Positions 1 to 64,000 of a stretch of 64,000 bases of DNA are shown piece after piece. The stretch is from Verrucomicrobiia bacterium (GTDB lineage Bacteria > Verrucomicrobiota > Verrucomicrobiia > Limisphaerales > UBA11358): assembly GCA_036498725.1 (NCBI GenBank), contig DASYEY010000126.1, positions 3,089-67,088 on the forward strand, read 5' to 3'. The translations under genes were made by a program, and so were the position numbers. Every line of letters starts with the position of its first letter. Within the stretch, counting starts at the first letter, position 1. The notes beneath the pieces are model-generated. The model was not told where the DNA came from. It was given only the letters and a program-made list of their open reading frames with translations, and did not search any database.

Positions 1-1443
1 TATTTGGGCACAAAATATTATCCGTTCACCATCAGCCAGTCGCCTCAGGATGTGACCACCAACCAAGGAACGACGGCAACCTTCACGGTTGTGGCCAATC
101 AAGGCAGCACGCATTTCAATTATCAATGGCAGGAAAATTCCACGAATATTCCCGGTGCCACTGGCGCCTCCTATACCACGCCGATTCTGGCGCCGACCGA
201 TTCGGGCGAGATATTTGATGTGCTCATCAGTGTCCCGGGACTCGCCACCAATGTGAGCAGTTCGGCGACATTGACAGTGAATAATGTGCCGCCGACGGTT
301 GCTGTGATCGGTGAACCGGTCTGGAGCCAGACCAATATCGTGGTCATTTTTTCCGAAGCGGTAACTCCGGCTACGGCCACAATCGCCGCGAATTATTCGT
401 TGGATAATGGTGCAACTGTCCTTTCCGCGGCGATGGGTGACACGCCAAACGAAGTTATCTTGACCACCGCGGTTTTAACTCCTGGCACGGTTTACACGGT
501 GACCGTCCAAAACGTAAATGACCAGTTCGGTAATACGATCTCAACGGCTTCGATTCCGGCGGGTATTTATCCGGCGTCGGTCGCCCTGTGGGTCAAGGCG
601 GATGCCGGAGTCGTCGCGGACGCAAGCGGAGTGAGCCAATGGAATGATCTTTCCGGCAATGGCAATAACTTTTTGCAATCATTCGGACCGCCGTTCGAAC
701 CGCAGATCATTGCCAATGCCATTAATGGTTTGCCGGCAATCCGCTTTAATGCCGCCGATGAGACATTCATGTCGGCAAATTCATCGCCCACGCTCGCCAT
801 CACCGGCGACATGACCATTCTGGCGGTGGCCAACTTTGCGACGTTGACGGGTAATACCAATGGAATGATTGTCTCAAAGACATCGGCGAATCTTCCGGCG
901 CCCTATGACTATTATGTCCGGCCCGGACAGGTGCAATTTTATCGGGGCAATGGAACGGTGAACGGTCTGGTTAATTCGACCGCTGTACCGTCGGTCGGTG
1001 TTCCTCATCTGCTGGATGTCACCATGCGCGGCAACACGGTAACACATCGTTTGGATGGCCGGGCCAATGGCAGCGGCAACCTGGCCACGACCATCGGTGA
1101 CAATGGAAACAGCTTATATATTGGCACCCGCGAAGATGGCACCAGCCGTTTGAATGGCGATTTGGCGGAACTCATCATCATCGGAGCGAGCATTTCCACC
1201 AATGACCTTGCCGCGTTGGAGAATTATCTGGGAACCAAATATCAACTGCAAATCGGCCCGGTGTCGGCACCCATCAGCATTACCAACTTAGGCAACAACC
1301 AGCTGCAATTGAATTGGACGGGCGGCACCTTGCAAGCCGCTGCCACTGTGGCCGGGCCTTACGTTGACATCAGCAGTGCCGTTGCCCCTTACACCGTGCT
1401 CACCACCAATGCACAGCAATTTTACCGGGTGCGGGAAAACTGA
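1..1443 (+). CDS. Secreted Ig-like + LamG (concanavalin-A-like lectin) domain protein; 5' end truncated by the window edge
   Basis: The frame is open from the window edge; the track's first codon at 4 is TTG and is not a credible start. Ig-like segment 'FNYQWQENSTNIPGATGASYTTP'. SbsA-Ig-like segment 'PPTVAVIGEPVW...TVYTVTVQNVNDQFGN'. LamG_3-type signature 'WNDLSGNGNNF' and 'SLYIGTREDG'. Ends in a ~60-aa module '...LQLNWTGGTLQAAATVAGPY...QQFYRVREN'. Confidence 0.7.
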   Translation, partial: YLGTKYYPFTISQSPQDVTTNQGTTATFTVVANQGSTHFNYQWQENSTNIPGATGASYTTPILAPTDSGEIFDVLISVPGLATNVSSSATLTVNNVPPTVAVIGEPVWSQTNIVVIFSEAVTPATATIAANYSLDNGATVLSAAMGDTPNEVILTTAVLTPGTVYTVTVQNVNDQFGNTISTASIPAGIYPASVALWVKADAGVVADASGVSQWNDLSGNGNNFLQSFGPPFEPQIIANAINGLPAIRFNAADETFMSANSSPTLAITGDMTILAVANFATLTGNTNGMIVSKTSANLPAPYDYYVRPGQVQFYRGNGTVNGLVNSTAVPSVGVPHLLDVTMRGNTVTHRLDGRANGSGNLATTIGDNGNSLYIGTREDGTSRLNGDLAELIIIGASISTNDLAALENYLGTKYQLQIGPVSAPISITNLGNNQLQLNWTGGTLQAAATVAGPYVDISSAVAPYTVLTTNAQQFYRVREN

Positions 1444-1475
1444 AAGACCGTGGCTGAGACCAAAAATATAATTGC

Positions 1476-2354
1476 ATGAGTTACTCAAATGAAGCAACCC
1501 GGCGGCGTAATCGAAATGACCACAGGGCTGGTTTTACCTTGATTGAATTATTGGTGGTGATCGCCATCATTGCCATTTTGGCGGCAATGTTGTTGCCCGC
1601 CCTGGCCAAGGCCAAGGAAAAGGCCAAGGCTACGCAGTGCCTGAACAACATGAAGCAATTGCAACTATGCTATCAAATGTATGTCGGGGATAGTAATGAC
1701 CGGTTGCCATTGAACGCTTCCACCAGCACCGGCGGCACGGCTACCAATTCGGGCTCATGGGTTGGCGGCAATGCGCAGACGGACCCGACCACATTGAACA
1801 TCCAGCAAGGCGTGTTGTATCAATATAACAGTTCGGTCAGCATCTATGCCTGTCCGTCGAATGTCAAATTGATCACGGCGCCGGCCAATCTGGGCACCGG
1901 TCATCCGACGCCTTACCTTGCTCCCCAGACGCGGACCTGCTCCATCAATTTTGCGTTGAACGGGGTGGATGGTAATCCGCCTTACACGCCGGGCAAACCG
2001 CTCAGCGACGGCGGTGATATTTTTAGTCCGGTCACTACCTATAACGGAATCAGCACCGCCGGGATTTCCATTTCACAAATGATTGTGTTTGTGGATGAGA
2101 ACGAGAATAGCGTAGGGGACGGTTGTTTTGGGATCCACACGAAACATTCCGGCGTCAACTTGTGGTGGAACCTGCCCGGCAGCCGCCATAACAAAGGCTG
2201 CACGTTTTCCTTCGCCGACGGCCATGTGGAATATTGGAAGTGGCATGGCAGTGCCGTGGTTCTTGATGGTGCGCTCGCGGGGGTTTTAAGCGGTGACCAG
2301 CCAGCGGACACTTCGGATGATCTTGCCCGGGTGAAAAACGGCACGGTGCCTTAA
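1476..2354 (+). CDS. Prepilin-type N-terminal cleavage/methylation domain protein with H-X9-DG motif (PVC pseudopilin-like, DUF1559-type)
   Basis: Leader '[25 protein letters not shown]' followed by '[19 protein letters not shown]'. C-terminal '[17 protein letters not shown]' gives H + 9 residues + DG. Confidence 0.85.
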
Positions 2355-2448
2355 AAACGGCTGCCAGCCGACCGGAATGTTTGATGATTTTTTGAGATAA
2401 AAATCCTGGCCCGCTGAATGACTCATTGATATTTCCCAGATAGAATAA

Positions 2449-5400
2449 ATGGACATGAAAAAATTATTTGCCGGAATGATCGTCTCCTTTCTGGCGGCGG
2501 CCGCTTTTGCCGCCACATGTGATCGGCCAGCGATTATTCCATTGCCGCAACAGTTGGACTTTCAAGCCGGCGCATTTCAAATGGGTTCGGGTACGGAAAT
2601 TTTCGCAGATTCCGGGTCGCTGCCCACGGCACAGCAGTTGGCGCGGCAACTTCGTCCGGCCACCGGCTATTCGTTCAAGGCCAGCCGCCAGATTGGAACG
2701 GAGCACGGGGTTGCGGGCGGCATCTGGCTCACGATCCAAAATGCCGATGCCAGTCTTGGCCGGGAAGGGTACGAGTTGATCGTCACGACCAATAATGTGG
2801 TCATCCGCGCCCCGACGACGACCGGCTTGTTCTACGGGGTGCAAACCTTGTTGCAATTATTGCCGCCGGCGATCTTTTCCACCAATCCGGTAACGCATGA
2901 AAGCTGGCAGATTCCCTGCGTACGGATCAAGGATTGGCCGCGTTTCCCGTGGCGCGGTCTGATGCTGGATGTCAGCCGCCATTTTTACAATAAAAGCGAC
3001 GTGGAAAAAATCCTGGACCTGATGGCGCTGCACAAATTGAACATGTTCCATTGGCACCTGGTGGATGATCAAGGCTGGCGGATCGAGATCAAAAAATATC
3101 CATTATTGACGCAAGTCGGTGCCTGGCGAAAACAAAGTGCCTTGGGCAAGGCCAGCGCGGAGACCTATGCCCATCCAGCTTGGGCCATGCCGTCTGCTGA
3201 CAAATTTGGCAGCGATGGGCGTTACGGCGGATTTTATACGCAGGATGACATTAGGGAAATTGTCGCCTATGCGGCTGCCCGCCATATCACGATTGTTCCT
3301 GAGATTGAAATGCCGGGTCATTCCTCGGCGGCGTTGTCGGCGTATCCACAATTCGGCGATAACGGATTGGGCACCAATCGTTCAGTCAGCCGTGGCATCT
3401 ATGATCCCGCCCATGCGGGGACGTTTCAATTCTTAGATGATGTCTTGACCGAGGTGTTTCAGTTATTTCCCGGCAAATATATCCATATCGGCGGCGACGA
3501 AGTTAAAAAAGATTTTTGGAAGAACGATCCGGAATGCCAGTTGCTCATGCGGCGCGAAGGGCTGAAGAACGAAGAGGAGTTGCAAAGCTGGTTTGTCCGG
3601 CGCATGGAGAAATTTGTGAATGCCCAGGGCAGGACGCTCATCGGCTGGAGCGAAATTCTCCAGGGCGGGCTGGCGCAAAATGCCGTGGTCATGGATTGGA
3701 TCGGTGGTGGCCGGGAGGCGGCCAGCCAGGGACACGATGTGGTGATGACGCCCAATGTTTATTGTTATCTCAATTATTATCAATCCACGAACCATGCCAC
3801 GGAACCGCGCGCGCAGGGCGGCTACATTCCTTTGCAAAAAATTTATGCGTTCGACCTAATCCCCACGAACCTGCCAACGCCGGCGCAATCTCATATTCTT
3901 GGGGCCCAAGGGAACCTGTGGACGGAATGGATCGCTTCGTTGCCCCATGCCGAATATATGCTTTTTCCCCGGGCTTGTGCCCTGGCCGAAGTCGTCTGGT
4001 CAGCCAAGGATGCCCGCGACTTGAATGATTTTGAACGACGACTCAAAACCGATGAAGCCCGGCTCGATCAGTTAGGAGTTAATTATCGTCGTGACCCTTC
4101 CGGGTCAACAGCGGTTGATCCAGACCGGATAACCACCGATTACATAGATGCGAAAATTTCAAGGAGCCATCCGGGATTCGATGGTTTATCCGTTGATAGT
4201 CTGGGCCAAAAACATTTCTCATTGATAACCATAAGACCGCCCGCAGGTACTTTCTCTCCGGTGCAGGTGGTTCAAAAAGGTTCGCAATGGGAATATCGTC
4301 GCCGAGGTGCCAATGACGCAAATCCCCCGTGTTGGATGATTAAAATCGAGACGAATGAAATTTGCCTGGAATCCCGCTGGTCGGCTGATGACCCGCCTGA
4401 GCCATTGGTTTTTGACGCTGATAACAGCCGCTGCCATGTCACCATGCTGGGTTTGATGACAACGAATGGTTCGATTCGACTGCCGGCACTCATGCACTTT
4501 CCCGATCAAGGCACCTTCAGGATTTCCACCGGGCCGGAAATGGATCAACCGCTCGGTTATGCGGCGGAAAAGCGGGATGTGAAAATTACTTTTCCAGCGG
4601 CGACACAGAATCATCCCGTGGTGACGTATCACTGCAAAGTGGTTTCAATTCATCCGAATATTCCAGGCATCGAAGGCGATGCGCGCTTCGATGGCTTCCG
4701 CCGCAATTGGCTGAATATTTTTCAACTCAGCCCGAGCTTCCGCACGCTGGCCAATCATGCCGCCAGTGACACGTGCGCCTTTTGTTACTATGAGTTTGCC
4801 GACCTGGCGGTCCAGACACCGTCATTGGCCGATGGGTTTACTGCCCTGGATATGGTTCGCCAGACATTGGATGCAGTTATCGCCGGCCGGGCCAAGGCTT
4901 ATGGCCTGCCGTCACGCAGTCGCATCAATGAATTCATGTCGGATACGATTCCCTCGCTTTTGATTGCTGCTGACGACTACGTCGAAGGCAGTAAAGATGA
5001 GACGTGGCTGGCCACGAACTACGACCAACTAAAAACCTGGACGGACACCATGCTGGCTACGGATCACGACGGCAATGGCCTCATTGAGTATAAGTTGAGC
5101 GGTAATTCGGGTTCCTGGCCGGCGCAGTTTGTGCTAAGGCCGGCCAACTGGTGGGACACGATTGGTTTTGGGCACGAAGACGCTTACGCCAATGCTCTGG
5201 CCTATCGGGCGTTGCTCGACATGGAACAATTATCAAGGCAAGCCAATCACCCTGAGGATGCGACGCGGTATCACGCCGCCGCAGATAAGTTGAAGGCGGC
5301 TTACTTCAAAACATTTTACAATCCAGCCACTGGCATTCTGGCTGGCTGGCGCAGCGCCGACGGCCAGTTGCACGACTATTATTTTTTGTGGGTCAATGGC

Positions 5401-7692
5401 ATTGCCATCCATTACGGATTGGTGCCGAAAGCGGAAGCCAATGGGATCATGGATCGTTTATTGGCCAAAATGAAGGAGGTCGGCTATACGCGATTTGATT
5501 TGGGGTTGCCGGGCAATCTTATTCCGGTGGCGCGAAAAGATTATGTCGGCGTCAGCTTGTGGTCTGGTGCCGGCCAAAGAGCCGACAACGCAGACGGGTT
5601 TCAAAGATTTGAAAACGGCAGTGCGACGGCCTGCTTCACCTATTTCACCCTGGCTGCCTTATACGATTTGGACCGGGTTAATGATGCCGATAGAATCTTG
5701 TTTCCGATGCTGGATTCGTATGCCAAGGGGAATTTTCAAGGCGGCACCAACGGCATGGCCAAGGAATGGACTCGATGGGACGGCACGGGTTCCGGTTATG
5801 AAGGTTTTTTGACGGATAGTTTTTATGCGTTGCAGATCGTGCGGGATCGCGAAGCGGCGCTGAAGCGACAATCCCAAACCAGCCAGAAGGCTCCGATGAA
5901 TCATTCATCGCGGATGACGACGGATTATATTGACGCCGTAGTTTCTCTGGATTATCCCGGATTCACGGGGTTATCCGTAGATAGCCTGGGCAAGGCGCAT
6001 TTTCCGTTGGCAACCATAAATCCACCGGCCGGCTCACCCATGTTAACCCGGGCGATCCAACGGGGGGCACGGGTGGAATATCGTCGCCCGGGTGCCGACG
6101 GTTCGGAATCGCCGCGTTGGGCCATTGAAATCAAGACGAATGAAATTGAATTGGAATCCCATTGGTCAGCGAGTGATCCGCCCGAACCGCTCGAATTGAA
6201 TATTAATAACAGCCTCTGTCATGCGACCTTGCTGGGATTGATGGAAACCAATGGTTCGATTCAGCTTCCGGCCATTTTGCATTTTCCGGATCAGGGTTCA
6301 TTTCGGATTTCGGCGGAGCCGCAAGGGGTGAAATCATTGGGCTATACCGCGCCTGAGCATCAAGCCAAAGTCGTCCAGATCACGTTTCCCGGTGCCACGC
6401 AGGAAAATCCAGCAGTGAAGTATCATTGGAAAGTCGTTTCGATTCATCCCGCTATTCCAGCCCTGGAAACGGATGCGCGCTTCGATGGCTTTCGTCGGGA
6501 TTGGCTTAACATTTTTCAGCTTAGCCCGCATTGGCTGATGCTGGCTAATCATGTCACCAGTGATACCTGTGCGTTTTGTTATTACGAGTATGCTGACATC
6601 GCGGCGCAGACGCCCGCATTAGTCAAGGGGGTTACGGCTTTGGATATGGTTCGTCAAACATTGGATCGAATCATCGGCGGGGCCAATGCCTATGGCATGC
6701 CGGGACATGGTTCTTTTCCTGAATTCGCCTCGGATACGCTGCCCTCACTTTTGATTGCCGCTGAAGATTATGTTCAAGGCCGCAAGGACAGTCCATGGCT
6801 GGCAATCAATTATGGGCACCTTAAAAATTGGGCCGATAAAATGTTGGCCACCGATCACGATGGGAACGGCCTGATCGAATATGCGTTGAGCGGCAACTCC
6901 GGTTCCTGGCCGGCTAAATTGAAATATCGTCCATCCAACTGGTGGGACACGATTGGCTTTGGCCACGAAGATGCCTACGCCAATGCTTTGGCCTATCGCG
7001 CGCTGCGAGGCATGGAACAATTGGCCCAACAATCAAATCAGCCCGCAGACCAGGCCCGCTATAAAGCAGCCGCGGATAAATTGAAATCAGCCTATTTCAA
7101 AACGTTCTACAATCCGGCCACGGGTGTTTTGGCCGGCTGGCACAGTGCGGACGGTCAGCTTCACGACTATTATTTTCCCTGGGTCAACGGCATCGCCATC
7201 CATTACGGATTGGTCTCGGAACCACAAGGGAATGCCATCATGGACCATTTGCTGGCGAAAATGAAAGCGGTCGGCTATACGCGATTTGATTTGGGATTGC
7301 CCGGCAATCTAATCCCCGTTGCCAAAAAGGATTACGTTGATTCGCGCCTGCGCTTTGGCGGCGGATCGCAAGCGGATAATTCCGACGGTTTTCAAATCTA
7401 CGAGAATGGTGGAGCGACCGCCTGCTTTGCTTATTTCACACTGGCCGCGCTATATGATTTGGGGCGAATTGATGAAGGGGATAAAATTCTGTTTCCCATG
7501 CTGGAGGCTTTTACCCAGGGAGGTTTTCAAGGTTTTGGCGACAACGGCATGAGCCGGGATTGGAAAACTTGGAATGGAACCTGTCATGGCTATGAAGGAT
7601 TCTTAACCGATAATTATTATGCCCTGCTTGCCGTGTTAGACCGTGAGGCGGCGCTGAAAAAGAGGCCTGAGACTTCGGCCGGAAATTTTTAA
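2449..7692 (+). CDS. GH20 beta-N-acetylhexosaminidase fused to two tandem ~595-aa six-hairpin-glycosidase-like modules (1747 aa)
   Basis: Signal peptide 'MKKLFAGMIVSFLAAAAFA'. GH20 signatures 'RGLMLDVSRHF', 'MFHWHLVDDQGWR' and 'EIEMPGHS', with the catalytic D-E in 'HIGGDEV'. Residues ~562-1747 are an internal tandem duplication. Confidence 0.85.
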   Translation: MDMKKLFAGMIVSFLAAAAFAATCDRPAIIPLPQQLDFQAGAFQMGSGTEIFADSGSLPTAQQLARQLRPATGYSFKASRQIGTEHGVAGGIWLTIQNADASLGREGYELIVTTNNVVIRAPTTTGLFYGVQTLLQLLPPAIFSTNPVTHESWQIPCVRIKDWPRFPWRGLMLDVSRHFYNKSDVEKILDLMALHKLNMFHWHLVDDQGWRIEIKKYPLLTQVGAWRKQSALGKASAETYAHPAWAMPSADKFGSDGRYGGFYTQDDIREIVAYAAARHITIVPEIEMPGHSSAALSAYPQFGDNGLGTNRSVSRGIYDPAHAGTFQFLDDVLTEVFQLFPGKYIHIGGDEVKKDFWKNDPECQLLMRREGLKNEEELQSWFVRRMEKFVNAQGRTLIGWSEILQGGLAQNAVVMDWIGGGREAASQGHDVVMTPNVYCYLNYYQSTNHATEPRAQGGYIPLQKIYAFDLIPTNLPTPAQSHILGAQGNLWTEWIASLPHAEYMLFPRACALAEVVWSAKDARDLNDFERRLKTDEARLDQLGVNYRRDPSGSTAVDPDRITTDYIDAKISRSHPGFDGLSVDSLGQKHFSLITIRPPAGTFSPVQVVQKGSQWEYRRRGANDANPPCWMIKIETNEICLESRWSADDPPEPLVFDADNSRCHVTMLGLMTTNGSIRLPALMHFPDQGTFRISTGPEMDQPLGYAAEKRDVKITFPAATQNHPVVTYHCKVVSIHPNIPGIEGDARFDGFRRNWLNIFQLSPSFRTLANHAASDTCAFCYYEFADLAVQTPSLADGFTALDMVRQTLDAVIAGRAKAYGLPSRSRINEFMSDTIPSLLIAADDYVEGSKDETWLATNYDQLKTWTDTMLATDHDGNGLIEYKLSGNSGSWPAQFVLRPANWWDTIGFGHEDAYANALAYRALLDMEQLSRQANHPEDATRYHAAADKLKAAYFKTFYNPATGILAGWRSADGQLHDYYFLWVNGIAIHYGLVPKAEANGIMDRLLAKMKEVGYTRFDLGLPGNLIPVARKDYVGVSLWSGAGQRADNADGFQRFENGSATACFTYFTLAALYDLDRVNDADRILFPMLDSYAKGNFQGGTNGMAKEWTRWDGTGSGYEGFLTDSFYALQIVRDREAALKRQSQTSQKAPMNHSSRMTTDYIDAVVSLDYPGFTGLSVDSLGKAHFPLATINPPAGSPMLTRAIQRGARVEYRRPGADGSESPRWAIEIKTNEIELESHWSASDPPEPLELNINNSLCHATLLGLMETNGSIQLPAILHFPDQGSFRISAEPQGVKSLGYTAPEHQAKVVQITFPGATQENPAVKYHWKVVSIHPAIPALETDARFDGFRRDWLNIFQLSPHWLMLANHVTSDTCAFCYYEYADIAAQTPALVKGVTALDMVRQTLDRIIGGANAYGMPGHGSFPEFASDTLPSLLIAAEDYVQGRKDSPWLAINYGHLKNWADKMLATDHDGNGLIEYALSGNSGSWPAKLKYRPSNWWDTIGFGHEDAYANALAYRALRGMEQLAQQSNQPADQARYKAAADKLKSAYFKTFYNPATGVLAGWHSADGQLHDYYFPWVNGIAIHYGLVSEPQGNAIMDHLLAKMKAVGYTRFDLGLPGNLIPVAKKDYVDSRLRFGGGSQADNSDGFQIYENGGATACFAYFTLAALYDLGRIDEGDKILFPMLEAFTQGGFQGFGDNGMSRDWKTWNGTCHGYEGFLTDNYYALLAVLDREAALKKRPETSAGNF
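4132..5916 (+). repeat. Intragenic module copy 1 (aa 562-1156 of the GH20 protein)
   Basis: Starts 'TTDYIDAKISRSHPGFDGLSVDSLGQKHF'. Contains 'ATDHDGNGLIEYKLSGNSGSWPA' and 'NWWDTIGFGHEDAYANALAYRAL'. Colinear with copy 2 along its whole length. Confidence 0.85.
5917..7689 (+). repeat. Intragenic module copy 2 (aa 1157-1747 of the GH20 protein)
   Basis: Starts 'TTDYIDAVVSLDYPGFTGLSVDSLGKAHF'. Contains 'ATDHDGNGLIEYALSGNSGSWPA' and 'NWWDTIGFGHEDAYANALAYRAL'. The period between copies is 1785 nt (595 codons). Confidence 0.85.
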
Positions 7693-7757
7693 GCGGATGG
7701 ATTGAGATGTCTAAGTGGTTGCAAAAACCGCTAAATATCTGCTATATTACCTTCTTA

Positions 7758-8119
7758 TGAGTATTTTAAATAACTTATCGGGCGCAGTTTTGCGCAAGGC
7801 AGCGGATCTCAAAGACAAAATTCAATCCCTGGAGCTTGAATTGGGAAAATTGATCCATGCCGACAACGTTGTGGTTAGCGTATCCGTTACCAAGTCCAAG
7901 CCGGTGAAGAAATCCGGCGGCATGAGTGCTGAAGGCCGGGCCAGGATTATCGCCGCCCAGAAGGCGCGCTGGGCAAAGGTTAACGCGAACAAACCCAAGC
8001 CGGCTGCCAAACCGGTTGCCAAAAAGCGCAAAATGACGGCTGCGGGCATTGCCAAAATTCGCGCGGCCCAAAAGGCGCGTTGGGCAAAAGTCAAAGCGGC
8101 AAAATCCACGGGCAAATAA
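7758..8119 (+). CDS. Small Lys/Ala-rich protein with N-terminal coiled-coil and a twice-repeated 'AAQKARWAKV' motif (hypothetical, possibly nucleic-acid binding)
   Basis: ATG at 7758 ('MSILNNLSGAVLRKAADLKDKIQSLELELGKL') is preferred over the track's GTG at 7715. The motifs 'IIAAQKARWAKVNA' and 'IRAAQKARWAKVKA' lie 37 aa apart. The nucleotide repeats are 7952-7980 and 8063-8091. Confidence 0.5.
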
Positions 8120-8230
8120 TTTTCAACTAATAATCTCAATCCCATTGCTTGAAAGAAGCGATGGGATTTTCATTTAGGGTCTTTTTCTCAATTTTGTGGC
8201 GCGCTTTTGTAGTCGGATATTCTTTTTCAC

Positions 8231-8283
8231 CGCCTGACGCTGCGCTCGGCGACGATTTTGGCCGCAGCACAGCCAAAGCCACC
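8231..8283 (+). repeat. Intergenic ~52-nt hairpin repeat, family B, copy 1
   Basis: 'CGCCTGACGCTGCGCTCGGCGACGATTTTGGCCGCAGCACAGCCAAAGCCAC'. Near-identical copies lie at 59661-59713 (same orientation) and 55750-55801 (reverse complement). Contains complementary arms GCTGCGC/GCGCAGC and CTTTGGC/GCCAAAG. Confidence 0.85.
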
Positions 8284-8362
8284 GGTTGCGCCACATGCCT
8301 TGACACTTTCCCGGCCTTTAGGATTGCGGTAATCTGTCTTCATTCAATTCCGTCTGATTTGG

Positions 8363-10921
8363 GTGATGGGTTTCAAGGTTTTCATTTTAGCCATGCTATC
8401 GGTTGGGGTATGGGCGGAGAATAGCTGTTTGCTGGCGGCAGAATCGGCGGCGGCGACGGACTTCAATCAGAAAATCCGGCCGATTTTGGAGGATTATTGC
8501 TTCGATTGTCATGGGAATGGCGAAAACCGGGGCGGCGTGGCCTTGGACGCCTTTGATTCAGGCACAAATTTTATTTCCGGACGCGATGTCTGGTGGCGGG
8601 TTTTGAAAAATCTCCGGGCTGGCTTGATGCCGCCGGCCAAAAAATCCCAGCCCACCAAGGAACAGAAAGAATTGATCGAGCAATGGATCAAGGATGATGT
8701 TTTTCTGGTCAACCCGGCGAATCCTGATCCCGGCCACGTGACCATCCGCCGTCTTAACCGGGTGGAATACCAGAACACAATCCACGATCTGGTGGGGGTG
8801 GACTATGATACCCAGAGCGAATTTCCACCCGATGACACCGGCCATGGCTTTGACGACATCGGCGAGGTGTTGAGCATGTCCCCGATGTTGCTGGAAAAAT
8901 ACATGGTCGCAGCGGAGAAAATCATCGCCCAAGCCGTTCCCACCACACCGGGGGTGCCGCCGGAGCAGGTCATTTCCGGTTCGCAATTTCGCAGCCCGGG
9001 GAATAATGCTGATGCGCAGTCGCTTTCCTACCATTCGCCGGCGGTCGTCAGCAACGTCTTCAATGCCCTGCATGCCGGGCCGTACCAATTGGAAGTGGAA
9101 CTGAAGGCGAATGAAAATTTTGTGGATAACGTCTTTGACTACAATAAATGCCGGTTGATCTTTCGCGTGGACGGCAAGGAATTGTTGCAACAGGAATTCA
9201 GCCGGGAAGAGGGCAAGTCATTTCATTTCCATTACAACCAGACCTGGGCGGCGGGAAATCATCAACTGACGTTTGAATTGCAGCCATTGACGCCAAACTT
9301 GGAGCAACCCCGGTCGTTGTCGTTGCAGGTCAAGACGGTGACTGTGCGCGGGCCCCTGACGAAGTCCGAGTGGGTGCGCCCGGAAAATTATGCGCGGTTT
9401 TTTCCCAAGGAAGTTCCGGAATCATCGTCAGGGCGCCGGGCTTATGCGCGTGAATTACTGGGTGATTTTGCCCGGCGCGCGTTTCGTCGGCCGGTGGACA
9501 AAGCGACGGTCAATGAGCTGGCGGACCTGGCGAAAAGCATCTATGACCAGCCCGGCAAAACCTTTGAAGCCGGCGTGGCGGAGGCCATGATCGCGGTGCT
9601 GGCGTCGCCGCGCTTTATTTTTCGCGAAGAAAATGTCGAACCCGCCCAGCCGGGCCAGCCCTATGCGCTGGTGGATGAGTATGCGCTGGCCTCACGGCTA
9701 TCATATTTCCTCTGGTCCACGATGCCGGATGCTGAACTGTTCCAACAGGCGGCGGCGGGCACATTGCGCAAAAATCTTTCCACGGAGGTCGCCCGCATGC
9801 TGGCGGATAAACGTGCAGTTGCCTTGGAGAAGAATTTCGTCGGCCAATGGTTGCAGGCGCGCGACATTGAAACCGTGCCCCTCGAAGCCAGGGTGATTCT
9901 GGAACGGGATGGAAAGTACGACCCGGAACAGGCCATGGCGCGCAAACGTTTCCGGGACCTGAGCAACCGGCCGGAATTGACGAAGGCGCAGCGGGATGAA
10001 CTGGATGCCCTCCGCACTCGTCTGGCACGCGCACCCAACCTGCCGAAGGCGGAATTATCCCAGGAGCTTCGCCGCGCCATGCGGCAGGAGACGGAAAGTG
10101 TTTTTAATTACATCCTGCGCGACGACCGTAGTTTGCTGGAATTGCTGGATAGTGATTACACCTTCCTCAACGGTCCCCTGGCACGTCAATATGGCATCCC
10201 CAACGTCACCGGCCTGCAGATGCGCCGGGTGCAGTTGCCGCCAGACAGTCCGCGCGGGGGCATTTTGACGGAAGGAACGGTGCTGGCCGTGACTTCGAAC
10301 CCGACGCGCACGTCGCCGGTCAAACGCGGGGTCTTCATCCTCGATAATATTCTGGGCACACCGCCCCTGCCGCCACCACCGAACATTCCGCCGTTGGAAG
10401 ACGCCATCAAGGGATCGAAAGATCATCCGCCGACATTGCGTGAATCACTGGCGGCGCACCGGGAAAATCCATTGTGCGCCTCGTGCCATAGCCGGATGGA
10501 TCCGCTCGGGCTGGCACTGGAAAATTTCAACGCCCTGGGCATGTGGCGGGACCAGGAATATAATCAACCGATTGATCCCGCCGGCCAGCTGGCGACCGGT
10601 GAAAAATTTTCCAACATCAAGGAACTGAAGCAGGTGCTGGTGAAAAATCATGCCGAAGATTTTTACCGCACACTGACCCAAAAACTTTTGACGTATGCGC
10701 TGGGCCGCGGTTTGGACTATTATGATGTGGAAACGGTGGACCAGATCGTTGCCCGCATCGAAAAATCCGGCGGCAAGCCCTCGGCCTTGTTTGCCGGGAT
10801 CATCGAATCGGCGCCCTTCCAAAAAACCCGGACAATGGCGGCGGATACGGCTACAATGGATCAACCGGCCGCCAAGCCGATCAGCAATTTAACTGGCGAG
10901 AACCTCAAGGAAAAATTATGA
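8363..10921 (+). CDS. DUF1587/DUF1592/DUF1595/DUF1588/DUF1585-type multidomain protein with two CxxCH motifs
   Basis: Signal peptide 'MMGFKVFILAMLSVGVWA'. N-terminal 'YCFDCHGNG' (planctomycete-cytochrome-c-like). Second 'NPLCASCHSRMDPLG' near the C-terminus. The stop overlaps the next start (ATGA at 10918-10921). Confidence 0.8.
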   Translation: MMGFKVFILAMLSVGVWAENSCLLAAESAAATDFNQKIRPILEDYCFDCHGNGENRGGVALDAFDSGTNFISGRDVWWRVLKNLRAGLMPPAKKSQPTKEQKELIEQWIKDDVFLVNPANPDPGHVTIRRLNRVEYQNTIHDLVGVDYDTQSEFPPDDTGHGFDDIGEVLSMSPMLLEKYMVAAEKIIAQAVPTTPGVPPEQVISGSQFRSPGNNADAQSLSYHSPAVVSNVFNALHAGPYQLEVELKANENFVDNVFDYNKCRLIFRVDGKELLQQEFSREEGKSFHFHYNQTWAAGNHQLTFELQPLTPNLEQPRSLSLQVKTVTVRGPLTKSEWVRPENYARFFPKEVPESSSGRRAYARELLGDFARRAFRRPVDKATVNELADLAKSIYDQPGKTFEAGVAEAMIAVLASPRFIFREENVEPAQPGQPYALVDEYALASRLSYFLWSTMPDAELFQQAAAGTLRKNLSTEVARMLADKRAVALEKNFVGQWLQARDIETVPLEARVILERDGKYDPEQAMARKRFRDLSNRPELTKAQRDELDALRTRLARAPNLPKAELSQELRRAMRQETESVFNYILRDDRSLLELLDSDYTFLNGPLARQYGIPNVTGLQMRRVQLPPDSPRGGILTEGTVLAVTSNPTRTSPVKRGVFILDNILGTPPLPPPPNIPPLEDAIKGSKDHPPTLRESLAAHRENPLCASCHSRMDPLGLALENFNALGMWRDQEYNQPIDPAGQLATGEKFSNIKELKQVLVKNHAEDFYRTLTQKLLTYALGRGLDYYDVETVDQIVARIEKSGGKPSALFAGIIESAPFQKTRTMAADTATMDQPAAKPISNLTGENLKEKL

Positions 10922-12324
10922 ATGCAAAATCTGCAACCAATCAAAACCTGGCGCGGCAATCTCACGCCGGATTGAGCCGGCGCCATTTCCTGCGCGGCCT
11001 GGGCGTTTGTCTGGCGGTGCCGGCTTTTGAATCATTGATGCCCACGCGATTGCTGGCTGCGGCCAGTTCGCCGGCGGCGGGTCTGGCGACCACGGCGACC
11101 GGTGCGCCACTGCGCACGGCGTTCGTTTATTTTCCGAATGGGGCGATTCCCGCTGCCTGGTGGCCGGCGAATGAAGGCAGTGATTTTTCCCTGAGCCGCA
11201 CGCTTCAGCCGCTGGCGGCGCACCAGAAACAGATCCAGGTGCTCAGCGGACTGGATCACTTGAATGCGATGGCGGGCATGGATGGCGGTGGTGATCATGC
11301 CCGCGCCAACGGAACCTTTCTTACCGGCGTGCGCTTGAAGAAAAGCGCCACGGACATTCACGCGGGTATTTCCATTGATCAAGCCATCGCGCGGCAGGTC
11401 GGGCATCTGACACGCTTTTCATCGTTGGAGTTGACGTGCGATGCCGGGCGCAACACGGGCGCGTGCGATTCCGGCTATTCCTGTGCCTATCAATACAATC
11501 TATCCTGGAGTTCACCCACCACGCCGATGACGCCCGAGGCCAATCCGCGTCAGGCTTTTGAACGGCTTTTTGGCGCCGGTGCGCCGGGCGAACGCGCCGC
11601 CAACGCCCAACGCCGCCGGCAGGAACAGCGGTCCGTGCTGGATTTCGTGATGCAGGATGCCGCGGCCATGCAACGTCGCCTCAGCGCGCGCGACCACGAC
11701 AAGCTGGACCAATATTTGACCGGGGTCCGGGAATTGGAAACGCGCATCCAAAGAGCGGAACAGTTCGGCGATGTGAAAGATCCGATGGTGCCGACGCCGG
11801 CGGGGATTCCGGCAGATTACGCGGAACATATCCATCTCATGTATGACACCATGTTGCTGGCGTTTCAGACGGATTCCACGCGCGTGGCGACAATGCTGCT
11901 CGCGCATGACGGCAGCAATCGTTCGTTCGCGGATATCGGGGTTCCCGAAGGTCATCATGATTTATCGCATCACCAAGGCAATGCGGAGAAGATCGAGAAG
12001 ATCACGGAGATTGACCTGTGGTATGTGCAACAGTTCGGAAAATTTCTCGATAAAATGGCGGCGACCAAGGATGTGGATGGCCAGTCGCTCCTGCAAAACT
12101 CGATGATTGTCTATGGCGGTGGCAACGCGGACGGCAACCGTCATACGCACACCAACCTGCCCATTGTGCTCGCCGGCGGCGGCGGCGGCACCTTGGCCAC
12201 CGGACGCTTTGTAAAGTACGGCGGCAAGCCGGCGTCGAATCTGTTCTTGAGCCTCGCCGATCGCATGGGCGTGAAAAATATGGAGCGCTTCGGTGATTCA
12301 ACGGGCCGGCTGGGGAATGTTTAA
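10918..12324 (+). CDS. DUF1552 family protein with twin-arginine leader (partner of the DUF1592-type protein)
   Basis: 'SRRHFLRGLGVCLAVPAFE' Tat-type leader. 'EGHHDLSHHQGN' and 'NLPIVLAGGGGG'. Translationally coupled to the upstream gene. Confidence 0.8.
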   Translation: MNAKSATNQNLARQSHAGLSRRHFLRGLGVCLAVPAFESLMPTRLLAAASSPAAGLATTATGAPLRTAFVYFPNGAIPAAWWPANEGSDFSLSRTLQPLAAHQKQIQVLSGLDHLNAMAGMDGGGDHARANGTFLTGVRLKKSATDIHAGISIDQAIARQVGHLTRFSSLELTCDAGRNTGACDSGYSCAYQYNLSWSSPTTPMTPEANPRQAFERLFGAGAPGERAANAQRRRQEQRSVLDFVMQDAAAMQRRLSARDHDKLDQYLTGVRELETRIQRAEQFGDVKDPMVPTPAGIPADYAEHIHLMYDTMLLAFQTDSTRVATMLLAHDGSNRSFADIGVPEGHHDLSHHQGNAEKIEKITEIDLWYVQQFGKFLDKMAATKDVDGQSLLQNSMIVYGGGNADGNRHTHTNLPIVLAGGGGGTLATGRFVKYGGKPASNLFLSLADRMGVKNMERFGDSTGRLGNV

Positions 12325-12456
12325 GGAATTAAACTCCAGAAGTCAGGAGCCAGGAGGCAGAGTCCAGAATTGATAGCACGCGCCTATCTAAAAACGGGAA
12401 TATCTATGACCACTCATGAAATCCGTGTCTGAAAACAAAACTAAAACTGTCGGCAT

Positions 12457-13326
12457 ATGAACCTTAAAAAATTATTCTTCAGCTCATTGCTTCTGCCGGG
12501 AACATTGTTCGCGGGGGATATGCCAGCCATCCTTCCGCTCTGGCCCAACGGCGCGCCGGGTTTTGAATCGCGCAAGGATATTCCCGAAGAAGCGGCGAGT
12601 TATTGGGTGAAAAATATCAATAACCCGACCCTCACCGTCTTCCTGCCGCCCAAGGGAAAGGCCAATGGCGCGGCGGTCGTCATCTGTCCGGGCGGCGGGT
12701 TTCGGGAACTCGTCTATAACGCCGAAGGCATTGAGCCGGCGAAATACTTCAACCGCTTGGGCATTGCCGCTTTCGTGCTGAAATATCGTTTGTTCCGCGA
12801 AACGAATTCCGTGTACACGATTGAAAATCCGCATGAAGACGGCGTGCGCGCGATGCGTTACGTTCGCAGTCATGCTGCCGAGTGGGGGATTGATCCGGGC
12901 CGCATCGGCATGGTGGGTTATTCCGCCGGTGGTGAAGTGGTTTCGCTGACGAGCTTCGGTCAGACGGCCGGTGTCACCAACGCGCCGGACCCGATTGACC
13001 GGGCGGATGCCCGGCCGGATTTTATCGCCGAAATCTATCCCGGCGGCGCCGGTATTCCGGACGCCCTGCCGACCAATGCGCCGCCGGCCTTTCTGCTCGT
13101 GGCGGATGATGATAATCATACCGAGACGGTGTTGAAATTGTTCACGCTGTATCGCGCCGCAAAGATTCCGGTGGAGGTCCACGTCTTCACCAAGGGCGGC
13201 CATGGTTTTAATCAGGGTTCCCGTTCAAAATTGAAGACGATCAAAGACTGGCCGCAACGGCTGACCGACTGGATGGGCGACAATAATATTCTCGATCCGA
13301 CGGTTCCGGCCAAAGGTGCGCACTGA
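12457..13326 (+). CDS. Secreted alpha/beta hydrolase (esterase/lipase-like)
   Basis: Signal peptide 'MNLKKLFFSSLLLPGTLFAG'. 'VVICPGGGF' oxyanion-type motif. Nucleophile elbow 'GYSAGG'. C-terminal 'KGGHGF'. Confidence 0.75.
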   Translation: MNLKKLFFSSLLLPGTLFAGDMPAILPLWPNGAPGFESRKDIPEEAASYWVKNINNPTLTVFLPPKGKANGAAVVICPGGGFRELVYNAEGIEPAKYFNRLGIAAFVLKYRLFRETNSVYTIENPHEDGVRAMRYVRSHAAEWGIDPGRIGMVGYSAGGEVVSLTSFGQTAGVTNAPDPIDRADARPDFIAEIYPGGAGIPDALPTNAPPAFLLVADDDNHTETVLKLFTLYRAAKIPVEVHVFTKGGHGFNQGSRSKLKTIKDWPQRLTDWMGDNNILDPTVPAKGAH

Positions 13327-13475
13327 GCGCAGCCTGGGGCGTGACGATGATGAACGAAAATACGAATCCGCGCCAAAAATTACCCATTGCATAAATCGGC
13401 AAAATCAGTTTCCTTCACGCCGTTGCCGGATGGTTTATCCACCGGATACTGGCAGCCGATACAGGAGTTAAAATC

Positions 13476-15836
13476 ATGAAAGACCAGATCATTCGCTTAT
13501 TGGGGCAAAAAAATTATGTCCCGGCGGATGCGTCGGAACTGCTCCGACAGCTTCGCCTCGCACCCGCCCAAGAACCCGAATTACTAACGACCTTGAGACA
13601 ACTGGAACAGAGCGGTGCGGTCATCCGTATCAAAGGTAATCGTTACACCACTCCCCGCGAGGCCGATCTTATTCCGGGTCGCATCCGCATGAACCGTGCG
13701 GGCAAAGGGTTTTTGCAGCCGGATGATACGACGTTGCCGGAGATCGCCATTCCCGAAAACGCCACTGGCACAGCATTGCACGAGGATCGCGTGCTGGTGC
13801 GCCGCGATGCGCGCCGCCGGAATTTTCGTGAGGGTGACACGGATACCGGCACGGTGATCCGCGTGTTGAAACGCCAGCGTGAACGCATCGTCGGCACGTT
13901 GTCCCGTCGTCGCCAATTCTTATTCGTCGCGCCAGATGATCCGCGCATCCCGCACGATATCCTGGTGCCGGAACCGCGCGATGTCGGACGCCCGGCGCGG
14001 GTCGGTGACAAGGTGGTGGTGGAGTTGAACGAATGGGAGTCGCGCAATGCCAATCCCGATGGTGTGGTCATCGAAGTTTTAGGAGCACCGGATGAGGAAG
14101 GGGTGGACATGCTGTCCGTCCTGCGCCAATACGATCTGCCGCTGCATTTCCCGAAGACGGTTCTGGCGGAAGCGAATGCCATTGGGGCAGTGGTTAATCC
14201 CCAGGATTTTGCGGGACGCGTTGATTGCCGCCAGCATCGCGTTGTCACGATTGATCCCGATGACGCCAAAGATTTTGACGATGCGATCTGTCTTGAGCGC
14301 ATTTCCGCTGAACAATGGCGTTTGTGGGTGCATATCGCTGACGTTTCGAACTATGTCAAACCCGGCACCGCGCTCGATGTCGAAGCCGCCAAGCGCGGCA
14401 ATTCCACCTATCTGGTTGATCGGGTCATTCCGATGTTGCCGGAGGCGTTGAGCAATGAGTTGTGTTCACTGAAGCCCAACGTGGATCGTTTGACGAAGTG
14501 TGTGGAATTTGTCGTGGCAAACGACGGGCGGGTGGTGAGCACAAAATTTTATTCCGCCATCATCCATTCACAAAAACGTTTCACTTACGCACAAGTGCTG
14601 GCGGTGTTGCAACGCGCACCGGCGGATGACCTGATCGAGCGCATGCTGCATCAAGCGCATGAACTCGCGCAAAAGATCCGGCGGCTGCGTTTCAAGAACG
14701 GCTCGCTTGAGCTCGATTTTCCGGAAACCAAGATCCGCCTGGACGAGCAGGGGAAAATTCTGCGCATTGAAAAGAATGAGAACGACGTGTCGCATCAGTT
14801 GATTGAGGAATACATGCTGCTGGCGAACGAAGCCGTGGCCACGCGTTTAATGTCATTGCAAACCCCGGCGATCTATCGCGTTCACGAAGAACCGGACGCC
14901 AAACGGTTGCAGGAATACCGCCAGGAAGTTTTGAGCCATCACGTGGCGTGCGGTAATCTGAACGATTCGCGCGAGGTGCAGAAATTGTTGCAAAAACTCG
15001 GCACGCTGCCCATCGGCGCGGCCTTGAAGATCGGTTTTCTCAAATCGCTGATGCGCGCGCGCTACGCCGTCGAGCCGTTGGGGCATTACGGTCTTGCCAA
15101 GAAAAAATATACACATTTCACCTCGCCCATCCGTCGTTATGCCGATCTGGTGGTGCACCGGGCGCTGTTTGACAAACATCCGGCGCCAGCGGCCAAGCTT
15201 AAAGAGATTGCCGAGCACATCTCCGTGACGGAACGCACCTCCGCTGACGCCGAACGGGATAGCAAGGACGTAAAACTGTTTGCGTTTCTCCGCGAACAAT
15301 TAGCCTCCGGCACGCCGACCCAATATCCCGCGCTGGTGACGGATGTGCGCAATTTTGGTTTCTTCGTGGATGTTCCCGGTTTGGCAATGAGCGGGCTGGT
15401 GCCGCTGTCGCTGGTGACCGACGACTTCTTTGTGTTCGACGAAAGCCGCCGCCAACTGGTGGGCCGCCGCACACGTCGTATCATCCGGCTGGGCGATAAG
15501 ATCACCGTGCAGGTCGCGCGGGTGGATACGGCTAAAAAGCAAGTGGACTTTTGCCTGGCGGTGGCAGGCCGCCAACCAGTGCCACCACGTACCGATGCGC
15601 CGCGCGCCGGGACGCAGCGTCCGTTTGCTGCGCGCCCGCAACCCGCGCGGCCATCGCCGCGTCCGGATGCCAAAAAATATTCGAAAGACCGGCGGCCGAC
15701 GAATTCACAAGCGCCCGATTCGCGTCCGCCAAAATTTAGTTCCTCGTCGGCCCGCCCACAATTTGGCAGCGGCGACAAGCCGATGTTCAAGACTTCGGTG
15801 CGTACCTTTGGTACTCCTAAACGCCGCCGTCGGTAA
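13476..15836 (+). CDS. rnr: Ribonuclease R
   Basis: RNB core 'VTIDPDDAKDFDDAI', 'YLVDRVIPMLPE' and 'FTSPIRRYADLVVHR'. S1 domain 'VRNFGFFVDVPGLAMSGLVP'. Basic Pro/Arg/Lys-rich C-terminal tail. Confidence 0.9.
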   Translation: MKDQIIRLLGQKNYVPADASELLRQLRLAPAQEPELLTTLRQLEQSGAVIRIKGNRYTTPREADLIPGRIRMNRAGKGFLQPDDTTLPEIAIPENATGTALHEDRVLVRRDARRRNFREGDTDTGTVIRVLKRQRERIVGTLSRRRQFLFVAPDDPRIPHDILVPEPRDVGRPARVGDKVVVELNEWESRNANPDGVVIEVLGAPDEEGVDMLSVLRQYDLPLHFPKTVLAEANAIGAVVNPQDFAGRVDCRQHRVVTIDPDDAKDFDDAICLERISAEQWRLWVHIADVSNYVKPGTALDVEAAKRGNSTYLVDRVIPMLPEALSNELCSLKPNVDRLTKCVEFVVANDGRVVSTKFYSAIIHSQKRFTYAQVLAVLQRAPADDLIERMLHQAHELAQKIRRLRFKNGSLELDFPETKIRLDEQGKILRIEKNENDVSHQLIEEYMLLANEAVATRLMSLQTPAIYRVHEEPDAKRLQEYRQEVLSHHVACGNLNDSREVQKLLQKLGTLPIGAALKIGFLKSLMRARYAVEPLGHYGLAKKKYTHFTSPIRRYADLVVHRALFDKHPAPAAKLKEIAEHISVTERTSADAERDSKDVKLFAFLREQLASGTPTQYPALVTDVRNFGFFVDVPGLAMSGLVPLSLVTDDFFVFDESRRQLVGRRTRRIIRLGDKITVQVARVDTAKKQVDFCLAVAGRQPVPPRTDAPRAGTQRPFAARPQPARPSPRPDAKKYSKDRRPTNSQAPDSRPPKFSSSSARPQFGSGDKPMFKTSVRTFGTPKRRRR

Positions 15837-15909
15837 AATACGCCCGTTTTGGCGGGTACATTTTTGATTCGATTGCCCGGTTTTTTTCAGGCATTTTGCG
15901 GGTTCGAAA

Positions 15910-17748
15910 ATGTCCGAAACCGCCAGGAACACAAACGACGATGAACGCTACGCCACCGGGAAACTGGTGCGGCGTTTATTGGCCTTGGCCTGGCGGTTTC
16001 GCGCGGATTGTATCTGGTCCACGGTGTTGAGCCTGGTGCTGTTGTTATTCGGCATTGCCGGTCTGCAATTACTCGGGTTGGTCATTGATGTCATTCGCCA
16101 CGCGCTGGACCCTCAATTGCCACCGCCGCTATATCCCTTCGGTTGGCAGCCACCATCGGCGTGGTCGCCGCTGCACATCGTCACGTTTTTATCCGGCGTG
16201 ATCGCGCTGCAAGCGTTGCTCCGCGCGATCTTCACGTATTTTTACAACATGACCACGGCGCGATTGACGCAGGGAGAAATCGTGCCGGCCTTGCGCGCGC
16301 AGATTTACTCGAAGCTGCAACGGCTCAGTTTCAAGTTCTTCGACGTGCACGGTTCCAATTCCATTTTCAACCGGGTCACCGGCGATGTGCAGAACACGCG
16401 TTTATTTGTGGACGGGGTGCTGTTGCAGGGCGTGAACATGATCCTCACGCTGGCCGCCTACGCATTCTTCATGTGGCGCATCCATCCGTCGCTCACCGTT
16501 GCCTGTTTATCGGTGTCATTGCCGTTATGGTGGCTGGCGCAATTTTATTCCAAGCGCCTGCGCCCCGGCTACCTGCGCAATCGCGAACTAACGGACAACA
16601 TGGTTTTGCTGTTCAGCGAAAGCGTGCGCGGCATGCAAACAGTGAAAGGTTTCGCGGCGGAAGCGCATCAGGTCCGTAAATTTGAAGCGGCGAACGATGA
16701 GGTATCCTCGCAGCAACGGAAGATTTTCTGGAATCTGTCCATCTTTACACCGGGCACACAAATGATCTCGCAGATGAGCCTCGTGATTCTGTTCGCCTAT
16801 GGTGGTTGGTTGTATGTGCAGGGGAAGATTCCACTTGGCAGCGGGTTGGTCGTATTCGCCGGTTTGCTCCAGCAATTTACCGGGCAAGTCGCAAATATTT
16901 CCGTGATCGCCAATTCGGTGCAACAAAGTTTGGCGGCTGCGCGGCGCGTGTTTGAAGTGATGGACACGCCGCTCGACGTGCAAAGTCGTCCGCAGGCGAT
17001 CATGCCCGCACGGCTCACGGGCCAGTTGACGTTCGAGCAGGTCACGTTCGGTTACACGCCGGACAAGCCGGTGTTGAAGGACGTTTCGTTCTCGGCCAAA
17101 GCCGGCCAGGTCATCGGGATTTTTGGCATGACCGGCACGGGCAAAAGCACGTTGCTCGGCTTGATTCCGCGCTTTTATGATCCGCATCAGGGCCGGATTC
17201 TGGTGGACGGGCAAGATCTGCGCGACTTGGATCTGGACGCGTTTCGGCGCCAGATCGGCATCGTCTATCAGGAAAGTTTTCTGTTCTCGAACACAGTCGC
17301 GGCCAATATCGCCTTCGGCCATCCCGAAGCCACGATGGAACAGATTGAACGCGCCGCGCGGATCGCTTCAGCACACGATTTTATTACGGCACTGCCGCAT
17401 GGCTACGAAACTGTGTTGGGCGAATCCGGCGTGGATTTAAGCGGTGGCCAGCGGCAACGACTGGCGCTCGCGCGGGCGTTGATCCTGCAGCCACCCATTT
17501 TGATTCTAGATGACCCGACGGCCTCGGTGGATGCCAAAACGGAAAATGAGATTGTATCCGCCTTGCGCGAGGCGATGACTGGCCGCACTACGTTTGTCGT
17601 GTCGAGCCGCTTGAGCCTGTTGCGCCGCGCCGATTTGATTTTGGTTTTGGAAGACGGGCGCTTGACCCAATTCGGCACCCATGACGAATTGGTGCATCGT
17701 CCCGGGCCGTATCACGAAACCGCGTTGCTGCAGATCATGGATTTATGA
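15910..17748 (+). CDS. ABC exporter, fused permease/ATPase (heterodimer subunit 1)
   Basis: Six-TM exporter domain. Walker A 'GMTGTGKST', signature 'LSGGQRQRLALARA', Walker B 'ILILDDPTS'. Confidence 0.9.
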   Translation: MSETARNTNDDERYATGKLVRRLLALAWRFRADCIWSTVLSLVLLLFGIAGLQLLGLVIDVIRHALDPQLPPPLYPFGWQPPSAWSPLHIVTFLSGVIALQALLRAIFTYFYNMTTARLTQGEIVPALRAQIYSKLQRLSFKFFDVHGSNSIFNRVTGDVQNTRLFVDGVLLQGVNMILTLAAYAFFMWRIHPSLTVACLSVSLPLWWLAQFYSKRLRPGYLRNRELTDNMVLLFSESVRGMQTVKGFAAEAHQVRKFEAANDEVSSQQRKIFWNLSIFTPGTQMISQMSLVILFAYGGWLYVQGKIPLGSGLVVFAGLLQQFTGQVANISVIANSVQQSLAAARRVFEVMDTPLDVQSRPQAIMPARLTGQLTFEQVTFGYTPDKPVLKDVSFSAKAGQVIGIFGMTGTGKSTLLGLIPRFYDPHQGRILVDGQDLRDLDLDAFRRQIGIVYQESFLFSNTVAANIAFGHPEATMEQIERAARIASAHDFITALPHGYETVLGESGVDLSGGQRQRLALARALILQPPILILDDPTASVDAKTENEIVSALREAMTGRTTFVVSSRLSLLRRADLILVLEDGRLTQFGTHDELVHRPGPYHETALLQIMDL

Positions 17749-19610
17749 GCGCGCCGACCAAAAAAGCTGCCGAAAAAATCGCGAAGGGCGATGCTTCCGC
17801 GCGCGCGGCGATCACGTACTACAACCCCGCCGAAGAGCGTGACGCAGACCGGGCGCCACTGCAGTGGAAGCTCATCCGCCGAATCTTTGTTTACACCCGA
17901 CCGCATGCGGCCAAGCGCAACTGTTTGTTTGTGCTGACATTTGTGCGCGGTCTGCAACTGCCCGCGCTCGCGTGGTTGATCGGCCGCACGATCAACGGCC
18001 CGATTTCCAATCGTGACCTGCCGGAAATCTACTGGTATGCGGCAGGGTATTTTGGCCTGGTGTTGTTCACCATTGTGACGTTCCACTTCCGTCAACGATT
18101 TGCTTTGGAGTTGGGCGAAGCAGTGGTACACGACATGCGGACGGACCTGTTCGCGAAGCTGATGACAATGCCGATGGGGTTTTTCAACCGCACCAAATTC
18201 GGCAGCATCATCAGCCGCATGACTTCGGACATTGACAGCGTGCGCGCCGGGGTGCAGGAAGTGGCGTTCGTGCTGGTTGTGCAAGGCTTGCAGATGACGA
18301 CCTCGGCGGTGCTGATGGCATGGTATGACTGGAAAATCTTTTCGCTGATGGTATTGCTCGCGCCGATCATCTGGTTCGTGAATAGAAATTATCAGCGCGA
18401 GATGGCGCGGCGCATGCGCAAGGTGCAGGAATCCTGGAGCCGGGTGACCTCCACGCTGGCGGAATCGGTCGGTGGCATCCGGGTAACCCAGGCCTTTGTG
18501 CGGCATGAAGTGAACGCCGAATTTTTCCAGAAATTGATTGATACGCACGGTGAGAACAATGTCGGCGTGGCGCAGGCATCGGCGGTATTCGTGCCGCTGT
18601 TGCAATTGAAGAGCCAGCTTTTTCTCGGCGCAATGGCATTGCTCGGCGCGTTCGGTGCCTTGCAATGGCACGGCTGGCTGCATATGGAAGTCGGCGATCT
18701 TGTGATGTTTTTCTTTCTCGCGAATCTATTTTTCGATCCCGTGCAGGCCATTGGCAACCAATTGAACCAGGCTTTGATGGCGATGGCCGGCGCAGAACGG
18801 TTTTTCCGGATGATGGATCAGGCTCCAGAGTGGCAGGACGCGGCGGACGCAAAACCACTGGCAAAGATCCAAGGCCGCGTGGAATTCAAAAACGTGAATT
18901 TTGAATACAAGGCTGGCCGCCCGGTGTTGGCGGATATTTCCTTTGCCGTTGAGCCCGGCCAATCGGTTGCGCTTGTTGGTCACACGGGTAGCGGCAAAAC
19001 CACATTGGTGGGCTTGTTGCAAAAATTTTATCTGGCCGGCAGCGGGGCGGTGCTGGTGGATGGCTTTGACCTGAAGCAGATCACCAGCAATTCGTTGCGT
19101 TCACAGATGGGCAGCGTGCAGCAGAATAATTTTCTGTTCTCCGGCACTGTGCTGGACAACATCCGCTTTGCCCGGCCTGAGGCGACTGAGGCCGACGTGC
19201 GCGCAGTTCTTGAATCATTGGACAGCCTTGATCTGCTCGCTGATCTGCCGGACGGATTGCAGACGAAGGTGACTGAACGCGGCACTTCCTTGTCATTTGG
19301 CCAGCGGCAACTGGTTTGCTTTGCCCGGGCGATGCTTGCGGATCCACGTATCGTGGTGTTGGACGAAGCGACGAGCGCGATTGATTCCGTCACCGAAGCA
19401 CGCCTGCAAAAGGCATTGGATATTCTGTTACACGGACGCACGGCTTTTATCGTCGCGCATCGTCTGAGCACGATCCGCAAAGCGGACCTGGTGCTGGTGA
19501 TGGATCAGGGCCGGATCATTGAACGCGGCACGCACGACAGTTTACTGGCCCAGAACGGCGTGTATGCCCGCCTGCATCAGGAGTTCATCAGCAATAAATC
19601 AGAAGGCTGA
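17745..19610 (+). CDS. ABC exporter, fused permease/ATPase (heterodimer subunit 2)
   Basis: Walker A 'GHTGSGKTT', degenerate signature 'LSFGQRQLVCFARA', Walker B 'IVVLDEATS'. The start overlaps the upstream stop (ATGA 17745-17748). Confidence 0.9.
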   Translation: MSAPTKKAAEKIAKGDASARAAITYYNPAEERDADRAPLQWKLIRRIFVYTRPHAAKRNCLFVLTFVRGLQLPALAWLIGRTINGPISNRDLPEIYWYAAGYFGLVLFTIVTFHFRQRFALELGEAVVHDMRTDLFAKLMTMPMGFFNRTKFGSIISRMTSDIDSVRAGVQEVAFVLVVQGLQMTTSAVLMAWYDWKIFSLMVLLAPIIWFVNRNYQREMARRMRKVQESWSRVTSTLAESVGGIRVTQAFVRHEVNAEFFQKLIDTHGENNVGVAQASAVFVPLLQLKSQLFLGAMALLGAFGALQWHGWLHMEVGDLVMFFFLANLFFDPVQAIGNQLNQALMAMAGAERFFRMMDQAPEWQDAADAKPLAKIQGRVEFKNVNFEYKAGRPVLADISFAVEPGQSVALVGHTGSGKTTLVGLLQKFYLAGSGAVLVDGFDLKQITSNSLRSQMGSVQQNNFLFSGTVLDNIRFARPEATEADVRAVLESLDSLDLLADLPDGLQTKVTERGTSLSFGQRQLVCFARAMLADPRIVVLDEATSAIDSVTEARLQKALDILLHGRTAFIVAHRLSTIRKADLVLVMDQGRIIERGTHDSLLAQNGVYARLHQEFISNKSEG

Positions 19611-19624
19611 CCAGCGGGATGGCT

Positions 19625-20068
19625 TCAACTTTTCTTTTTCCACGGTTGGTCGGGAAATTTTGATGGCAACTTCATGGGTTGCGGTTTGGTGCCGGCCATT
19701 TCCAGTTCGGGATCGCCAGCGGGCTTTTCGTCAGGATTTTTAGCTTTCGCCGCGTCCTCACGCCAGCCAGCGATGCGGGCTTGCAGGCCGTGATGTTCCG
19801 CTGTCACCTTGTCGCCGGACTTCATATAAAAAAGCGAGAGGTTTGTATGTACGAGCTGCTCCTTGGGGCGTAATTTCTCGGCTTTGTGGCCTTCAGCGAT
19901 GGCGGTGGCAAAATCACCCTGCCGGTAATACGCCATGCCGAGCGCGAGTTGCGCGTCGAAATTCTCGGGATCCTGCGCGAGCACGTTTTTCAGTTTGACA
20001 GTGGCGGTAGCGAATTCGCCCCGGCTGAAATCAAACATCGCATCATCGTATTGTTCCTGCAAAGTCAT
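19625..20068 (-). CDS. Tetratricopeptide-repeat protein
   Basis: TPR-like units 'FATATVKLKNVLAQDPENFDAQLALGMAYYRQGDFATAIAEGHKA' and 'HTNLSLFYMKSGDKVTAEHH'. Convergent with the ABC operon, 14 nt apart. Confidence 0.65.
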   Translation of the reverse strand: MTLQEQYDDAMFDFSRGEFATATVKLKNVLAQDPENFDAQLALGMAYYRQGDFATAIAEGHKAEKLRPKEQLVHTNLSLFYMKSGDKVTAEHHGLQARIAGWREDAAKAKNPDEKPAGDPELEMAGTKPQPMKLPSKFPDQPWKKKS

Positions 20069-20366
20069 CAGCTTGACGCTAACGCAAGCGGCACGAAGGC
20101 AGAAGGGGAAAGTTTGCGCGCAAATTGGCGTTGAAGCAGTAAAAGACTGACCGGATAAGTGGAAAATTCTTGAGCCGGTACAAGATTCCGTTCATTTGCC
20201 TGCCCTGAATATTATCATTGCTTATGACCATAAAGTGTGCATTAGAAATTGACACGTTGAACCCCCAGACATACTGTAAATGGGCAACAGTGCCGCGTTG
20301 ACTGACCCCAGCCCACCTCCACTTTGCGTGTGCTAAAATTGTAATTTTTAAACTTTAAACTATTCC

Positions 20367-22190
20367 ATGAGTGATTCGATTGCAGCAACGTCGTCGCCGG
20401 GTGGCGCGGCCAACGTATCTTCCATCAACGAGGTAGTCATCCGGATCGCGGGTAATTCCCAGGACGGCATCCAGGCGATCGGCGGATTTCTCGCCCGGTT
20501 GGCGGGACGCAGTGAGCAGGAAGTCATGACGTTCATGACGATTCCGGCGACGATCTCCGGTGGCGCATCTATTTTCCAAGTCCGCATGGGCAGCGGTGAA
20601 GTTCTCAGCTCCGGTGATGAAGCCGATGTATTATTGGCCTTTTATCAGCACAGCTACGACGCGCATCTGGGTTCGCTCAAAAAAGGCGGCATCGTTCTTT
20701 ATGATTCCGACCACGTCGTTCCAAATGAAGAACTTAAGAAGACGTATCACCACCTCGGTATTCCAATTTCCGGCCTGACGGTGGAAGCCATTGGCGGGAC
20801 GGCGAAGGACAAGGGTAAAAATATTTTTGCCCTCGGCCTCATCGCCAAGATGTTCGACCTGAACATCCCGAAACTGGAAAAACTGATTGGCGAACGTTTC
20901 ACCGGCAAAGATCCGAGCATCTTGAATAATGCCTTGGCTGCTTTCCATGCCGGCTATGCGAACCCGCTCGGCAACGTGCTGGAAACTTTCAAATTTGTCG
21001 CCAGCCAGAGCAAGGACGGCCATCAGGTCGTCATGAACGGCAATGAAGCGCTCGGTTATGGTTTGATCGCCGCCGGTGTCCGTTTCGGCGCGGGTTATCC
21101 GATCACGCCATGGTCTGACATCATGGAATTGCTGCGCCGCGAATTGCCGAAATACGGCGGTACGTTTGTGCAGACGGAAGACGAAATTGCCGCGATTTCC
21201 ATGGCCATTGGTGGTAGTTACGCCGGCCGCGTCGCGGTGACGGGTTCCAGCGGTCCGGGTATTTCCTTGAAAACTGAGGCGCTCGGCTGGGCGGTCATGG
21301 CGGAAATGCCGCTGGTGATCGTGGACGTGCAACGCGGTGGACCTTCCACGGGCATGCCCACGAACATCGAGCAGTCTGACCTGAATATCGCCATCAACGG
21401 CGGTCACGGAGATTCTCCCCGCGTCGTCATCGCCCCGGCCAACGTCGAAGACTGTTTCTACATGGCGATCGAAGCCGTCAATATCGCCAGGAAATATAGC
21501 GTGCCCGTCATCATGCTGACCGACCAGGGTATCGCCACCCGAATCGAAGCGTTCACGGAACCGAACCTCGAAAAAGTTTGCCAGGACATTTCACCTGATT
21601 TCACGCCGGTGGCTGACCACAAGCCGTATGATTTATCGAAACCGGATGGCATCACGCAACACGTTCCGCCGGGCACCCGGATCTTGAGCGGCAAATATCC
21701 GATCGCGACCGGTTTGGAACACGATGAGCTCGGTCATCCGACCGGTTCGCCGAAATTGCACATGCAGATGACGGCCAAACGCCGCAAGAAATTGCAGGCC
21801 CTGGGCGCTTCACTGCCCGTGCCGAAAATTTATGGTCCACCGGAAGGCAACATCTTGCTCGTTGGTTGGGGTTCCACCGAAGGTCCGATCCGCGAAGCGG
21901 TGGATCGCGCGCGTGCCGCAGGTGACAGCGTTTCCTCCATTCACATCCGCCACGTCAATCCGTTGCCGAACGGTTTGGAAAACATTTTCTCCGGCTTCAA
22001 CCATGTGCTCGTCGTCGAAATGAATGACGAAGGCCTCTACGGCTTCGGTCAACTCGGCCAGGTATTGCGCGCCCGTTATTGCGACGCAAAAATCAGCGGC
22101 ATCAACAAGACCGACGGCCTCACGTGGAAAGTAAAAGAAATTCTCGAACGCGCCAAAACCAACGTTTCTGCTGGATTGCGCAAAATTTAA
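20367..22190 (+). CDS. korA: 2-oxoacid:ferredoxin oxidoreductase, alpha subunit (fused gamma-alpha type)
   Basis: 'GYPITPWSDIME', 'TGSSGPGISLKTE', 'VVDVQRGGPSTGMPT'. Followed by the TPP-binding beta subunit. Confidence 0.85.
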   Translation: MSDSIAATSSPGGAANVSSINEVVIRIAGNSQDGIQAIGGFLARLAGRSEQEVMTFMTIPATISGGASIFQVRMGSGEVLSSGDEADVLLAFYQHSYDAHLGSLKKGGIVLYDSDHVVPNEELKKTYHHLGIPISGLTVEAIGGTAKDKGKNIFALGLIAKMFDLNIPKLEKLIGERFTGKDPSILNNALAAFHAGYANPLGNVLETFKFVASQSKDGHQVVMNGNEALGYGLIAAGVRFGAGYPITPWSDIMELLRRELPKYGGTFVQTEDEIAAISMAIGGSYAGRVAVTGSSGPGISLKTEALGWAVMAEMPLVIVDVQRGGPSTGMPTNIEQSDLNIAINGGHGDSPRVVIAPANVEDCFYMAIEAVNIARKYSVPVIMLTDQGIATRIEAFTEPNLEKVCQDISPDFTPVADHKPYDLSKPDGITQHVPPGTRILSGKYPIATGLEHDELGHPTGSPKLHMQMTAKRRKKLQALGASLPVPKIYGPPEGNILLVGWGSTEGPIREAVDRARAAGDSVSSIHIRHVNPLPNGLENIFSGFNHVLVVEMNDEGLYGFGQLGQVLRARYCDAKISGINKTDGLTWKVKEILERAKTNVSAGLRKI

Positions 22191-22211
22191 TTCTCAACCG
22201 ATACCAATAAT

Positions 22212-23165
22212 ATGAGCCAGACTTTGACTGAATCTCCCGAACGCGCTGGGAACATCGCTGCGGTCGCCGCGCCCGTGGCCCCGGCTACTGAAGAACGCAA
22301 AGGTTTAACCAAGAAGGAAGTCGCCGCGGATCACCCGACGTGGTGCCCCGGTTGCGGTGATTTCTCCGTGCTCGCGCTGTATTTCAAGTTGATCGAAAAG
22401 CGCAAGATGTGGCATGAAAAGATCACGACCGTCGCGGGCATCGGTTGCTCCAGTCGTTTTCCGTATTTCGTACAGGCCCACGGCGTGCATTTCATCCATG
22501 GTCGCGCCCTGCCGTTTGCGAGCGGTATTTCGTTGTCCCGTCCTGACCTGCACGTTTTTGTGTTCGGCGGCGACGGGGATGCGTTCTCCATCGGCGGCAA
22601 CCATTTCAATCATACCGCACGTAAGAATATCAAGATGACCTACTGCGTCATGGATAACTGGGTTTACGGCCTGACGAAGAAACAGACGTCGCCCACCTCG
22701 CCGCTCGGTTTCAAGAGCAAGACGGATCAATGGGGCGCGATTGATTATCCGATCAACCCGATGAAACAGGCGATTTCCGCCGGCGCCACGTTCGTGGCGC
22801 GCACCACCCATACGAATCCGAATCACGTCCTTGCCATGATGGAAGCGGCGATGGACCACGATGGTTTCAGCTTCATCGAATGCTTGAGCGAATGTGTGGA
22901 ATTCTATGAAGGCGCGTTCGATGCCAGCAACCCGCGCAAAGGCGGCGTGTTCAACGAAGTTCCGAAGAGCCATGACGTGACCGATGAATTCGCAGCTTAC
23001 AAGCTTGCGAACGAACCGTTCCCCGGCAATTTCGGCATCTTCTACAAGGTCAACAAACCGACGAAGAATGCGAAGGAGGCCGAAATCAACAAGAGCTACC
23101 AGAGCAAAGTCACGGGTTTGAAAGACTGGCAGATTCTCCAGAAGAATTTCGACAAGTTGAAATAA
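22212..23165 (+). CDS. korB: 2-oxoacid:ferredoxin oxidoreductase, beta (TPP-binding) subunit
   Basis: 'HPTWCPGCGDFS', 'GIGCSSRF', 'FGGDGDAFSIGGNH'. Confidence 0.85.
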   Translation: MSQTLTESPERAGNIAAVAAPVAPATEERKGLTKKEVAADHPTWCPGCGDFSVLALYFKLIEKRKMWHEKITTVAGIGCSSRFPYFVQAHGVHFIHGRALPFASGISLSRPDLHVFVFGGDGDAFSIGGNHFNHTARKNIKMTYCVMDNWVYGLTKKQTSPTSPLGFKSKTDQWGAIDYPINPMKQAISAGATFVARTTHTNPNHVLAMMEAAMDHDGFSFIECLSECVEFYEGAFDASNPRKGGVFNEVPKSHDVTDEFAAYKLANEPFPGNFGIFYKVNKPTKNAKEAEINKSYQSKVTGLKDWQILQKNFDKLK

Positions 23166-23181
23166 ACTTTTCCGCAATCTC

Positions 23182-23212
23182 AAAAGCCCCGGCGTAAGTC
23201 GGGGCTTTTTTA
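23182..23212 (+). terminator. Rho-independent terminator (bidirectional shape) after korB
   Basis: 'AAAAGCCCCGgcgtaagtCGGGGCTTTTTT': 7-bp GC stem with an A-run upstream and a T-run downstream. It sits between the convergent korB and the 23222-23573 gene. Confidence 0.8.
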
Positions 23213-23221
23213 TTGGAGAAA

Positions 23222-23573
23222 TTAAGGCCCTCGGAACTTCCTTTTGCGGGCATTGAATAATCTCGCAATCAAAACGATGATTAACATTAATCCAATGGTC
23301 GAAAGCACGATGATGCGGGTCAACGAATCAAAAATTGCCCCAGCCGCCACGACTGCAATGATTACAAAGACAAAGATTCGACTGTAGATTTTATGGATTT
23401 TGTAAATTCCGCTGGCAGTTTTTGAAATGACATCTGGCGCCTCATGAACCGAAGCATCCCGGCGAACTTGTTTTTTGGAAGCCTGCATTTTATTTCGTGC
23501 GTAAAACACAAATAAAACCGCCAGCACCGTTCCAATTATTCCGGCCAAAATTTCGCAGCTCATTTCAGTTTTC
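23222..23573 (-). CDS. Small orphan membrane protein (2-3 TM helices) in an AT-rich island
   Basis: ATG at 23573 ('MSCEILAGIIGTVLAVLFVFYA...') is preferred over the track's TTG at 23617. Hydrophobic helices 'IFVFVIIAVVAAGAIF' and 'IIVLSTIGLMLIIVLIARLF'. No recognisable family. Confidence 0.45.
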
Positions 23574-23678
23574 AATTTATCAAAATTGATAACAATAGTT
23601 TTGACGAAAAGCGTCAAGCTTTCACCGTTTTAAGTTTCTTTGGGTATTAGATTTTAGCTATGTTTTATTCGTAGTTTT

Positions 23679-24143
23679 ATGCCTCATATTCACGAAAGAA
23701 TTGATTTCACCGTCGCGATCTTTGTGGTGCATGATGGAAAGATTCTGCTGATTCACCATCGCAAGCTGGATAAATGGCTACCGCTTGGCGGACACATTGA
23801 GCTGGACGAAGACCCGGAACAGGCCGCGTTGCGCGAAGCGAAGGAAGAGAGTGGTTTCGACGTGGAGCTGCTTGGTGAGCGTCCGCCCACGACCTCGCCC
23901 GGCACGCGTGCGCTCCTCGCGCCGCGTTTTCTCGACATCCATCGCATCTCTGAAACGCACGAACACATCGGGATGATCTATTGGGCGCGGCCTAAAGACG
24001 GAAAATTATTGCTCGCTGCCGAGGAGCATCATGATATCCGCTGGTGCAGTTTGGACGATTTGGAGAAATTATCACCGCCAATGACGGATGCGGTAAAATG
24101 GTATTGCCAGAAAGCGGTTGAAGAAATTTCCCGTCAGTCATGA
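23679..24143 (+). CDS. NUDIX hydrolase
   Basis: Nudix box 'GGHIELDEDPEQAALREAKEESGF'. Confidence 0.85.
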   Translation: MPHIHERIDFTVAIFVVHDGKILLIHHRKLDKWLPLGGHIELDEDPEQAALREAKEESGFDVELLGERPPTTSPGTRALLAPRFLDIHRISETHEHIGMIYWARPKDGKLLLAAEEHHDIRWCSLDDLEKLSPPMTDAVKWYCQKAVEEISRQS

Positions 24144-25333
24144 ATTCATCGCAAAAAGTCAAATTCGCCTGCTTCGCCATTGAGGGATTGAACTCGTTCA
24201 GTACGATTCTCTATTTCAATTACCTTTATTTTTTGATGCACGCGAAGTTTGGTTTTAGCGACCAGCAAAATCTGGCGCTGGCGGCGTTGCTGGGCTCGAT
24301 CTACGCCATTGCCGCGTGGCAGGGCGGACGTATCGCGCACCGGCTGGGCTATTTCAATACGCTCAAACTGGGTTTTGGCATCATGATTCTGGCCTGGTTG
24401 GTCGGCGCGCAATTGACCTCCGCCCCGGCGCTGGTGGTTGCTGCGTGCATCGCCAACATCGGCATGTGCCTGACGTGGCCGACGCTCGAAGCGCTCGTCA
24501 GCGAAGGCGAATCGGCGGCTAATGTGCCGCGCGTGGTCGGTATCTATAATATCGTTTGGGCAGTCACCTATGCCGGCGCTTTTTTTGTCGGCGGCCGATT
24601 GATTGACGACTTCGGCTTCAAGGCGATTTTCTACATTCCCGCCGGCGTCATGGCCGGTCAGATGGCCCTGGCCTTCTGGCTGGAACATCACGCCAGCGAA
24701 CTCAAGCGCGCGACGGCAAAGCAGCCAACTGCACCCGCATTGCCGCCGGACCCGCATCGTCCATCGCCCGCCAAGGCGAAAGCGTTTCTACGCATGGCGT
24801 GGCTGGCGAATCCGTTTGCCTATATCGCCATCAATACCCTGATCGCCGTACTGCCGGGCGTCGCGGCCAAACTGCATCTTTCAACTAGCATTGCGGGCGT
24901 CGTCTGTTCTCTCTGGTGCTTTGCGCGCTTGGCTGCGTTTGTCGTGTTATGGCGCTGGAGCGGATGGCATTATCGCTTTCGCTGGCTGCTGGTGGCCTTT
25001 GGGTTGCTCGTGACGGCCTTTGTGGCCATTTTGACCGTGCCCGTGTTATCGGTGATCTTGCTGGCGCAATTGCTTTTCGGCGGCGCGATCGGCTTGATTT
25101 ATTATTCATCGCTGTACTATTCGATGGATGTGAGCGAAGTAAAAAGTGAACACGGTGGCATTCATGAAGCGGCGATTGGTTTGGGCAATTGCCTCGGGCC
25201 GGCGGTGGGGGCGTTGTCGCTGCAATTTGCTGCGCGTTCGGCCGACAGTGCTGCGCTGGGCGTTGCGGGATTATTATCATTCGGTCTGGCGGCCTTGGTT
25301 TGGATCCAAATCAACAGCCGCGAACACCGCTAA
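24140..25333 (+). CDS. MFS-type transporter
   Basis: About 12 hydrophobic helices in a two-halves organisation with a basic central loop. The start overlaps the NUDIX stop (ATGA 24140-24143). Confidence 0.75.
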   Translation: MNSSQKVKFACFAIEGLNSFSTILYFNYLYFLMHAKFGFSDQQNLALAALLGSIYAIAAWQGGRIAHRLGYFNTLKLGFGIMILAWLVGAQLTSAPALVVAACIANIGMCLTWPTLEALVSEGESAANVPRVVGIYNIVWAVTYAGAFFVGGRLIDDFGFKAIFYIPAGVMAGQMALAFWLEHHASELKRATAKQPTAPALPPDPHRPSPAKAKAFLRMAWLANPFAYIAINTLIAVLPGVAAKLHLSTSIAGVVCSLWCFARLAAFVVLWRWSGWHYRFRWLLVAFGLLVTAFVAILTVPVLSVILLAQLLFGGAIGLIYYSSLYYSMDVSEVKSEHGGIHEAAIGLGNCLGPAVGALSLQFAARSADSAALGVAGLLSFGLAALVWIQINSREHR

Positions 25334-25471
25334 ATCCTTTTGGCCGGCAAAACCTCGGTTTGATTTCAGTAAAATAAATTTCTCCAAAACATTTTCGTCT
25401 CGAAAAATAATTTCCATTTTCCGACCTCAAGGGTTGAAACCGTTTGTAAAAATAGTTTAGGTTGCTTGGTG

Positions 25472-26818
25472 ATGGAAAAAGACATTCTTAATTCTGCCAG
25501 CGCGCTGCCGCGCATCGCCATGATCTCAACCCACGGCTACGTTGCCGCCATCCCGCCGCTCGGCGCGGCGGATACGGGCGGGCAGGTGGTTTATGTGATC
25601 GAACTTTCCAAAAAACTGGCCCAACTCGGTTACGAGGTGGATGTCTGGACCCGCCGGTTTGAAGACCAGCCGGAACTGGAATATGTCACTGATCAAGTTC
25701 GCATCATTCGCATGGCCTGTGGCGGAAAGAAATTTTTACCCAAGGAATATCTTTACGAAAAATTGCCGGAATGGAACGAGAACGCACTGCGCTTTATCGC
25801 CAAAAATAATCTCAAATATCAATTCATCGACAGTCATTACTGGGACGCCGGTGTGGCGGGACAACATCTGAGCGATGTGTTGAACGTGCCGCACCTGCAT
25901 ACGCCGCATTCGCTGGGGGCCTGGAAGAAGCGGCAGATGGAAACGGATTATCCCGGCGAGGTGGCAAAATTCGAGAAGCAGTATAATTTCACCAAGCGCG
26001 TTCATCACGAGCGGTTGTTGTATGCGGAATGCGAAATGGTTATCGCCACCACGCCGCAACAGATGGATATCATTCAGCAGGATTACGAAGTGCCGGAGGC
26101 CAAGTGCCGCATGATTCCGCCGGGTTATGATGACAACCGTTATTATCCCGTCAGCGAAGCCAGCCGCAAGGCCATCCGGCAAAAACTGGGTTTCACCGGA
26201 CAGGCAGTTCTGGCCATCGGCCGGCTCGCGCGCAACAAGGGTTACGATCTGTTGATTGCCGGTTTTCAGCTCGTCGCCCAGCGCGACCCGGAAGCGCAAT
26301 TACGATTAGCCGTGGGCGGCGCAGACATGAACAAGCAGGAACAGGCAATCCTGAACGACTTGAAAGACCAGGTCGCGCAATTGGGGCTGGAATCGCGGGT
26401 GGTCTTTGAAAGTTTTGTGCCGGATGAACTGATGCCGGATTATTATCGCGCGGCGGATTTGTTCGTGCTCTCGAGCCGCTATGAACCATTTGGCATGACC
26501 GCGATCGAAGCGATGGCGTCCGGCGCCCCGACGGTGGTGACGATCCACGGCGGGCTCTGGCGCGCCCTGACGTTTGGCCGGCATGCGCTCTATGCCGATC
26601 CGTTTGACCGGGAAGATTTGGGCATTACCATGCACAAGGTTTTGAAACATAAAAAACTCGCGGCGCGGTTGTCACGCATGGGCGCACACAAGGCGCGGAG
26701 CTTGTTCACCTGGACCGGCGTGGCGCAACAACTCGTCGCCGTTGTTGAACAGCGGATCAGCGCCAGCCTGTCGCTGGCGGACACTGAGTGGGATGAACCG
26801 TGGAATGACGGTGATTGA
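25472..26818 (+). CDS. Sucrose-phosphate-synthase-like GT4 glycosyltransferase
   Basis: 'MISTHGYVAA...ADTGGQVVYVIELSKKLAQLGYEVDVWTRRFEDQP' is an SPS/SuSy-type N-terminus. 'LFVLSSRYEPFGMTAIEAMASGAP' is the GT4 EX7E region. ATG at 25472 is preferred over TTG at 25466. Confidence 0.7.
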   Translation: MEKDILNSASALPRIAMISTHGYVAAIPPLGAADTGGQVVYVIELSKKLAQLGYEVDVWTRRFEDQPELEYVTDQVRIIRMACGGKKFLPKEYLYEKLPEWNENALRFIAKNNLKYQFIDSHYWDAGVAGQHLSDVLNVPHLHTPHSLGAWKKRQMETDYPGEVAKFEKQYNFTKRVHHERLLYAECEMVIATTPQQMDIIQQDYEVPEAKCRMIPPGYDDNRYYPVSEASRKAIRQKLGFTGQAVLAIGRLARNKGYDLLIAGFQLVAQRDPEAQLRLAVGGADMNKQEQAILNDLKDQVAQLGLESRVVFESFVPDELMPDYYRAADLFVLSSRYEPFGMTAIEAMASGAPTVVTIHGGLWRALTFGRHALYADPFDREDLGITMHKVLKHKKLAARLSRMGAHKARSLFTWTGVAQQLVAVVEQRISASLSLADTEWDEPWNDGD

Positions 26819-26853
26819 GCTGATAATTATTACCACGCTCCTGGAGACTCAAT

Positions 26854-28944
26854 ATGGCTGAAAATAAAATTCAACTGTTCTGTTCGGACTTGGACGGCAC
26901 ATTGCTGGGCAACCCCGAAGCCACGCGCCGTTTTAAAGAAACCTGGGAAGCGTTGCCAAAAAAACAGCGCCCGCTATTGTGTTATAATTCCGGGCGCCTG
27001 GTGCAGGATATCATTGACCTGCTGGCAACTAAAACGCTGCCGTGGCCGGATTACATCATCGGCGGCGTTGGCACGCAGGTCTATGACGGCCGCCAAAAAC
27101 GTTCCTTCAAGGATTACAGCAAGATTTTCGGTGCGGATTGGGATTTAAAAAAGATTGAAACCATCCTGTCTAATTTCCCGGGCATCAGCCGGCAACCGCC
27201 GCAGTTTCTCCATCCATACAAATCCAGCTGGTATCTGCATCACGCGCCGGCGGAAACGTTGGAGCAATTAAAAAACCTGCTCGCCCAGGCCGGGCTGCAA
27301 GTAAGCCTGGTCTATTCCAGTCTGCGGGATCTGGACGTGTTGCCCGCAAAAACGAACAAGGGTTCCGCGCTGCAATGGCTGTGTGAAAAGTTTTCCGTGC
27401 CCTTGAACGGCGTGCTGGTGGCCGGCGATACCGGCAACGACAGCAGCCTGTTTCTCCTGCCGGGCGTGCGCGGAATCGTGGTGGAAAATGCGCAGCCAGA
27501 ATTGTTTGAAGCGGTCGTGCACCTGCCCACGTTCAGCGCGGACCAGATCATGGCCGACGGGGTCATCGAGGGGTTGAAACATTTTGGCGTCATCCCCAAC
27601 GCGCCGTCGCTGGCCGGTTCCGCGATGCGCGCCGACGAGATGAATCCGGCCATGCGCATGCTGTTCACCGAAGCGGCGCTGGGCACCCTGACCTCGGAGG
27701 AACGCCAGTTGATCTACACCGGCTATGAACAGGCCCTGGTCGCGTTGCGCAAGAACATCACGCCGCTGGGTTTCTCCGCCTGTTCCTTGGAAGATAACGA
27801 AGTGACGGGTACGGACGTGAATTATCGCAGTGTTTGGGCGCGTGATGGTTCCATCACCATCATCAGCACGATTGAACTGGATGATCCGCAGATCCGTGCG
27901 GCGCAGAAACAGACCTTGCGCACTTTGCTCGACCATGTCTCGCCGAACGGCCAGGTGCCCGCGAATGTAAGAATTGATTCCGGCACGCCGGATTACAGCG
28001 GGGTTGGTGGCATTTGCTCCATTGATAGCGGACTGCTCGTCGTCATCGCGTTTTATCATTACGTCAATAAAACGCAGGATTTTGACCTGCTCGCGGAATA
28101 CGCGGATCGCCTCCAGCGGACGATGAATTGGTTGAGCGCGCTCGACAGCAACAATGACGGCTTGCTGGAAATTCCCGAAGCCGGCGACTGGACGGATTTG
28201 TTCGGTCGCAGTTATCATGTGCTCTACGACGAGATTCTCTGGTATCGCGCCAATGTCTGTTTCGGGCGCCTGCTGGAGTTCCAGAAAAAATTCGACAAGG
28301 CGGCGGATTATTTGCGCTGGTCGCAATTTATCCGCGGCAAGATTCTTGCCGCGTTCTGGCCGTCCACGAAGAGTCGCGAAGCGCCGGTGCAAGTGACGTT
28401 CGCTGATCGCCAGTTTTCGTTGGGTGATTCCAGTTACCTGCTCGCCGAGATCACCCCCTTCAGCTTCAACTGGCGTTGTGACGTGTTCGGTAACATCATC
28501 GCGTTTTTGAATAACGTCCTGGATGTTGACCATGCGCGGGTCGCTTTCAAGTTCATGTGGGGGGTCGGGGTCAATGATCCGTGGCCCGTGGTGAATCTGT
28601 ATCCGCCGGTGCAAGCCGGCGATCCGGATTGGCGCGCCTATTACACCGTAAATCTGTTGAATCTGCCCGCTCATTATCACAATGGCGGTATCTGGCCTTT
28701 CATCGGCGGCATGTGGGTGCGGTTCATCCATCGGCTCGGCCTTTACGAAGTCGCCAGCCGTGAACTGCTGAAGCTGGCGCAACTCAACCGGCTCGGGAAA
28801 AATCAGGAATGGGAATTTAACGAGTGGATGCATGGACGCACCGGCAAACCCATGGGCAAATGTTTTCAAGCCTGGTCCGCTGCCTCCTACATCCACGCGT
28901 GCCTGGAATTGCAGATCAGCGCGGACAGTTTACCGCGCGATTGA
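26854..28944 (+). CDS. Fusion: sucrose-phosphate-phosphatase-like HAD-IIB domain + GH100 (neutral invertase)/amylo-alpha-1,6-glucosidase-like (alpha/alpha)6 domain
   Basis: HAD motifs are intact: 'FCSDLDGTLLG' (DxDxT), 'CYNSGR', 'PAKTNKGSAL', 'VAGDTGNDSSLF'. The C-terminal half has 'NYRSVWARDGS', 'GGICSIDSGLLVVIAFYHY', 'NNDGLLEIPEAGDWTDL' and 'HYHNGGIWPFIGGMW'. Confidence 0.65.
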   Translation: MAENKIQLFCSDLDGTLLGNPEATRRFKETWEALPKKQRPLLCYNSGRLVQDIIDLLATKTLPWPDYIIGGVGTQVYDGRQKRSFKDYSKIFGADWDLKKIETILSNFPGISRQPPQFLHPYKSSWYLHHAPAETLEQLKNLLAQAGLQVSLVYSSLRDLDVLPAKTNKGSALQWLCEKFSVPLNGVLVAGDTGNDSSLFLLPGVRGIVVENAQPELFEAVVHLPTFSADQIMADGVIEGLKHFGVIPNAPSLAGSAMRADEMNPAMRMLFTEAALGTLTSEERQLIYTGYEQALVALRKNITPLGFSACSLEDNEVTGTDVNYRSVWARDGSITIISTIELDDPQIRAAQKQTLRTLLDHVSPNGQVPANVRIDSGTPDYSGVGGICSIDSGLLVVIAFYHYVNKTQDFDLLAEYADRLQRTMNWLSALDSNNDGLLEIPEAGDWTDLFGRSYHVLYDEILWYRANVCFGRLLEFQKKFDKAADYLRWSQFIRGKILAAFWPSTKSREAPVQVTFADRQFSLGDSSYLLAEITPFSFNWRCDVFGNIIAFLNNVLDVDHARVAFKFMWGVGVNDPWPVVNLYPPVQAGDPDWRAYYTVNLLNLPAHYHNGGIWPFIGGMWVRFIHRLGLYEVASRELLKLAQLNRLGKNQEWEFNEWMHGRTGKPMGKCFQAWSAASYIHACLELQISADSLPRD

Positions 28945-29031
28945 TCAACGATGCTGCGCCTTGGCCCCGGATGAATGTACTTAATTTATTTGAGCAAAGC
29001 CACTAGACTGCGGGTGTCTCGATAAAATGAC

Positions 29032-30321
29032 ATGAAAGCCATCCCTCTGCCGCCGGCCTTGTTTACGCTCAACCGCGAACGGCTGGTCAAAAAATTGTTG
29101 CCGCGGTCGGTCGCGGTCTTTAACGCGAATGACGTCATGCCCACGAATGCCGACGGCACGATGGGCCACCTGCAAAATGCCGACTTGTTTTATCTTACCG
29201 GCGTCCATCAGGAGGAGACGATCTTGTTGCTGGCGCCGGACGCTTCCGATCCCAGCCAGCGTGAAATTCTGTTCGTGCGGGAGACCAGCGAACATCTGGT
29301 CATCTGGGAAGGCCACAAGCTTACGCTGGTACAAGCCACGCAGGTTTCCGGCATCAAGAATGTGAAGTGGCTTTCCGAGTTTCCGTCGGTTTTCCGCCAG
29401 ATCACCTGTGAACTGGAAAATATCTACCTCAATACCAACGAACATCAGCGGGCAGAAGTGGCGGTGGAAACCCGTGACGCACGTTTTATCCGCGATTGCC
29501 GGGCGCGCTTTCCCTTGCACCAATATCAACGGCTGGCACCGCTCATGCACGAGTTGCGTTCGGTGAAGTCAGTTTACGAAATCGAGGCGATCCAGGCTGC
29601 CTGCACGCTGACGGGCAAAGGTTTCAAGCGTGTCTGCAAATCGTTGAAACCCGGCATTAACGAGGCCGAAGTTGAAGCCGAGTTCGCGTATGAATTTATC
29701 CGTCATAAAGGGCAATTCGCCTATCCGCCAATCATCGCCAGTGGCGCGAACAACAATGTCCTGCATTACAACCAGAATGATCAGCCATGCAAAAAGGGGG
29801 AGCTGTTGCTGTTGGACGTCGCCGCTGGCTTGGGTAATTACATGAGCGACCTGACCCGCACGATACCGGTGAGCGGCAAATTTTCGCGCCGCCAGAAACA
29901 GGTTTACAACGCGGTGTTGCGGATTTTTCGCGCCCAGGTGGCTGCGTGTGTGCCCGGCAAAACGACGAAGGATTTACGGTTGGAATGCGAAGAACTCACG
30001 GCCAAAGAATGTGTTGATCTCGGGTTGCTTAAAATGTCCGATCTCAAAAACCCGAAACCGGGCGTGCCAACGGTCAAAAAATATTTCATGCACGGTGTCT
30101 CGCATCCCATCGGCCTCGATGTGCATGACGTAACTTACAGCCATTACCGGATCGAGCCGGGCTGGGTGGTAACCGTGGAACCGGCGATTTATATTCCGGC
30201 GGAAGGTTTTGGCATCCGGCTCGAAAACACCATCGTGGTCACTGAGACCGGCCAGCTGGATTTGATGGCGGATATCCCGATTGAAGCCGATGAGATCGAG
30301 GCTTTGATGAACCGCCGATGA
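29032..30321 (+). CDS. pepP: Xaa-Pro aminopeptidase (M24B)
   Basis: 'LLLLDVAAGLGNYMSDLTRT', 'HGVSHPIGLDVHD', 'VVTVEPAIYIP', 'GIRLENTIVV'. N-terminal AMP_N-like domain. Confidence 0.85.
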   Translation: MKAIPLPPALFTLNRERLVKKLLPRSVAVFNANDVMPTNADGTMGHLQNADLFYLTGVHQEETILLLAPDASDPSQREILFVRETSEHLVIWEGHKLTLVQATQVSGIKNVKWLSEFPSVFRQITCELENIYLNTNEHQRAEVAVETRDARFIRDCRARFPLHQYQRLAPLMHELRSVKSVYEIEAIQAACTLTGKGFKRVCKSLKPGINEAEVEAEFAYEFIRHKGQFAYPPIIASGANNNVLHYNQNDQPCKKGELLLLDVAAGLGNYMSDLTRTIPVSGKFSRRQKQVYNAVLRIFRAQVAACVPGKTTKDLRLECEELTAKECVDLGLLKMSDLKNPKPGVPTVKKYFMHGVSHPIGLDVHDVTYSHYRIEPGWVVTVEPAIYIPAEGFGIRLENTIVVTETGQLDLMADIPIEADEIEALMNRR

Positions 30322-32681
30322 AACCCGGCGCGTGGGCATGGCTGCTGGTTGGCCTATGGGCCGGGCAAAACTTGATTGCCGCCGACAGTGCCGCGGATTA
30401 TCCACGCGCTGAATCGCTGGCCGGGCGCACGGAAGGGAAAGTTTTCCGCGAAGTGGTCACACCGCATTGGTTCCCGGATAATCATCATTTCTGGTATCGC
30501 GTAGCCACTGGTCCCGACACGCATGAGTTTGTGCTGGTGGATGCGACGACGGGAAAAATCCAGCGGGCGGCAACCGCCGAAGCTTTGGGCTTGCCGGAAA
30601 ATAAACACCTTTCCACCTCAGCACAATCTTTTCTGGCGCCGAAACGCACCGGGCACACTGGTGACGAAACCATCCTGCGCTTGAGCAATCAAACGGTCGA
30701 AGCAGTGGATGTCTTTTGGGTGAACGAAAGTGGCGAGCAACGACCTTACGGCCAGTTGCGGGCGGGTGAACGAAAGGATTTTAATACTTATGCCGGTCAT
30801 GTTTGGTTGGTGAAGGACAGGCATAATCGTCCGCTCGGATATTTTGAAGCAACGCCGGACATGTTGGAAGTTGATGTTGATGAGCCTCCCCCGAAGTCAG
30901 AGCCACCGTTGATGAGACATAGACGAAAGGCCGCTGATCAATCACCCGATGGAAATTTTTCAGTGCGCTTTGAAGATCAAAACGCTGTGCTGTTTTCCAC
31001 CAATGGCATAAAAACAATTTTGACCAAGAATGGTACCATGGAACATCCCTTTCGTGGGCCGGTCGTATGGTCGCCGGATTCCCGTCATTGTGTCTTGTTT
31101 TCGGTGCAATCGGCGCCGGCGCACGTGGTGAGCATCGTTGAATCTTCGCCGCCCGACCAAGTGCAGCCGAAATTGCTCCAATTCGATTACTACAAACCTG
31201 GCGATGTGCTGCCGCATGTGCAACCGGTGTTGGTTGACGTGGTGGACAAGACGGCCGCAGTCATTCCAGATGACCTTTTCACGAATGCCTTCACGCCGGA
31301 CGGTGAATTAAACATCCGCTGGTCACCGCGTAGTGATGAATTTTATTTCGACTACAACCAGCGTGGTCATCAGCTTTACCGCGTCCTGGCGGTGAATGCG
31401 ACCAATGGAGCCGTTCGTACGGTGGTTGAGGAGCGCAGCAAAACCTTTGTGGATTATGAAACGAAAACCTGGCGTGCCTGGCTGGATGATTCCGGCGAAT
31501 TGCTCTGGATGAGCGAACGCGATGGGTGGGCGCATCTGTGGCTTTATGCAATTGCCACCGGCACGGTGAAAAATGAAATAACGCGCGGTGACTGGGTCGT
31601 ACGTGAGGTATTGAAGGTGGATGGGGAAAAACGGCAGGTCTGGTTTCTGGCCAGTGGTGTACAGCCAGGCGAGGATCCGTACCATCACCAGCTTTGCCGG
31701 GTGAATTTCGACGGGTCCGGTTTCATCCAACTCACCCAGGGTGATGGCGACTATACGGTGGAATTTTCGCCGGATGGAAATTATTTCATCGCGAAATACT
31801 CGCGCGTGGACCTGCCGCCGGTCACGGAATTACGACGCAGTGATGATGGTAAATTGATCTGCGAACTCGAACATGCCGATGCCACGCAACTGGTTCAATC
31901 CGGCTGGACGCCGCCGGAACGGTTCGTTGCCAAAGGGCGCGATGGCCAGACAGACATTTACGGCGTGCTCATCAAGCCGTCGAATTTTGATCCCAGGAAG
32001 AAATATCCGGTGGTCGAGGAAGTTTATGCCGGGCCACAGGATTCATTTGCCCCGGTAAAATTCAGCCGGCTGCTTCGGCAGCACCAGATCGCGGAACTGG
32101 GTTTTATTGTCGTGCAGGCGGATGGCATGGGTACGGACAATCGCGGTAAAAAATTTCACGATGTCTGCTGGAAAAATTTGCAGGACGCCGGCTTTCCTGA
32201 CCGGATCGCGTGGATGAAAGCCGCCGCCCAAACCCGGCCATGGATGGATCTATCGCGCGTCGGGATCTATGGTGGTTCCGCCGGCGGCCAGGATGCCCTG
32301 CGCGCGTTGCTCGACTATAATGATTTTTATCAGGTTGCCGTGGCCGATTGCGGCTGCCACGACAACCGCATGGACAAGCTTTGGTGGAATGAACAATGGC
32401 TGGGCTGGCCGGTGGATGAAGCCTATGTGCGTAGTTCAAATGTGGCGGATGCCCATAAATTGAAGGGTAAACTGTTGCTCATGGTCGGTGAACTGGATCA
32501 TAACGTGGATCCGGCCTCAACGATGCAGGTCGTGAACGCATTGGAAAAAGCGGATAAAGATTTTGAGATGCTGGTCATCACCGGATCGGATCATGGCTCG
32601 GCGGAAACACCCTACGGCAGCCGCCGGCGGATGGATTTTCTTGTCCGCAACCTGCTGGGCACTGATCCGTCGGTTCATTAA
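30318..32681 (+). CDS. S9B dipeptidyl-peptidase-IV-like serine peptidase
   Basis: Signal peptide. Long beta-propeller-like N-terminal region. Catalytic domain 'VGIYGGSAGG' (GxSxGG), 'VGELDHNVD' and 'ITGSDHG'. The start overlaps the pepP stop (ATGA 30318-30321). Confidence 0.8.
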   Translation: MKPGAWAWLLVGLWAGQNLIAADSAADYPRAESLAGRTEGKVFREVVTPHWFPDNHHFWYRVATGPDTHEFVLVDATTGKIQRAATAEALGLPENKHLSTSAQSFLAPKRTGHTGDETILRLSNQTVEAVDVFWVNESGEQRPYGQLRAGERKDFNTYAGHVWLVKDRHNRPLGYFEATPDMLEVDVDEPPPKSEPPLMRHRRKAADQSPDGNFSVRFEDQNAVLFSTNGIKTILTKNGTMEHPFRGPVVWSPDSRHCVLFSVQSAPAHVVSIVESSPPDQVQPKLLQFDYYKPGDVLPHVQPVLVDVVDKTAAVIPDDLFTNAFTPDGELNIRWSPRSDEFYFDYNQRGHQLYRVLAVNATNGAVRTVVEERSKTFVDYETKTWRAWLDDSGELLWMSERDGWAHLWLYAIATGTVKNEITRGDWVVREVLKVDGEKRQVWFLASGVQPGEDPYHHQLCRVNFDGSGFIQLTQGDGDYTVEFSPDGNYFIAKYSRVDLPPVTELRRSDDGKLICELEHADATQLVQSGWTPPERFVAKGRDGQTDIYGVLIKPSNFDPRKKYPVVEEVYAGPQDSFAPVKFSRLLRQHQIAELGFIVVQADGMGTDNRGKKFHDVCWKNLQDAGFPDRIAWMKAAAQTRPWMDLSRVGIYGGSAGGQDALRALLDYNDFYQVAVADCGCHDNRMDKLWWNEQWLGWPVDEAYVRSSNVADAHKLKGKLLLMVGELDHNVDPASTMQVVNALEKADKDFEMLVITGSDHGSAETPYGSRRRMDFLVRNLLGTDPSVH

Positions 32682-32791
32682 ATGACGTGAGCTGGACGGG
32701 ACGTGCTCGGTAAAATCAGGTTTGCCAGCCGGGCTTGGGGATAATATCTTCTCGGGGTGTCCAACCAACTGAACACCACGACGACAATTTA

Positions 32792-32855
32792 GCGTTCATT
32801 CCCCAGCGGAATGAACGCCAACGCCTCCCACCAACCGTGCGGGGCGTTTTTGTTT
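32792..32855 (+). terminator. Candidate terminator region after the peptidase operon (perfect 11-bp hairpin followed by a second stem with T-run)
   Basis: 'GCGTTCATTCCccagcGGAATGAACGC' (32792-32818), then 'ACGCCTCCcaccaaccgtgcGGGGCGTTTTTGTTT' (32821-32855). Confidence 0.45.
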
Positions 32856-32951
32856 GGTGAAATGTCGCGCAAAGAGCGTGCAGGGTGCGAAGAATGATTT
32901 GTAATGACTTCGCCCGCTTCACGATCTTCGCGCAGGGAAACAAAAAAATTT

Positions 32952-35000
32952 ATGGCCGACGAACAACAAGATCCGAAAGAGCGTAAAACGCTTGATGACC
33001 GCAACAAGATGTCCGACCTCGAACGCCTCCGGCATTCGTGCGCGCACGTCTTCGCCACTGCCGTCTTGCGCCTCTGGCCCGAAGCCCAACTCGCTTACGG
33101 TCCACCCGTCGAGACCGGTTTTTATTATGACCTTGAAATGCCGCATCGCATCTCGCAAGAGGATTTTGCGCGCATCGAAGAGGAGATGAAGAAAGAGATC
33201 AAGGCCAATAACGTTTTCCAGAAGGTCGAAGTGCCGCGCGAACAGGCCATCAAGGACGCACAGAGCGGCCGTCTCGGCGGTTTGAGCGAACGTCCCGGCA
33301 ACGTGAGCCGGTTTAAGCTCGATCTCATCGCGCAGATTCCCGAAGGCGAAGCCATTTCGTATTTTCAGAACGGTGACTTCCTCGATCTTTGTGCCGGACC
33401 GCACGTGATGCGCACGGGCAATATTGGCGCGTTCAAACTTACGAGCGTGGCTGCGGCATATTACAAGGGCGACGAAAAAGGCCCGCAGCTCCAGCGCATC
33501 TACGGCACGGCGTTCAAGAACAAGACCCTGATGGACGAGTATTTCAAGATGCTCGAAGAAGCCAAGCGCCGCGACCATCGCAAGATCGGCGCGGAGATGG
33601 GGCTGTTCGCAATTGATACGGAATACGTCGGGCCGGGGATGCCATTGTGGCTGCCGAAAGGCACGATGCTGGTGGAGGAATTGGAAAAATTGGCGAAAGA
33701 AACTGAGTTCGCCGCCGGCTATGTCCGCGTCCGCACGCCGCATCTGGCGCGGGAAAAGATGTATAAGACGAGCGGTCACCTGCCCTATTACGCCGAGTCC
33801 ATGTTTCCGCCGATGGAATTGGTCGGCGAAGGCAAAGTGGACGCTGAACTTGAGCGCAAGATCAAGGACGTCGAAAGCAAATTGCACGCCTTGGAAGCCG
33901 ATGTGGAAAATATCGAGGCCAAAAAGAAAGCCGTCGGCCTGGTGGAAGAAGATGATGAAGCGGAAGGCGAAGATTTGTTTGGCGAGGAAAAGCTGAAGAA
34001 AGAACTGGCTGCCCTCGTCGCCAGCCGCACTGATTCCGATCGGTATTATTTGAAGGCCATGAACTGTCCGCATCACCACCGCATTTTTGCGGCGGAACCG
34101 CACAGCTATCGTGATCTCCCATTGCGCCTGGCGGAATACGGCACCTGCTACCGCTATGAGCAGAGTGGTGAATTATTCGGCTTGATGCGTGTGCGTTCGC
34201 TCAACATGAACGACGCCCACATCTATTGCACCGAAGAACAGTTCGCCGAAGAGTTCCGGGCAGTGAACGACATGTATTTGAAGTATTTCAAGATTTTCGG
34301 CCTGGAAAAATATCAGATGCGTTTCAGCACGCACTCAAAGGAAGGTCTCGGCAAGAAATATGTCAATGAACCTGAGCTATGGCTTAAAACCGAGGACATG
34401 GTGCGCAAGGTTCTCAACGAATCCGGCATCAACTATGTCGAGGTCGCCAACGAAGCCGCGTTCTATGGGCCGAAGATTGACGTGCAGGTCTGGAGCGCCA
34501 TCGGCCGTGAATTCACCATCGCCACGAATCAGGTGGATTTCGCCGTGCCCGCCAAGTTTGGCCTGACCTACCGCGACAAGGACAATTCCAACAAGACGCC
34601 GTTGTGCATTCATCGCGCGCCGCTGGGCACGCATGAGCGCTTCATCGGCTTTCTCATCGAACATTATGCGGGCAACTTCCCGCTCTGGCTCGCACCGGAC
34701 CAGGTGCGCGTCATCACGCTTAGCGACGACGCAGCGTTGATTGATTACGCCCAGCCCATTGTGAACGAACTGCGCGCGAACATGGTGCGCGTGGATTCTG
34801 ATTTCAGCGCCACGCCGTTTAAGGCGAAGATCGCGAACGCGGAACAATTGCGCGTGCACACGATGCTCATCATTGGCGGCAAAGACATGGAAGCCGGCAA
34901 TGTGTCGGTGCGCTTGCATCACGTGGGCCCGCAAGGCGCGAAGCCGAAGGCGGAAGTAGTGGCGGACATCTTGGCGAGTATCCGCGAACGAAGGGCCTAA
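32952..35000 (+). CDS. thrS: Threonine--tRNA ligase, with a ~70-aa charged insertion before motif 1
   Basis: 'RHSCAHV', 'YLKAMNCPHH', 'FGLMRVRSLNMNDAHIY', 'FYGPKIDVQ', 'CIHRAPLGTHERFIGFLIEHYAG'. ATG at 32952 ('MADEQQD') is preferred; an in-frame ATG at 32904 is the alternative. Confidence 0.9.
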   Translation: MADEQQDPKERKTLDDRNKMSDLERLRHSCAHVFATAVLRLWPEAQLAYGPPVETGFYYDLEMPHRISQEDFARIEEEMKKEIKANNVFQKVEVPREQAIKDAQSGRLGGLSERPGNVSRFKLDLIAQIPEGEAISYFQNGDFLDLCAGPHVMRTGNIGAFKLTSVAAAYYKGDEKGPQLQRIYGTAFKNKTLMDEYFKMLEEAKRRDHRKIGAEMGLFAIDTEYVGPGMPLWLPKGTMLVEELEKLAKETEFAAGYVRVRTPHLAREKMYKTSGHLPYYAESMFPPMELVGEGKVDAELERKIKDVESKLHALEADVENIEAKKKAVGLVEEDDEAEGEDLFGEEKLKKELAALVASRTDSDRYYLKAMNCPHHHRIFAAEPHSYRDLPLRLAEYGTCYRYEQSGELFGLMRVRSLNMNDAHIYCTEEQFAEEFRAVNDMYLKYFKIFGLEKYQMRFSTHSKEGLGKKYVNEPELWLKTEDMVRKVLNESGINYVEVANEAAFYGPKIDVQVWSAIGREFTIATNQVDFAVPAKFGLTYRDKDNSNKTPLCIHRAPLGTHERFIGFLIEHYAGNFPLWLAPDQVRVITLSDDAALIDYAQPIVNELRANMVRVDSDFSATPFKAKIANAEQLRVHTMLIIGGKDMEAGNVSVRLHHVGPQGAKPKAEVVADILASIRERRA

Positions 35001-35005
35001 CCACT

Positions 35006-35082
35006 GGAGCGCGGAGCATTGCTCCGCGTGTTCTCTTTGCAGTGCTGAGTAGAATTAGCGGAGCAGCAATGCTCCGCGCTCC
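35006..35082. repeat. REPIN-like inverted doublet of the REP palindrome GCGGAGCA(N)TGCTCCGC
   Basis: 'GGAGCGCGGAGCATTGCTCCGC' (35006-35027) and 'GCGGAGCAGCAATGCTCCGCGCTCC' (35058-35082). The asymmetric tails GGAGCGC/GCGCTCC are mutually complementary. The doublet lies between the thrS stop and the RAYT stop. Confidence 0.85.
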
Positions 35083-35083
35083 G

Positions 35084-35875
35084 TCAGCTTGGAAATTTTA
35101 ACTCCCATGTTTGTGGGTTGCGAAAGCGAGCGCTACTAAATGGCCAATCTTCAGGCGTATGGCAAAGTTTTGCCTTTATCGGATTATTTTCGATATAGCG
35201 CATAGCTTTCTGCGTTTGTTCTGAATCCCGCATATAGGTGTCCCAGTAGTCCATTTGCCAAAAATCACCAGTGCGTACCAGCAGCTTGTTCGCAGTGACG
35301 GCGGTAAAGGATTTCCAATTCTGAATTATCTTTAAAAGTGGCGTAGTGTTCACTTTGATCAACGCATGAACATGATTCGGCATCACGACCCAAGCTAGCA
35401 GATCAAACCGTTGGCCGTGATGAAAGCACATGGCTTTTTCCACTAGCGCAGCGATGTGCGGATTCCGGAGGAAACATTCGCCATGGCCTCGGTCGATGTA
35501 TTCCTCCAGTTTCCTGTGTTGTTCACGGGCGGCGTCATGACGGTGAGCAAGGCTGTTAATACGTTCGGGCGAAGCAATGCTTCGCGCTCCAGCTTGGGCT
35601 TCTTCACCCGGCGCAGCGGAACGCGGAGCATTGCTCCGCTCGGCGGCCAGCAAAGACTTCCACTCTCCACGCTGCGAAGCTGGCAAAGAATCCCATAGTC
35701 GAAACGTAACAAATTGAACCAAGCCGGGCTTGTCGCAATGTGGTAGATAGCCACGTTCATGCCAGCCTTTAAAATCTTGATTTTTTGCACCTGGTGGGAG
35801 TGGCACACTCCACGCTTGCTTTTCAGCGACGAGGCGGCGCAGGTGTTCGCGCTTGGATTGAGGCGGATGTTCCAT
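35084..35875 (-). CDS. REP-associated tyrosine transposase (RAYT; IS200/IS605-like Y1 HUH transposase)
   Basis: 'LVQFVTFRLWDSLP'. HUH motif in 'WVVMPNHVHALIKV'. Catalytic Tyr region 'KAMRYIENNPIKAKL'. Flanked on both sides by REP palindromes. ATG at 35875 ('MEHPPQSK') is preferred over the track's TTG at 35935, which lies inside a REP. Confidence 0.8.
   Translation of the reverse strand: MEHPPQSKREHLRRLVAEKQAWSVPLPPGAKNQDFKGWHERGYLPHCDKPGLVQFVTFRLWDSLPASQRGEWKSLLAAERSNAPRSAAPGEEAQAGARSIASPERINSLAHRHDAAREQHRKLEEYIDRGHGECFLRNPHIAALVEKAMCFHHGQRFDLLAWVVMPNHVHALIKVNTTPLLKIIQNWKSFTAVTANKLLVRTGDFWQMDYWDTYMRDSEQTQKAMRYIENNPIKAKLCHTPEDWPFSSARFRNPQTWELKFPS
35569..35639. repeat. REP palindrome doublet located inside the RAYT coding sequence
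   Basis: 'GCGAAGCAATGCTTCGCGCTCC' (35569-35590) and 'GGAACGCGGAGCATTGCTCCGC' (35617-35639). In frame, these encode '...ERSNAPRSAAPGEEAQAGARSIASPE...'. Confidence 0.8.
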
Positions 35876-35926
35876 GGGAGCGTAGAGCGTTACTCTATAT
35901 GATTCGATTGAATCACAAAGGGATTC

Positions 35927-35948
35927 GCGGAGCAATGCTCCGCGCTCC
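35927..35948. repeat. REP palindrome copy upstream of the RAYT gene
   Basis: 'GCGGAGCAATGCTCCGCGCTCC', 52 nt upstream of the RAYT ATG. Confidence 0.85.
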
Positions 35949-36017
35949 GGGCGATATGGAAGGTGGCGATGTGGATAACAAGCTGGACGGCTTGATTCAC
36001 TGAACCAATCATATAGA

Positions 36018-36824
36018 TCAACCGATCAATTCACGCACCTTTGCGCCGATGTCGCCTTGTTTGACGAGTGATTCGCCCACGAGGATCGCGCTTGCGCCAC
36101 ATTTTTTGACGCGTTCCACATCCGTCCGAGTGTGGATACCGCTTTCGGCAACCAACAGTGACGAGTGATGAGTGACAGGTGATGAGTGTAATTTCGCCGC
36201 AAGTTGTTCCGTTGTGGCCAGGTCCACCTTGAACGTTTTCAAGTTGCGATTGTTCACGCCAATCAGCGCGGGAGAAATCTTCAACGCGCGCGTCAATTCT
36301 TCATCGTCGTGCACTTCCACTAAAACCGCGAGGCCAGCTTCGATGGCGAGTGAATGGAATTTTTGCAACTGTTCATCAGTCAAAATGGCGACGATGAGCA
36401 GGATGGCATCCGCGCCCCATTCAATGGCCTCCAGGATTTGCCGTTCATCAATGATGAAATCTTTCCGCAATAACGGCAGCTTTACGGCAGCACGGATTTG
36501 GCGAAGATAATCCAGTGATCCTTGGAAAAATTGTTCATCGGTCAAAACCGAAAGGCAGCTTGCGCCCGCCGCTTCGTATTCTTTGGCGATGCGAACGGGA
36601 TCGAAGTTCGGGCAAATGACACCCATGGAGGGTGAGGCCTTTTTTACTTCGGCGATCAGTCCGATGGTGCCACCGGATGGATGCTTTAGGGCAGAAATGA
36701 AATCGCGCCGTTCGCCATGTTCCAGCATCGCATCGCGCAGGTCACCGGCGGCAATGATGCGGGCCGGAAGCTTGGCGACTTCCAGTTTCTTTTGTTCAAC
36801 GATGGTTTCTAAGATGTTTGCCAC
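36018..36824 (-). CDS. trpC: Indole-3-glycerol-phosphate synthase
   Basis: 'GLIAEVKKASPSMG', 'CLSVLTDEQFFQGS', 'PLLRKDFIIDERQI', 'IGVNNRNLKTF'. The only plausible start is GTG 36824-36822, which lies inside the left inverted repeat of the neighbouring cassette. Confidence 0.9.
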   Translation of the reverse strand: MANILETIVEQKKLEVAKLPARIIAAGDLRDAMLEHGERRDFISALKHPSGGTIGLIAEVKKASPSMGVICPNFDPVRIAKEYEAAGASCLSVLTDEQFFQGSLDYLRQIRAAVKLPLLRKDFIIDERQILEAIEWGADAILLIVAILTDEQLQKFHSLAIEAGLAVLVEVHDDEELTRALKISPALIGVNNRNLKTFKVDLATTEQLAAKLHSSPVTHHSSLLVAESGIHTRTDVERVKKCGASAILVGESLVKQGDIGAKVRELIG

Positions 36825-37260
36825 AGAGTCACAGAGAACACAGAGTTAAAGCATCAATCGTTTGATGCCATCTTTGAGCAGACGCGGGTTAAAATTCAAC
36901 AGTAATCCGCGTTTTAATCCGGTTATTTTCAAATAAGCTAATAATTGCGCTTCAAAGACCGGATCAAATCTTTCCACGCTTTTGAGTTCAATGATAACTA
37001 ATTTTTCGACTACCAAGTCCAGCCGGTATTCTCCAATCACCTGATTCTTATAGGTAATGGGAACAATCAACTGCTGCTCAAAATTCAAACCCGCTATTCG
37101 CAGTTCTATGCAGAGAGCAGATTCATAAGTGGATTCCAATAAACCTGGGCCAAGCGTCCGATGAACTTCAATCGCGCAACCGATAATTTTCTCAGTTAGC
37201 GGATCACGATCCTCTGAAAATTCCAAGTTCATTTCTCTGTGCGCTCTGTGACTCTGTGGC
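36820..37260 (-). mobile_element. 441-bp GxxExxY gene cassette bounded by 26-bp terminal inverted repeats made of three CACAGAG heptads
   Basis: The left end is 'GCCACAGAGTCACAGAGAACACAGAG' (36820-36845). The reverse complement of the right end (37235-37260) is 'GCCACAGAGTCACAGAGCGCACAGAG', giving 24/26 identity. The cassette fills the prfB-trpC gap. Confidence 0.5.
36846..37232 (-). CDS. GxxExxY family protein (PD-(D/E)XK nuclease superfamily)
   Basis: 'IGCAIEVHRTLGPGLLESTYESALCIEL' contains G-L-L-E-S-T-Y. 'YRLDLVVEKLVIIELK' is the core. ATG at 37232 ('MNLEFSEDRD') is preferred; the track's longer N-terminus 'MPQSHRAHRE' is a translation of the heptad repeat. Confidence 0.8.
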   Translation of the reverse strand: MNLEFSEDRDPLTEKIIGCAIEVHRTLGPGLLESTYESALCIELRIAGLNFEQQLIVPITYKNQVIGEYRLDLVVEKLVIIELKSVERFDPVFEAQLLAYLKITGLKRGLLLNFNPRLLKDGIKRLML

Positions 37261-37271
37261 AAAAATGAAAA

Positions 37272-38421
37272 TTATTCTTCCTCATCCTTCACGCCCTGCA
37301 TCCGTTTGAGCGGGCAGCCGGCGCGCAGCCAGGCGTTGATAAACGGGTCGAGCGCGCCGTCCATCACGGCTTGCACGTCGCTGGATTGTTCGCCGGTGCG
37401 CAAGTCTTTGACCATGCGATAGGGCTGAAAAATGTAGCTGCGAATCTGGTTGCCCCACGAAATACTGCCTTTGTCCCCGTAAAAACGTTCCATCTCGCCT
37501 TTCGCCTGGTCGAGTTTCAGCGCGTAAAGTTTGGAGATGAGCATTTGCATCGCGGTGGCTTCGTTTTGCACCTGGCTGCGTTGCGCCTGGGACGCGGCGA
37601 CGAGGCCGGTCGGGATGTGCGTGAGGCGCACGGCGGTTTCGACTTTGTTTACGTTCTGACCACCTTTGCCGCCGGAACGATACGTATCGCGCCGGATTTC
37701 CACTTTAGGGATCACAATGTCGGTTTCGAGCAGATCGCTTAATTCCGCCACGATGTCCACGCTGGAAAAACTTGTGTGCCGGCGCTTGTTGGAATCGAAC
37801 GGCGAAATGCGCACGAGCCGATGCACGCCGCGTTCGGCTTTGCAAAATCCGTAGGCGTTCTCGCCTTCGACCCGGAAGGTGACACTTTTTAGCCCGGCGG
37901 AGTCACCGGCGAGCGCGTCGGTGACTTCCCATTTCCAGCCGCGTGAATCAAACCAGCGGCCATACATGCGCGACAGCATTTCCGCCCAGTCCTGGGCTTC
38001 AGTACCGCCGGCCCCAGCGTTGATGGTGAAGATGCAATTACACTTGTCGTGCGGGCCGTTCAAGAACGTTCGCAGTTCGAAAGTATCAAGATCAGCGAAC
38101 AATTTTTTGAGATCCGCCGCCATCTCAATTTCGAGTTTGAGCTGCATTTCCTCCGGCTCGGCGGCGGCGAGTTCCAGCATCACCTGCAGATCTTCGACTT
38201 GTTTGCCGAAGCGCGTGAGTGGCTCGAGTTTGCCGCGGATATCGTTGGTTTCGTTGATGACCTTTTGCGCGGCTTCCTGGTTGTTCCAGAAAGTTTCGCC
38301 GGTCATCTGCGCTTCAAGCTCAGCGAGGCGTTGGTTCAATTTGGCGACGTCAAAGAAACCTCCGCAAGTGCGTGATTTTGTCAGCAGCGGTGGCGATCTG
38401 TGGTTTGACGAGGTCGAACAT
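37272..38421 (-). CDS. prfB: Peptide chain release factor 2, requiring a programmed +1 frameshift (frame 0: 38421..38353; frame +1: 38351..37272)
   Basis: The minus strand reads 'ATG TTC GAC CTC GTC AAA ... CGG AGG TTT CTT TGA C'. This is the classic CUU UGA C shift site with an upstream SD-like GGAGG. Downstream are 'DVAKLNQRLAELE', 'RISPFD' (SPF) and 'SGGKGGQNVNKVETAVRLTHIPTG' (GGQ). Confidence 0.9.
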
Positions 38422-38462
38422 CCAGACAAACTACCGAAATGGAAGGCGGGAATCCAGAATTC

Positions 38463-39590
38463 TCACCGCGAATATTTGCGTGGGCCGCGGGGCTTTCTTT
38501 TACGAAAGTGCTGCCATAACTGGAATAAAAAGAGCAGCAGCAGAAGAAGAAAAAGCCAGCCGAAGGTCCAGCGCAGGTAGTGGGCAATTTTCTGGTTTTC
38601 CGGGGAAATTTCCGGATCCACCGTGTTCGTCACCATTTCCACCTTGAGTGGCACATTGGTGATACTGGCAGGTTTGCGATGCGCGATATAATTGGACCCC
38701 TGAATCTCCGCCGGCATGGCAGAATAAGTTGTGCCATAGTTCGCCGGTGCCGATGCCAATGCCGACCGGGGAGGCTGTGATTGGCTATTATTTGGATAAT
38801 TTACTGCCGGGGCTGCAGCAGGTGCGGTCGTTTGATTTTGATAGCTCGTTGGTGTCGGGGAAGAACGCGGCGGTGATCCTGAATGACTGCCTGTTGCCCC
38901 CCCTGATGGATTTTGGAGAGCGGAGGGCATGAACAGATCATTGTCGCCGCGCTCCTGGTTTTCTGCCGGGCCAAAGCTTTTATTGTTCCATTCTTCAACG
39001 TGCCCGTCAGCGAACAACACATTGCCTTTGAACATATGCAATTCACGGGTCCACTGAAAATGCACGCCGACATGGTCACGCAAAATGGAAGGAGCCAGTG
39101 CCGGATAGGCAACGAGATTGCGGTCGCCAGCCACGATGGATGTCGGTTTAAAATAATCTGCATTTACGCCGGCGAAGTAACTCAAATTGCTATTTTGCAG
39201 GCTGGAAAAATTGAAGGCCGGTGACCGGTCATCGGTCGGGCAGGCCAAAATGCTGGGGGTGCCCAATTCATTCGACAACGTCTGGAAAATCCGGAAGGTA
39301 AAGTAGAAGGGGCCAGTCACCAGATAGCCGTTCTGCACAAATTCCAGGGCGCCACCTTCGTTGCCGGGCACGGCCATGGGAAACCGGCTATTATGATCAT
39401 GGGCAAACATCTGAAAACCAAGGCCGGTCTGCCGGAGGTTGTTTTCACACCAAATCCGCTTTGCCCGATTCTCACTATTAGTCACCGCCGGCATCAAAAG
39501 GGCGGCGAGCAGGGCGATGATAGAAATGACGACCAGCAATTCAACGAGGGTGAATCCCTGCCTCGGCCAACGACTTTGGTTTGCCTTCAT
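38463..39590 (-). CDS. Prepilin-leader/H-X9-DG pseudopilin-like protein with low-complexity linker and C-terminal TM anchor
   Basis: 'GFTLVELLVVISIIALLAALLMPAV'. 'HMFKGNVLFADGHVEEW' (H-X9-DG). S/P/T/N/Q-rich stretch. C-terminal 'WTFGWLFLLLLLLFLFQLW' followed by 'HFRKRKPRGPRKYSR'. ATG at 39590 is preferred. Confidence 0.8.
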   Translation of the reverse strand: MKANQSRWPRQGFTLVELLVVISIIALLAALLMPAVTNSENRAKRIWCENNLRQTGLGFQMFAHDHNSRFPMAVPGNEGGALEFVQNGYLVTGPFYFTFRIFQTLSNELGTPSILACPTDDRSPAFNFSSLQNSNLSYFAGVNADYFKPTSIVAGDRNLVAYPALAPSILRDHVGVHFQWTRELHMFKGNVLFADGHVEEWNNKSFGPAENQERGDNDLFMPSALQNPSGGATGSHSGSPPRSSPTPTSYQNQTTAPAAAPAVNYPNNSQSQPPRSALASAPANYGTTYSAMPAEIQGSNYIAHRKPASITNVPLKVEMVTNTVDPEISPENQKIAHYLRWTFGWLFLLLLLLFLFQLWQHFRKRKPRGPRKYSR

Positions 39591-39697
39591 GGTTAAAATG
39601 CCGTTAATAACCAACGCGCCATGCAAATTCCCCTGGAAATCTGAAGGTTGATGGTTTTAGCGGGTGTAGATTTCATGCAATGGAGCATAAACTCAAG

Positions 39698-39907
39698 TTA
39701 AAGTTCATCTTCACGTTCGGTATAAAATAATTGATAAGCGCGGTCATAATCCGCTTCGGGCACGAAAACTTGGGCAGCGCGATCCAGATCGCCGTCATCG
39801 GGCCGGGTTGGATCCACAAATTCTTGCGTCGCGGCGATGCCATGTTTTTCCAGCATCACGACCAGCAACTCTGTTTTCACGACTTGTCCGGTGAAGAAAA
39901 GTTTCAC
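39698..39907 (-). CDS. Small DUF2007-like (putative signal-transducing, PII-like fold) protein
   Basis: 69 aa. The 'VVKTELLVVMLEKHGIAAT...VFVPEADYDRAYQLF' pattern resembles DUF2007. The assignment is by pattern only. Confidence 0.45.
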   Translation of the reverse strand: MKLFFTGQVVKTELLVVMLEKHGIAATQEFVDPTRPDDGDLDRAAQVFVPEADYDRAYQLFYTEREDEL

Positions 39908-39988
39908 GTTGAGGTTATAGTTAAAACCGCCCTGATTTTCCCGAATTTACAAAACTAGGAATAATTCGCTCCGTTTGCAGCTAAAAAG

Positions 39989-40645
39989 TCAGGGCACAGC
40001 CAGGCGATTGGTAGCAACCCCGGTTTGCGCCACCGCTTGTTGCAGGCCGGCCTGGCTGAATTGCTGAACGCTGCCGTCGGCAAAGGCAATATTGCCGGCG
40101 AATTTGTGGCGCGTGGCGGACCAGTTAATCGGGGCGTTGGTGGAAAATTCCACCAGGCCAAATTTTACCGGAAGGCCGTTGATTTCCAGATTATCATCGC
40201 CCGATAACAGCATTTGGACATTCGTTTCAGTGGCGTCAACACCGGCGAAATAACTACTATTTTGGCCGGTGAAACCGATTGTAAAGTTGGTTGCCATCAC
40301 TCCACTGGCATCGTCCGGACAAAGTAAGATTTTGGGTGTGCCCAATTCATTGGACATGACTTGAAAGACAGCAGCCGCATTGCCAGCCGCAGCCAATTCC
40401 ATTGCACCGCCATTGGTCACGGAAATGGCCATGGGATACTTATCTCCATTATCGCCTTCCCAAAGCCGAAACGCGAGGCCGACTTGTTTGAGGTTGTTGA
40501 CACAACTAAGCCGGGAAACATGGTGATGAGGGCTGCTTATGCCAGGTAAAAATACCGCTGCCAGAATCATCACGATGGCTACGACTACCAGCACTTCAAA
40601 TACAGTCATGGCGGTGGATTTATTATTTGAGGGGTATGGCTTCAT
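39989..40645 (-). CDS. Prepilin-leader/H-X9-DG pseudopilin-like protein
   Basis: 'MTVFEVLVVVAIVMILAAVFLP' hydrophobic leader. 'CVNNLKQVGLAFRLW'. 'HKFAGNIAFADGSVQQF' (H-X9-DG). ATG at 40645 is preferred over the longer track ORF. Confidence 0.75.
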   Translation of the reverse strand: MKPYPSNNKSTAMTVFEVLVVVAIVMILAAVFLPGISSPHHHVSRLSCVNNLKQVGLAFRLWEGDNGDKYPMAISVTNGGAMELAAAGNAAAVFQVMSNELGTPKILLCPDDASGVMATNFTIGFTGQNSSYFAGVDATETNVQMLLSGDDNLEINGLPVKFGLVEFSTNAPINWSATRHKFAGNIAFADGSVQQFSQAGLQQAVAQTGVATNRLAVP

Positions 40646-40715
40646 GCGATTAGGTTTAGCATCGGCAATGCCAGCGCGATTTGCCAAGGAATTTGCGTTT
40701 TGAACCGATTCCCAT

Positions 40716-40746
40716 GCGTGAAATTCACGCGATTGGCGTGAATTTT
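40716..40746. promoter_or_regulatory. Candidate operator: palindrome GCGTGAAaTTCACGC plus a third GCGTGAA half-site
   Basis: 'GCGTGAAATTCACGC' (40716-40730) and 'GCGTGAATTTT' (40736-40746), 70-100 nt upstream of the pseudopilin-like gene start. It lies in the divergent region shared with rho. Confidence 0.3.
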
Positions 40747-41023
40747 ATGCGCGCAGGAAATCAAAATACTTTGCGATATGTAGTCATTTGCCCATGGGCA
40801 AGCACGAGTCGCCTCAAGCTAAAAGGATACCGAGGGAATGCGTTGATTAGGGATTTGTTGCCGGGTATGGGTAAAAATAGTTGTTGCGTTTAGCGGTATT
40901 TGCCCGTAAATAAAGGCTGTCAAAGGTTCAGTTCCGGGGGCGATGGCGCACCGGACAATTTCTAAAATTCACTTTTCCAGCAATTTTTCGGAAGGGTTTC
41001 AAGCCTTTGGACACACATTTATT

Positions 41024-42178
41024 ATGAGCGAAACGCAAGCTAACGGCGAAAAGCCGTCCGGTCCCAATCCCAATTACGGTTCAGGTTATCTCGAAATCTC
41101 CGAAAAAGGTTTCGGATTCCTCCGCACCGCGCAAAATCATTTTCATCCCAAGCCGACCGATATCTTCGTCACGCCGGATACCATCCGCCGCAATTTTCTG
41201 CGCGAAGGCAGCTTTATTGAAGGCGCGACGCAGCCGCCGCATCGCGGCACCAGCCCGCAACTCAAGACTGTGGACAAGGTGAACGGCATGGTTTTTCAGG
41301 AATACACCAAGGCCGTCCGCTTTGAAAATTTGACCAGCATTGATCCAATTGAAAAATTCAATCTGGAAACCGCGCCGGATGTTTTGGAAACGCGCGTGAT
41401 TGACCTGGTCACGCCGATCGGCAAGGGCACGCGCGGTCTCATTGTCGCGCCGCCGCGCACCGGCAAGACCACCATTCTCAAACAGATCTGCAATGCTGTC
41501 ACGACGAACCATCCCGACGTGCACGTGATGGTCCTGCTGATAGATGAACGTCCCGAAGAAGTCACGGACTTTCAACGCTCGGTGAAGGCTGAAGTCGTCG
41601 CTTCCTCGAATGACATGGAATTGGAAACGCACGTCCGCCTTTCGCGGTTTATGATCGAACGTTGCCGTCGAATCGTTGAATCCGGCAAGGACGTTTTCGT
41701 GTTGATGGATTCGCTCACGCGTATCGCCCGCGCTTACAACTCCGTTCACGGTGGTTCCGGCCGCACGATGACCGGCGGGGTGGACGCGCGCGCCTTGGAA
41801 ATTCCGCGCAAGATGTTTGCCTCCGCACGCAAGATTGAGAACGGCGGTTCGCTGACCATTCTCGCCACCGCCCTCGTGGATACCGGTTCGCGCATGGATG
41901 AACTGATCTTTCAAGAGTTCAAGGGCACCGGCAATATGGAATTGATTTTGGACCGCAAGCTGTCCGACCGGCGTCTGTTCCCGGCGATTGACATCCCGAA
42001 ATCCGGCACGCGCAAGGAAGAAAAATTGTTCGCGGCAAAAAACCTCGAGGCCATCCGCAAACTTCGCCGCACGATGGTGGATTTGAACCCCATCGAAGCG
42101 ATGGAGACGCTTACCGCTGCGCTCAAGAAAAACAAGACCAACGATGAGCTGCTCGCGAAGTTGGAAAAAAACGCGTGA
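41024..42178 (+). CDS. rho: Transcription termination factor Rho (short N-terminus)
   Basis: 'GSGYLEISEKGFGFLR' (CSD-like RNA-binding domain). Walker A 'APPRTGKTT'. 'VLLIDERPEEVTD'. 'RLFPAIDIPKSGTRKEE'. ATG at 41024 ('MSETQ') is preferred; the track start 40943 adds 27 non-homologous residues. Confidence 0.9.
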   Translation: MSETQANGEKPSGPNPNYGSGYLEISEKGFGFLRTAQNHFHPKPTDIFVTPDTIRRNFLREGSFIEGATQPPHRGTSPQLKTVDKVNGMVFQEYTKAVRFENLTSIDPIEKFNLETAPDVLETRVIDLVTPIGKGTRGLIVAPPRTGKTTILKQICNAVTTNHPDVHVMVLLIDERPEEVTDFQRSVKAEVVASSNDMELETHVRLSRFMIERCRRIVESGKDVFVLMDSLTRIARAYNSVHGGSGRTMTGGVDARALEIPRKMFASARKIENGGSLTILATALVDTGSRMDELIFQEFKGTGNMELILDRKLSDRRLFPAIDIPKSGTRKEEKLFAAKNLEAIRKLRRTMVDLNPIEAMETLTAALKKNKTNDELLAKLEKNA

Positions 42179-42213
42179 GCCGTTGAGGGGTTGAATCGTT
42201 AAATCGCTTTCCA

Positions 42214-43212
42214 ATGCGACCACCTGACGATTCAACCAAAGCAAGTTCGCCGCTATCGCGTCCGCCGCTGGAGCGGATGCTGCGCATCCATCAGGCGTTG
42301 CTGGCGGACAAGTTTCCCAACGCCAGCAAGCTCGCGCGCGAAATTGAGGTTTCGACCAAGACCATCCATCGCGACATCGAGTTCATGCGTGACCGGCTGA
42401 ATCTGCCGATCGAATTCAAAGCCGGCCGCAATGGTTATTTCTACGACGGCGAAGTCAGCGGGTTTCCCACGATGCAGATTACCGAGGGCGAAATTTTCGC
42501 GCTCGTCGTCGCGGAAAAGGCCTTGCAACAATATCGCGGCACCAGTTTTGAAAAGCCGCTGCTTAGCGCCATCCGCAAAATGGAGCAGTCCCTGCCGGAC
42601 ACGATTTCCCTCAACCTGGCCGACATTGAGCAGACCATTTCCTTCCGCACCCGCGCTGAGCCGATTCTGGATCTGAAAATTTTTGACGTGCTCGCCCGGG
42701 CTGTCGCGCAACGCCAGCAGTTGGAACTGCATTATCGCAAGCCCGGCCAATCAGCGGAGAAACGCCTGGTGGATCCGTATCATCTCGCCAACATCAATGG
42801 CGAATGGTTTCTCTTTGCCTTTGATCACGCGCGCAAAGACATCCGCAATTTTGTTCCGGCGCGCATCCAATCCGTGCAACCCACGGGAAAGTTTTTTGAG
42901 CGCACGGAAAAGTTCTCCCTGGAAAAACGGTTGCGCGACAGCTTCGGCGTTCACGCCGGCGAAGGGAAATATGAGGTGGCCATCCGCTTCACGCCGCGCG
43001 CAGCTGATTATATTCGTGAAAAAAAATGGCACGCTTCGCAGACCTTGCGTGATTTGAAGGATGGCGGCGCCGAACTCACGCTGAAACTTTCCAGCCTGGG
43101 TGAAATCGAACGCTGGGTTTTGAGCTGGGGCGGCGAGGCTACAGTTTTGCAACCGCCCGAGCTGGTGTCCGCCATCCGGGCCGCCGCTGAAAAAATTCTG
43201 GCATCGGCCTGA
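42214..43212 (+). CDS. HTH + WYL domain transcriptional regulator
   Basis: N-terminal 'LERMLRIHQALLADKFPNASKLAREIEVSTKTIHRDIEFMRDRL' (HTH_11/DeoR-like). WYL-type core 'RLVDPYHLANINGEWFLFAFDHARKDIRNFVPARI'. WCX-like C-terminus. Confidence 0.8.
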   Translation: MRPPDDSTKASSPLSRPPLERMLRIHQALLADKFPNASKLAREIEVSTKTIHRDIEFMRDRLNLPIEFKAGRNGYFYDGEVSGFPTMQITEGEIFALVVAEKALQQYRGTSFEKPLLSAIRKMEQSLPDTISLNLADIEQTISFRTRAEPILDLKIFDVLARAVAQRQQLELHYRKPGQSAEKRLVDPYHLANINGEWFLFAFDHARKDIRNFVPARIQSVQPTGKFFERTEKFSLEKRLRDSFGVHAGEGKYEVAIRFTPRAADYIREKKWHASQTLRDLKDGGAELTLKLSSLGEIERWVLSWGGEATVLQPPELVSAIRAAAEKILASA

Positions 43213-43216
43213 CCGT

Positions 43217-43338
43217 CGCTACAATTTTTAGGTAGGGCCAAGCTGCCACTTGGCCCATTATTTATCAACGACGCGGGTGGTTTGCTCGTCACCTGATCTT
43301 TTTGCCACGCGACGGCGAAGCAGCAACTTCGCCCTACC
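43217..43338 (+). repeat. ~120-nt structured repeat, family C, copy 1 (upstream of the giant gene)
   Basis: 'CGCTACAA..GGTAGGGCCAAGctgccaCTTGGCCC....GGCGAAGcagcaaCTTCGCCCTACC'. The outer complementary ends are GGTAGGGC/GCCCTACC, enclosing two internal hairpins. Colinear with 50641-50757. Confidence 0.8.
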
Positions 43339-43610
43339 AGCCATCGCTTCGGTGGGGTTATCTGCTGCCATGGTTATCTTCCCGAATTCGCGAAAATATG
43401 TGTAATTCGCGTAAAACGCCTTTCCTTCGCCTCCTTAGCGCTCTTAGCGCGACATTCTGGATTCTGACTTTTGCCTTCTGGTCTTATTAAGTGTCTTAAA
43501 TTTGGAAATTCATTGCCGTTTGAGACAAATCTGCCAGACTCGGCGCGAATCAAGAACAAGGATTTCTGAAGCAAAATCTCAGAAAACCATCAGAAGGGAA
43601 AAGAGAAAAA

Positions 43611-46600
43611 ATGAAAAAGGGTTTTTCGTGGGCACGTGTTTTCAATTTTGGCACTCAAAAATCGTTTGCTTTATTAGCGTTAGGGCTAGGACTGCTAATC
43701 AGCTTCACTCTCCCCAATGCCGTTGCCCAAACGCCGCCGCTGAGTTTTCAAGGCCGTATCCTGGTCGGCGGCAAATCTTTCAATGGCGCGGGCCAATTCA
43801 AGTTTGCACTGGTAGATAGCACGGGCGCGACCACTTTCTGGAGCAACGACGGCACGAGCACGGCCGGTTCGCAACCGACGGGCTCAGTCTCGCTGACGCT
43901 GACGAACGGGCTGTATGCGATCTTGCTGGGCGACACGACCGTGTCGGGCATGACACAGTCAATCAGCGCGGATATCTTCACGAACAGCGATGTGCGGTTG
44001 CGGGTATGGTTCAACGACGGTACGCACGGATTTGAACAACTGACGCCGGATCAGCGACTGGCGGCTTCGGGTTATGCCTTGATGGCAGGGAGTGTGGCTT
44101 CGGTTTCGGCGCAAAATATCACCGGGGCGATTTCACTGGCACAACTGCCGGTGAGTGTGGTGACGAATGGTGCAGCAGGCGTGAACATTTCCGGCACGTA
44201 CAGCGGCAATGGGGCGGGCGTAACCAATGTGGATCTCCAGACGACTGAGTCACATAGTGCCATCAATTGGGTGCAAAATTGGGGAGCTTTCACATTGGTA
44301 TCTTCGCCGTTCGCTGGTTCTGGTCCAAGTTCGATCACATCGGCCGATGTCAACGGGGATGGGAAACCGGATTTGATCACCGCCGCGGCTGGCAGCAGCC
44401 AGTTGAATGTGCTGACGAATGACGGCTGGGGCGGTTTTGTCTCTGCAGGTGCCTACGCGGTAGGTAATACGCCTGTCTTTGTGACTTCAGCTGACGTGAA
44501 TGGCGATGGCAAACCGGATTTGATCAGTGCTAATTTTCAAGCCAATAGTTTAACGGTATTGACCAATGACGGCAGCGGTGGTTTCGCGGTGTCAGGCACC
44601 TTGACCGTCGGCGATCATCCGTATGCCGTTGCCGCCGCGGATATCAACAATGATGGCAAGGTGGATTTGATCTCGGCTGATCGCTATGCCAATACCTTGA
44701 CGATACTGACGAATGATGGCAGCGGTGGTTTTGCGGTTTCCAGCACATTGGTGGTGGGTGCGCAGTCCTTGTTTGTGCTCGCCGCGGATGTCAACGGCGA
44801 CAGCAAACCTGATTTGATCAGCGTTAACTATGATGATGCGACGTTGATTGTGCTGACCAATAATGGCAGCGGCGGTTTTGTGCCGGCTTCCACCAACGCG
44901 GTTGGTTTTCGTCCGCAGGCAGTCGTGGCTGCGGATGTGAATGGTGATGGCAAGCTGGATTTAATTTCTGCCAACGGCGGTGCCAATACGCTGACGGTGT
45001 TGACCAATGACGGCAGTGGTGGTTTTGCATTGTCCGGGACCTTGCCGGTGGGCAGCCATCCCTATGGAATCACAGTGGCGGATGTCAACGGCGACGGTAA
45101 AATCGATTTGATTTCAGCAAATAACGGTGACAATACACTGACGGTATTGACCAACAATGGCGCCGGTGGTTTTGGCTTGGCGGCTTCGCTCGCTGTGGGC
45201 GCTGGCCCGGTCTCGGTCACAGCTGCTGATATCAATCGTGACGGTCAGGTAGATCTGATCAGTGCCAATCAGAATAACGGCACCCTTTCGGTGCTGACCA
45301 ATACGCTGATTTCAATTAAAGCGACTTTTCAGGGCACTTTCTCCGGTGATGGCGCAAGTGTGAGCAATCTGAACGCTTCGCAAATCTCCAGCGGTACGCT
45401 CGCGCTGGCGCAATTGCCGGCCAATGTAGTGACCAATCATGCCACGGGTGTCACTTTGAGCGGAACCTTCAATGGTGATGCCGGCGGCTTGACGAATTTG
45501 AACGCGTCGCAGATTTCCAGCGGCACGATTGCGTTGGGGCAATTGCCCGCCGGCGTGCTGACGAATGGTGCCAGCGGCGTCAATATCAACGGCACGTTTA
45601 GCGGCAATGGCGCAGGTATCACCAATATGGATCTAACGACTGCCAATGCTTATGGCTCGATCGGCTATGTGCTTCATCGGGGCGTTTTTCAATTTGCGGC
45701 CTCAATTGTGCCGGGCGTTGATACGTATTTCGTCATTTCGGCGGACATCAACGGGGATGGTAAACCGGATGTGATCTCTGTGAGCATTGGCAATAACTCG
45801 TTGATCGTATTGACCAACAATGGCAATGGTGGCTTGGGTCTATTCGCCACGCCAGGCGTGGGCCGCAACCCAAGATCGGTCGTCGCGGCAGATGTTAATG
45901 GTGATGGCAAACTAGATTTAATCAGCGCGAATCAGACCGATTCCACCCTGACGATATTGACCAATGACGGTCTCGGTGGGTTTGCGTTTTCTGCCACCCG
46001 CGCGGTCGGTGCCAGCCCTTTTGGGGTGGCGGCCGCAGATGTAAACGGCGACGGCAAGGTGGATCTGATCAGTGCGAATGCGAATGACTCGACCCTGACA
46101 ATCTTGACCAACAACGGCAGTGGTGTCTTTGTGCTTTCCGCCACCGTTAGCGTGAGTAACAGCCCCGTTTCAGTCGTCGCGGCGGATGTCAACGGCGACG
46201 GTAAGGTGGATTTGATTTCTGCGAATAACGGTGATGCCACGCTGACGGTATTGACGAACAATGGCAGCGGTGGCTTTATGCTTTCCACCACTGTAAACGC
46301 TGGTGTGAACCGATATCCGAATGCGCTCGCGGCGGTAGATGTCAATGCGGATGGTAAAGTGGATTTGATTTCTGCAAACCGTGGTGAAAATTCCCTGACC
46401 GTATTTACGAACAATGGCAACGGCGGTTTCGTATTTTCATCTGCCGTTGGCGTCGGCAACAATCCCGATGGCATTACGGTGGCCGACGTGAACGGGGATG
46501 GGAAGCCGGATTTTGTTGTTGCGAACTTTTATGGCAGTTCACTAACGGTGGTGACCAATGCGGGTAACGGCGGGTTTGCGTTATCTTCCACCATCGGCAC

Positions 46601-49600
46601 GAGCTATTACGCTTATTCGGTCGCGGCGGCGGACCTCAACGGCGATGGCAAGCCGGATTTGATCAGCGCGAATTACGATAGCACACTGGAAATATTCACC
46701 AACACCACAACAGCTGACGCAAGTTTTGCCGGCAGTGGTAGCAGCTTGACCGGCCTGAATGCTTCGCAAATCACCAGCGGCACGCTGGCGCTGGGGCAAT
46801 TGTCTGGAGCGGTGGTGACGAACGGGGCGAGTGGTGTGAGTATCGCTGGTACTTTCACCGGTGATGGCACGATGTTGACGAATATTCCCCTGGCCGGGCT
46901 GGATGCCCGCAGCGGCCTTGTAGTAACGACCAATTTCTATCTATTCAATGCGTCAGCGACGATACCAACGGGACAGGAACCATTTTGGGTCACGGCGGCG
47001 GATGTCAACGGTGACGGTCTGCCCGATTTGATCAGTGCCAATCGTTTTGATGATTCGCTGACGGTGTTCACCAATAATGGCAGCGGCGGGTTTATTCCCG
47101 CTTCCACAAACTTCCTCAATTACGGCGCTGGCCCGGCGTTTGTGCTGGCGACAAATGTGGATAATGTCGGTGGTGTGGACCTGATCAGTGCCAATGAAGA
47201 TGACGGCACGTTGACGGTGTTGACCAATAGCGGCGACGGCACGTTTGGCGTGGCTTCCACGGTCTATGTCGGTGGCAGTCCAGAAGTGATCGCGGCGGCG
47301 GATTTTAATGATGACGGAGTGTTGGATCTGGCGTGTGCCAATTATGCCGATGATTCGCTGGCGATATTTTTTGGCAACGGCGATGGTACATTCACTTTTA
47401 CCAACACCGTTTCATGTGGCAGCGGCCCGGTTTCTGTGGCAGTGATTGATTTGAACGGGGATTCAAGCCTCGATTTGGTCGTGGCCAATTATAATGACAA
47501 CACGCTGGTGGGGCTTACGAATGATGGCACTGGTAATTTTACGGCGGCCTTTGCCAATGAAGTGGGTGAGGGTCCGAGTTCGGTTGTGGTGGGTGATGTG
47601 AATAATGATGGTTTGTCGGATTTGATCAGTGCCATTCAATATGACGGTACCGTAATCGTGTTGACGAATAATGGTGACGGCACATTTACGGCGGCCTCCA
47701 CGAACAACGTCGGGGCGTACCCTTTTTCTGCGACGGTGGCGGATGTGAATGGCGACGGCAACCTGGATGTGATCAGTGCCAATTCCTTCTATCTGGACAA
47801 TACCTTGAGCGTATTGTTGGGCAATGGCGACGGCAGCTTCACGGCGGAAACGGGTTCACCCTACGCGACGGGTTCCGGGCCTTTGACAGTGGCGGTGGCG
47901 GATGTGAATGGTGACAGTCATCTTGATTTGGTCAGCGTCAATGAATACGACAATACGCTCACTGTCCTGACGAATACGGCAGGTGTGCCGGTTTATGTCA
48001 CTCACTTTACGGGTGACGGTTCGGGTTTGACGGGGTTGAATGGCTCGCAGATCACTAGTGGCACGATTCCTGAGACGCGTCTGCCCAACAGCGTGACGGC
48101 TTTGCCCAATCTCCTCCAGATTTATAATTATCTGCCGGCCTATGTTCTGGATCCGGATCTGGCCTTGCGGGATGGCTACCAGACCTTTACCGGCGCAAAT
48201 AATTTTAATAATCCGAACAATACTTTTAATGGCACGTTCACCGGCGATGGAGCGGGTGTGTCGAATGTAAATCTCCTGACGGCTAATTCCGTGGGAGCGA
48301 TCAACTGGGGTACGAATCATCTGACGACATTTACACCGGGTTCCTCGCCCGGCGTAGGCGCAGGACCTCTGGGTCTCGTGACGGCGGACGTGAATGGCGA
48401 TAGCAAAATGGATTTGATCACCGCCAACTCAGGCGATAACACGCTGACGGTGCTAACGAACAATGGGTGTGGCGGGTTTGTGACGTCAGGAACTTATCCG
48501 GTTGGCGATTTTCCTTATTCGGTCACGGCGGCGGATGTGAACAACGATAACAAAGTGGATTTGATCTGCGCGAACAATCTCGGCAACACACTGACAGTAT
48601 TGACGAACGATGGTAGTGGCGGATTTGTGATGTCGGGAACTTATAGTACGGCGGGCAGCGGTCCGATATCGGTCACGGCGGCGGATGTCAACGACGATGG
48701 AGCCAAGGATTTGATTGTCGCTATCTATGCCACCAGCACGGTGCAGGTGCTGACAAATGATGGTTATGGCGGATTTGTGGCGTCCGGAACCTATCATGTG
48801 GGCGCTAATAGCACGTCCAGTCCGAATTATCCGTTTTTTGTCACGACAGCAGATGTGAACGGCGATGGCGAAGTGGATTTGATCACTGCGAACGCAGGTG
48901 ACAACTCGCTGACGGTGCTGACGAACGATGGTAGTGGCGGATTTGTAGAGTCGGGAACTTATCCGGTGAACCTCCAGCCTTGGTCGGTTGCAGCGGCAGA
49001 TGTGAACGGCGATGGCAAGGTGGATTTGATCAGTGCCAACGAATATTATGGATCCAGTTCACTGACGGTGCTGACGAATGATGGCAGCGGCGGGTTTGCG
49101 ACGTCGGAAAATTATTTCGTGCCTGGCAATCCTGCTTCTGTTGTCGCTGCCGATGTCAACGGTGACTGCAAAATGGATTTGATCTGCGCGACCTATGGTG
49201 ACAATACCCTGACGGTGCTCACGAACAATGGGGCCGGCGAATTTGCGATGATGGGAGCTTATTCCGTGGGTGACTCAGATCAGTCGGTGGTTGCGACGGA
49301 TGTCAATGGTGACGGCCGGGTGGATTTGATCAGTGCAAATTATAGCGATAACACGCTAACGGTGCTGTTGAATCAAGTCAGTACCAATTATACGCCATCG
49401 TTTGCCGGAAATTTCACCGGCGATGGCAGCGGGCTGGCCAATCTAAATGCTTCCCAATTGACCGGTGTTATCCCATCAACCACTTTGCCGGCATTGGTGA
49501 TTACGAATGGCGCGAGCGATGTGACTATCACCGGCACGTTCAGCGGCGATGGCAGCGGGTTGACCAATCTTGATTACAATAACATTGCCAATCCTCCGGC

Positions 49601-50585
49601 CATTCCTTCAATCGACGGTTTGGTCACAGCCTCCGTGACGAATGGCTTGGTCACGGCGAGTGTGACAAATGGGCTGGCGTCAATCAGTTATGTCATCGCG
49701 GCGACGAATGGGCTGGTTAAAGCTTCCGTCACCAACGGTTTGGTTACGGCTGCCGTCACGAATGGCCTGGCGTCAACAGCCTATGTCATTGCAGCGACCA
49801 ACGGTTTGGCGACGACCACTTTTGTCACCGCTGGTTTTACGGCCAATAACAACGGGCTGGCGACGAATCTGATGGTCAATACTTTGGCGGCCAGCAATCT
49901 GTTTTTGAGTGGAGCGATGAATGCCCTGGCACAACCGATTTATTTGCGGGGTTCCAATGACGTGAATCACGGTATCGGCTACGCTTCCGCCGCGACGAAC
50001 TTCACGGCCTTAAATCCGCCTGACGGTCCGATGATGTGGGGTTACGGTGGCGGCGCTTTGGGCAGCATGAATGGCGGTGCAAAGTTGGGGTTGGTCTGGA
50101 CGGCGACGGGCGTCGGCATCGGTCTCAACGCCACCAATCCAACGTCGACGTTGCAAGTCAATGGCAATGCCACGGTCAATGGCAACTTGACCAATACCGG
50201 CAGCATGATTGTTGGTGGCAATATTACTACCAGCGGTGGCACCGTTACCGCCAGTTCTGTCCGCATTGGGGCTAATTATGCCCCCAACAGCACCGAAAAC
50301 CTACGCATCGTGCGGGGACATGCCATCTACAGTGGCTCAACTGTTTTAACCGCTGGTGCCGGGTTCTCGGTGACTCGCAGCAGCGTGGGGCAGTATTCAA
50401 TCACGTTCTCGCCCGGTTTCAGTGACACGCCGATGTTGACCATAACGCCTTGGGGCGGATCGCCGACCATGGCAGTAGTGGGCTTCACTCTCTCAACCGG
50501 ACCCTGTCCGGTGAGTTTTTATAACACATCTGGAGTGCTGACTGATCCGACAGCCTTTGATTTCATCGCCGTGGGTACTCCGTGA
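43611..50585 (+). CDS. Giant secreted protein (2,324 aa): tail-fibre-like N-terminal module and stalk motifs carrying 4 x 7 FG-GAP/VCBS propeller blades, with a C-terminal tip domain
   Basis: Signal peptide '...LLISFTLPNAVAQ'. 28 units matching '(A/V)ADVNGDGK(P/V)DLISAN..(D)NTLTVLTN(D/N)GSGGF'. Linker motifs 'TFSGNGAGVTN(V/L/M)(D/N)L' and 'LNASQISSGTLALAQLP'. Confidence 0.85.
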   Translation: MKKGFSWARVFNFGTQKSFALLALGLGLLISFTLPNAVAQTPPLSFQGRILVGGKSFNGAGQFKFALVDSTGATTFWSNDGTSTAGSQPTGSVSLTLTNGLYAILLGDTTVSGMTQSISADIFTNSDVRLRVWFNDGTHGFEQLTPDQRLAASGYALMAGSVASVSAQNITGAISLAQLPVSVVTNGAAGVNISGTYSGNGAGVTNVDLQTTESHSAINWVQNWGAFTLVSSPFAGSGPSSITSADVNGDGKPDLITAAAGSSQLNVLTNDGWGGFVSAGAYAVGNTPVFVTSADVNGDGKPDLISANFQANSLTVLTNDGSGGFAVSGTLTVGDHPYAVAAADINNDGKVDLISADRYANTLTILTNDGSGGFAVSSTLVVGAQSLFVLAADVNGDSKPDLISVNYDDATLIVLTNNGSGGFVPASTNAVGFRPQAVVAADVNGDGKLDLISANGGANTLTVLTNDGSGGFALSGTLPVGSHPYGITVADVNGDGKIDLISANNGDNTLTVLTNNGAGGFGLAASLAVGAGPVSVTAADINRDGQVDLISANQNNGTLSVLTNTLISIKATFQGTFSGDGASVSNLNASQISSGTLALAQLPANVVTNHATGVTLSGTFNGDAGGLTNLNASQISSGTIALGQLPAGVLTNGASGVNINGTFSGNGAGITNMDLTTANAYGSIGYVLHRGVFQFAASIVPGVDTYFVISADINGDGKPDVISVSIGNNSLIVLTNNGNGGLGLFATPGVGRNPRSVVAADVNGDGKLDLISANQTDSTLTILTNDGLGGFAFSATRAVGASPFGVAAADVNGDGKVDLISANANDSTLTILTNNGSGVFVLSATVSVSNSPVSVVAADVNGDGKVDLISANNGDATLTVLTNNGSGGFMLSTTVNAGVNRYPNALAAVDVNADGKVDLISANRGENSLTVFTNNGNGGFVFSSAVGVGNNPDGITVADVNGDGKPDFVVANFYGSSLTVVTNAGNGGFALSSTIGTSYYAYSVAAADLNGDGKPDLISANYDSTLEIFTNTTTADASFAGSGSSLTGLNASQITSGTLALGQLSGAVVTNGASGVSIAGTFTGDGTMLTNIPLAGLDARSGLVVTTNFYLFNASATIPTGQEPFWVTAADVNGDGLPDLISANRFDDSLTVFTNNGSGGFIPASTNFLNYGAGPAFVLATNVDNVGGVDLISANEDDGTLTVLTNSGDGTFGVASTVYVGGSPEVIAAADFNDDGVLDLACANYADDSLAIFFGNGDGTFTFTNTVSCGSGPVSVAVIDLNGDSSLDLVVANYNDNTLVGLTNDGTGNFTAAFANEVGEGPSSVVVGDVNNDGLSDLISAIQYDGTVIVLTNNGDGTFTAASTNNVGAYPFSATVADVNGDGNLDVISANSFYLDNTLSVLLGNGDGSFTAETGSPYATGSGPLTVAVADVNGDSHLDLVSVNEYDNTLTVLTNTAGVPVYVTHFTGDGSGLTGLNGSQITSGTIPETRLPNSVTALPNLLQIYNYLPAYVLDPDLALRDGYQTFTGANNFNNPNNTFNGTFTGDGAGVSNVNLLTANSVGAINWGTNHLTTFTPGSSPGVGAGPLGLVTADVNGDSKMDLITANSGDNTLTVLTNNGCGGFVTSGTYPVGDFPYSVTAADVNNDNKVDLICANNLGNTLTVLTNDGSGGFVMSGTYSTAGSGPISVTAADVNDDGAKDLIVAIYATSTVQVLTNDGYGGFVASGTYHVGANSTSSPNYPFFVTTADVNGDGEVDLITANAGDNSLTVLTNDGSGGFVESGTYPVNLQPWSVAAADVNGDGKVDLISANEYYGSSSLTVLTNDGSGGFATSENYFVPGNPASVVAADVNGDCKMDLICATYGDNTLTVLTNNGAGEFAMMGAYSVGDSDQSVVATDVNGDGRVDLISANYSDNTLTVLLNQVSTNYTPSFAGNFTGDGSGLANLNASQLTGVIPSTTLPALVITNGASDVTITGTFSGDGSGLTNLDYNNIANPPAIPSIDGLVTASVTNGLVTASVTNGLASISYVIAATNGLVKASVTNGLVTAAVTNGLASTAYVIAATNGLATTTFVTAGFTANNNGLATNLMVNTLAASNLFLSGAMNALAQPIYLRGSNDVNHGIGYASAATNFTALNPPDGPMMWGYGGGALGSMNGGAKLGLVWTATGVGIGLNATNPTSTLQVNGNATVNGNLTNTGSMIVGGNITTSGGTVTASSVRIGANYAPNSTENLRIVRGHAIYSGSTVLTAGAGFSVTRSSVGQYSITFSPGFSDTPMLTITPWGGSPTMAVVGFTLSTGPCPVSFYNTSGVLTDPTAFDFIAVGTP
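44320..45303 (+). repeat. FG-GAP propeller block 1 (7 blades; approximate bounds)
   Basis: Seven consecutive ~48-aa units, from 'ITSADVNGDGKPDLITAA' to 'TAADINRDGQVDLISANQNNGTLSVLTNT'. Confidence 0.7.
45711..46706 (+). repeat. FG-GAP propeller block 2 (7 blades; approximate bounds)
   Basis: Seven units, from 'VISADINGDGKPDVISVS' to 'AAADLNGDGKPDLISANYDSTLEIFTNT'. Confidence 0.7.
46966..47977 (+). repeat. FG-GAP propeller block 3 (7 blades, most divergent; approximate bounds)
   Basis: Seven units, from 'VTAADVNGDGLPDLISAN' to 'AVADVNGDSHLDLVSVNEYDNTLTVLTNT'. Several blades end 'GDGTF' instead of 'GSGGF'. Confidence 0.7.
48352..49376 (+). repeat. FG-GAP propeller block 4 (7 blades; approximate bounds)
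   Basis: Seven units, from 'LVTADVNGDSKMDLITAN' to 'VATDVNGDGRVDLISANYSDNTLTVLLNQ'. Confidence 0.7.
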
Positions 50586-50640
50586 GGTGAAAAATGTCCT
50601 GTGCGTTTGCCGGTTTACTGGTATCTAGGCGGCCGCAGGC

Positions 50641-50757
50641 CGCTACAACTTATCGGTCGGGCCAAGTTGCCGCTTGGCCCATTTACCAATGACTCGGGAA
50701 GTTTATTCGTTCTCTGATCTTCTCGTCACGCAGGCGAAGCAGCAGCGTCGCCCTACC
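50641..50757 (+). repeat. ~120-nt structured repeat, family C, copy 2 (downstream of the giant gene)
   Basis: 'CGCTACAA..GGTCGGGCCAAGttgccgCTTGGCCC....GGCGAAGcagcagCGTCGCCCTACC'. Same orientation as copy 1. The hairpin-1 stems are identical while the loops differ. Confidence 0.8.
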
Positions 50758-50814
50758 GGCGGAGGGAGTAATTCAAATTAAGTTACGATCTGCCGTTCTC
50801 CAGAAACGACAGAT

Positions 50815-52191
50815 TTAGACAAATTTCCCCGGATTCAAAATGCCGTGCGGATCGAGCGCGGCTTTGATGGTGCGATGCAGTTCGCGCGAGTTTTCCGAAA
50901 CTGCCAGCGGCCACCAACGTTTCTTGGCGAGGCCGATGCCGTGTTCGCCCGTGATCGCGCCGCCTTCAGCAATGATCCAACGAAACAATTTATCCAGACA
51001 CGCTTCAGAACGTTTCCGGGCACCGGGTTGCGTCAAATCCACCATGACATTCGTATGGATATTGCCATCGCCTGCGTGGCCGAAACAGGCGAGCTGCAGG
51101 CCATGCTTCTTCTGTAACTGCGCGGCGAACTTGAATAGTTGTTCCAATTTTCCGCGCGGCACCACGATGTCCTGGTTCAATTTCGTCAGGCCGGTGTCGC
51201 GCAGTGCGTAGGAAAATTCGCGGCGAATCTGCCAGACGGCTTCGCATTGTTCATTGCCAAAACCGCGTTCCACAAACGACGGCGTTTGGGTGCGGATAAT
51301 TTTTTCCACGGCGGCGATTTCGCTACGCACAGAATTTTCCTGTCCGTCCAGTTCCACGATCAAATGTGCTTTGCAGCCCAGCAAACGTTTGCTCCCGGTG
51401 CGTTTAGCGGCGGCAGCGAGCGTGAATTGATCGGCTAATTCCGCGGCGCACGGCAGAAAGCCGGCGGCGAAAATCGCCTGCAATGCACGCACGGCTGAAT
51501 TCATCGAATCAAAACCGACCGCGAGATTCGCGCGAAACGGAGGGAGCGGAATCAGTTTCAACGTGGCTTCAGTGACGACCCCCAGCAAACCCTCCGAACC
51601 GACGAACAGCCGATGCAGATCAAAACCGGTTTTATTCTTATGCGTGCGTCCGCCGAGACGGCAGATTTTTCCATTGGCCAGCACGACTTCGAGGCCGAGC
51701 ACATAGTCGCGCGTGACGCCGTATTTGAGACAGCGCGGGCCGCCGGCATTGGTGGCGATGTTGCCGCCGAGCGAATTATTCGCGCGGCTGGCCGGGTCGG
51801 GTGGGTAAAAAAGTTTCTGCTTTTCGACCGTCGCCTGAAATTCCGCCGTATTGACGAACGGCTGGACGACGGCGACAAAATCTTGCGCGTTGATCTCGCG
51901 AATCTTATTCATCCGCTCCAACGACAGCGCAATGCCGCCACGCATCGGCACGCAGCCGCCGACGTAACCGTGGCCTGCACCGCGCGGCGTGACGGGGATT
52001 TTATGCTTGTTGGCAAACGCGAGGATTTTCGAGACGGATTGCGTCGAGCGGGGCAGAGCGACGGCCTCGGGTTGATGCGTGGCGAACCATTTATCACCCG
52101 CATATTTTGCGAGCGTGGCCGGTTCGAGGACAATTTCACCGGGCAGCTTTTTTTTGAGCTGCCGTAATGGATTTGAGTTGGAAGACGTCAT
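50815..52191 (-). CDS. FAD-linked oxidase (GlcD / D-lactate dehydrogenase-like)
   Basis: FAD_binding_4 motifs 'PVTPRGAGHGYVGG' and 'LGGNIATNAGGPR'. C-terminal 'FGHAGDGNIHTN' and 'ITGEHGIGLAK'. Confidence 0.8.
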   Translation of the reverse strand: MTSSNSNPLRQLKKKLPGEIVLEPATLAKYAGDKWFATHQPEAVALPRSTQSVSKILAFANKHKIPVTPRGAGHGYVGGCVPMRGGIALSLERMNKIREINAQDFVAVVQPFVNTAEFQATVEKQKLFYPPDPASRANNSLGGNIATNAGGPRCLKYGVTRDYVLGLEVVLANGKICRLGGRTHKNKTGFDLHRLFVGSEGLLGVVTEATLKLIPLPPFRANLAVGFDSMNSAVRALQAIFAAGFLPCAAELADQFTLAAAAKRTGSKRLLGCKAHLIVELDGQENSVRSEIAAVEKIIRTQTPSFVERGFGNEQCEAVWQIRREFSYALRDTGLTKLNQDIVVPRGKLEQLFKFAAQLQKKHGLQLACFGHAGDGNIHTNVMVDLTQPGARKRSEACLDKLFRWIIAEGGAITGEHGIGLAKKRWWPLAVSENSRELHRTIKAALDPHGILNPGKFV

Positions 52192-52271
52192 GAGCCGCTG
52201 CTGATGTTATCAGAACGGGGGCAGCGAGGAAAGCGAGGGTTCAATCGGGTAGTGACTCAATTCAGAATTTC

Positions 52272-52363
52272 CCCCTCTCCTCTCCCAAAGGAGAAGAGGG
52301 TCCATTATTTTTAATTAAAATCTCCTCACCCCCAGCCCTCTCCCAGTTTGGCGGGGCGAGGGA
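52272..52363. repeat. CCCTCTCC/GGAGAGGG-type intergenic hairpin repeat, family E, copy 1
   Basis: 'CCCTCTCCTCTCCcaaaGGAGAAGAGGG' then 'CTCCTCACCCCCAGCCCTCTCCCagtttggcGGGGCGAGGGAG'. A related copy lies at 62414-62448. Confidence 0.55.
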
Positions 52364-52387
52364 GTCAATTGAAATTAGTTACTGTTT

Positions 52388-52561
52388 TCAAATCACATCC
52401 AAGCTGACAATTTCGCCCGGTTCACATTCGGCGATGACTTCGAAGGGGCGGCAGCAGATTTCGCAATCGGTCGTAAAGCGCTGACTGGCGACGCTGGTAT
52501 CCACGGCCAATTCAAATGACTGGCCGCAAAACGGACACGAAATGGTTTCACAGATTTCCAT
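52388..52561 (-). CDS. CPXCG-motif cysteine-rich small protein (57 aa), absent from the ORF track
   Basis: My translation is 'MEICETISCPFCGQSFELAVDTSVASQRFTTDCEICCRPFEVIAECEPGEIVSLDVI'. 'CPFCG' and 'DCEICCRPF' match the CPXCG family pattern. The overlapping 66-aa track ORF (52393-52593) is in another frame. Confidence 0.75.
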   Translation of the reverse strand: MEICETISCPFCGQSFELAVDTSVASQRFTTDCEICCRPFEVIAECEPGEIVSLDVI

Positions 52562-52570
52562 GCGTAAAAA

Positions 52571-52957
52571 TCATTGTCGTAACTCGACCACATCGCCCGC
52601 TTCCAGTGGCACTACTGTACCGTTAAACAAGACATTTGCGTCTAACGTCGCGCTCTCGCCATCGCGCGTGATGATGATTTGCTTCGGGTCGCGCTGGTCC
52701 TGATAGTTCGCCGTGGCCAGCGCCTGCACGAGGGTCAATCCAGCCACCCAGGGCACCTGCGGATTTTGCACCGGCCCGATGATGGTGACGGTGGTGCTGG
52801 CCGGCGTCACTTGGTGTTGCTGCAACACGGTATTTTGCCCGGCTAGATAAGCGTTCTGCGCTTGCAACCGCGCCTCAGATTTCGTCGTACAGCCACCCGC
52901 CAGGATCAGGGAAAGGATCAAAGCGCTGCTGCCCGCAAAATATTTCATCCGCTTCAT
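52571..52957 (-). CDS. Lipoprotein with SLBB (soluble-ligand-binding beta-grasp) domain
   Basis: Lipobox 'LSLILAGGC'. SLBB-like 'VTIIGPVQNPQVPWVAGLTLVQALATANY...IIITRDGE...VPLEAGDVVEL'. ATG at 52957 is 1 nt from the pilT-like stop. Confidence 0.55.
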   Translation of the reverse strand: MKRMKYFAGSSALILSLILAGGCTTKSEARLQAQNAYLAGQNTVLQQHQVTPASTTVTIIGPVQNPQVPWVAGLTLVQALATANYQDQRDPKQIIITRDGESATLDANVLFNGTVVPLEAGDVVELRQ

Positions 52958-52958
52958 A

Positions 52959-54152
52959 TCAGCCAAATTTTTTCAGAATATTTTCCAAGCCGCCTTCATT
53001 CGGCTCGATGATAATCCGGTCCTTGTCCTTCGCCGCCGGCCTGGTCGGAATGCCCGGCTGGTTTTTGGAAAATCTGGCTGCGTTCGCCATCGGCGGCAAT
53101 GCGGCTGCGTCCGGGGCCGCCTCGCCGGATTCGTTTTCCACCGGTTCCGCGTTTTGACCGGGTATAAACCAGTTCGTCCGGCTTTCCAGCCATTTGGCGT
53201 AACGTTGAAACGTCCACATGTCATGGTCCGCACCGGTTTCGAGGGCGGTGGAGATTTTAAAAAAGTCGCGGGTACGGATAAAATTTTTGACCGCATGAGT
53301 GGCGATCAGGATTTCGCATTCGGGCACGCGGATGTTCAAGTCCGGCCGGAAGCGCAACCGTTGGGAAACGACCGCGACCAGGCAGTCCGCCAATTGCGCG
53401 CAGACCGCCCCTTGGATTTCTGCCGGGAAGGCCGAGGCAACGCGCTGGATGGCTTCCGCACACGTCGAGGAATGGACGGTGGCCAGTACCAGATGCCCGG
53501 TTTCCGAGGCGTTCAACGTGAGCCGCATCGTCTCCGGTTCGCGCATTTCGCCCACCATCAACACATCCGGATCTTCCCGCAACGAATCCAGCAAAGCTTG
53601 CTCAAAACTAGGTGTGTCGCGGCCAACTTCGCGTTGCCGGATGAAAGCGCGACGCGGGCGGAAGGAATGTTCAATCGGGCTTTCCACCGTGATGATGTGC
53701 CGCGTATCGGTGAGATTGATCTCCTGGATCAAGGCGGCGAGGGTCGTGGATTTTCCGCAACCCGTGGGGCCGCTGACCAGAATCAGGCCGTGCGGATGGC
53801 GGATCAATTTCTTGAGGTCAGGATGCAGGTTCAGCTTTTCCACCGTGGCTTGGAACGAGGTCAATAAACGGATCGCCATGCCGACGCCGCGGGATGATTG
53901 CAGGACATTGATACGGCAGCGGACGCCGTGGATGGTTTTGGAAAAATCAAACGAACGCCGTTCCAGAAAATGCTGCCATTGTTCTTCGCTCAGAAGTTGC
54001 CGGGCCATGCCGGTCATCACGGCGGCCGGGATGGCCTCGCCTGCCACGCGCAACGTGCCGCGTACGCGCAGGGCGGGTGACAGGCCGGATTCCAGGTGCA
54101 GATCGCTCGCCCCGCTGGTCACGGCCAGACCGATCAATGATTCCAAATCCAT
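52959..54152 (-). CDS. pilT: PilT-family type IV pilus retraction ATPase homologue with ~60-aa C-terminal extension
   Basis: Walker A 'SGPTGCGKSTT'. 'DPDVLMVGEMRE'. His box 'ETGHLVLATVHS'. 'ITVESPIE'. Confidence 0.85.
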   Translation of the reverse strand: MDLESLIGLAVTSGASDLHLESGLSPALRVRGTLRVAGEAIPAAVMTGMARQLLSEEQWQHFLERRSFDFSKTIHGVRCRINVLQSSRGVGMAIRLLTSFQATVEKLNLHPDLKKLIRHPHGLILVSGPTGCGKSTTLAALIQEINLTDTRHIITVESPIEHSFRPRRAFIRQREVGRDTPSFEQALLDSLREDPDVLMVGEMREPETMRLTLNASETGHLVLATVHSSTCAEAIQRVASAFPAEIQGAVCAQLADCLVAVVSQRLRFRPDLNIRVPECEILIATHAVKNFIRTRDFFKISTALETGADHDMWTFQRYAKWLESRTNWFIPGQNAEPVENESGEAAPDAAALPPMANAARFSKNQPGIPTRPAAKDKDRIIIEPNEGGLENILKKFG

Positions 54153-54199
54153 GGACGTTCGTTATTAACCAACACTTCCAAACGGGAAAAGTTGCCCAG

Positions 54200-54973
54200 T
54201 TAAACTGTCAGCAATGAACTTTTCCACGACGTTACCGCAGATTTGATCTCGGCGGCGCAATTCACACGCGGTTTGACAAACTTCGGCGTGAACCACGGAA
54301 AACTCCCGGTCAAATCATGCGTCACTAAAATCTGCCCATCACAATCTGGTCCGCTGCCGATACCGATCGTCGGGATGGAAATTTTTTCGGAAATCTCTTT
54401 CGCCACCGGCGGCGTTACGATTTCCAGAACGATGGCAAAAGCGCCCGCATCCGCCAGCGCAGTCGCATCGTCCAATAATTTCGCCCGTCCGGTGTCATCG
54501 CGGCCTTTGATCCGATAGACGCCGCCCTCTTCCAGGATGTGTTGCGGCAGCATGCCCAAATGACCGCAGTAAGGGATGCCAGCGGCGATGATGGCCGCAA
54601 CTTGCGGCAGGATTTCACGCCCGCCCTCGGCCTTGACCGCGTCCGCCCCGGCGGCAACCAATCGCCGCGCATTCGTTACTGCTTCGGCAACCGTGTTATA
54701 AGTGGCAATCGGCAAATCCGCCGCAATCAACGCGCGCGGTTTGGCCCGGGCCACGGCGCGAACATGATGTTCCATGTCGGCCATCGTCACCTGGGTCGTG
54801 TCGGTGTAGCCCAGGACCACCATGCCAAGCGTATCGCCCACGTGAATAAAGGGAATGCCCGCCTCATCGAGCAATTTTGCCAGCGGAAAATCATAGGCCG
54901 TGAGCGCGGCAATTTTTTCGCCGCGACTTTTCATCGCCCGGATTTCATCAACCGTAATTTTTTGAGAATTCAT
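54200..54973 (-). CDS. panB: 3-methyl-2-oxobutanoate hydroxymethyltransferase
   Basis: 'ALTAYDFPLAKL', 'HVGDTLGMVVLGY', 'AVKAEGG', 'GHLGMLPQ'. Confidence 0.9.
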   Translation of the reverse strand: MNSQKITVDEIRAMKSRGEKIAALTAYDFPLAKLLDEAGIPFIHVGDTLGMVVLGYTDTTQVTMADMEHHVRAVARAKPRALIAADLPIATYNTVAEAVTNARRLVAAGADAVKAEGGREILPQVAAIIAAGIPYCGHLGMLPQHILEEGGVYRIKGRDDTGRAKLLDDATALADAGAFAIVLEIVTPPVAKEISEKISIPTIGIGSGPDCDGQILVTHDLTGSFPWFTPKFVKPRVNCAAEIKSAVTSWKSSLLTV

Positions 54974-55051
54974 TTTAACGCCGCTATTCGAGACAGGTTA
55001 GCACAGATGCGGGAACACCAAAATTCTATCTGTGATGATTCGTCGTTGCGC

Positions 55052-55642
55052 CTACTTGTTTTTCCCCACGGCCGGAATCTTGGCCAAATCCGGCGGTAAT
55101 TTATCCGCCTCAAAAGCTTCAACTTCCAGCGCGATCAAACTGACCAGCGGTAAACCCAGATTCACCGTGCCATTGGAACGGTCCACAATGACCGCGACGC
55201 TGACGACGTTGCCGCCGAGTGCGTTGACGATATCCAGGGTTTCCTGCACGCGGCCGCCTTTGGTGATGACATCCTCAACGACGAGAATTTTTTCGCCCGG
55301 CGCGATCTTGAAGCCACGGCGCAGGACAAGTTTGCCTTCTTCTTTTTCAACAAAAATGAAACGCACGCCCAGTTGCCGCGCCACTTCCTGGCCGATGACC
55401 AGTCCGCCCATCGCCGGAGCGACGACCGTGGTCACGCCGAGCGATTTCACCCTGGCTGCCAGTGCGGCGCCGAGTTTTTCCACGATGGGCATTTGTTGGA
55501 GCGCGAGGGCGCATTGAAATAATTGCCGGCTATGCAACCCGCTGCGCAGGATGAAATGGCCTTCGAGCAAGGCACCCGTGTCGCGAAAAATCTGCAAGGC
55601 TTCGTCTTTTGTCATGTCCAAAATGTTAAGATGAAAGCCCAA
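55052..55642 (-). CDS. pyrE: Orotate phosphoribosyltransferase
   Basis: 'GHFILRSGLHS'. PRPP loop 'ILVVEDVITKGGRV'. Confidence 0.9.
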   Translation of the reverse strand: MGFHLNILDMTKDEALQIFRDTGALLEGHFILRSGLHSRQLFQCALALQQMPIVEKLGAALAARVKSLGVTTVVAPAMGGLVIGQEVARQLGVRFIFVEKEEGKLVLRRGFKIAPGEKILVVEDVITKGGRVQETLDIVNALGGNVVSVAVIVDRSNGTVNLGLPLVSLIALEVEAFEADKLPPDLAKIPAVGKNK

Positions 55643-55749
55643 AGTTCAAAGTCCAAAATTAACTGCCAAGCCGAGCGCCGTAGGTGCGTCATCTTTGTAG
55701 AACCGCACCGTAAAAAACCAAGCTCCAGCGGAGCGACATATTCCCGACC

Positions 55750-55801
55750 GTGGCTTTGGCTGCGCTGCGGCCAAAGTCGTCGCCGAGCGCAGCGTCAGGC
55801 G
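55750..55801 (-). repeat. Family B hairpin repeat, copy 2 (reverse-complement orientation)
   Basis: The reverse complement reads 'CGCCTGACGCTGCGCTCGGCGACGACTTTGGCCGCAGCGCAGCCAAAGCCAC'. Confidence 0.85.
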
Positions 55802-56006
55802 CCGAAATGTTGTGGGTCCAACTGCCACGAAATCGTCCTCGTGCTCATCGTCGCCCTCGCTCTCGCCCGCTGGTGAAAATTCGAGGACGAGGGCGAGGAC
55901 GACGATGAGGATGAACTGGATGTTAAAACTGATTGTTCAGGCACGCTTTCAGCAATTCAGGGAGAGCGTGTCCTGCCGTTTATAAACTGAGTTCCCGCGA
56001 TTTTTC

Positions 56007-56032
56007 CTCTGTGCTCTCTGTGCCTCTGCGGC
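56007..56032 (+). repeat. Solo copy of the CACAGAG-heptad inverted-repeat sequence
   Basis: 'CTCTGTGCTCTCTGTGCCTCTGCGGC' matches the right end of the GxxExxY cassette (37235-37260) at 23/26 positions. It ends 12 nt upstream of the 56045 start codon. Confidence 0.6.
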
Positions 56033-56044
56033 TAAATTTCCGCC

Positions 56045-56698
56045 GTGCCGAAGTGGATCAAGTTCATCATTGCGATTTTGCTGCTGCCAGTTTGCGTCGG
56101 CGCGGCGCGGACGTTATGGCTGGTGTTGCACGCTTGCGGGAGCGTGGATACGACCTGGGTGCCACTTTTAGCTGGTGCCGCCTGCTGGGTGGGCATTTTT
56201 TTGCTGCTGCCCAAACCAATGTGGGTTTATGTGTTCGGGCACGAATTGACGCATGCGTTGTGGACATGGTTGTTTGGTGGTGAAGTCAAAAAAATGAAAG
56301 TCACGTCCAAGGGCGGGCACGTGGTTATTTCCAAAACCAATTTTCTCATCGCCCTCGCCCCCTATTTCTTTCCGCTCTACGCGGTCATCGTCGTCCTGGT
56401 GTTTGCGTTGGGCGATTTCATCTGGAACTGGCATGGCCAGTTGGTCTGGTTCCACCTTTTGGTTGGTGCCGCCTACGCTTTTCACCTCACGCTGACATTT
56501 CACGTCCTGAAAACCCGGCAGACGGACATTACGTCGCAGGGGTATCTGTTTTCCATCGTTGTGATTTTTCTCGGCAACATCAGCGTACTGTTGTTGGGCA
56601 TCCCTTTGCTCACGGAGCGGGTCGGCATTCTGAAAGTATTCGGCTGGTGGTTTAAAAGTGTCGGCGACGTTTTTTTATGGCTGCAACGTGTCATCTGA
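56045..56698 (+). CDS. Integral-membrane HExxH protein (M50B-like/zincin-like metallopeptidase family)
   Basis: 'VFGHELTHALWTWLFGGEVKKMKVTSKGGHVV' places an HExxH at the end of a TM helix. About 6 hydrophobic helices. Confidence 0.55.
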   Translation: MPKWIKFIIAILLLPVCVGAARTLWLVLHACGSVDTTWVPLLAGAACWVGIFLLLPKPMWVYVFGHELTHALWTWLFGGEVKKMKVTSKGGHVVISKTNFLIALAPYFFPLYAVIVVLVFALGDFIWNWHGQLVWFHLLVGAAYAFHLTLTFHVLKTRQTDITSQGYLFSIVVIFLGNISVLLLGIPLLTERVGILKVFGWWFKSVGDVFLWLQRVI

Positions 56699-56784
56699 TC
56701 CGGCGATCGGGAGGCGTCCCCCAAAAATGTTAGCAATTCATTCTTGAATTGTCCGGACGTTTCGCTTCATCCTCGTTGTACTCT

Positions 56785-57249
56785 ATGGATTTGGCTGACA
56801 TTTTAGGACGTGAGCAAATCGTCCCCGAACTCCGAGCGGCGAACCGCTGGGAAGCGATTGACGAATTGATCGGCAATCTGGTCGCCACCGGGAAAATCCG
56901 GGCGGAAGATCGCGCCGCCGTGACCGCCGCCGTCAAGAAGCGCGAAACCTCCATGTCCACCGGCATCGGTTTTGGCATCGGCATCCCGCACGCTTCGACC
57001 GATCTGATCTTTGAAGTTGTCGGCGCCCTGGGCCGCTCCCGCACCGGGGTCAACTTCGACGCGCTGGATAATCAGCCGGTCAAGCTCGTCATGCTCTTCC
57101 TCGTTCCCCAAGGTCAATTTCAGAAACATCTCCATACCCTCGCCAATATCGCCAAGCTGTTGCATAAGGCCGATTTCCGGGAAGCGTTGGAAAAAGCTCC
57201 CGACGCCGACGCCATGCTTGGCATCATTCGTGAGTACGGTAAAAAATAG
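56785..57249 (+). CDS. ptsN: PTS EIIA(Ntr)-type nitrogen regulatory protein
   Basis: 'RETSMSTGIGFGIGIPHAS' (phosphorylatable His). 'VKLVMLFLVP'. ATG at 56785 ('MDLADILGRE') is preferred over TTG at 56749. Confidence 0.8.
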   Translation: MDLADILGREQIVPELRAANRWEAIDELIGNLVATGKIRAEDRAAVTAAVKKRETSMSTGIGFGIGIPHASTDLIFEVVGALGRSRTGVNFDALDNQPVKLVMLFLVPQGQFQKHLHTLANIAKLLHKADFREALEKAPDADAMLGIIREYGKK

Positions 57250-57257
57250 TTTTAAGC

Positions 57258-57420
57258 CACAGATTTACACAGATGAAACACGGATCGGGACGGGTTTCAT
57301 AAATCATTCCGGATAAAAGTCCGAAATTGAATCCGGGTAATCCGTGAGATTCGTGTCAAAATTCTTTTCTTCGTGCGTGTTTAAGTTTTCTTCCGTTTGT
57401 GTTTCTTCGTGTGTTTTGAG
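57258..57420. repeat. Degenerate heptad-array inverted repeat (CACAGAT/CACGAAG type) with internal nested hairpins and no enclosed ORF
   Basis: The left arm is 'GCCACAGATTTACACAGATGAAACACGGAT'. The reverse complement of the right arm reads '...CACGAAGAAACACAAACGGAAG...CACGCACGAAG...GACACGAATCTCACGGAT'. Inner stems are CACGGAT/ATCCGTG and TCCGGAT/ATCCGGG. Confidence 0.35.
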
Positions 57421-57443
57421 TGTTTTGCGATTAAAATTTCTTC

Positions 57444-59504
57444 GTGCTGCCGCTTAACAAAATTGAATTAGCTCTGCAAACTGCCGTCCGCGAAATTTTG
57501 CCGGACGCCGATGTTTCTACCATTTTAGTTCGTCCATGTGACCCGAAATTTGGTGATTACCAAAGCAATGCGCTCATGTCGCTTGCAAAAATTTACAAAC
57601 GTAATCCACGTCAGCTAGCAGAAGAGGTGCTGGTGAAACTAAACGTGGAACATGTTTGTGAAAAACCGGAAATCGCGGGTGCCGGCTTCCTGAATTTCCG
57701 ATTGAAAAAAGCGGTGCTTGCGCAAACGCTCGAATCGGCCATGCGTGATGAGCATTTATTTTTTACTAAAACAGCAAAACCGAAAACGATCATCATTGAT
57801 TTCAGTTCGCCCAATGTCGCCAAACCGATGCACGTCGGTCATATCCGCAGCACGGGTATTGGCGACGCGCTGCAGCGTATGTTGCGGCTGCTGGGACACA
57901 AGGTTGTTTCCGATAACCATATCGGCGACTGGGGCACGCAGTTCGGAAAATTACTTCTTGGCTGGAAACAGATTTTGGACCGTGAGGCGCTCAATCGTGA
58001 CGCCATTGCAGAACTAGAGTGGCTTTATAAAGTTGTAAATTTTTGCAGTGATATTCCGAGGCATGAAGCTGCTGAATTGCATAATTTTCTTAAAGCAGTA
58101 AAGAGTATAAAAACATTAGAGGCAAAATGGTGGAATGAGGTTCGCAGATTGCCGATCGATGGATTTGAAACCCTTTGTAAAGTGGGACAAACTCCTGATT
58201 CGTCATCGACACCTAGAGATAAAATTTTCAAAACTTTCCTGAATCAGTTGTGGAAAATAGGCTTAGTAGATAAAAAATCAAAAATTCTAGTTCCAAAAAA
58301 TAAAGCAGAACGCTTATTGAAATTTTTAATTTTTTGCAGTTCATCGAAGATCGACTTAATTGATTTGGCTCGAGAAGAATTAGTTAACCTACAAAACGGC
58401 GGAGCTGAAAACATTTCTATTTGGAGAGAGATGATTCATCTCTCCCAAATCCAGTTTGACACAATCTACGATCAACTTGGCGTGAAGTTTAATTTCGCGC
58501 TTGGTGAAAGCTTTTACAATCCATGGCTAGGTGAAGTTGTTGTGGAATTGCTCACGCGAGGCATTGCCCGCGAAAGCGAAGGTGCGGTGGGTGTGTTCAG
58601 CGATGGCTCCCTACCTCCGAAAGATGACCCGTTTCTTGTGAGCCGCGACGATGAATGGGTGTCTGATCCCGCATTAGTGCGTAAGAGTGATGGCGGTTTC
58701 AATTACATGACCACTGACTTGGCAACGATTGATTTTCGACTCAAAGTATGGTCGCCGGACGAAATCGTCTATGTAGTGGATGATAGGCAATCAGGCCATT
58801 TCAAAAAACTTTTTTTCACTTTTGCACGTTGGAAACCAAATAGTTTCAAAAAAACAAAACTTGTTCACGTTGGTTTTGGAAAAATTATGGGCGACGATGG
58901 CAAGCCATTTAAAACGCGCTCTGGAGATACTGTAAAACTTGGTGAATTACTCAATGAATCTGTGGATCGAGCTTTTAAAAATGTATCCGAAAAAAATCCA
59001 GAGATACCCCAATTTCAACGTAAAGAAATCGCTCGTATCGTGGGCATTGGCGCAGTGAAGTACGCCGACCTGTTGCCCAACCGCCAAAGTGATTACATTT
59101 TCAATTGGGACAAGATGCTCGCGTCGCAAGGCAACACCGCCCCCTATTTGCAATATGCCTACGCCCGCATCCGTAGTATTTTTCGTAAAGCGGGCAAAAA
59201 TAGGATTCAGAATTTAGAGTCCAAAATCCAGGTGGAGGCGCCGGAGGAAATCGCGCTGGCGAAATATTTGTTGAACTTTGGCCTGACGCTCGAAGCGGCG
59301 GCGGAGGAATTCCGCCCGAATTATCTGTGCAATTACCTCTTTGAACTAGCCGTTCATTTTTCACGTTTCTTCGAAAATTGCCCGGTGCTAAAAGCCGAGG
59401 ATGAAGCTACGCGCCAATCCCGTCTGGCCCTGTGCGATTTGACGGCGCGGGTTTTGAAACAAGGGCTGGCGACGCTTGGTATCGAGACAGTGGAACAGAT
59501 GTAA
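57444..59504 (+). CDS. argS: Arginine--tRNA ligase carrying a 97-codon AT-rich insertion
   Basis: 'SSPNVAKPMHVGHIRS' (HIGH). 'GDWGTQFG'. 'PFKTRSGDTVKL'. 'GAVKYADLLPNR'. 'GNTAPYLQYAYARI'. DALR-type C-terminus ending in M. 686 aa, about 100 aa longer than typical bacterial ArgRS. Confidence 0.9.
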   Translation: MLPLNKIELALQTAVREILPDADVSTILVRPCDPKFGDYQSNALMSLAKIYKRNPRQLAEEVLVKLNVEHVCEKPEIAGAGFLNFRLKKAVLAQTLESAMRDEHLFFTKTAKPKTIIIDFSSPNVAKPMHVGHIRSTGIGDALQRMLRLLGHKVVSDNHIGDWGTQFGKLLLGWKQILDREALNRDAIAELEWLYKVVNFCSDIPRHEAAELHNFLKAVKSIKTLEAKWWNEVRRLPIDGFETLCKVGQTPDSSSTPRDKIFKTFLNQLWKIGLVDKKSKILVPKNKAERLLKFLIFCSSSKIDLIDLAREELVNLQNGGAENISIWREMIHLSQIQFDTIYDQLGVKFNFALGESFYNPWLGEVVVELLTRGIARESEGAVGVFSDGSLPPKDDPFLVSRDDEWVSDPALVRKSDGGFNYMTTDLATIDFRLKVWSPDEIVYVVDDRQSGHFKKLFFTFARWKPNSFKKTKLVHVGFGKIMGDDGKPFKTRSGDTVKLGELLNESVDRAFKNVSEKNPEIPQFQRKEIARIVGIGAVKYADLLPNRQSDYIFNWDKMLASQGNTAPYLQYAYARIRSIFRKAGKNRIQNLESKIQVEAPEEIALAKYLLNFGLTLEAAAEEFRPNYLCNYLFELAVHFSRFFENCPVLKAEDEATRQSRLALCDLTARVLKQGLATLGIETVEQM
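58050..58340 (+). other. In-frame 291-bp AT-rich insertion in argS, delimited by 13-bp direct repeats
   Basis: 'AAATTTTTGCAGT' (58037-58049) and 'AATTTTTTGCAGT' (58328-58340), 12/13 identical, offset 291 nt. My hand count gives 99 G+C in the 291 nt (~34%). Confidence 0.55.
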
Positions 59505-59660
59505 TGCCGGTTTGGCGGTCGTTGCCTGCGTTCGGTGCTTTGGTCTGGTTTAGGGCGCGTTTTCAAACTTTAGCATAGGTGGTGGGTTGCGCTGCGACCC
59601 CTTATGACTGCGTAGCAATCCCTTTGTGGTGTGGTTGGTTACCGGACGTTTTCTTTTCGT

Positions 59661-59713
59661 CGCCTGACGCTGCGCTCGGCGACGACTTTGGCCGCAGCGC
59701 AGCCAAAGCCACC
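59661..59713 (+). repeat. Family B hairpin repeat, copy 3
   Basis: 'CGCCTGACGCTGCGCTCGGCGACGACTTTGGCCGCAGCGCAGCCAAAGCCACC'. Flanking similarity to copy 1 extends about 25 nt on each side. Confidence 0.85.
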
Positions 59714-59806
59714 AACTGCGCCATCGGGTTGTGCCTTGCCTTGGGCGATTGGTGGAACTTTTTAGATGTGCAGCTGGGCAAGTTGAAGTAGGTTTATGGG
59801 AAGGGA

Positions 59807-61390
59807 ATGCGTCGCTCATTATCCATTTTGATTCTGCTCCTGGCCGGGTTGCGCGCCGAGGCTGTCATTGATGTTTCGTTGCAGATGCAATTAGGCAATC
59901 CCTCCGGCGCCCAGGCCGATACGAACAATCACGACCATTATCTCATTCAACGCCCGGTTGAGGCCATTGATTACCGCGATAATCTGGGGCAGCCGAATTG
60001 GGCGAGCTGGGATTTGACCGCCGCCGATGTCGGCGACATCAACCGCAACAGTTCGTTTTACACCGATACCAACCTGCCGCCGAATTTTTATCGAGTCACC
60101 CCCGACGATTATGATGGGGTGGGAAATATCGGTTTTGCCCGCGGTCATTTGTGTCCTTCCGAAGATCGTACCGACACGACGAACGACAATAAAATGGTGT
60201 TCTATATGTCCAACATCATGCCGCAGGATGCCATCAATAATTCCGGCGTCTGGGGCACTTTTGAAGGGTATTGCCGCTCACTGACGCAATCGAATGAATT
60301 GCTCATCGTCTGCGGCCCGGGTGGATTTGATGGCACGCGGCTTAATACCAACGGCCCGGTGTTCATTCCAACGTTCGTCTGGAAAATTGCCGTGGTCGTT
60401 CCGCTCGGCAGTGGCACGGCAACCAACCGGATCACCACGGCTACCCGGGTGATCGCGTTGAAAATCCCCAATACGGATGCTGCCACCAATCTTTGGCCGG
60501 AATATGTCACCACGGCTCGCCAGATTGAGGCGGACACCGGTTTAACTTTCTTTACGGGATTGCCGACGAATGTCGCGACGGCCTTGCGCAATAAAGTGGA
60601 CGGCCAGTTCGCCAGCACCCTGGTGGGTTGGGACGTTAGCGGTGTGACCGGAAGCGGCGTGTCACCATTTGCGTCGACCACGAATAGTCCCGGGCTGACG
60701 ATTGGTGGCCTGACGCGTGGCAGTGGCATCACTGCCAGTTCCTTGTCGGGAGGCTGGGGCGGGGCTAATTTCAGTAGTACGACTGCGGCTGCGGCCATTG
60801 CTGCTGATAAAGTTTTTACCTTTAGCGTGATGGCAAAAACCAATTATCAGGTTAATTATACCGCCGTCAGCCAGTTCAGCTATCGTCGTTCCATGACCGG
60901 CCCGACCAACGGGGTTTTGCAGTATGAAATTGACGGCGGCCCCTTCACTGATATTGCTGATTTGTCGTATTCTACGAGTAGTTCTTCCGGTGGGGCGGTC
61001 GGACCAATTGATTTATCGGGAATTGCGGCTTTACAAGGTGTGGGTGCAGGCACAAACGTGACCTTCCGCATTGTCAATTATGACGGCGGCACGTCCGGTA
61101 CATGGTATCTTTTCAAGGACTCCACGCAACCTACCGCCGCCACAGATCTGGAATTGCAGGGTGAAGTATGGCCCAGCAGCCTGCCAATCTTGGCGCTTCA
61201 ATGGATCAATTCGAACTTGATCCTTTCGTGGCCGGTCCTCTATGGCAGTTATACGCTGCAACAGAGTGGCGATCTGGGTGCGGCCGATTGGTTTAATGCC
61301 AATCTTACGACCAGCACGAATAGCGGAATCATCAGCGTGACCGTGCCTTCAACGCAAGGCGCGGCGTTCTTCCGGTTGTTTCATCCTTGA
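59807..61390 (+). CDS. Secreted DNA/RNA non-specific endonuclease (NUC/Endonuclease_NS family) with two C-terminal extra domains
   Basis: Signal peptide 'ILILLLAGLRAEA'. Active-site region 'FARGHLCPSEDR' and 'SNIMPQDAINNSGVW'. About 270 additional C-terminal residues. Confidence 0.85.
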   Translation: MRRSLSILILLLAGLRAEAVIDVSLQMQLGNPSGAQADTNNHDHYLIQRPVEAIDYRDNLGQPNWASWDLTAADVGDINRNSSFYTDTNLPPNFYRVTPDDYDGVGNIGFARGHLCPSEDRTDTTNDNKMVFYMSNIMPQDAINNSGVWGTFEGYCRSLTQSNELLIVCGPGGFDGTRLNTNGPVFIPTFVWKIAVVVPLGSGTATNRITTATRVIALKIPNTDAATNLWPEYVTTARQIEADTGLTFFTGLPTNVATALRNKVDGQFASTLVGWDVSGVTGSGVSPFASTTNSPGLTIGGLTRGSGITASSLSGGWGGANFSSTTAAAAIAADKVFTFSVMAKTNYQVNYTAVSQFSYRRSMTGPTNGVLQYEIDGGPFTDIADLSYSTSSSSGGAVGPIDLSGIAALQGVGAGTNVTFRIVNYDGGTSGTWYLFKDSTQPTAATDLELQGEVWPSSLPILALQWINSNLILSWPVLYGSYTLQQSGDLGAADWFNANLTTSTNSGIISVTVPSTQGAAFFRLFHP

Positions 61391-61565
61391 AGGCGGAGGT
61401 GGCAACTACTCGTAAAATTTCGTTGCGCTTTTGTAACAAAAATTAATCACTAATTTTGCTTGAAATTTAGGCAGTGATGTATAATCTCAAGACGAATTAA
61501 GGAGTAATGACGGAAGCGGTAGTTGATAGATCTAATCAGGGAAACATAAAATTAATACCATCTAC

Positions 61566-62294
61566 ATGAAAAAAGCCTTCATTTTCAATTTGATTACCAT
61601 TGCAACTTTGATTTGCAGTCAATCCAGCAAAGCAGGTACTACCAATACAGTTTATTGGAATTTTAATACTGCCGCCCCAACTTCTGGAGTCTTTTCTGGG
61701 CTGACTGTTTCTTCCTTGAGTCAGGGCAATAATCATGGCACGACCACATTGATTAGCACTACATCAGCTTCATCTGGCTACACTACTGCCGCTGGTTTTA
61801 CTGCCAGCGGAACTGGTAATGCTGGTGCAGCTGTTTTTACCAACGCTCCGTTCAGTACCGCCACTTCGACCTATTTTCAATTTGATGTTTCTCTCTCAGC
61901 CGCCGCTGGTGCAGCGTATCAAGTCAGCCAAATTTACGATATTTCATTGGGGGCGCGTGCAACGTCAACTGGCCCGCAATTGCTTTCATTATATTCCAGT
62001 ACGGATGATTTTACTTCGGATTTTACTTCCATAGCTTCGCTATCAATCCCTAATAATTCTGCTTGGGTGGCTCGTGACTTTTCCAACATTGCGATTAGTC
62101 TTCCCGAAGATGGCAGCACCGTGTCATTTCGAATTTACGCGTCAAATGGTGTGGGAAACGCAACGTCGGGCACAGCTAATTTGCGTATTGATGACTTAAG
62201 TTTTACCGTTTCCTCTGTTCCCGAACCTTCCACCATTGCCTTGGCAACGATGGGTGGTCTCGCCTGTTTGATGGCCGTGCGTCGGAAACGTTGA
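61566..62294 (+). CDS. PEP-CTERM sorting-domain protein
   Basis: Signal peptide 'MKKAFIFNLITIATLICSQSSKA'. C-terminal 'VPEPSTIALATMGGLACLMAVRRKR' (PEP motif + TM + basic tail). The gene is visibly more AT-rich than its neighbours. Confidence 0.85.
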   Translation: MKKAFIFNLITIATLICSQSSKAGTTNTVYWNFNTAAPTSGVFSGLTVSSLSQGNNHGTTTLISTTSASSGYTTAAGFTASGTGNAGAAVFTNAPFSTATSTYFQFDVSLSAAAGAAYQVSQIYDISLGARATSTGPQLLSLYSSTDDFTSDFTSIASLSIPNNSAWVARDFSNIAISLPEDGSTVSFRIYASNGVGNATSGTANLRIDDLSFTVSSVPEPSTIALATMGGLACLMAVRRKR

Positions 62295-62316
62295 TCGGGT
62301 TCGTGGATAATTTGCG

Positions 62317-62346
62317 AAGAGCCGGAGAGATCCGGCTCTTTTTTTA
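62317..62346 (+). terminator. Rho-independent terminator after the PEP-CTERM gene
   Basis: 'AAGAGCCGGAgagaTCCGGCTCTTTTTTTATTTT': perfect 10-bp stem, GAGA loop, T-run. Confidence 0.85.
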
Positions 62347-62413
62347 TTTTCCAGGCGATGATTCAACATGCTTTGCAGAAAAGATCTGGTGGTTTTATGC
62401 TGGGCGAACCCGG

Positions 62414-62448
62414 CCCCTCATCCCGCCCTTCTCCCGCAATAGGAGAAG
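62414..62448. repeat. Family E hairpin repeat, copy 2
   Basis: 'CCCCTCATCCCGCCCTTCTCCcgcaataGGAGAAG'. Shares the 'CCTCA(C/T)CCC..GCCCT(C/T)TCCC' head and the short GGAGAAG stem with 52272-52363. Confidence 0.45.
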
Positions 62449-62727
62449 TTTGCCGTCGCCGGCGATGATTCGTTTGTCCTGCCGCCTTTATCCAGCGCAC
62501 GGTGCGGAAACAATTCCCATTCTCATATCCAGTTGTCCCTTTTGGACGACATTTTAGCCGGGTTAATTATTCAAAATTTCCAGCCGGATTCATCGGATGC
62601 TGCCGGATTCGTTTAAATCCGGTTAATTTTGTAAATTCTGTCGAAAAAAGTTTCTCCAAAGCACATTTACGTGCGAATAAAATGAATTTCATCGCGTTGC
62701 CGTTCCCATTTTGACATCTTTTCCTCG

Positions 62728-63873
62728 ATGACGTGGACGGAAAAACTGCTGACTGAACTCATCGCGCTGCCCAGCGTGAATCCTGCCTTTGCCGCCCACA
62801 GCGGAGTCTCAACAAATTCCAGCCATTCGGTATTTGGTGAAAAAAATGTCGCCGATTTTCTTGCGGCAACGGCGGCGACGGCTGGGTTGGATGTTGAATT
62901 TCAAGCGGTTCTGCCCGGCCGTGCCAATTTGATTGCGCGGTTGCGGCCAAAAAACAAGGTCAAACAGACCATCCTGCTCGCGCCGCACTTGGATACGGTT
63001 GTGGCGGACGAAAAACAATTCACCCCGCAACGCAAAGGCGGGCGGCTTTACGGTCGGGGCGCTTGCGACACGAAAGGGTCGGTTGCCGCCATGCTGTCGG
63101 CCTTGATCGCACTGGCAAAGGCCAAAACGCGTCCGTTGGAAACGGAAATCATCTTTGCCGGATTGATTGATGAGGAGAATGCGCAGGCCGGCTCGCGCGC
63201 CCTCGTCAAAAAATTCAAGGCGGATCTGGCCATCGTCGGCGAGCCAACCCGCTGCCAGATCGTTACGGCGCATAAAGGCAGTCTGTGGCTGCGCCTGGAG
63301 ACGCGCGGACGCGCGGCGCACGGCGCCACGCCGCATCTGGGCAAAAATGCGGTGCATGAAATGGCGAGGGTGGTGGATGTTTTAGAAACGGCGTATGCGG
63401 CGCAATTGCGGCAACGCAAACACAAATTGCTCGGCACTGGTACGGTGAACGTGGGGAAAATTTCGGGTGGCAAGCAGCCTAATATCGTTCCCGATCAGTG
63501 TGAAATTTTGGTGGATCGCCGGACGTTGCCGGGCGAAACCGAAGCTGGTGTCCGGCGTGAGATCATCGCCCGGTTACAGGCGAAAAAATTGTCCGCCCGG
63601 ATTACCAGCGATAAATCAGTGCCTTGCCTGGCGCTGGAGACGGATTATAAACGACCATTGGTGCAGGCGTTTTTCCGCAGCGTTGGGCAGGCCAAGCCGA
63701 TTGGCGTGGATTATTTTTGCGATGCCGCCGTGCTGGCCGCCGGCGGGATTCCCAGCATTGTGTTCGGTCCGGGTGACATCGCGCAGGCGCATACGGCTGA
63801 TGAATGGATTTCGCTGGCGGGGCTTGAACGGGCGCAGGCGCTGCTGGTCAAATTCTTCAATTCATTGCCGTGA
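62728..63873 (+). CDS. M20 family metallopeptidase (ArgE/DapE-like deacylase)
   Basis: 'LLAPHLDTVV', 'GRGACDTKGS', 'GLIDEENAQAGS', 'IVGEPT', 'GPGDIAQAHTADEWI'. Confidence 0.8.
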   Translation: MTWTEKLLTELIALPSVNPAFAAHSGVSTNSSHSVFGEKNVADFLAATAATAGLDVEFQAVLPGRANLIARLRPKNKVKQTILLAPHLDTVVADEKQFTPQRKGGRLYGRGACDTKGSVAAMLSALIALAKAKTRPLETEIIFAGLIDEENAQAGSRALVKKFKADLAIVGEPTRCQIVTAHKGSLWLRLETRGRAAHGATPHLGKNAVHEMARVVDVLETAYAAQLRQRKHKLLGTGTVNVGKISGGKQPNIVPDQCEILVDRRTLPGETEAGVRREIIARLQAKKLSARITSDKSVPCLALETDYKRPLVQAFFRSVGQAKPIGVDYFCDAAVLAAGGIPSIVFGPGDIAQAHTADEWISLAGLERAQALLVKFFNSLP

Positions 63874-64000
63874 TGAAGTTTGCCACCAACCTTCCATGTG
63901 TTACATCGCTGAACATGCTTTAATCCGGCCGAAAAAATAAATTCATGAGTTCAGAAAAGAACGGAATAATACCGACGATTGACCATAAGCCGCATGCGGC

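Follow-up and report, generated by a model that had tools for sequence, protein, structure and literature searches.

Fibres of the MAT (mosaic adhesive trimer) type entered the literature in 2024 as the set of proteins with which Bdellovibrio recognizes its prey (Caulton et al., PMC10769870). They are defined by a signal peptide, a β-rich N-domain of ~130 aa, a fibre that is trimeric, and a tip that varies; propellers are unmentioned in that paper and its supplements, as are FG-GAP repeats and Verrucomicrobia in the supplements. β-Propellers on fibres are known from elsewhere: the trimeric phage RBP of 80alpha/phi11 (S. aureus) has a mid-chain 5-blade propeller between stem and tower (10.1101/721746), and fibres of extracellular contractile injection systems (eCIS; eBAP3) carry β-propeller lectins (PMC12923769). 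Seven-bladed propellers of the integrin-alpha type, built from FG-GAP/FG-GAP_3 repeats, occur in the fungal lectins PVL and AAL2 and in bacterial FG-GAP/VCBS giants. We found no description in the literature of the propeller-fibre family reported here, including any combination of FG-GAP repeats with Peptidase_S74 (S74) or with a fibre.

Here we analyze a protein encoded in a 64-kb stretch of DNA (64,000 nt, hereafter the window) from a Verrucomicrobiae bacterium, and describe its domain map (Table 1), its blade count, the closure of its first propeller, the homologies of its modules, and the frequency of its family. The order of its parts, i.e., signal peptide, N-domain, long repetitive shaft, and swappable tip, is that of the Bdellovibrio bacteriovorus MAT proteins (non-S74 subgroup, Bd2133), and the likeness extends to the neck, to the mosaic composition of the family, and probably to the N-domain. 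In contrast to the Bdellovibrio proteins, the query comes from Verrucomicrobiota, in an organism for which a predatory lifestyle is not known, its N-domain scores below the subfamily cutoff, its shaft repeats belong to other families, its tip has a different fold, and four FG-GAP propellers are inserted in its shaft. We consider it probable that the protein is a Sec-exported, adhesive cell-surface fibre of the MAT type.

Table 1. Features of the fibre locus (positions are those of the window, residues those of the encoded protein)
Feature	Residues (aa)	Position	Strand	Remarks
Two terminator-like hairpins		43235..43295	+	Close the upstream rho/WYL-regulator unit
Whole fibre ORF	1-2324	43611..50585	+	2324 aa plus stop codon, ATG start; JGI gene call identical
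Putative Sec-type signal peptide	1-39	43611..43727	+	'...LPNAVA/QT', read by eye from the sequence
MAT-type β-rich N-terminal domain, 'type I' variant	40-166	43728..44108	+	Bdello_MAT_N match, AF2
Fibre repeat A and fibre-to-propeller junction 1	167-225	44109..44285	+	
FG-GAP propeller 1, 7 blades	226-565	44286..45305	+	Motif scan, AF2, Foldseek
Linker 1, three ~43-aa fibre-A repeats and junction 2	566-691	45306..45683	+	
FG-GAP propeller 2, 7 blades	692-1033	45684..46709	+	Pfam, motif scan, blade identities
Linker 2, fibre-A repeat and junction 3	1034-1110	46710..46940	+	
FG-GAP propeller 3, 7 blades, most divergent	1111-1456	46941..47978	+	Motif scan, blade identities
Linker 3, fibre-A repeat, unrelated spacer, and junction 4	1457-1572	47979..48326	+	
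FG-GAP propeller 4, 7 blades	1573-1922	48327..49376	+	Motif scan, blade identities
Two more fibre-A repeats	1923-1987	49377..49571	+	
Fibre repeat B	1988-2090	49572..49880	+	'TNGLVTAxVTNGLAxxxYV'
Neck, one MAT-type β-helix rung	2091-2228	49881..50294	+	'...WGYGGGALG...VGIGLNATNPTSTLQVNG'
C-terminal tip domain, eight-stranded, all-β	2229-2324	50295..50582	+	AF2 pLDDT 82-92

The Fibre Gene and Its Genomic Setting

The source of the window is metagenome-assembled and the ORF is rich in repeats, which might have favored an artefact of assembly or gene calling as the origin of the fourfold repeat, a concern already raised with the original prediction. This explanation is hardly credible. An independent JGI metagenome contig could be aligned gap-free to the window along 23,308 nt with a single mismatch (99.996% identity), the entire ORF lying inside the match, and because the two assemblies agree to this extent the repeat number of four blocks is regarded as real. 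Furthermore, the identity between blades at the DNA level is at most 76.5% (mean 53-60%), and the ORF is single and uninterrupted, with junctions that are ordered and distinct.

The GC content of the fibre gene matches that of its flanks, its neighbors are housekeeping genes (rho, release factor, ArgRS, PanB, and ThrRS), and across the window only housekeeping and PVC-typical genes were seen; genes of phages, tailocins, or eCIS (baseplate, sheath/tube, etc.) were absent from it. By its matching GC content and its housekeeping, phage-free surroundings, the fibre gene is a native chromosomal gene. That it encodes the tail fibre of a prophage, a tailocin, or an extracellular contractile injection system is therefore a very remote prospect: phage tail fibres and tailspikes do share shaft repeats and tip fold with the query, and there are weak matches to PHROG tail families, but particle genes are missing from the window, a putative Sec signal peptide followed by an N-domain of the MAT type is typical of a fibre exported by the cell, and the loci of relatives are chromosomal in context as well.

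The hairpins upstream (Table 1) suggest that the fibre gene, read here as encoding an exported MAT-type fibre, forms a separate transcription unit. No sigma-70-like promoter was found between positions 43296 and 43610 upstream of the ORF, and no terminator was detected downstream of it. The window contains no paralogue of the gene, and neither conserved neighbors nor a gene for an export partner were found at the loci of the query and of two relatives (P0016 and P0026). The protein itself revealed no outer-membrane export or anchoring signal, and Pfam and NCBIfam scans found no YadA-type membrane anchor in it; faint YadA_head repeats were present in some relatives only.

Signal Peptide and N-Terminal Domain

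The putative signal peptide, as read by eye, has a basic n-region, a hydrophobic core at aa 19-33, and the motif 'AVA/Q' at aa 37-40. The module following it reads as quoted in the original prediction, which had likened it to tail-fibre-like proteins, and is probably a MAT-type N-domain: it matched the NCBIfam model Bdello_MAT_N (profile positions 3-147 of 162, aa 29-163, E = 8e-6 to 4e-8), with scores of 25.7-33.2 bits that lie under the curated cutoff of 60 bits. The same model was matched by 23 of 33 relatives, the query N-domain was recognized by an HMM built from type II sequences only (p = 1e-11), and AF2 predicted a β-rich fold (pLDDT 60-89). A profile search of the PDB with the N-domain gave no match. 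Homology to the N-domain of the Bdellovibrio MAT proteins is likely.

In species-representative genomes the N-domain was found at 563 loci, nearly all of them in Verrucomicrobiota, and several genomes had more than one such locus. The best identity in this genome scan was 70%, and none of the best 79 type I loci encoded FG-GAP blades. The N-domain also tops proteins without an obvious shaft (double Kelch propellers, FGE-sulfatase), and may therefore be an anchor and not a marker of trimers; in the query it is presumed to be the cell-proximal anchor.

FG-GAP Propellers

The motif scan recovered 28 blades with a period of ~49 aa, exactly seven in each of four groups, the first motif residues of which lie at aa 246-540, 712-1008, 1131-1431, and 1593-1897. 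This is the 7+7+7+7 arrangement that had been predicted, the coordinates given at the time agreeing to within a few tens of nt. In Pfam, FG-GAP_3 (PF13517) matched in 29 stretches (E = 4e-213, 690.6 bits, cutoff 26.9) and FG-GAP (PF01839) with E = 7e-93 (304 bits).

Propeller 1 was predicted by AF2 with a pLDDT of 90-98 as 28 strands, i.e., seven blades of four strands, and in Foldseek the model matched complete seven-bladed propellers over ~350 columns (TM up to 0.82), among them the Ca2+-dependent integrin-like lectins PVL and AAL2 (19-21% identity) and the propeller of aldos-2-ulose dehydratase. The model thus supports closure of block 1 as a seven-bladed propeller, and for blocks 2-4 the same structure is supported by the equal number of blades and by the same entry junction, in line with the four complete propellers of the original prediction. 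As in integrin-alpha-type propellers, the blades carry Ca2+ loops of the DxDxDGxxD type: the consensus Dx[DN]x[DN]GxxD was found in its strict form in 21 of the 28 blades and in a relaxed form in 27, and cross-matches to Dockerin_1 (in the query) and to Dockerin_1 and EF-hand (in relatives) were seen in Pfam. The propellers are accordingly candidates for Ca2+ binding. The query differs from the known propellers of this type, including those of the bacterial giants, in that a Ca-loop motif (strict or relaxed) recurs in 27 of its 28 blades and that its propellers lie in line within a fibre, each set between conserved junctions.

The blades diverge most in block 3 (mean blade identity 0.40-0.45, compared to 0.50-0.56 in blocks 1, 2, and 4), and the comparison of blades supports the view that the blocks are not recent copies of one another; both points had been anticipated from the sequence. 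An origin of the blocks by duplication of whole propellers was considered and rejected, because blades at the same position do not resemble each other more closely than other blades do.

Shaft Repeats, Neck and Tip

The segments between the propellers, linkers of 77-126 aa, contain the motifs noted originally ('GTFSGNGAGxTNxxL' and 'LNASQISSGTLALAQLP'). They are composed of fibre-A repeats of ~43 aa with the form 'GTFSGNGAGLTNLNASQ...' and end in an entry junction that is conserved before all four blocks and before the blocks of all relatives examined. A RefSeq 'tail fiber protein' from a T4-like cyanophage can be aligned in register with the linker repeats; its gene sits between the distal subunit of the long tail fibre and the gp37-gp38 tip, and fibre repeat B is common to many small fibre proteins, mostly from metagenome contigs. 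As an AF2 monomer the shaft segments were poorly predicted (pLDDT below 60). When the N-terminus, linker 1, and the C-terminus were searched against the PDB as single sequences, nothing useful was obtained, and a profile search of the PDB with the junction gave no match; the isolated linkers and the C-terminus matched no significant family in Pfam or NCBIfam, and in PHROGs they gave weak 'tail' matches or a family of unknown function and nothing more.

A profile of the neck and tip (A2) matched 8OND, the crystal structure of trimeric Bd2133, with E = 9.4e-13 and 8OML with E = 1.3e-4; four MAT entries besides 8OND were matched. The neck segment of the query alone gave a weak match to the Bd2133 rung (E = 0.002), and six homologues of the neck were found. 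The A2 profile match indicates homology between the neck rung and the β-helix of Bd2133.

The C-terminal tip reads as previously quoted and, as predicted, is globular, forming a small β-domain in AF2. Its fold matched 43 entries of BFVD at E<=1e-3, termini of phage tail fibres and tailspikes, while Foldseek gave no PDB match at E<=1e-3; sub-threshold PDB matches to a tailspike, a pyocin fibre, and a lectin are weak and suggestive only. Nine sequence homologues of the tip were present among the proteins fetched. Peptidase_S74 (PF13884) is absent from the whole protein and from its C-terminal 407 aa, and no catalytic domain was detected by Pfam and NCBIfam scans.

Relatives of the Query and Extent of the Family

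Relatives bearing propellers were found with a profile of the fibre-to-propeller junction, the best 79 type I loci of the N-domain scan having yielded none with blades. The junction profile matched 525 representative clusters. Among the best 150 of these, 85 had propellers (78 with one block and 7 with two) and none had three or four. Peptidase_S74, the intramolecular trimerisation chaperone of tail fibres, terminated 38 of the same 150 proteins, and in 27 of the 38 there was also a propeller with the repeats of the query on either side; the presence of S74 was confirmed by Pfam in P0333, P0350, P0408, P0375, P0325, P0418, P0026, and P0057. In their shaft repeats and propeller many relatives thus agree with the query while ending in the domain of S74 tail-fibre/endosialidase proteins, whereas the query lacks S74 and ends in a small β-sandwich. 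With the cyanophage repeats, the MAT neck match, and the phage-type tip fold, the S74 domains of relatives support the tail-fibre-like stalk proposed in the original prediction.

The tips of the relatives are diverse (S74, FGE-sulfatase, and others), and the propellers of the family include Kelch and RCC1 in addition to FG-GAP. Since relatives with one or two propellers are many, the architecture represents a recurrent family, found mainly in Verrucomicrobiota, of which the query is the largest member found here, four blocks being its exceptional feature. The architecture is therefore not unique, as one might have gathered from the original prediction, which knew of no counterpart; what stands is that four blocks are exceptional and that the family, sizeable as it is with one or two propellers, is uncharacterized. 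Its members are probably multivalent surface adhesins, one of the functions initially suggested; the suggestion of an S-layer component found no support.

It may be argued that the query is a monomeric giant adhesin of the FG-GAP/VCBS kind, a string of beads with the linkers as flexible spacers, comparable to thousands of proteins in Planctomycetota and related phyla. We found 2988 FG-GAP proteins at E<=1e-10, many of them 2100-2500 aa long; S74 is missing from the query, and the N-domain of the query also tops the non-fibrous cargo mentioned above. However, neither the fibre motifs nor the N-domain occur in the generic giants, the propellers of which are contiguous; the linker repeats of the query also flank propellers in S74-ended relatives and recur in a phage tail-fibre gene, and the neck profile matches a solved trimeric MAT β-helix. 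We therefore think the monomeric explanation unlikely, if worth bearing in mind.

An improbable alternative, less so than a phage origin, is that of a surface-tethered scaffold for the processing or capture of polysaccharides, in which the propellers would bind substrate or present it to extracellular enzymes. FGE-sulfatase-type domains are fused to the same N-domain and shaft in P0090, P0253, and L006, large glycosidases are encoded within the window, and the fold matches of propeller 1 include lectins and the aldos-2-ulose dehydratase propeller; against this, the query has no detectable catalytic domain and polysaccharide-utilization genes do not adjoin the fibre gene.

Proposed Architecture of the Fibre

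The reading we prefer is that of an exported MAT-type fibre. The signal peptide would direct export, and the ~130-aa N-domain would hold the fibre to the cell surface, where it may be displayed and meet any ligand. Judging from the S74-ended relatives, from the homology of the neck to trimeric Bd2133, and from the poor prediction of the shaft segments as a monomer, we infer a trimeric state: three chains probably intertwine to form a shaft like that of a phage tail fibre, built successively from the ~43-aa repeats, the 'TNGLVTA...' repeats, and the MAT-type β-helix rung. At four fixed points, always when half of a shaft repeat has been completed, each chain would loop out a closed seven-bladed FG-GAP propeller bearing integrin-type Ca2+ loops, and would rejoin the shaft where the next repeat begins, so that a trimer would display 12 propellers, three at each of four nodes. 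The fibre would end in the small β-sandwich tip, which has a fold that phage fibres and tailspikes also have at their ends. Propellers and tip together would offer multiple sites, probably binding glycans or cell surfaces, by which the fibre would attach avidly to particles or to other cells. In this full form, a homotrimer with 12 Ca2+-dependent, lectin-like propellers arranged in four rings of three and with a phage-type tip, without a described counterpart, the model is tentative. The phi11/80alpha RBP and eBAP3 resemble it in having a β-propeller binding module on a trimeric fibre, but they have a single propeller, are parts of particles, and lack a signal peptide, whereas the query has four seven-bladed propellers and is putatively exported by the cell.

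A related system of N-domain, shaft, and tip is abundant in Verrucomicrobiota, as the N-domain loci indicate, and the family has taken up β-propellers of three types as in-line binding modules. This locus and its family bear on the question of how widely cells employ phage-like fibres of their own making, and on that of the targets of such fibres. If the trimer model is true, the fibre represents a natural design for binding of very high avidity, a 'beaded' multivalent capture organelle, and provides a tractable entry to the attachment of the abundant, mostly uncultured Verrucomicrobiota of soil and freshwater to particles or neighbors. MAT-type fibres, hitherto tied to predation by Bdellovibrio, would then be a phylum-wide cell-contact toolkit of Verrucomicrobiota, with a possible use in attachment to other microbes or in predation on them. 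The conserved insertion junction also shows, as a modular rule, where a globular domain can be set into a fibre, and this may be of interest to protein engineers.

Blade repeats and propeller structure

The fibre gene is a single unbroken ORF encoding 2,324 aa, in which Pfam recognised FG-GAP_3 (E=4e-213, 29 stretches) and FG-GAP (E=7e-93), and, with the 'DxNxDGxxD-L' loop as anchor, a motif scan found 28 blades with a period of ~49 aa, arranged in four groups of exactly seven. This is the 7+7+7+7 arrangement of the original prediction, whose block coordinates differ from those of the scan by tens of nucleotides at most. The blades of blocks 1, 2 and 4 share a mean identity of 0.50-0.56, whether compared inside one block or across these blocks; block 3, at 0.40-0.45, is therefore the most divergent, as had been proposed. 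Two blades from different blocks are as alike as two from one block, a same-position signal is absent, and the highest DNA identity between any two blades is 76.5%. A JGI metagenome contig that begins elsewhere than the window contig encodes the exact protein and matches the window without gaps (99.996% identity over 23.3 kb); the repeat number is therefore real, and an assembly artefact is very unlikely, the least probable of all the explanations considered.

AlphaFold2, run on aa 29-705 with an alignment of 33 sequences, modelled aa ~226-565 at pLDDT 90-98 as 28 β-strands, i.e., seven four-stranded blades. Foldseek aligned ~350 columns of this propeller 1 model to complete seven-bladed propellers (best target-normalised TM-score 0.82, for LGI1 EPTP); the matches of highest identity (19-21%) were the fungal lectins PVL and AAL2, which are integrin-like and Ca2+-dependent, and CRTAC1 was also among the matches. 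We regard the closure of propeller 1 as shown at the level of the predicted structure. Blocks 2-4 have the blade number and entry junction of block 1, and on these grounds the expectation of four full seven-bladed propellers extends to them. The Ca-loop consensus Dx[DN]x[DN]GxxD is strict in 21 of the 28 blades and present in relaxed form in 27.

N-terminal domain

Four features define the mosaic adhesive trimers (MATs) of Bdellovibrio: a signal peptide is present, the N-domain is conserved, β-rich and ~130 aa long, the fibre is an intertwined trimer, and the tip varies (Caulton et al., PMC10769870). Residues 29-163 of the query matched positions 3-147 of the 162 in NCBIfam NF053851 Bdello_MAT_N (E=8e-6 for the isolated module, 4e-8 in a 677-aa construct), scoring 25.7-33.2 bits, under the curated 60-bit cutoff; 23 of 33 family members matched the profile independently. 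The suspected likeness of this module to fibre proteins thus finds a counterpart, under cutoff. In most relatives with propellers the domain is of a second variant (type II), and since an HMM built from type II only matched the query's type I domain end to end (p=1e-11), the two are homologous.

The N-domain had 547 matches in the protein database, the named ones being Verrucomicrobiota, and species-representative genomes carry it at 563 loci, nearly all of them in Verrucomicrobiota. What follows the domain there includes S74-tipped fibres, FGE-sulfatase domains and double Kelch propellers, and the genes sometimes form tandem arrays, with two or three N-domain genes per array in several genomes (tandem ORFs in loci L028, L077, L011 and L056). 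At many loci the domain fronts ORFs of roughly 800-1,000 aa; the two of these ORFs that were scanned contain Kelch propellers (L019:10001-12700 and L046:10001-13864; 900 and 1,288 aa).

Shaft, neck and tip

The linkers are built from a ~43-aa repeat, 'GTFSGNGAGLTNLNASQISSGTLALAQLPxxVVTNxAxGVxL', in register with repeats that the T4-like Synechococcus phage S-SRM01 carries in a RefSeq 'tail fiber protein' (tblastn E=1e-8, pairwise E=1e-15), the gene of which is flanked by a long-tail-fibre distal subunit and a gp37-gp38 adhesin tip. The ~40-aa shaft repeat 'F.G.G..LT.LNAS.I.SGTL...LP', common to S-SRM01 gp051 (L080:5398-7401) and verrucomicrobial fibres, suggests that shaft modules may have been exchanged between phages and cellular fibres. 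C-terminal to block 4 lies a second repeat, 'TNGLVTAxVTNGLAxxxYV', common to dozens of small fibre proteins. Four relatives of aa ~1988-2090 with 'TNGLVTAxVTNGLATTNYV' repeats (P0246, P0248, P0251 and P0267) are labelled 'CRISPR/Cas system CMR subunit Cmr6' by JGI, which looks like an annotation artefact from low-complexity repeats.

A profile of the neck (aa 2091-2228) and tip matched crystal structures of Bdellovibrio MATs, namely 8OND (Bd2133, E=9.4e-13), 8OML (1.3e-4) and, more weakly, 8ON4, 8OL4 and 8OJN; the match falls on the repeated β-helix rung '...GNVGIG..P.AKL.V.G', to which the query's own neck rung is a weak match (E=0.002). The tip (aa 2229-2324) is predicted as an eight-stranded β-domain (pLDDT 82-92) and has nine sequence homologues, among them ~400-aa mini-fibres. 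Among solved structures it had no significant match; predicted viral structures gave 43 matches (E<=1e-3), most of them phage tail-fibre and tailspike termini, including the Klebsiella K5 tailspike (1.5e-7) and several cyanophage tail fibres. The S-SRM01 repeats, neck profile and tip fold all back the proposed tail-fibre-like stalk, and the closest characterised relatives of the query are the Bdellovibrio MAT fibres. The nearest precedents are the phi11/80alpha receptor-binding protein, which is trimeric with a mid-chain propeller, but a five-bladed one (10.1101/721746), and eCIS fibres, which carry β-propeller lectins (PMC12923769).

Family census

Generic FG-GAP giants with several propellers abound (2988 matches at E<=1e-10) and have neither the fibre repeats nor the N-domain. 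In the query and its true relatives, a conserved junction, 'GTFSGNGAGVTNVNL.T.NS.GAI.W.TNWG.F.L.SSP', precedes every propeller block, and a 60-position profile of it matched 525 clusters at E<=1e-3 (209 at E<=1e-10) among 1.84 billion representative proteins. Among the best 150 of these 525, 118 have the N-domain and 85 have FG-GAP blocks: one block in 78 (two of these have 14 blades in one uninterrupted row), two separated blocks in seven, and three or four in none, so that the 4x7 plan did not recur. A C-terminal Peptidase_S74 is present in 38, together with a propeller in 27, and Pfam confirmed FG-GAP and S74 within single chains. The longest of the 150 has 1,847 aa, and the query is the largest family member seen here. 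The relative P0418 (1221 aa) combines N-domain, FG-GAP propeller, RCC1 propeller and S74, and thus carries propellers of differing type on one fibre.

Fibres of MAT-like or S74-type build that contain an inserted propeller are therefore a real and recurrent family. Our literature searches found no description of such a family, which agrees with the original view of the architecture as not known; it is not a one-off, however, but the extreme member of an existing uncharacterised family.

Proposed architecture

Taking the domain map, the closure of propeller 1, the module homologies and the census as shown, our best reading, held with somewhat better than even confidence, is a Sec-exported surface fibre with in-line propellers and a probably trimeric shaft. 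The N-domain would hold the fibre at the cell, and the shaft segments would probably trimerise, because relatives with the same repeats carry S74, the neck is homologous to a trimeric MAT β-helix of known structure, and the shaft gives poor models when predicted as a monomer; a monomeric beads-on-a-string adhesin is an unlikely alternative to the trimer. Ring closure in FG-GAP propellers is thought to draw the N- and C-terminal strands together. Each chain would exit the shaft midway through a repeat, once its first half is complete, form a closed propeller and rejoin where the following repeat starts. The trimer would display 12 Ca2+-type propellers and a trimeric tip as a high-avidity binder, with putative targets most plausibly glycans or cell surfaces; a substrate-capture scaffold tied to polysaccharide use appears doubtful, more so than the monomer.

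Genomic context

A prophage, tailocin or eCIS fibre is highly improbable given the chromosomal context and the query's signal peptide: the neighbouring genes have housekeeping roles or are typical of PVC bacteria (rho, WYL regulator, release factor, ArgRS, ThrRS, PanB, DUF1552/DUF158x set), the 64-kb window contains neither phage nor injection-system genes, and the GC content of the ORF equals that of its flanks. The query showed no T9SS, PEP-CTERM, autotransporter or YadA anchor, and no conserved partner gene was found near it or at the loci of its relatives P0016 and P0026. Neither the prepilin-type proteins nor the ATPase could be linked to the fibre, and the WYL/WCX regulator seems to share a transcript with rho and not with the fibre gene.

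Features of the window around the fibre gene
Feature	Position	Strand	Remarks
1,747-aa multi-domain glycosidase	2449-7692	+	GH20 catalytic, GH20b, rhamnosidase six-hairpin, MGH1-like/GDE_C domains
DUF1585/1587/1588/1592/1595 protein and adjacent DUF1552 protein	8363-12324	+	pair typical of Planctomycetota, Verrucomicrobiota
Two prepilin-type N-methyl/DUF1559-like proteins	38463-40687	-	upstream of fibre gene
WYL/WCX HTH regulator	42214-43212		begins 36 nt past rho (rho-to-hairpin region 40943-43295)
Two terminator-like hairpins	43235-43295		after WYL/WCX regulator
Fibre gene	43611-50585	+	
PilT/T2SS-E-type ATPase	52959-54152	-	downstream of fibre gene

The ArgRS encoded in the window has an identical counterpart in a Verrucomicrobiae MAG. 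At 44001-50000 the GC skew is elevated (0.11-0.15), with GC content ~0.54 throughout, probably an effect of Gly/Asp/Val-rich repeat codons and not of foreign origin.

Follow-up and report, generated by a model that had tools for sequence, protein, structure and literature searches.

The window, by which is meant the whole 64-kb stretch of DNA that was analysed, contains argS, the gene for arginine--tRNA ligase (ArgRS), within which lies a run of 97 additional codons bounded by a direct repeat (Table 1). The argS product possesses all three of the Pfam domains Arg_tRNA_synt_N, tRNA-synt_1d and DALR_1 (PF00750+PF05746+PF03485), gives a full-length match of 480 bits to the equivalog model TIGR00456 (cutoff 261.65), and matches ArgRS in the PDB at E=5e-138. 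The gene is at its native, syntenic locus, with an upstream order of PRT, membrane protein, PTS-EIIA and argS that is common to loci L004, L005, L007, L008, L032 and L041, and this conserved synteny rules out transfer of the whole gene. It is assumed here that argS is single-copy in this genome. Inverted repeats of 58 bp are found on either side of argS and were considered in relation to the insert, but they represent a dispersed intergenic repeat that is separate from it.

Table 1. Features of argS and its insert, in positions of the window.
Feature	Position	Strand	Evidence
argS, arginine--tRNA ligase, 686 aa, GTG start	57444..59504	+	ORF, Pfam, TIGR00456, PDB, synteny
Part of the catalytic domain equivalent to Ins1 (E. 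coli residues 164-221 via alignment)	57936..58400	+	HMMER to 4oby
Low-GC3 tract (0.13-0.47); contains the insert, overruns it on both sides, peak of window-specific amino-acid divergence	57954..58520	+	
Left copy of flanking direct repeat, 21-nt extended, 13-nt core 58037-58049	58029..58049	+	
97-codon in-frame insert, 291 nt, 34.0% G+C, orphan peptide DIPRHEAA...KFLIFCS	58050..58340	+	
Right copy of flanking direct repeat, 21-nt extended, 13-nt core 58328-58340	58320..58340	+	
Second tract of low GC3 (0.20-0.30), within conserved sequence of the ArgRS core	58764..59003	+	

The insert is real, in frame and free of stops. Its limits are ambiguous owing to the repeat, such that 58037-58327 is an equally valid placement. 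Frame 0 of the 291 nt encodes a 97-residue peptide (residues 203-299 of the protein), whereas the other five frames hold between 1 and 12 stops each, and an open frame 0 arose in only 0.021% of 200,000 shuffles of the insert (P ~2e-4). Because the frame is open at such odds and the alternatives are rich in stops, the segment appears to be translated as part of ArgRS. The peptide contains 14% Lys with a net charge of about +8; it is basic and predicted to be mostly helical. When the protein is aligned with E. coli ArgRS (4oby) by HMMER, the match covers query residues 27-197 and 306-686, leaving around 97 residues extra, and deletion of the 97 codons restores the spacing of the E. coli enzyme and of all 119 nearest homologues, with 24 residues then separating the LYK and LQ landmarks as in those homologues. 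The DNA itself is present in two assemblies, an NCBI contig (98 kb) and a JGI contig (57.8 kb), which are 100% identical over 16,557 bp, insert included.

The repeat that bounds the insert consists of AAATTTTTGCAGT (58037-58049) and AATTTTTTGCAGT (58328-58340), which lie 291 nt apart and are identical at 12 of 13 positions; when extended to 58029-58049 and 58320-58340 the two copies agree at 18 of 21. At the protein level they read EWLYKVVNFCS on the left and ERLLKFLIFCS on the right, where the left copy encodes, as KVVNFCS, the end of the native helix before the loop and the right copy encodes KFLIFCS. Among 20,000 composition-matched shuffles, 0.02% produced a repeat this good (12/13 or better) close to the edges of the gap and spaced in frame, with edges that were partly defined post hoc, and the flanking repeat is unlikely to have arisen by chance. 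As regards a target-site duplication, the direct repeat is present (12/13, or 18/21) and the corresponding target in relatives has diverged. An empty-site allele was sought in metagenomes and none was found, a weak negative since it would require a near-identical strain.

An earlier sequence-only reading of this DNA had proposed that a 291-bp, AT-rich element flanked by 13-bp direct repeats had entered argS in frame, and most of its description was borne out. The coordinates and spacing of the repeats, the 97-residue stop-free peptide, the recovery of the E. coli spacing upon removal of the insert and the low G+C content (99 of 291 nt, or 34.0%, against 46.8% in the rest of argS and 54.0% in the window) all agree with what was measured. 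Its further remark that argS is itself somewhat AT-richer than its neighbours was right in direction and understated in extent, as GC3 falls to 0.13-0.47 over ~57950-58520 and drops to the level of the insert once more in a second tract. The low GC3 overruns the insert by approximately 100 nt upstream and 200 nt downstream, whilst GC3 stays flat at 0.65-0.85 along the argS genes of relatives and lies between 0.58 and 0.71 for other genes in the window. Low G+C is therefore not specific to the insert, given that the second tract lies within conserved ArgRS core sequence, and the foreign composition put forward as evidence of an insertion carries little weight, for low GC3 runs into conserved argS to either side of the insert and appears again in another part of the gene. 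Local GC3 dips are also seen in two other Verrucomicrobia, L003 and L010, around inserts of their own.

The insert falls within insertion domain 1 (Ins1), which in ArgRS corresponds to connective peptide 1. In the E. coli enzyme Ins1 spans residues 164-221, of which 178-187 and 203-204 are disordered in the crystal (PMC3956977), and the insert maps by inference from the HMMER alignment to 4oby to around residues 197-207. It is likely, then, that the insert sits in a flexible, insertion-tolerant surface loop, which is what the sequence-only reading had supposed. AlphaFold models based on 11- and 120-sequence alignments were both poor, with a mean pLDDT of 51.5 and 56.8, respectively, with values of 31-66 over the insert. 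The remainder of the protein looks like an ordinary, functional ArgRS. Of the 370 columns conserved in at least 97% of relatives, 350 are kept and the HVGH motif is intact; 11 of the 20 changed columns group at residues 193-344, around the insert, and the changes beyond the Ins1 hairpin are conservative. The excess-divergence ratio reaches 3.05 immediately downstream of the insert. This pattern shows that the rest of the enzyme has remained constrained while the residues adjoining the insert have been remodelled.

Comparison with relatives indicates that the insert is lineage-specific. It is absent from all 119 nearest homologues (575-603 aa) and from all 80 GTDB loci compared, and was itself sampled from a single population; the orthologue alignment called for by the sequence-only reading thus revealed no homologous segment shared at this position. 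The length of the site is nevertheless variable. The distance from HIGDWG to GESFY is 92 residues in most Verrucomicrobia and 97 in three; it reaches 111 in L010, 118 in L003 and 146-175 in 37 Planctomycete loci, compared with 189 in the window ArgRS. This corresponds to 54-83 extra residues in the Planctomycetes and to 26 and 19 in the Verrucomicrobia L003 and L010, respectively. The Planctomycete insert (e.g. L015, L018, L040) has an insertion point identical to that of the window insert, between LY(K/R)xVN and the (E)LxxLQ/H-xGD helix, and is likewise of comparable size, rich in charged residues and predicted to be helical. Unlike the window insert, it is conserved across its phylum, has a normal GC3 and carries no flanking repeat. 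No sequence relation was detected between the window insert and those of the Planctomycetes (phmmer E>0.8), L003 or L010. The site is a recurrent length-variable spot, at which several PVC lineages independently carry unrelated inserts. Lineage-specific insertions in Ins1 and the connective peptides of class I synthetases are among the closest parallels, in that they concern the same enzyme, the same domain and the loop that is disordered in E. coli, and are in frame, apparently translated and tolerated; the window insert differs from the other Ins1 inserts in being an AT-rich orphan, the longest seen at the site, bounded by a direct repeat of 13-21 nt and so far known from one population.

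Searches for relatives of the insert were extensive. No second copy was found in the 64-kb window, in a further 5.5 kb of the same genome (L081; ~70 kb of the genome covered overall), or in 80 related loci (~800 kb), and there were none in 241 M metagenome records, 2.9 M viral contigs, or plasmid and phage collections. The peptide had no match in Pfam (E<=1), PHROGs, NCBIfam or the PDB. Protein searches also returned 0 matches, both by exhaustive HMMER against 1.84 billion representatives and by a word-indexed search of 5.8 billion proteins, although each is a weak negative for copies embedded in ArgRS, as the window's own protein was missed as well. To cover such copies, contig scans and a flanked query were employed, and the insert with its flanks retrieved no insert-bearing homologue among proteins. 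The stop-free segments of the other frames have no Pfam matches, and the idea that the insert is a gene fragment captured in some other frame or orientation was rejected. A tandem duplication of adjacent argS was rejected too, with nucleotide identities in register of 31% and 24% and Smith-Waterman z-scores of 0.3-0.9.

These results bear directly upon the possibility that the insert is a small non-autonomous mobile element, similar to a Rickettsia palindromic element (RPE) or a MITE, that entered a tolerant surface loop in frame with a 13-bp target-site duplication. RPEs are ~150 bp in length and palindromic; their families have conserved peptides, and a genome carries tens of copies. Like RPEs and intragenic MITEs, the insert is a short piece of DNA lying in frame in a housekeeping gene, to which it adds a peptide without destroying the protein, and it has a direct repeat exactly at its edges, as expected of a target-site duplication and unlikely by chance; its low G+C and preserved reading frame point the same way, and in-frame fusions made by intragenic MITEs and RPEs are documented (PMC10969869). 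However, its 291 nt make it roughly double the length of an RPE, no palindromic, hairpin-forming structure was found in it, and its RNA folds less well than shuffled versions (MFE z = +1.53). Its ends lack terminal inverted repeats, the only inverted matches being weak, AT-rich and away from the termini, the low GC3 is not confined to it and no second copy exists anywhere that was searched, from the window to the protein collections. The insert is not supported as a repeated mobile element, and the analogy with Rickettsia palindromic elements drawn in the sequence-only reading does not hold. That reading had staked the mobile-element part of its proposal on additional copies or an insert polymorphism, and since neither was seen (one population sampled) this part is refuted on its own terms. 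A mobile origin is consequently judged to be unlikely. It is far less probable still that the segment is lost on the way to the mature enzyme, as an intron, as an intein or by ribosomal bypassing between matching flanking codons. The insert does interrupt an essential gene, and identical codons (TTT TGC AGT) at both edges resemble take-off and landing sites, but a spliced or bypassed segment needs no open frame, yet here the frame is open at odds of ~2e-4, there is no stable fold, and nothing in Rfam matches the insert at E<=1, group I and group II intron models included. A mini-intein would also interrupt an essential enzyme with an in-frame peptide followed by Cys or Ser. As the sequence-only reading had noted, though, intein hallmarks are missing: no Hint/intein domain is matched in Pfam (E<=1), the residues before the downstream Cys/Ser are I-F or F-C rather than His-Asn under any boundary that the repeat allows, and 97 residues is too short, mini-inteins being larger than this.

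An assembly artefact, in which a chimeric join placed unrelated AT-rich DNA into argS, would account for an insert that is unique and compositionally odd in a contig assembled from a metagenome. It is very improbable in view of the identical DNA in two different assemblies, the exact length of 97 stop-free codons (P ~2e-4), a 13-nt repeat that is shorter than the usual assembler k-mers and flanks that are likewise diverged and low in GC3. A more serious contender, albeit one that is still on the unlikely side, is that the whole low-GC3 patch (~57950-58520) was imported together with the insert by homologous recombination from an unsampled, lower-G+C member of the same clade, which would make the window argS a recombinational mosaic. 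Such an import would explain why GC3 is patchy in the window argS and flat in relatives and why window-specific amino-acid divergence peaks within the low-GC3 tracts, and L003 is mosaic-like around the same site. On the other hand, the best protein matches come from the same close clade for every patch, whether of low or normal GC3, an observation that also speaks against import of the patches from a different known lineage. Moreover, no insert-bearing donor was found, the GC3 dips around the L003 and L010 inserts hint at a local process, and recombination leaves the flanking repeat unexplained, merely moving the event to another lineage.

The insert is probably a lineage-specific, translated expansion of the Ins1 loop that arose when a single illegitimate insertion duplicated a short stretch of the target. 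Some 270-290 bp of AT-rich DNA would have entered the loop in a single event, duplicating 13-21 bp of the target, with a template switch, filler-DNA repair or a one-off transposition-like event as candidate routes. The position of the loop, projecting from the surface of the enzyme, may have allowed the insertion to survive, selection acting on the essential part of the gene further downstream would have kept the frame open since then, and the neighbouring hairpin could have adapted after the insertion. Two observations sit less easily with such a loop expansion: a target duplication of 13-21 bp is also expected from transposition, and low GC3 extending past the insert is not predicted by foreign DNA entering a native gene and could mean that the whole patch was imported.

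The insert reveals no new kind of genetic element and no new mechanism. It may be no more than neutral decoration, or it may contribute contacts to tRNA or a partner. A bolder suggestion, which is at present doubtful, is that the 97-residue segment is a newborn functional module, captured in one step (with the target duplication) from DNA lacking any detectable relative and selected as a basic helical appendage for tRNA or partner binding, and that it is one case of a recurring seeding of the Ins1 loop with AT-rich sequence in GC-rich PVC genomes; the idea of a recurring process comes from the same local GC3 dip in L003 and L010. Provided that it is kept in the active enzyme, the insert would offer a clean, datable case of an ancient essential enzyme gaining a peptide module, with a defined insertion point, a direct-repeat scar, adaptation in the residues nearby and, in sister lineages, unrelated inserts in parallel at the same loop. 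Should this be true, the gene would be of use in studying how tolerant the insertion domains of synthetases are and how orphan domains originate.

The open reading frame under study is unambiguously argS, with a product that contains the three ArgRS Pfam domains, scores 480 bits against TIGR00456 (cutoff 262) and matches E. coli ArgRS structures with E = 5e-138 (HMMER). The gene sits in its native genomic context: the order PRT, membrane protein, PTS-EIIA and argS is kept in six relatives. A dispersed, GC-rich, hairpin-forming intergenic repeat of 58–70 bp (CGCCTGACGCTGCGCTCGGCGACGAYTTTGGCCGCAGCRCAGCCAAAGCCAC) is present in three copies in the window (90–98% identity), two of which, inverted, flank the membrane-protein/PTS-EIIA/argS block; no copy was found in the 80 relatives' loci.

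The HMMER alignment pairs E. coli ArgRS with query residues 27–197 and 306–686, leaving ~97 residues without a match. The 13-nt direct repeats described in the sequence-only reading lie where it placed them, 291 nt apart and identical at 12 of 13 positions, and the match lengthens to 18 of 21 nt, which are read in the protein as EWLYKVVNFCS and ERLLKFLIFCS. That reading's hand count of 99 G+C (34.0%, compared with 54.0% for the window and 46.8% for argS outside the insert) was reproduced, as were its stop-free 97-residue peptide and the restored spacing on removal of these residues, which leaves 24 residues from LYK to LQ as in the nearest homologues. Among 20,000 composition-matched shuffles, 0.02% produced a match of 12/13 or better close to the edges of the gap and spaced in frame, the edges having been set in part with the repeat in view. 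A stop-free frame came up in 0.021% of 200,000 shuffles, while the remaining five frames of the insert hold 1–12 stops. The peptide is basic (14% Lys, net charge about +8) and is predicted, with low confidence, to be mostly helical in both structure predictions. At the sequence level, the insert and its flanking repeat are confirmed.

Coordinates, third-position G+C (GC3) and site lengths of the features discussed (window positions unless stated; spacing is HIGDWG-to-GESFY)
Feature	Position	Strand	Value
argS ORF	57444-59504	+	2,061 nt, GTG start, 686-aa product
Upstream repeat copy	58029-58049		
Downstream repeat copy	58320-58340		
argS GC3	aa 1-110		0.33-0.43
argS GC3	aa 111-170		0.60-0.73
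argS GC3, insert included	aa 171-360		0.13-0.47
argS GC3	aa 361-440		about 0.5
argS GC3	aa 441-520		0.20-0.30
argS GC3	aa 521-686		0.53-0.77
Main low-GC3 stretches of argS	57444-57770, 57954-58520, 58764-59003		
Dispersed intergenic repeat	8224-8293	+	
Dispersed intergenic repeat	55750-55807	-	
Dispersed intergenic repeat	59655-59712	+	
PEP-CTERM-type protein gene	61566-62294	+	GC3 0.39
Its upstream region	61400-61700		35% G+C
Planctomycete Ins1 insert in locus L015	ArgRS aa ~178-262		
Spacing, most Verrucomicrobia			92 aa
Spacing, L036, L041, L064			97 aa
Spacing, L010			111 aa
Spacing, L003			118 aa
Spacing, 37 Planctomycete loci			146-175 aa
Spacing, window			189 aa

The insert is carried by no other sampled sequence. 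The nearest homologues in a set of 5.8 billion proteins, 119 sequences from Verrucomicrobiota (74–79% identical, 575–603 aa), are all without it, and it occurs in none of 80 argS loci from GTDB species representatives, a set that leaves out the window's own genome. The peptide matched nothing in Pfam, PHROGs, NCBIfam or the PDB, and neither HMMER run exhaustively over 1.84 billion cluster representatives nor a word-indexed search of 5.8 billion proteins gave a hit. Both large searches also missed the window's own protein and are therefore blind to copies within ArgRS clusters, so the insert plus its flanks was used as query, which matched flanks only (coverage at most 45%). There was no match in 241 M metagenome records, IMG/VR, plasmids or phages, no second copy in the window, a further 5.5 kb from that genome or the ~800 kb covered by relatives' loci, and no precise empty-site allele in an exact search of metagenomes, which could detect one only in a near-identical strain. 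Several MAG records among the loci (L007, L013, L023, L036, L038 and L064) carry the titles Bifidobacteriaceae, Klebsiella, Akkermansia muciniphila, Acidoferrum, Nealsonbacteria or Haliangiales; their ArgRS is of Verrucomicrobia or Planctomycete type and some share the window's synteny, and because this conflicts with the titles, wrong labels or contamination of the bins are probable.

The insert falls at E. coli residues ~197–207 and replaces no native sequence. Insertion domain 1 (Ins1) of E. coli ArgRS spans residues 164–221, of which 178–187 and 203–204 are crystallographically invisible (PMC3956977), and the site is therefore a flexible loop of Ins1, which in ArgRS corresponds to connective peptide 1. 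Measured as HIGDWG-to-GESFY spacing, this is a recurrent length-variable spot across the PVC superphylum. No relation was detected between the window insert and those of the Planctomycetes, L003 and L010 (phmmer E > 0.8; hhalign confidence from the flanks alone), and the position is tolerant of insertions and has gained them repeatedly. The Planctomycete insert, a conserved, charged segment of 54–83 aa in the identical Ins1 loop (37 loci, including L015, L018, L019, L024 and L040), is K/E/A/Q-rich and helix-like and looks like a phylum-level signature; no published description was found in the literature searched. L003 (6001–7848; ArgRS aa ~160–280), among the closest GTDB relatives, is 78% identical C-terminally with 26 extra residues at the site, and its upstream flank (GMLICGYKHLLD..PVDELVRLYKK) resembles that of Planctomycetes, which suggests that its Ins1 is a mosaic. 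L010 (6001–7809) has 19 extra residues.

Judged by conservation, the window ArgRS looks functional: of 370 alignment columns with conservation of 97% or more among 119 relatives, it retains 350. Eleven of the 20 deviating columns are grouped around the insert at aa 193–344 and the remaining changes are conservative; in a leave-one-out control, such deviations averaged 2 and never exceeded 11. Window-specific divergence, relative to that among relatives, is greatest immediately after the insert (aa 301–330, ratio 3.05) and stands at 1.8 just ahead of it, and a loop that is near-invariant in relatives, AECDANPARLEEAK, reads FCSSSKIDLIDLAR. The Ins1 hairpin thus looks to have been remodelled along with the insertion.

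An assembly artefact is highly improbable as the source of the insert. Two assemblies yield the identical 686-aa protein, one on a 98,160-bp NCBI contig and one on a 57,795-bp JGI contig (sample 3300036781), and their DNA is 100% identical across 16,557 bp overlapping the window; these probably represent the same population and so are not fully independent, but a misjoin that happened once is improbable, and assembler k-mers are longer than a 13-nt repeat. Removal of the segment before the mature protein is still harder to credit. There is no Rfam match to indicate an intron, and an intein, of which the sequence-only reading had seen no hallmarks, is excluded by the lack of a Hint-domain match and of His-Asn and by a length below that of inteins. 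Ribosomal bypassing between identical flanking codons is conceivable, yet it would not need an open frame and the insert's frame is open. A tandem duplication was ruled out by comparison with neighbouring argS sequence, and a gene fragment read in another frame by the lack of Pfam hits for the stop-free segments of the other frames. A true mobile element is improbable. The proposed analogy with Rickettsia palindromic elements (RPEs) did not hold: these are palindromic, about 150 bp long and grouped into families that share conserved peptides, and R. conorii carries 44 insertions (PMC10969869), whereas the insert has 291 nt, no terminal inverted repeats and one copy found, and its RNA folds more weakly than shuffles (z = +1.53). 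Structure, and copy number in the DNA searched, speak against both a MITE and an RPE.

Foreign composition had also been claimed. The insert is indeed low in G+C, but conserved ArgRS sequence on both sides, and once more from 400 nt farther downstream, is equally AT-shifted, which weakens the argument. The gene as a whole is an outlier (GC3 0.46; other window genes 0.58–0.71) and contains the lowest-G+C kilobase of all 64 kb (58001–59000), while GC3 in six relatives is flat at 0.65–0.85. The only other clearly low-GC3 gene encodes a PEP-CTERM-type protein and is preceded by an AT-rich intergenic stretch. Import of patches from a different known lineage is unsupported, since synteny is native and the nearest protein relatives of all patches, whether their GC3 is low or normal, belong to the same clade; recombinational import of the low-GC3 patch together with the insert from an unsampled low-G+C clade member is doubtful. 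Around their own inserts L003 and L010 fall to GC3 0.27–0.40 in genes of ~60% G+C, whereas GC3 is normal in the old Planctomycete insert; the patchiness may represent local AT-drift around a structural variant or import from such a clade member.

The in-frame 291-nt segment thus has a non-random edge repeat of 13–21 nt, occupies an insertion-tolerant site and has maintained its frame. It probably arose when one illegitimate insertion, accompanied by a short target duplication, placed it in a surface loop, and its neighbours adapted afterwards. One such event, whether template switching, filler-DNA repair or one-off transposition-like insertion, would have duplicated a short stretch of target, and its product would have persisted because the loop lies at the surface and an out-of-frame insert would be lethal, with the adjoining helices adapting later. 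Any part it may play in binding tRNA or a partner is speculative. Synthetase insertion domains are well known to carry idiosyncratic insertions, and an insertion scar at a recurrent hot spot is neat to specialists rather than very surprising; the insert represents a new, unusually long orphan case with an apparent scar in one uncultured Verrucomicrobial population.
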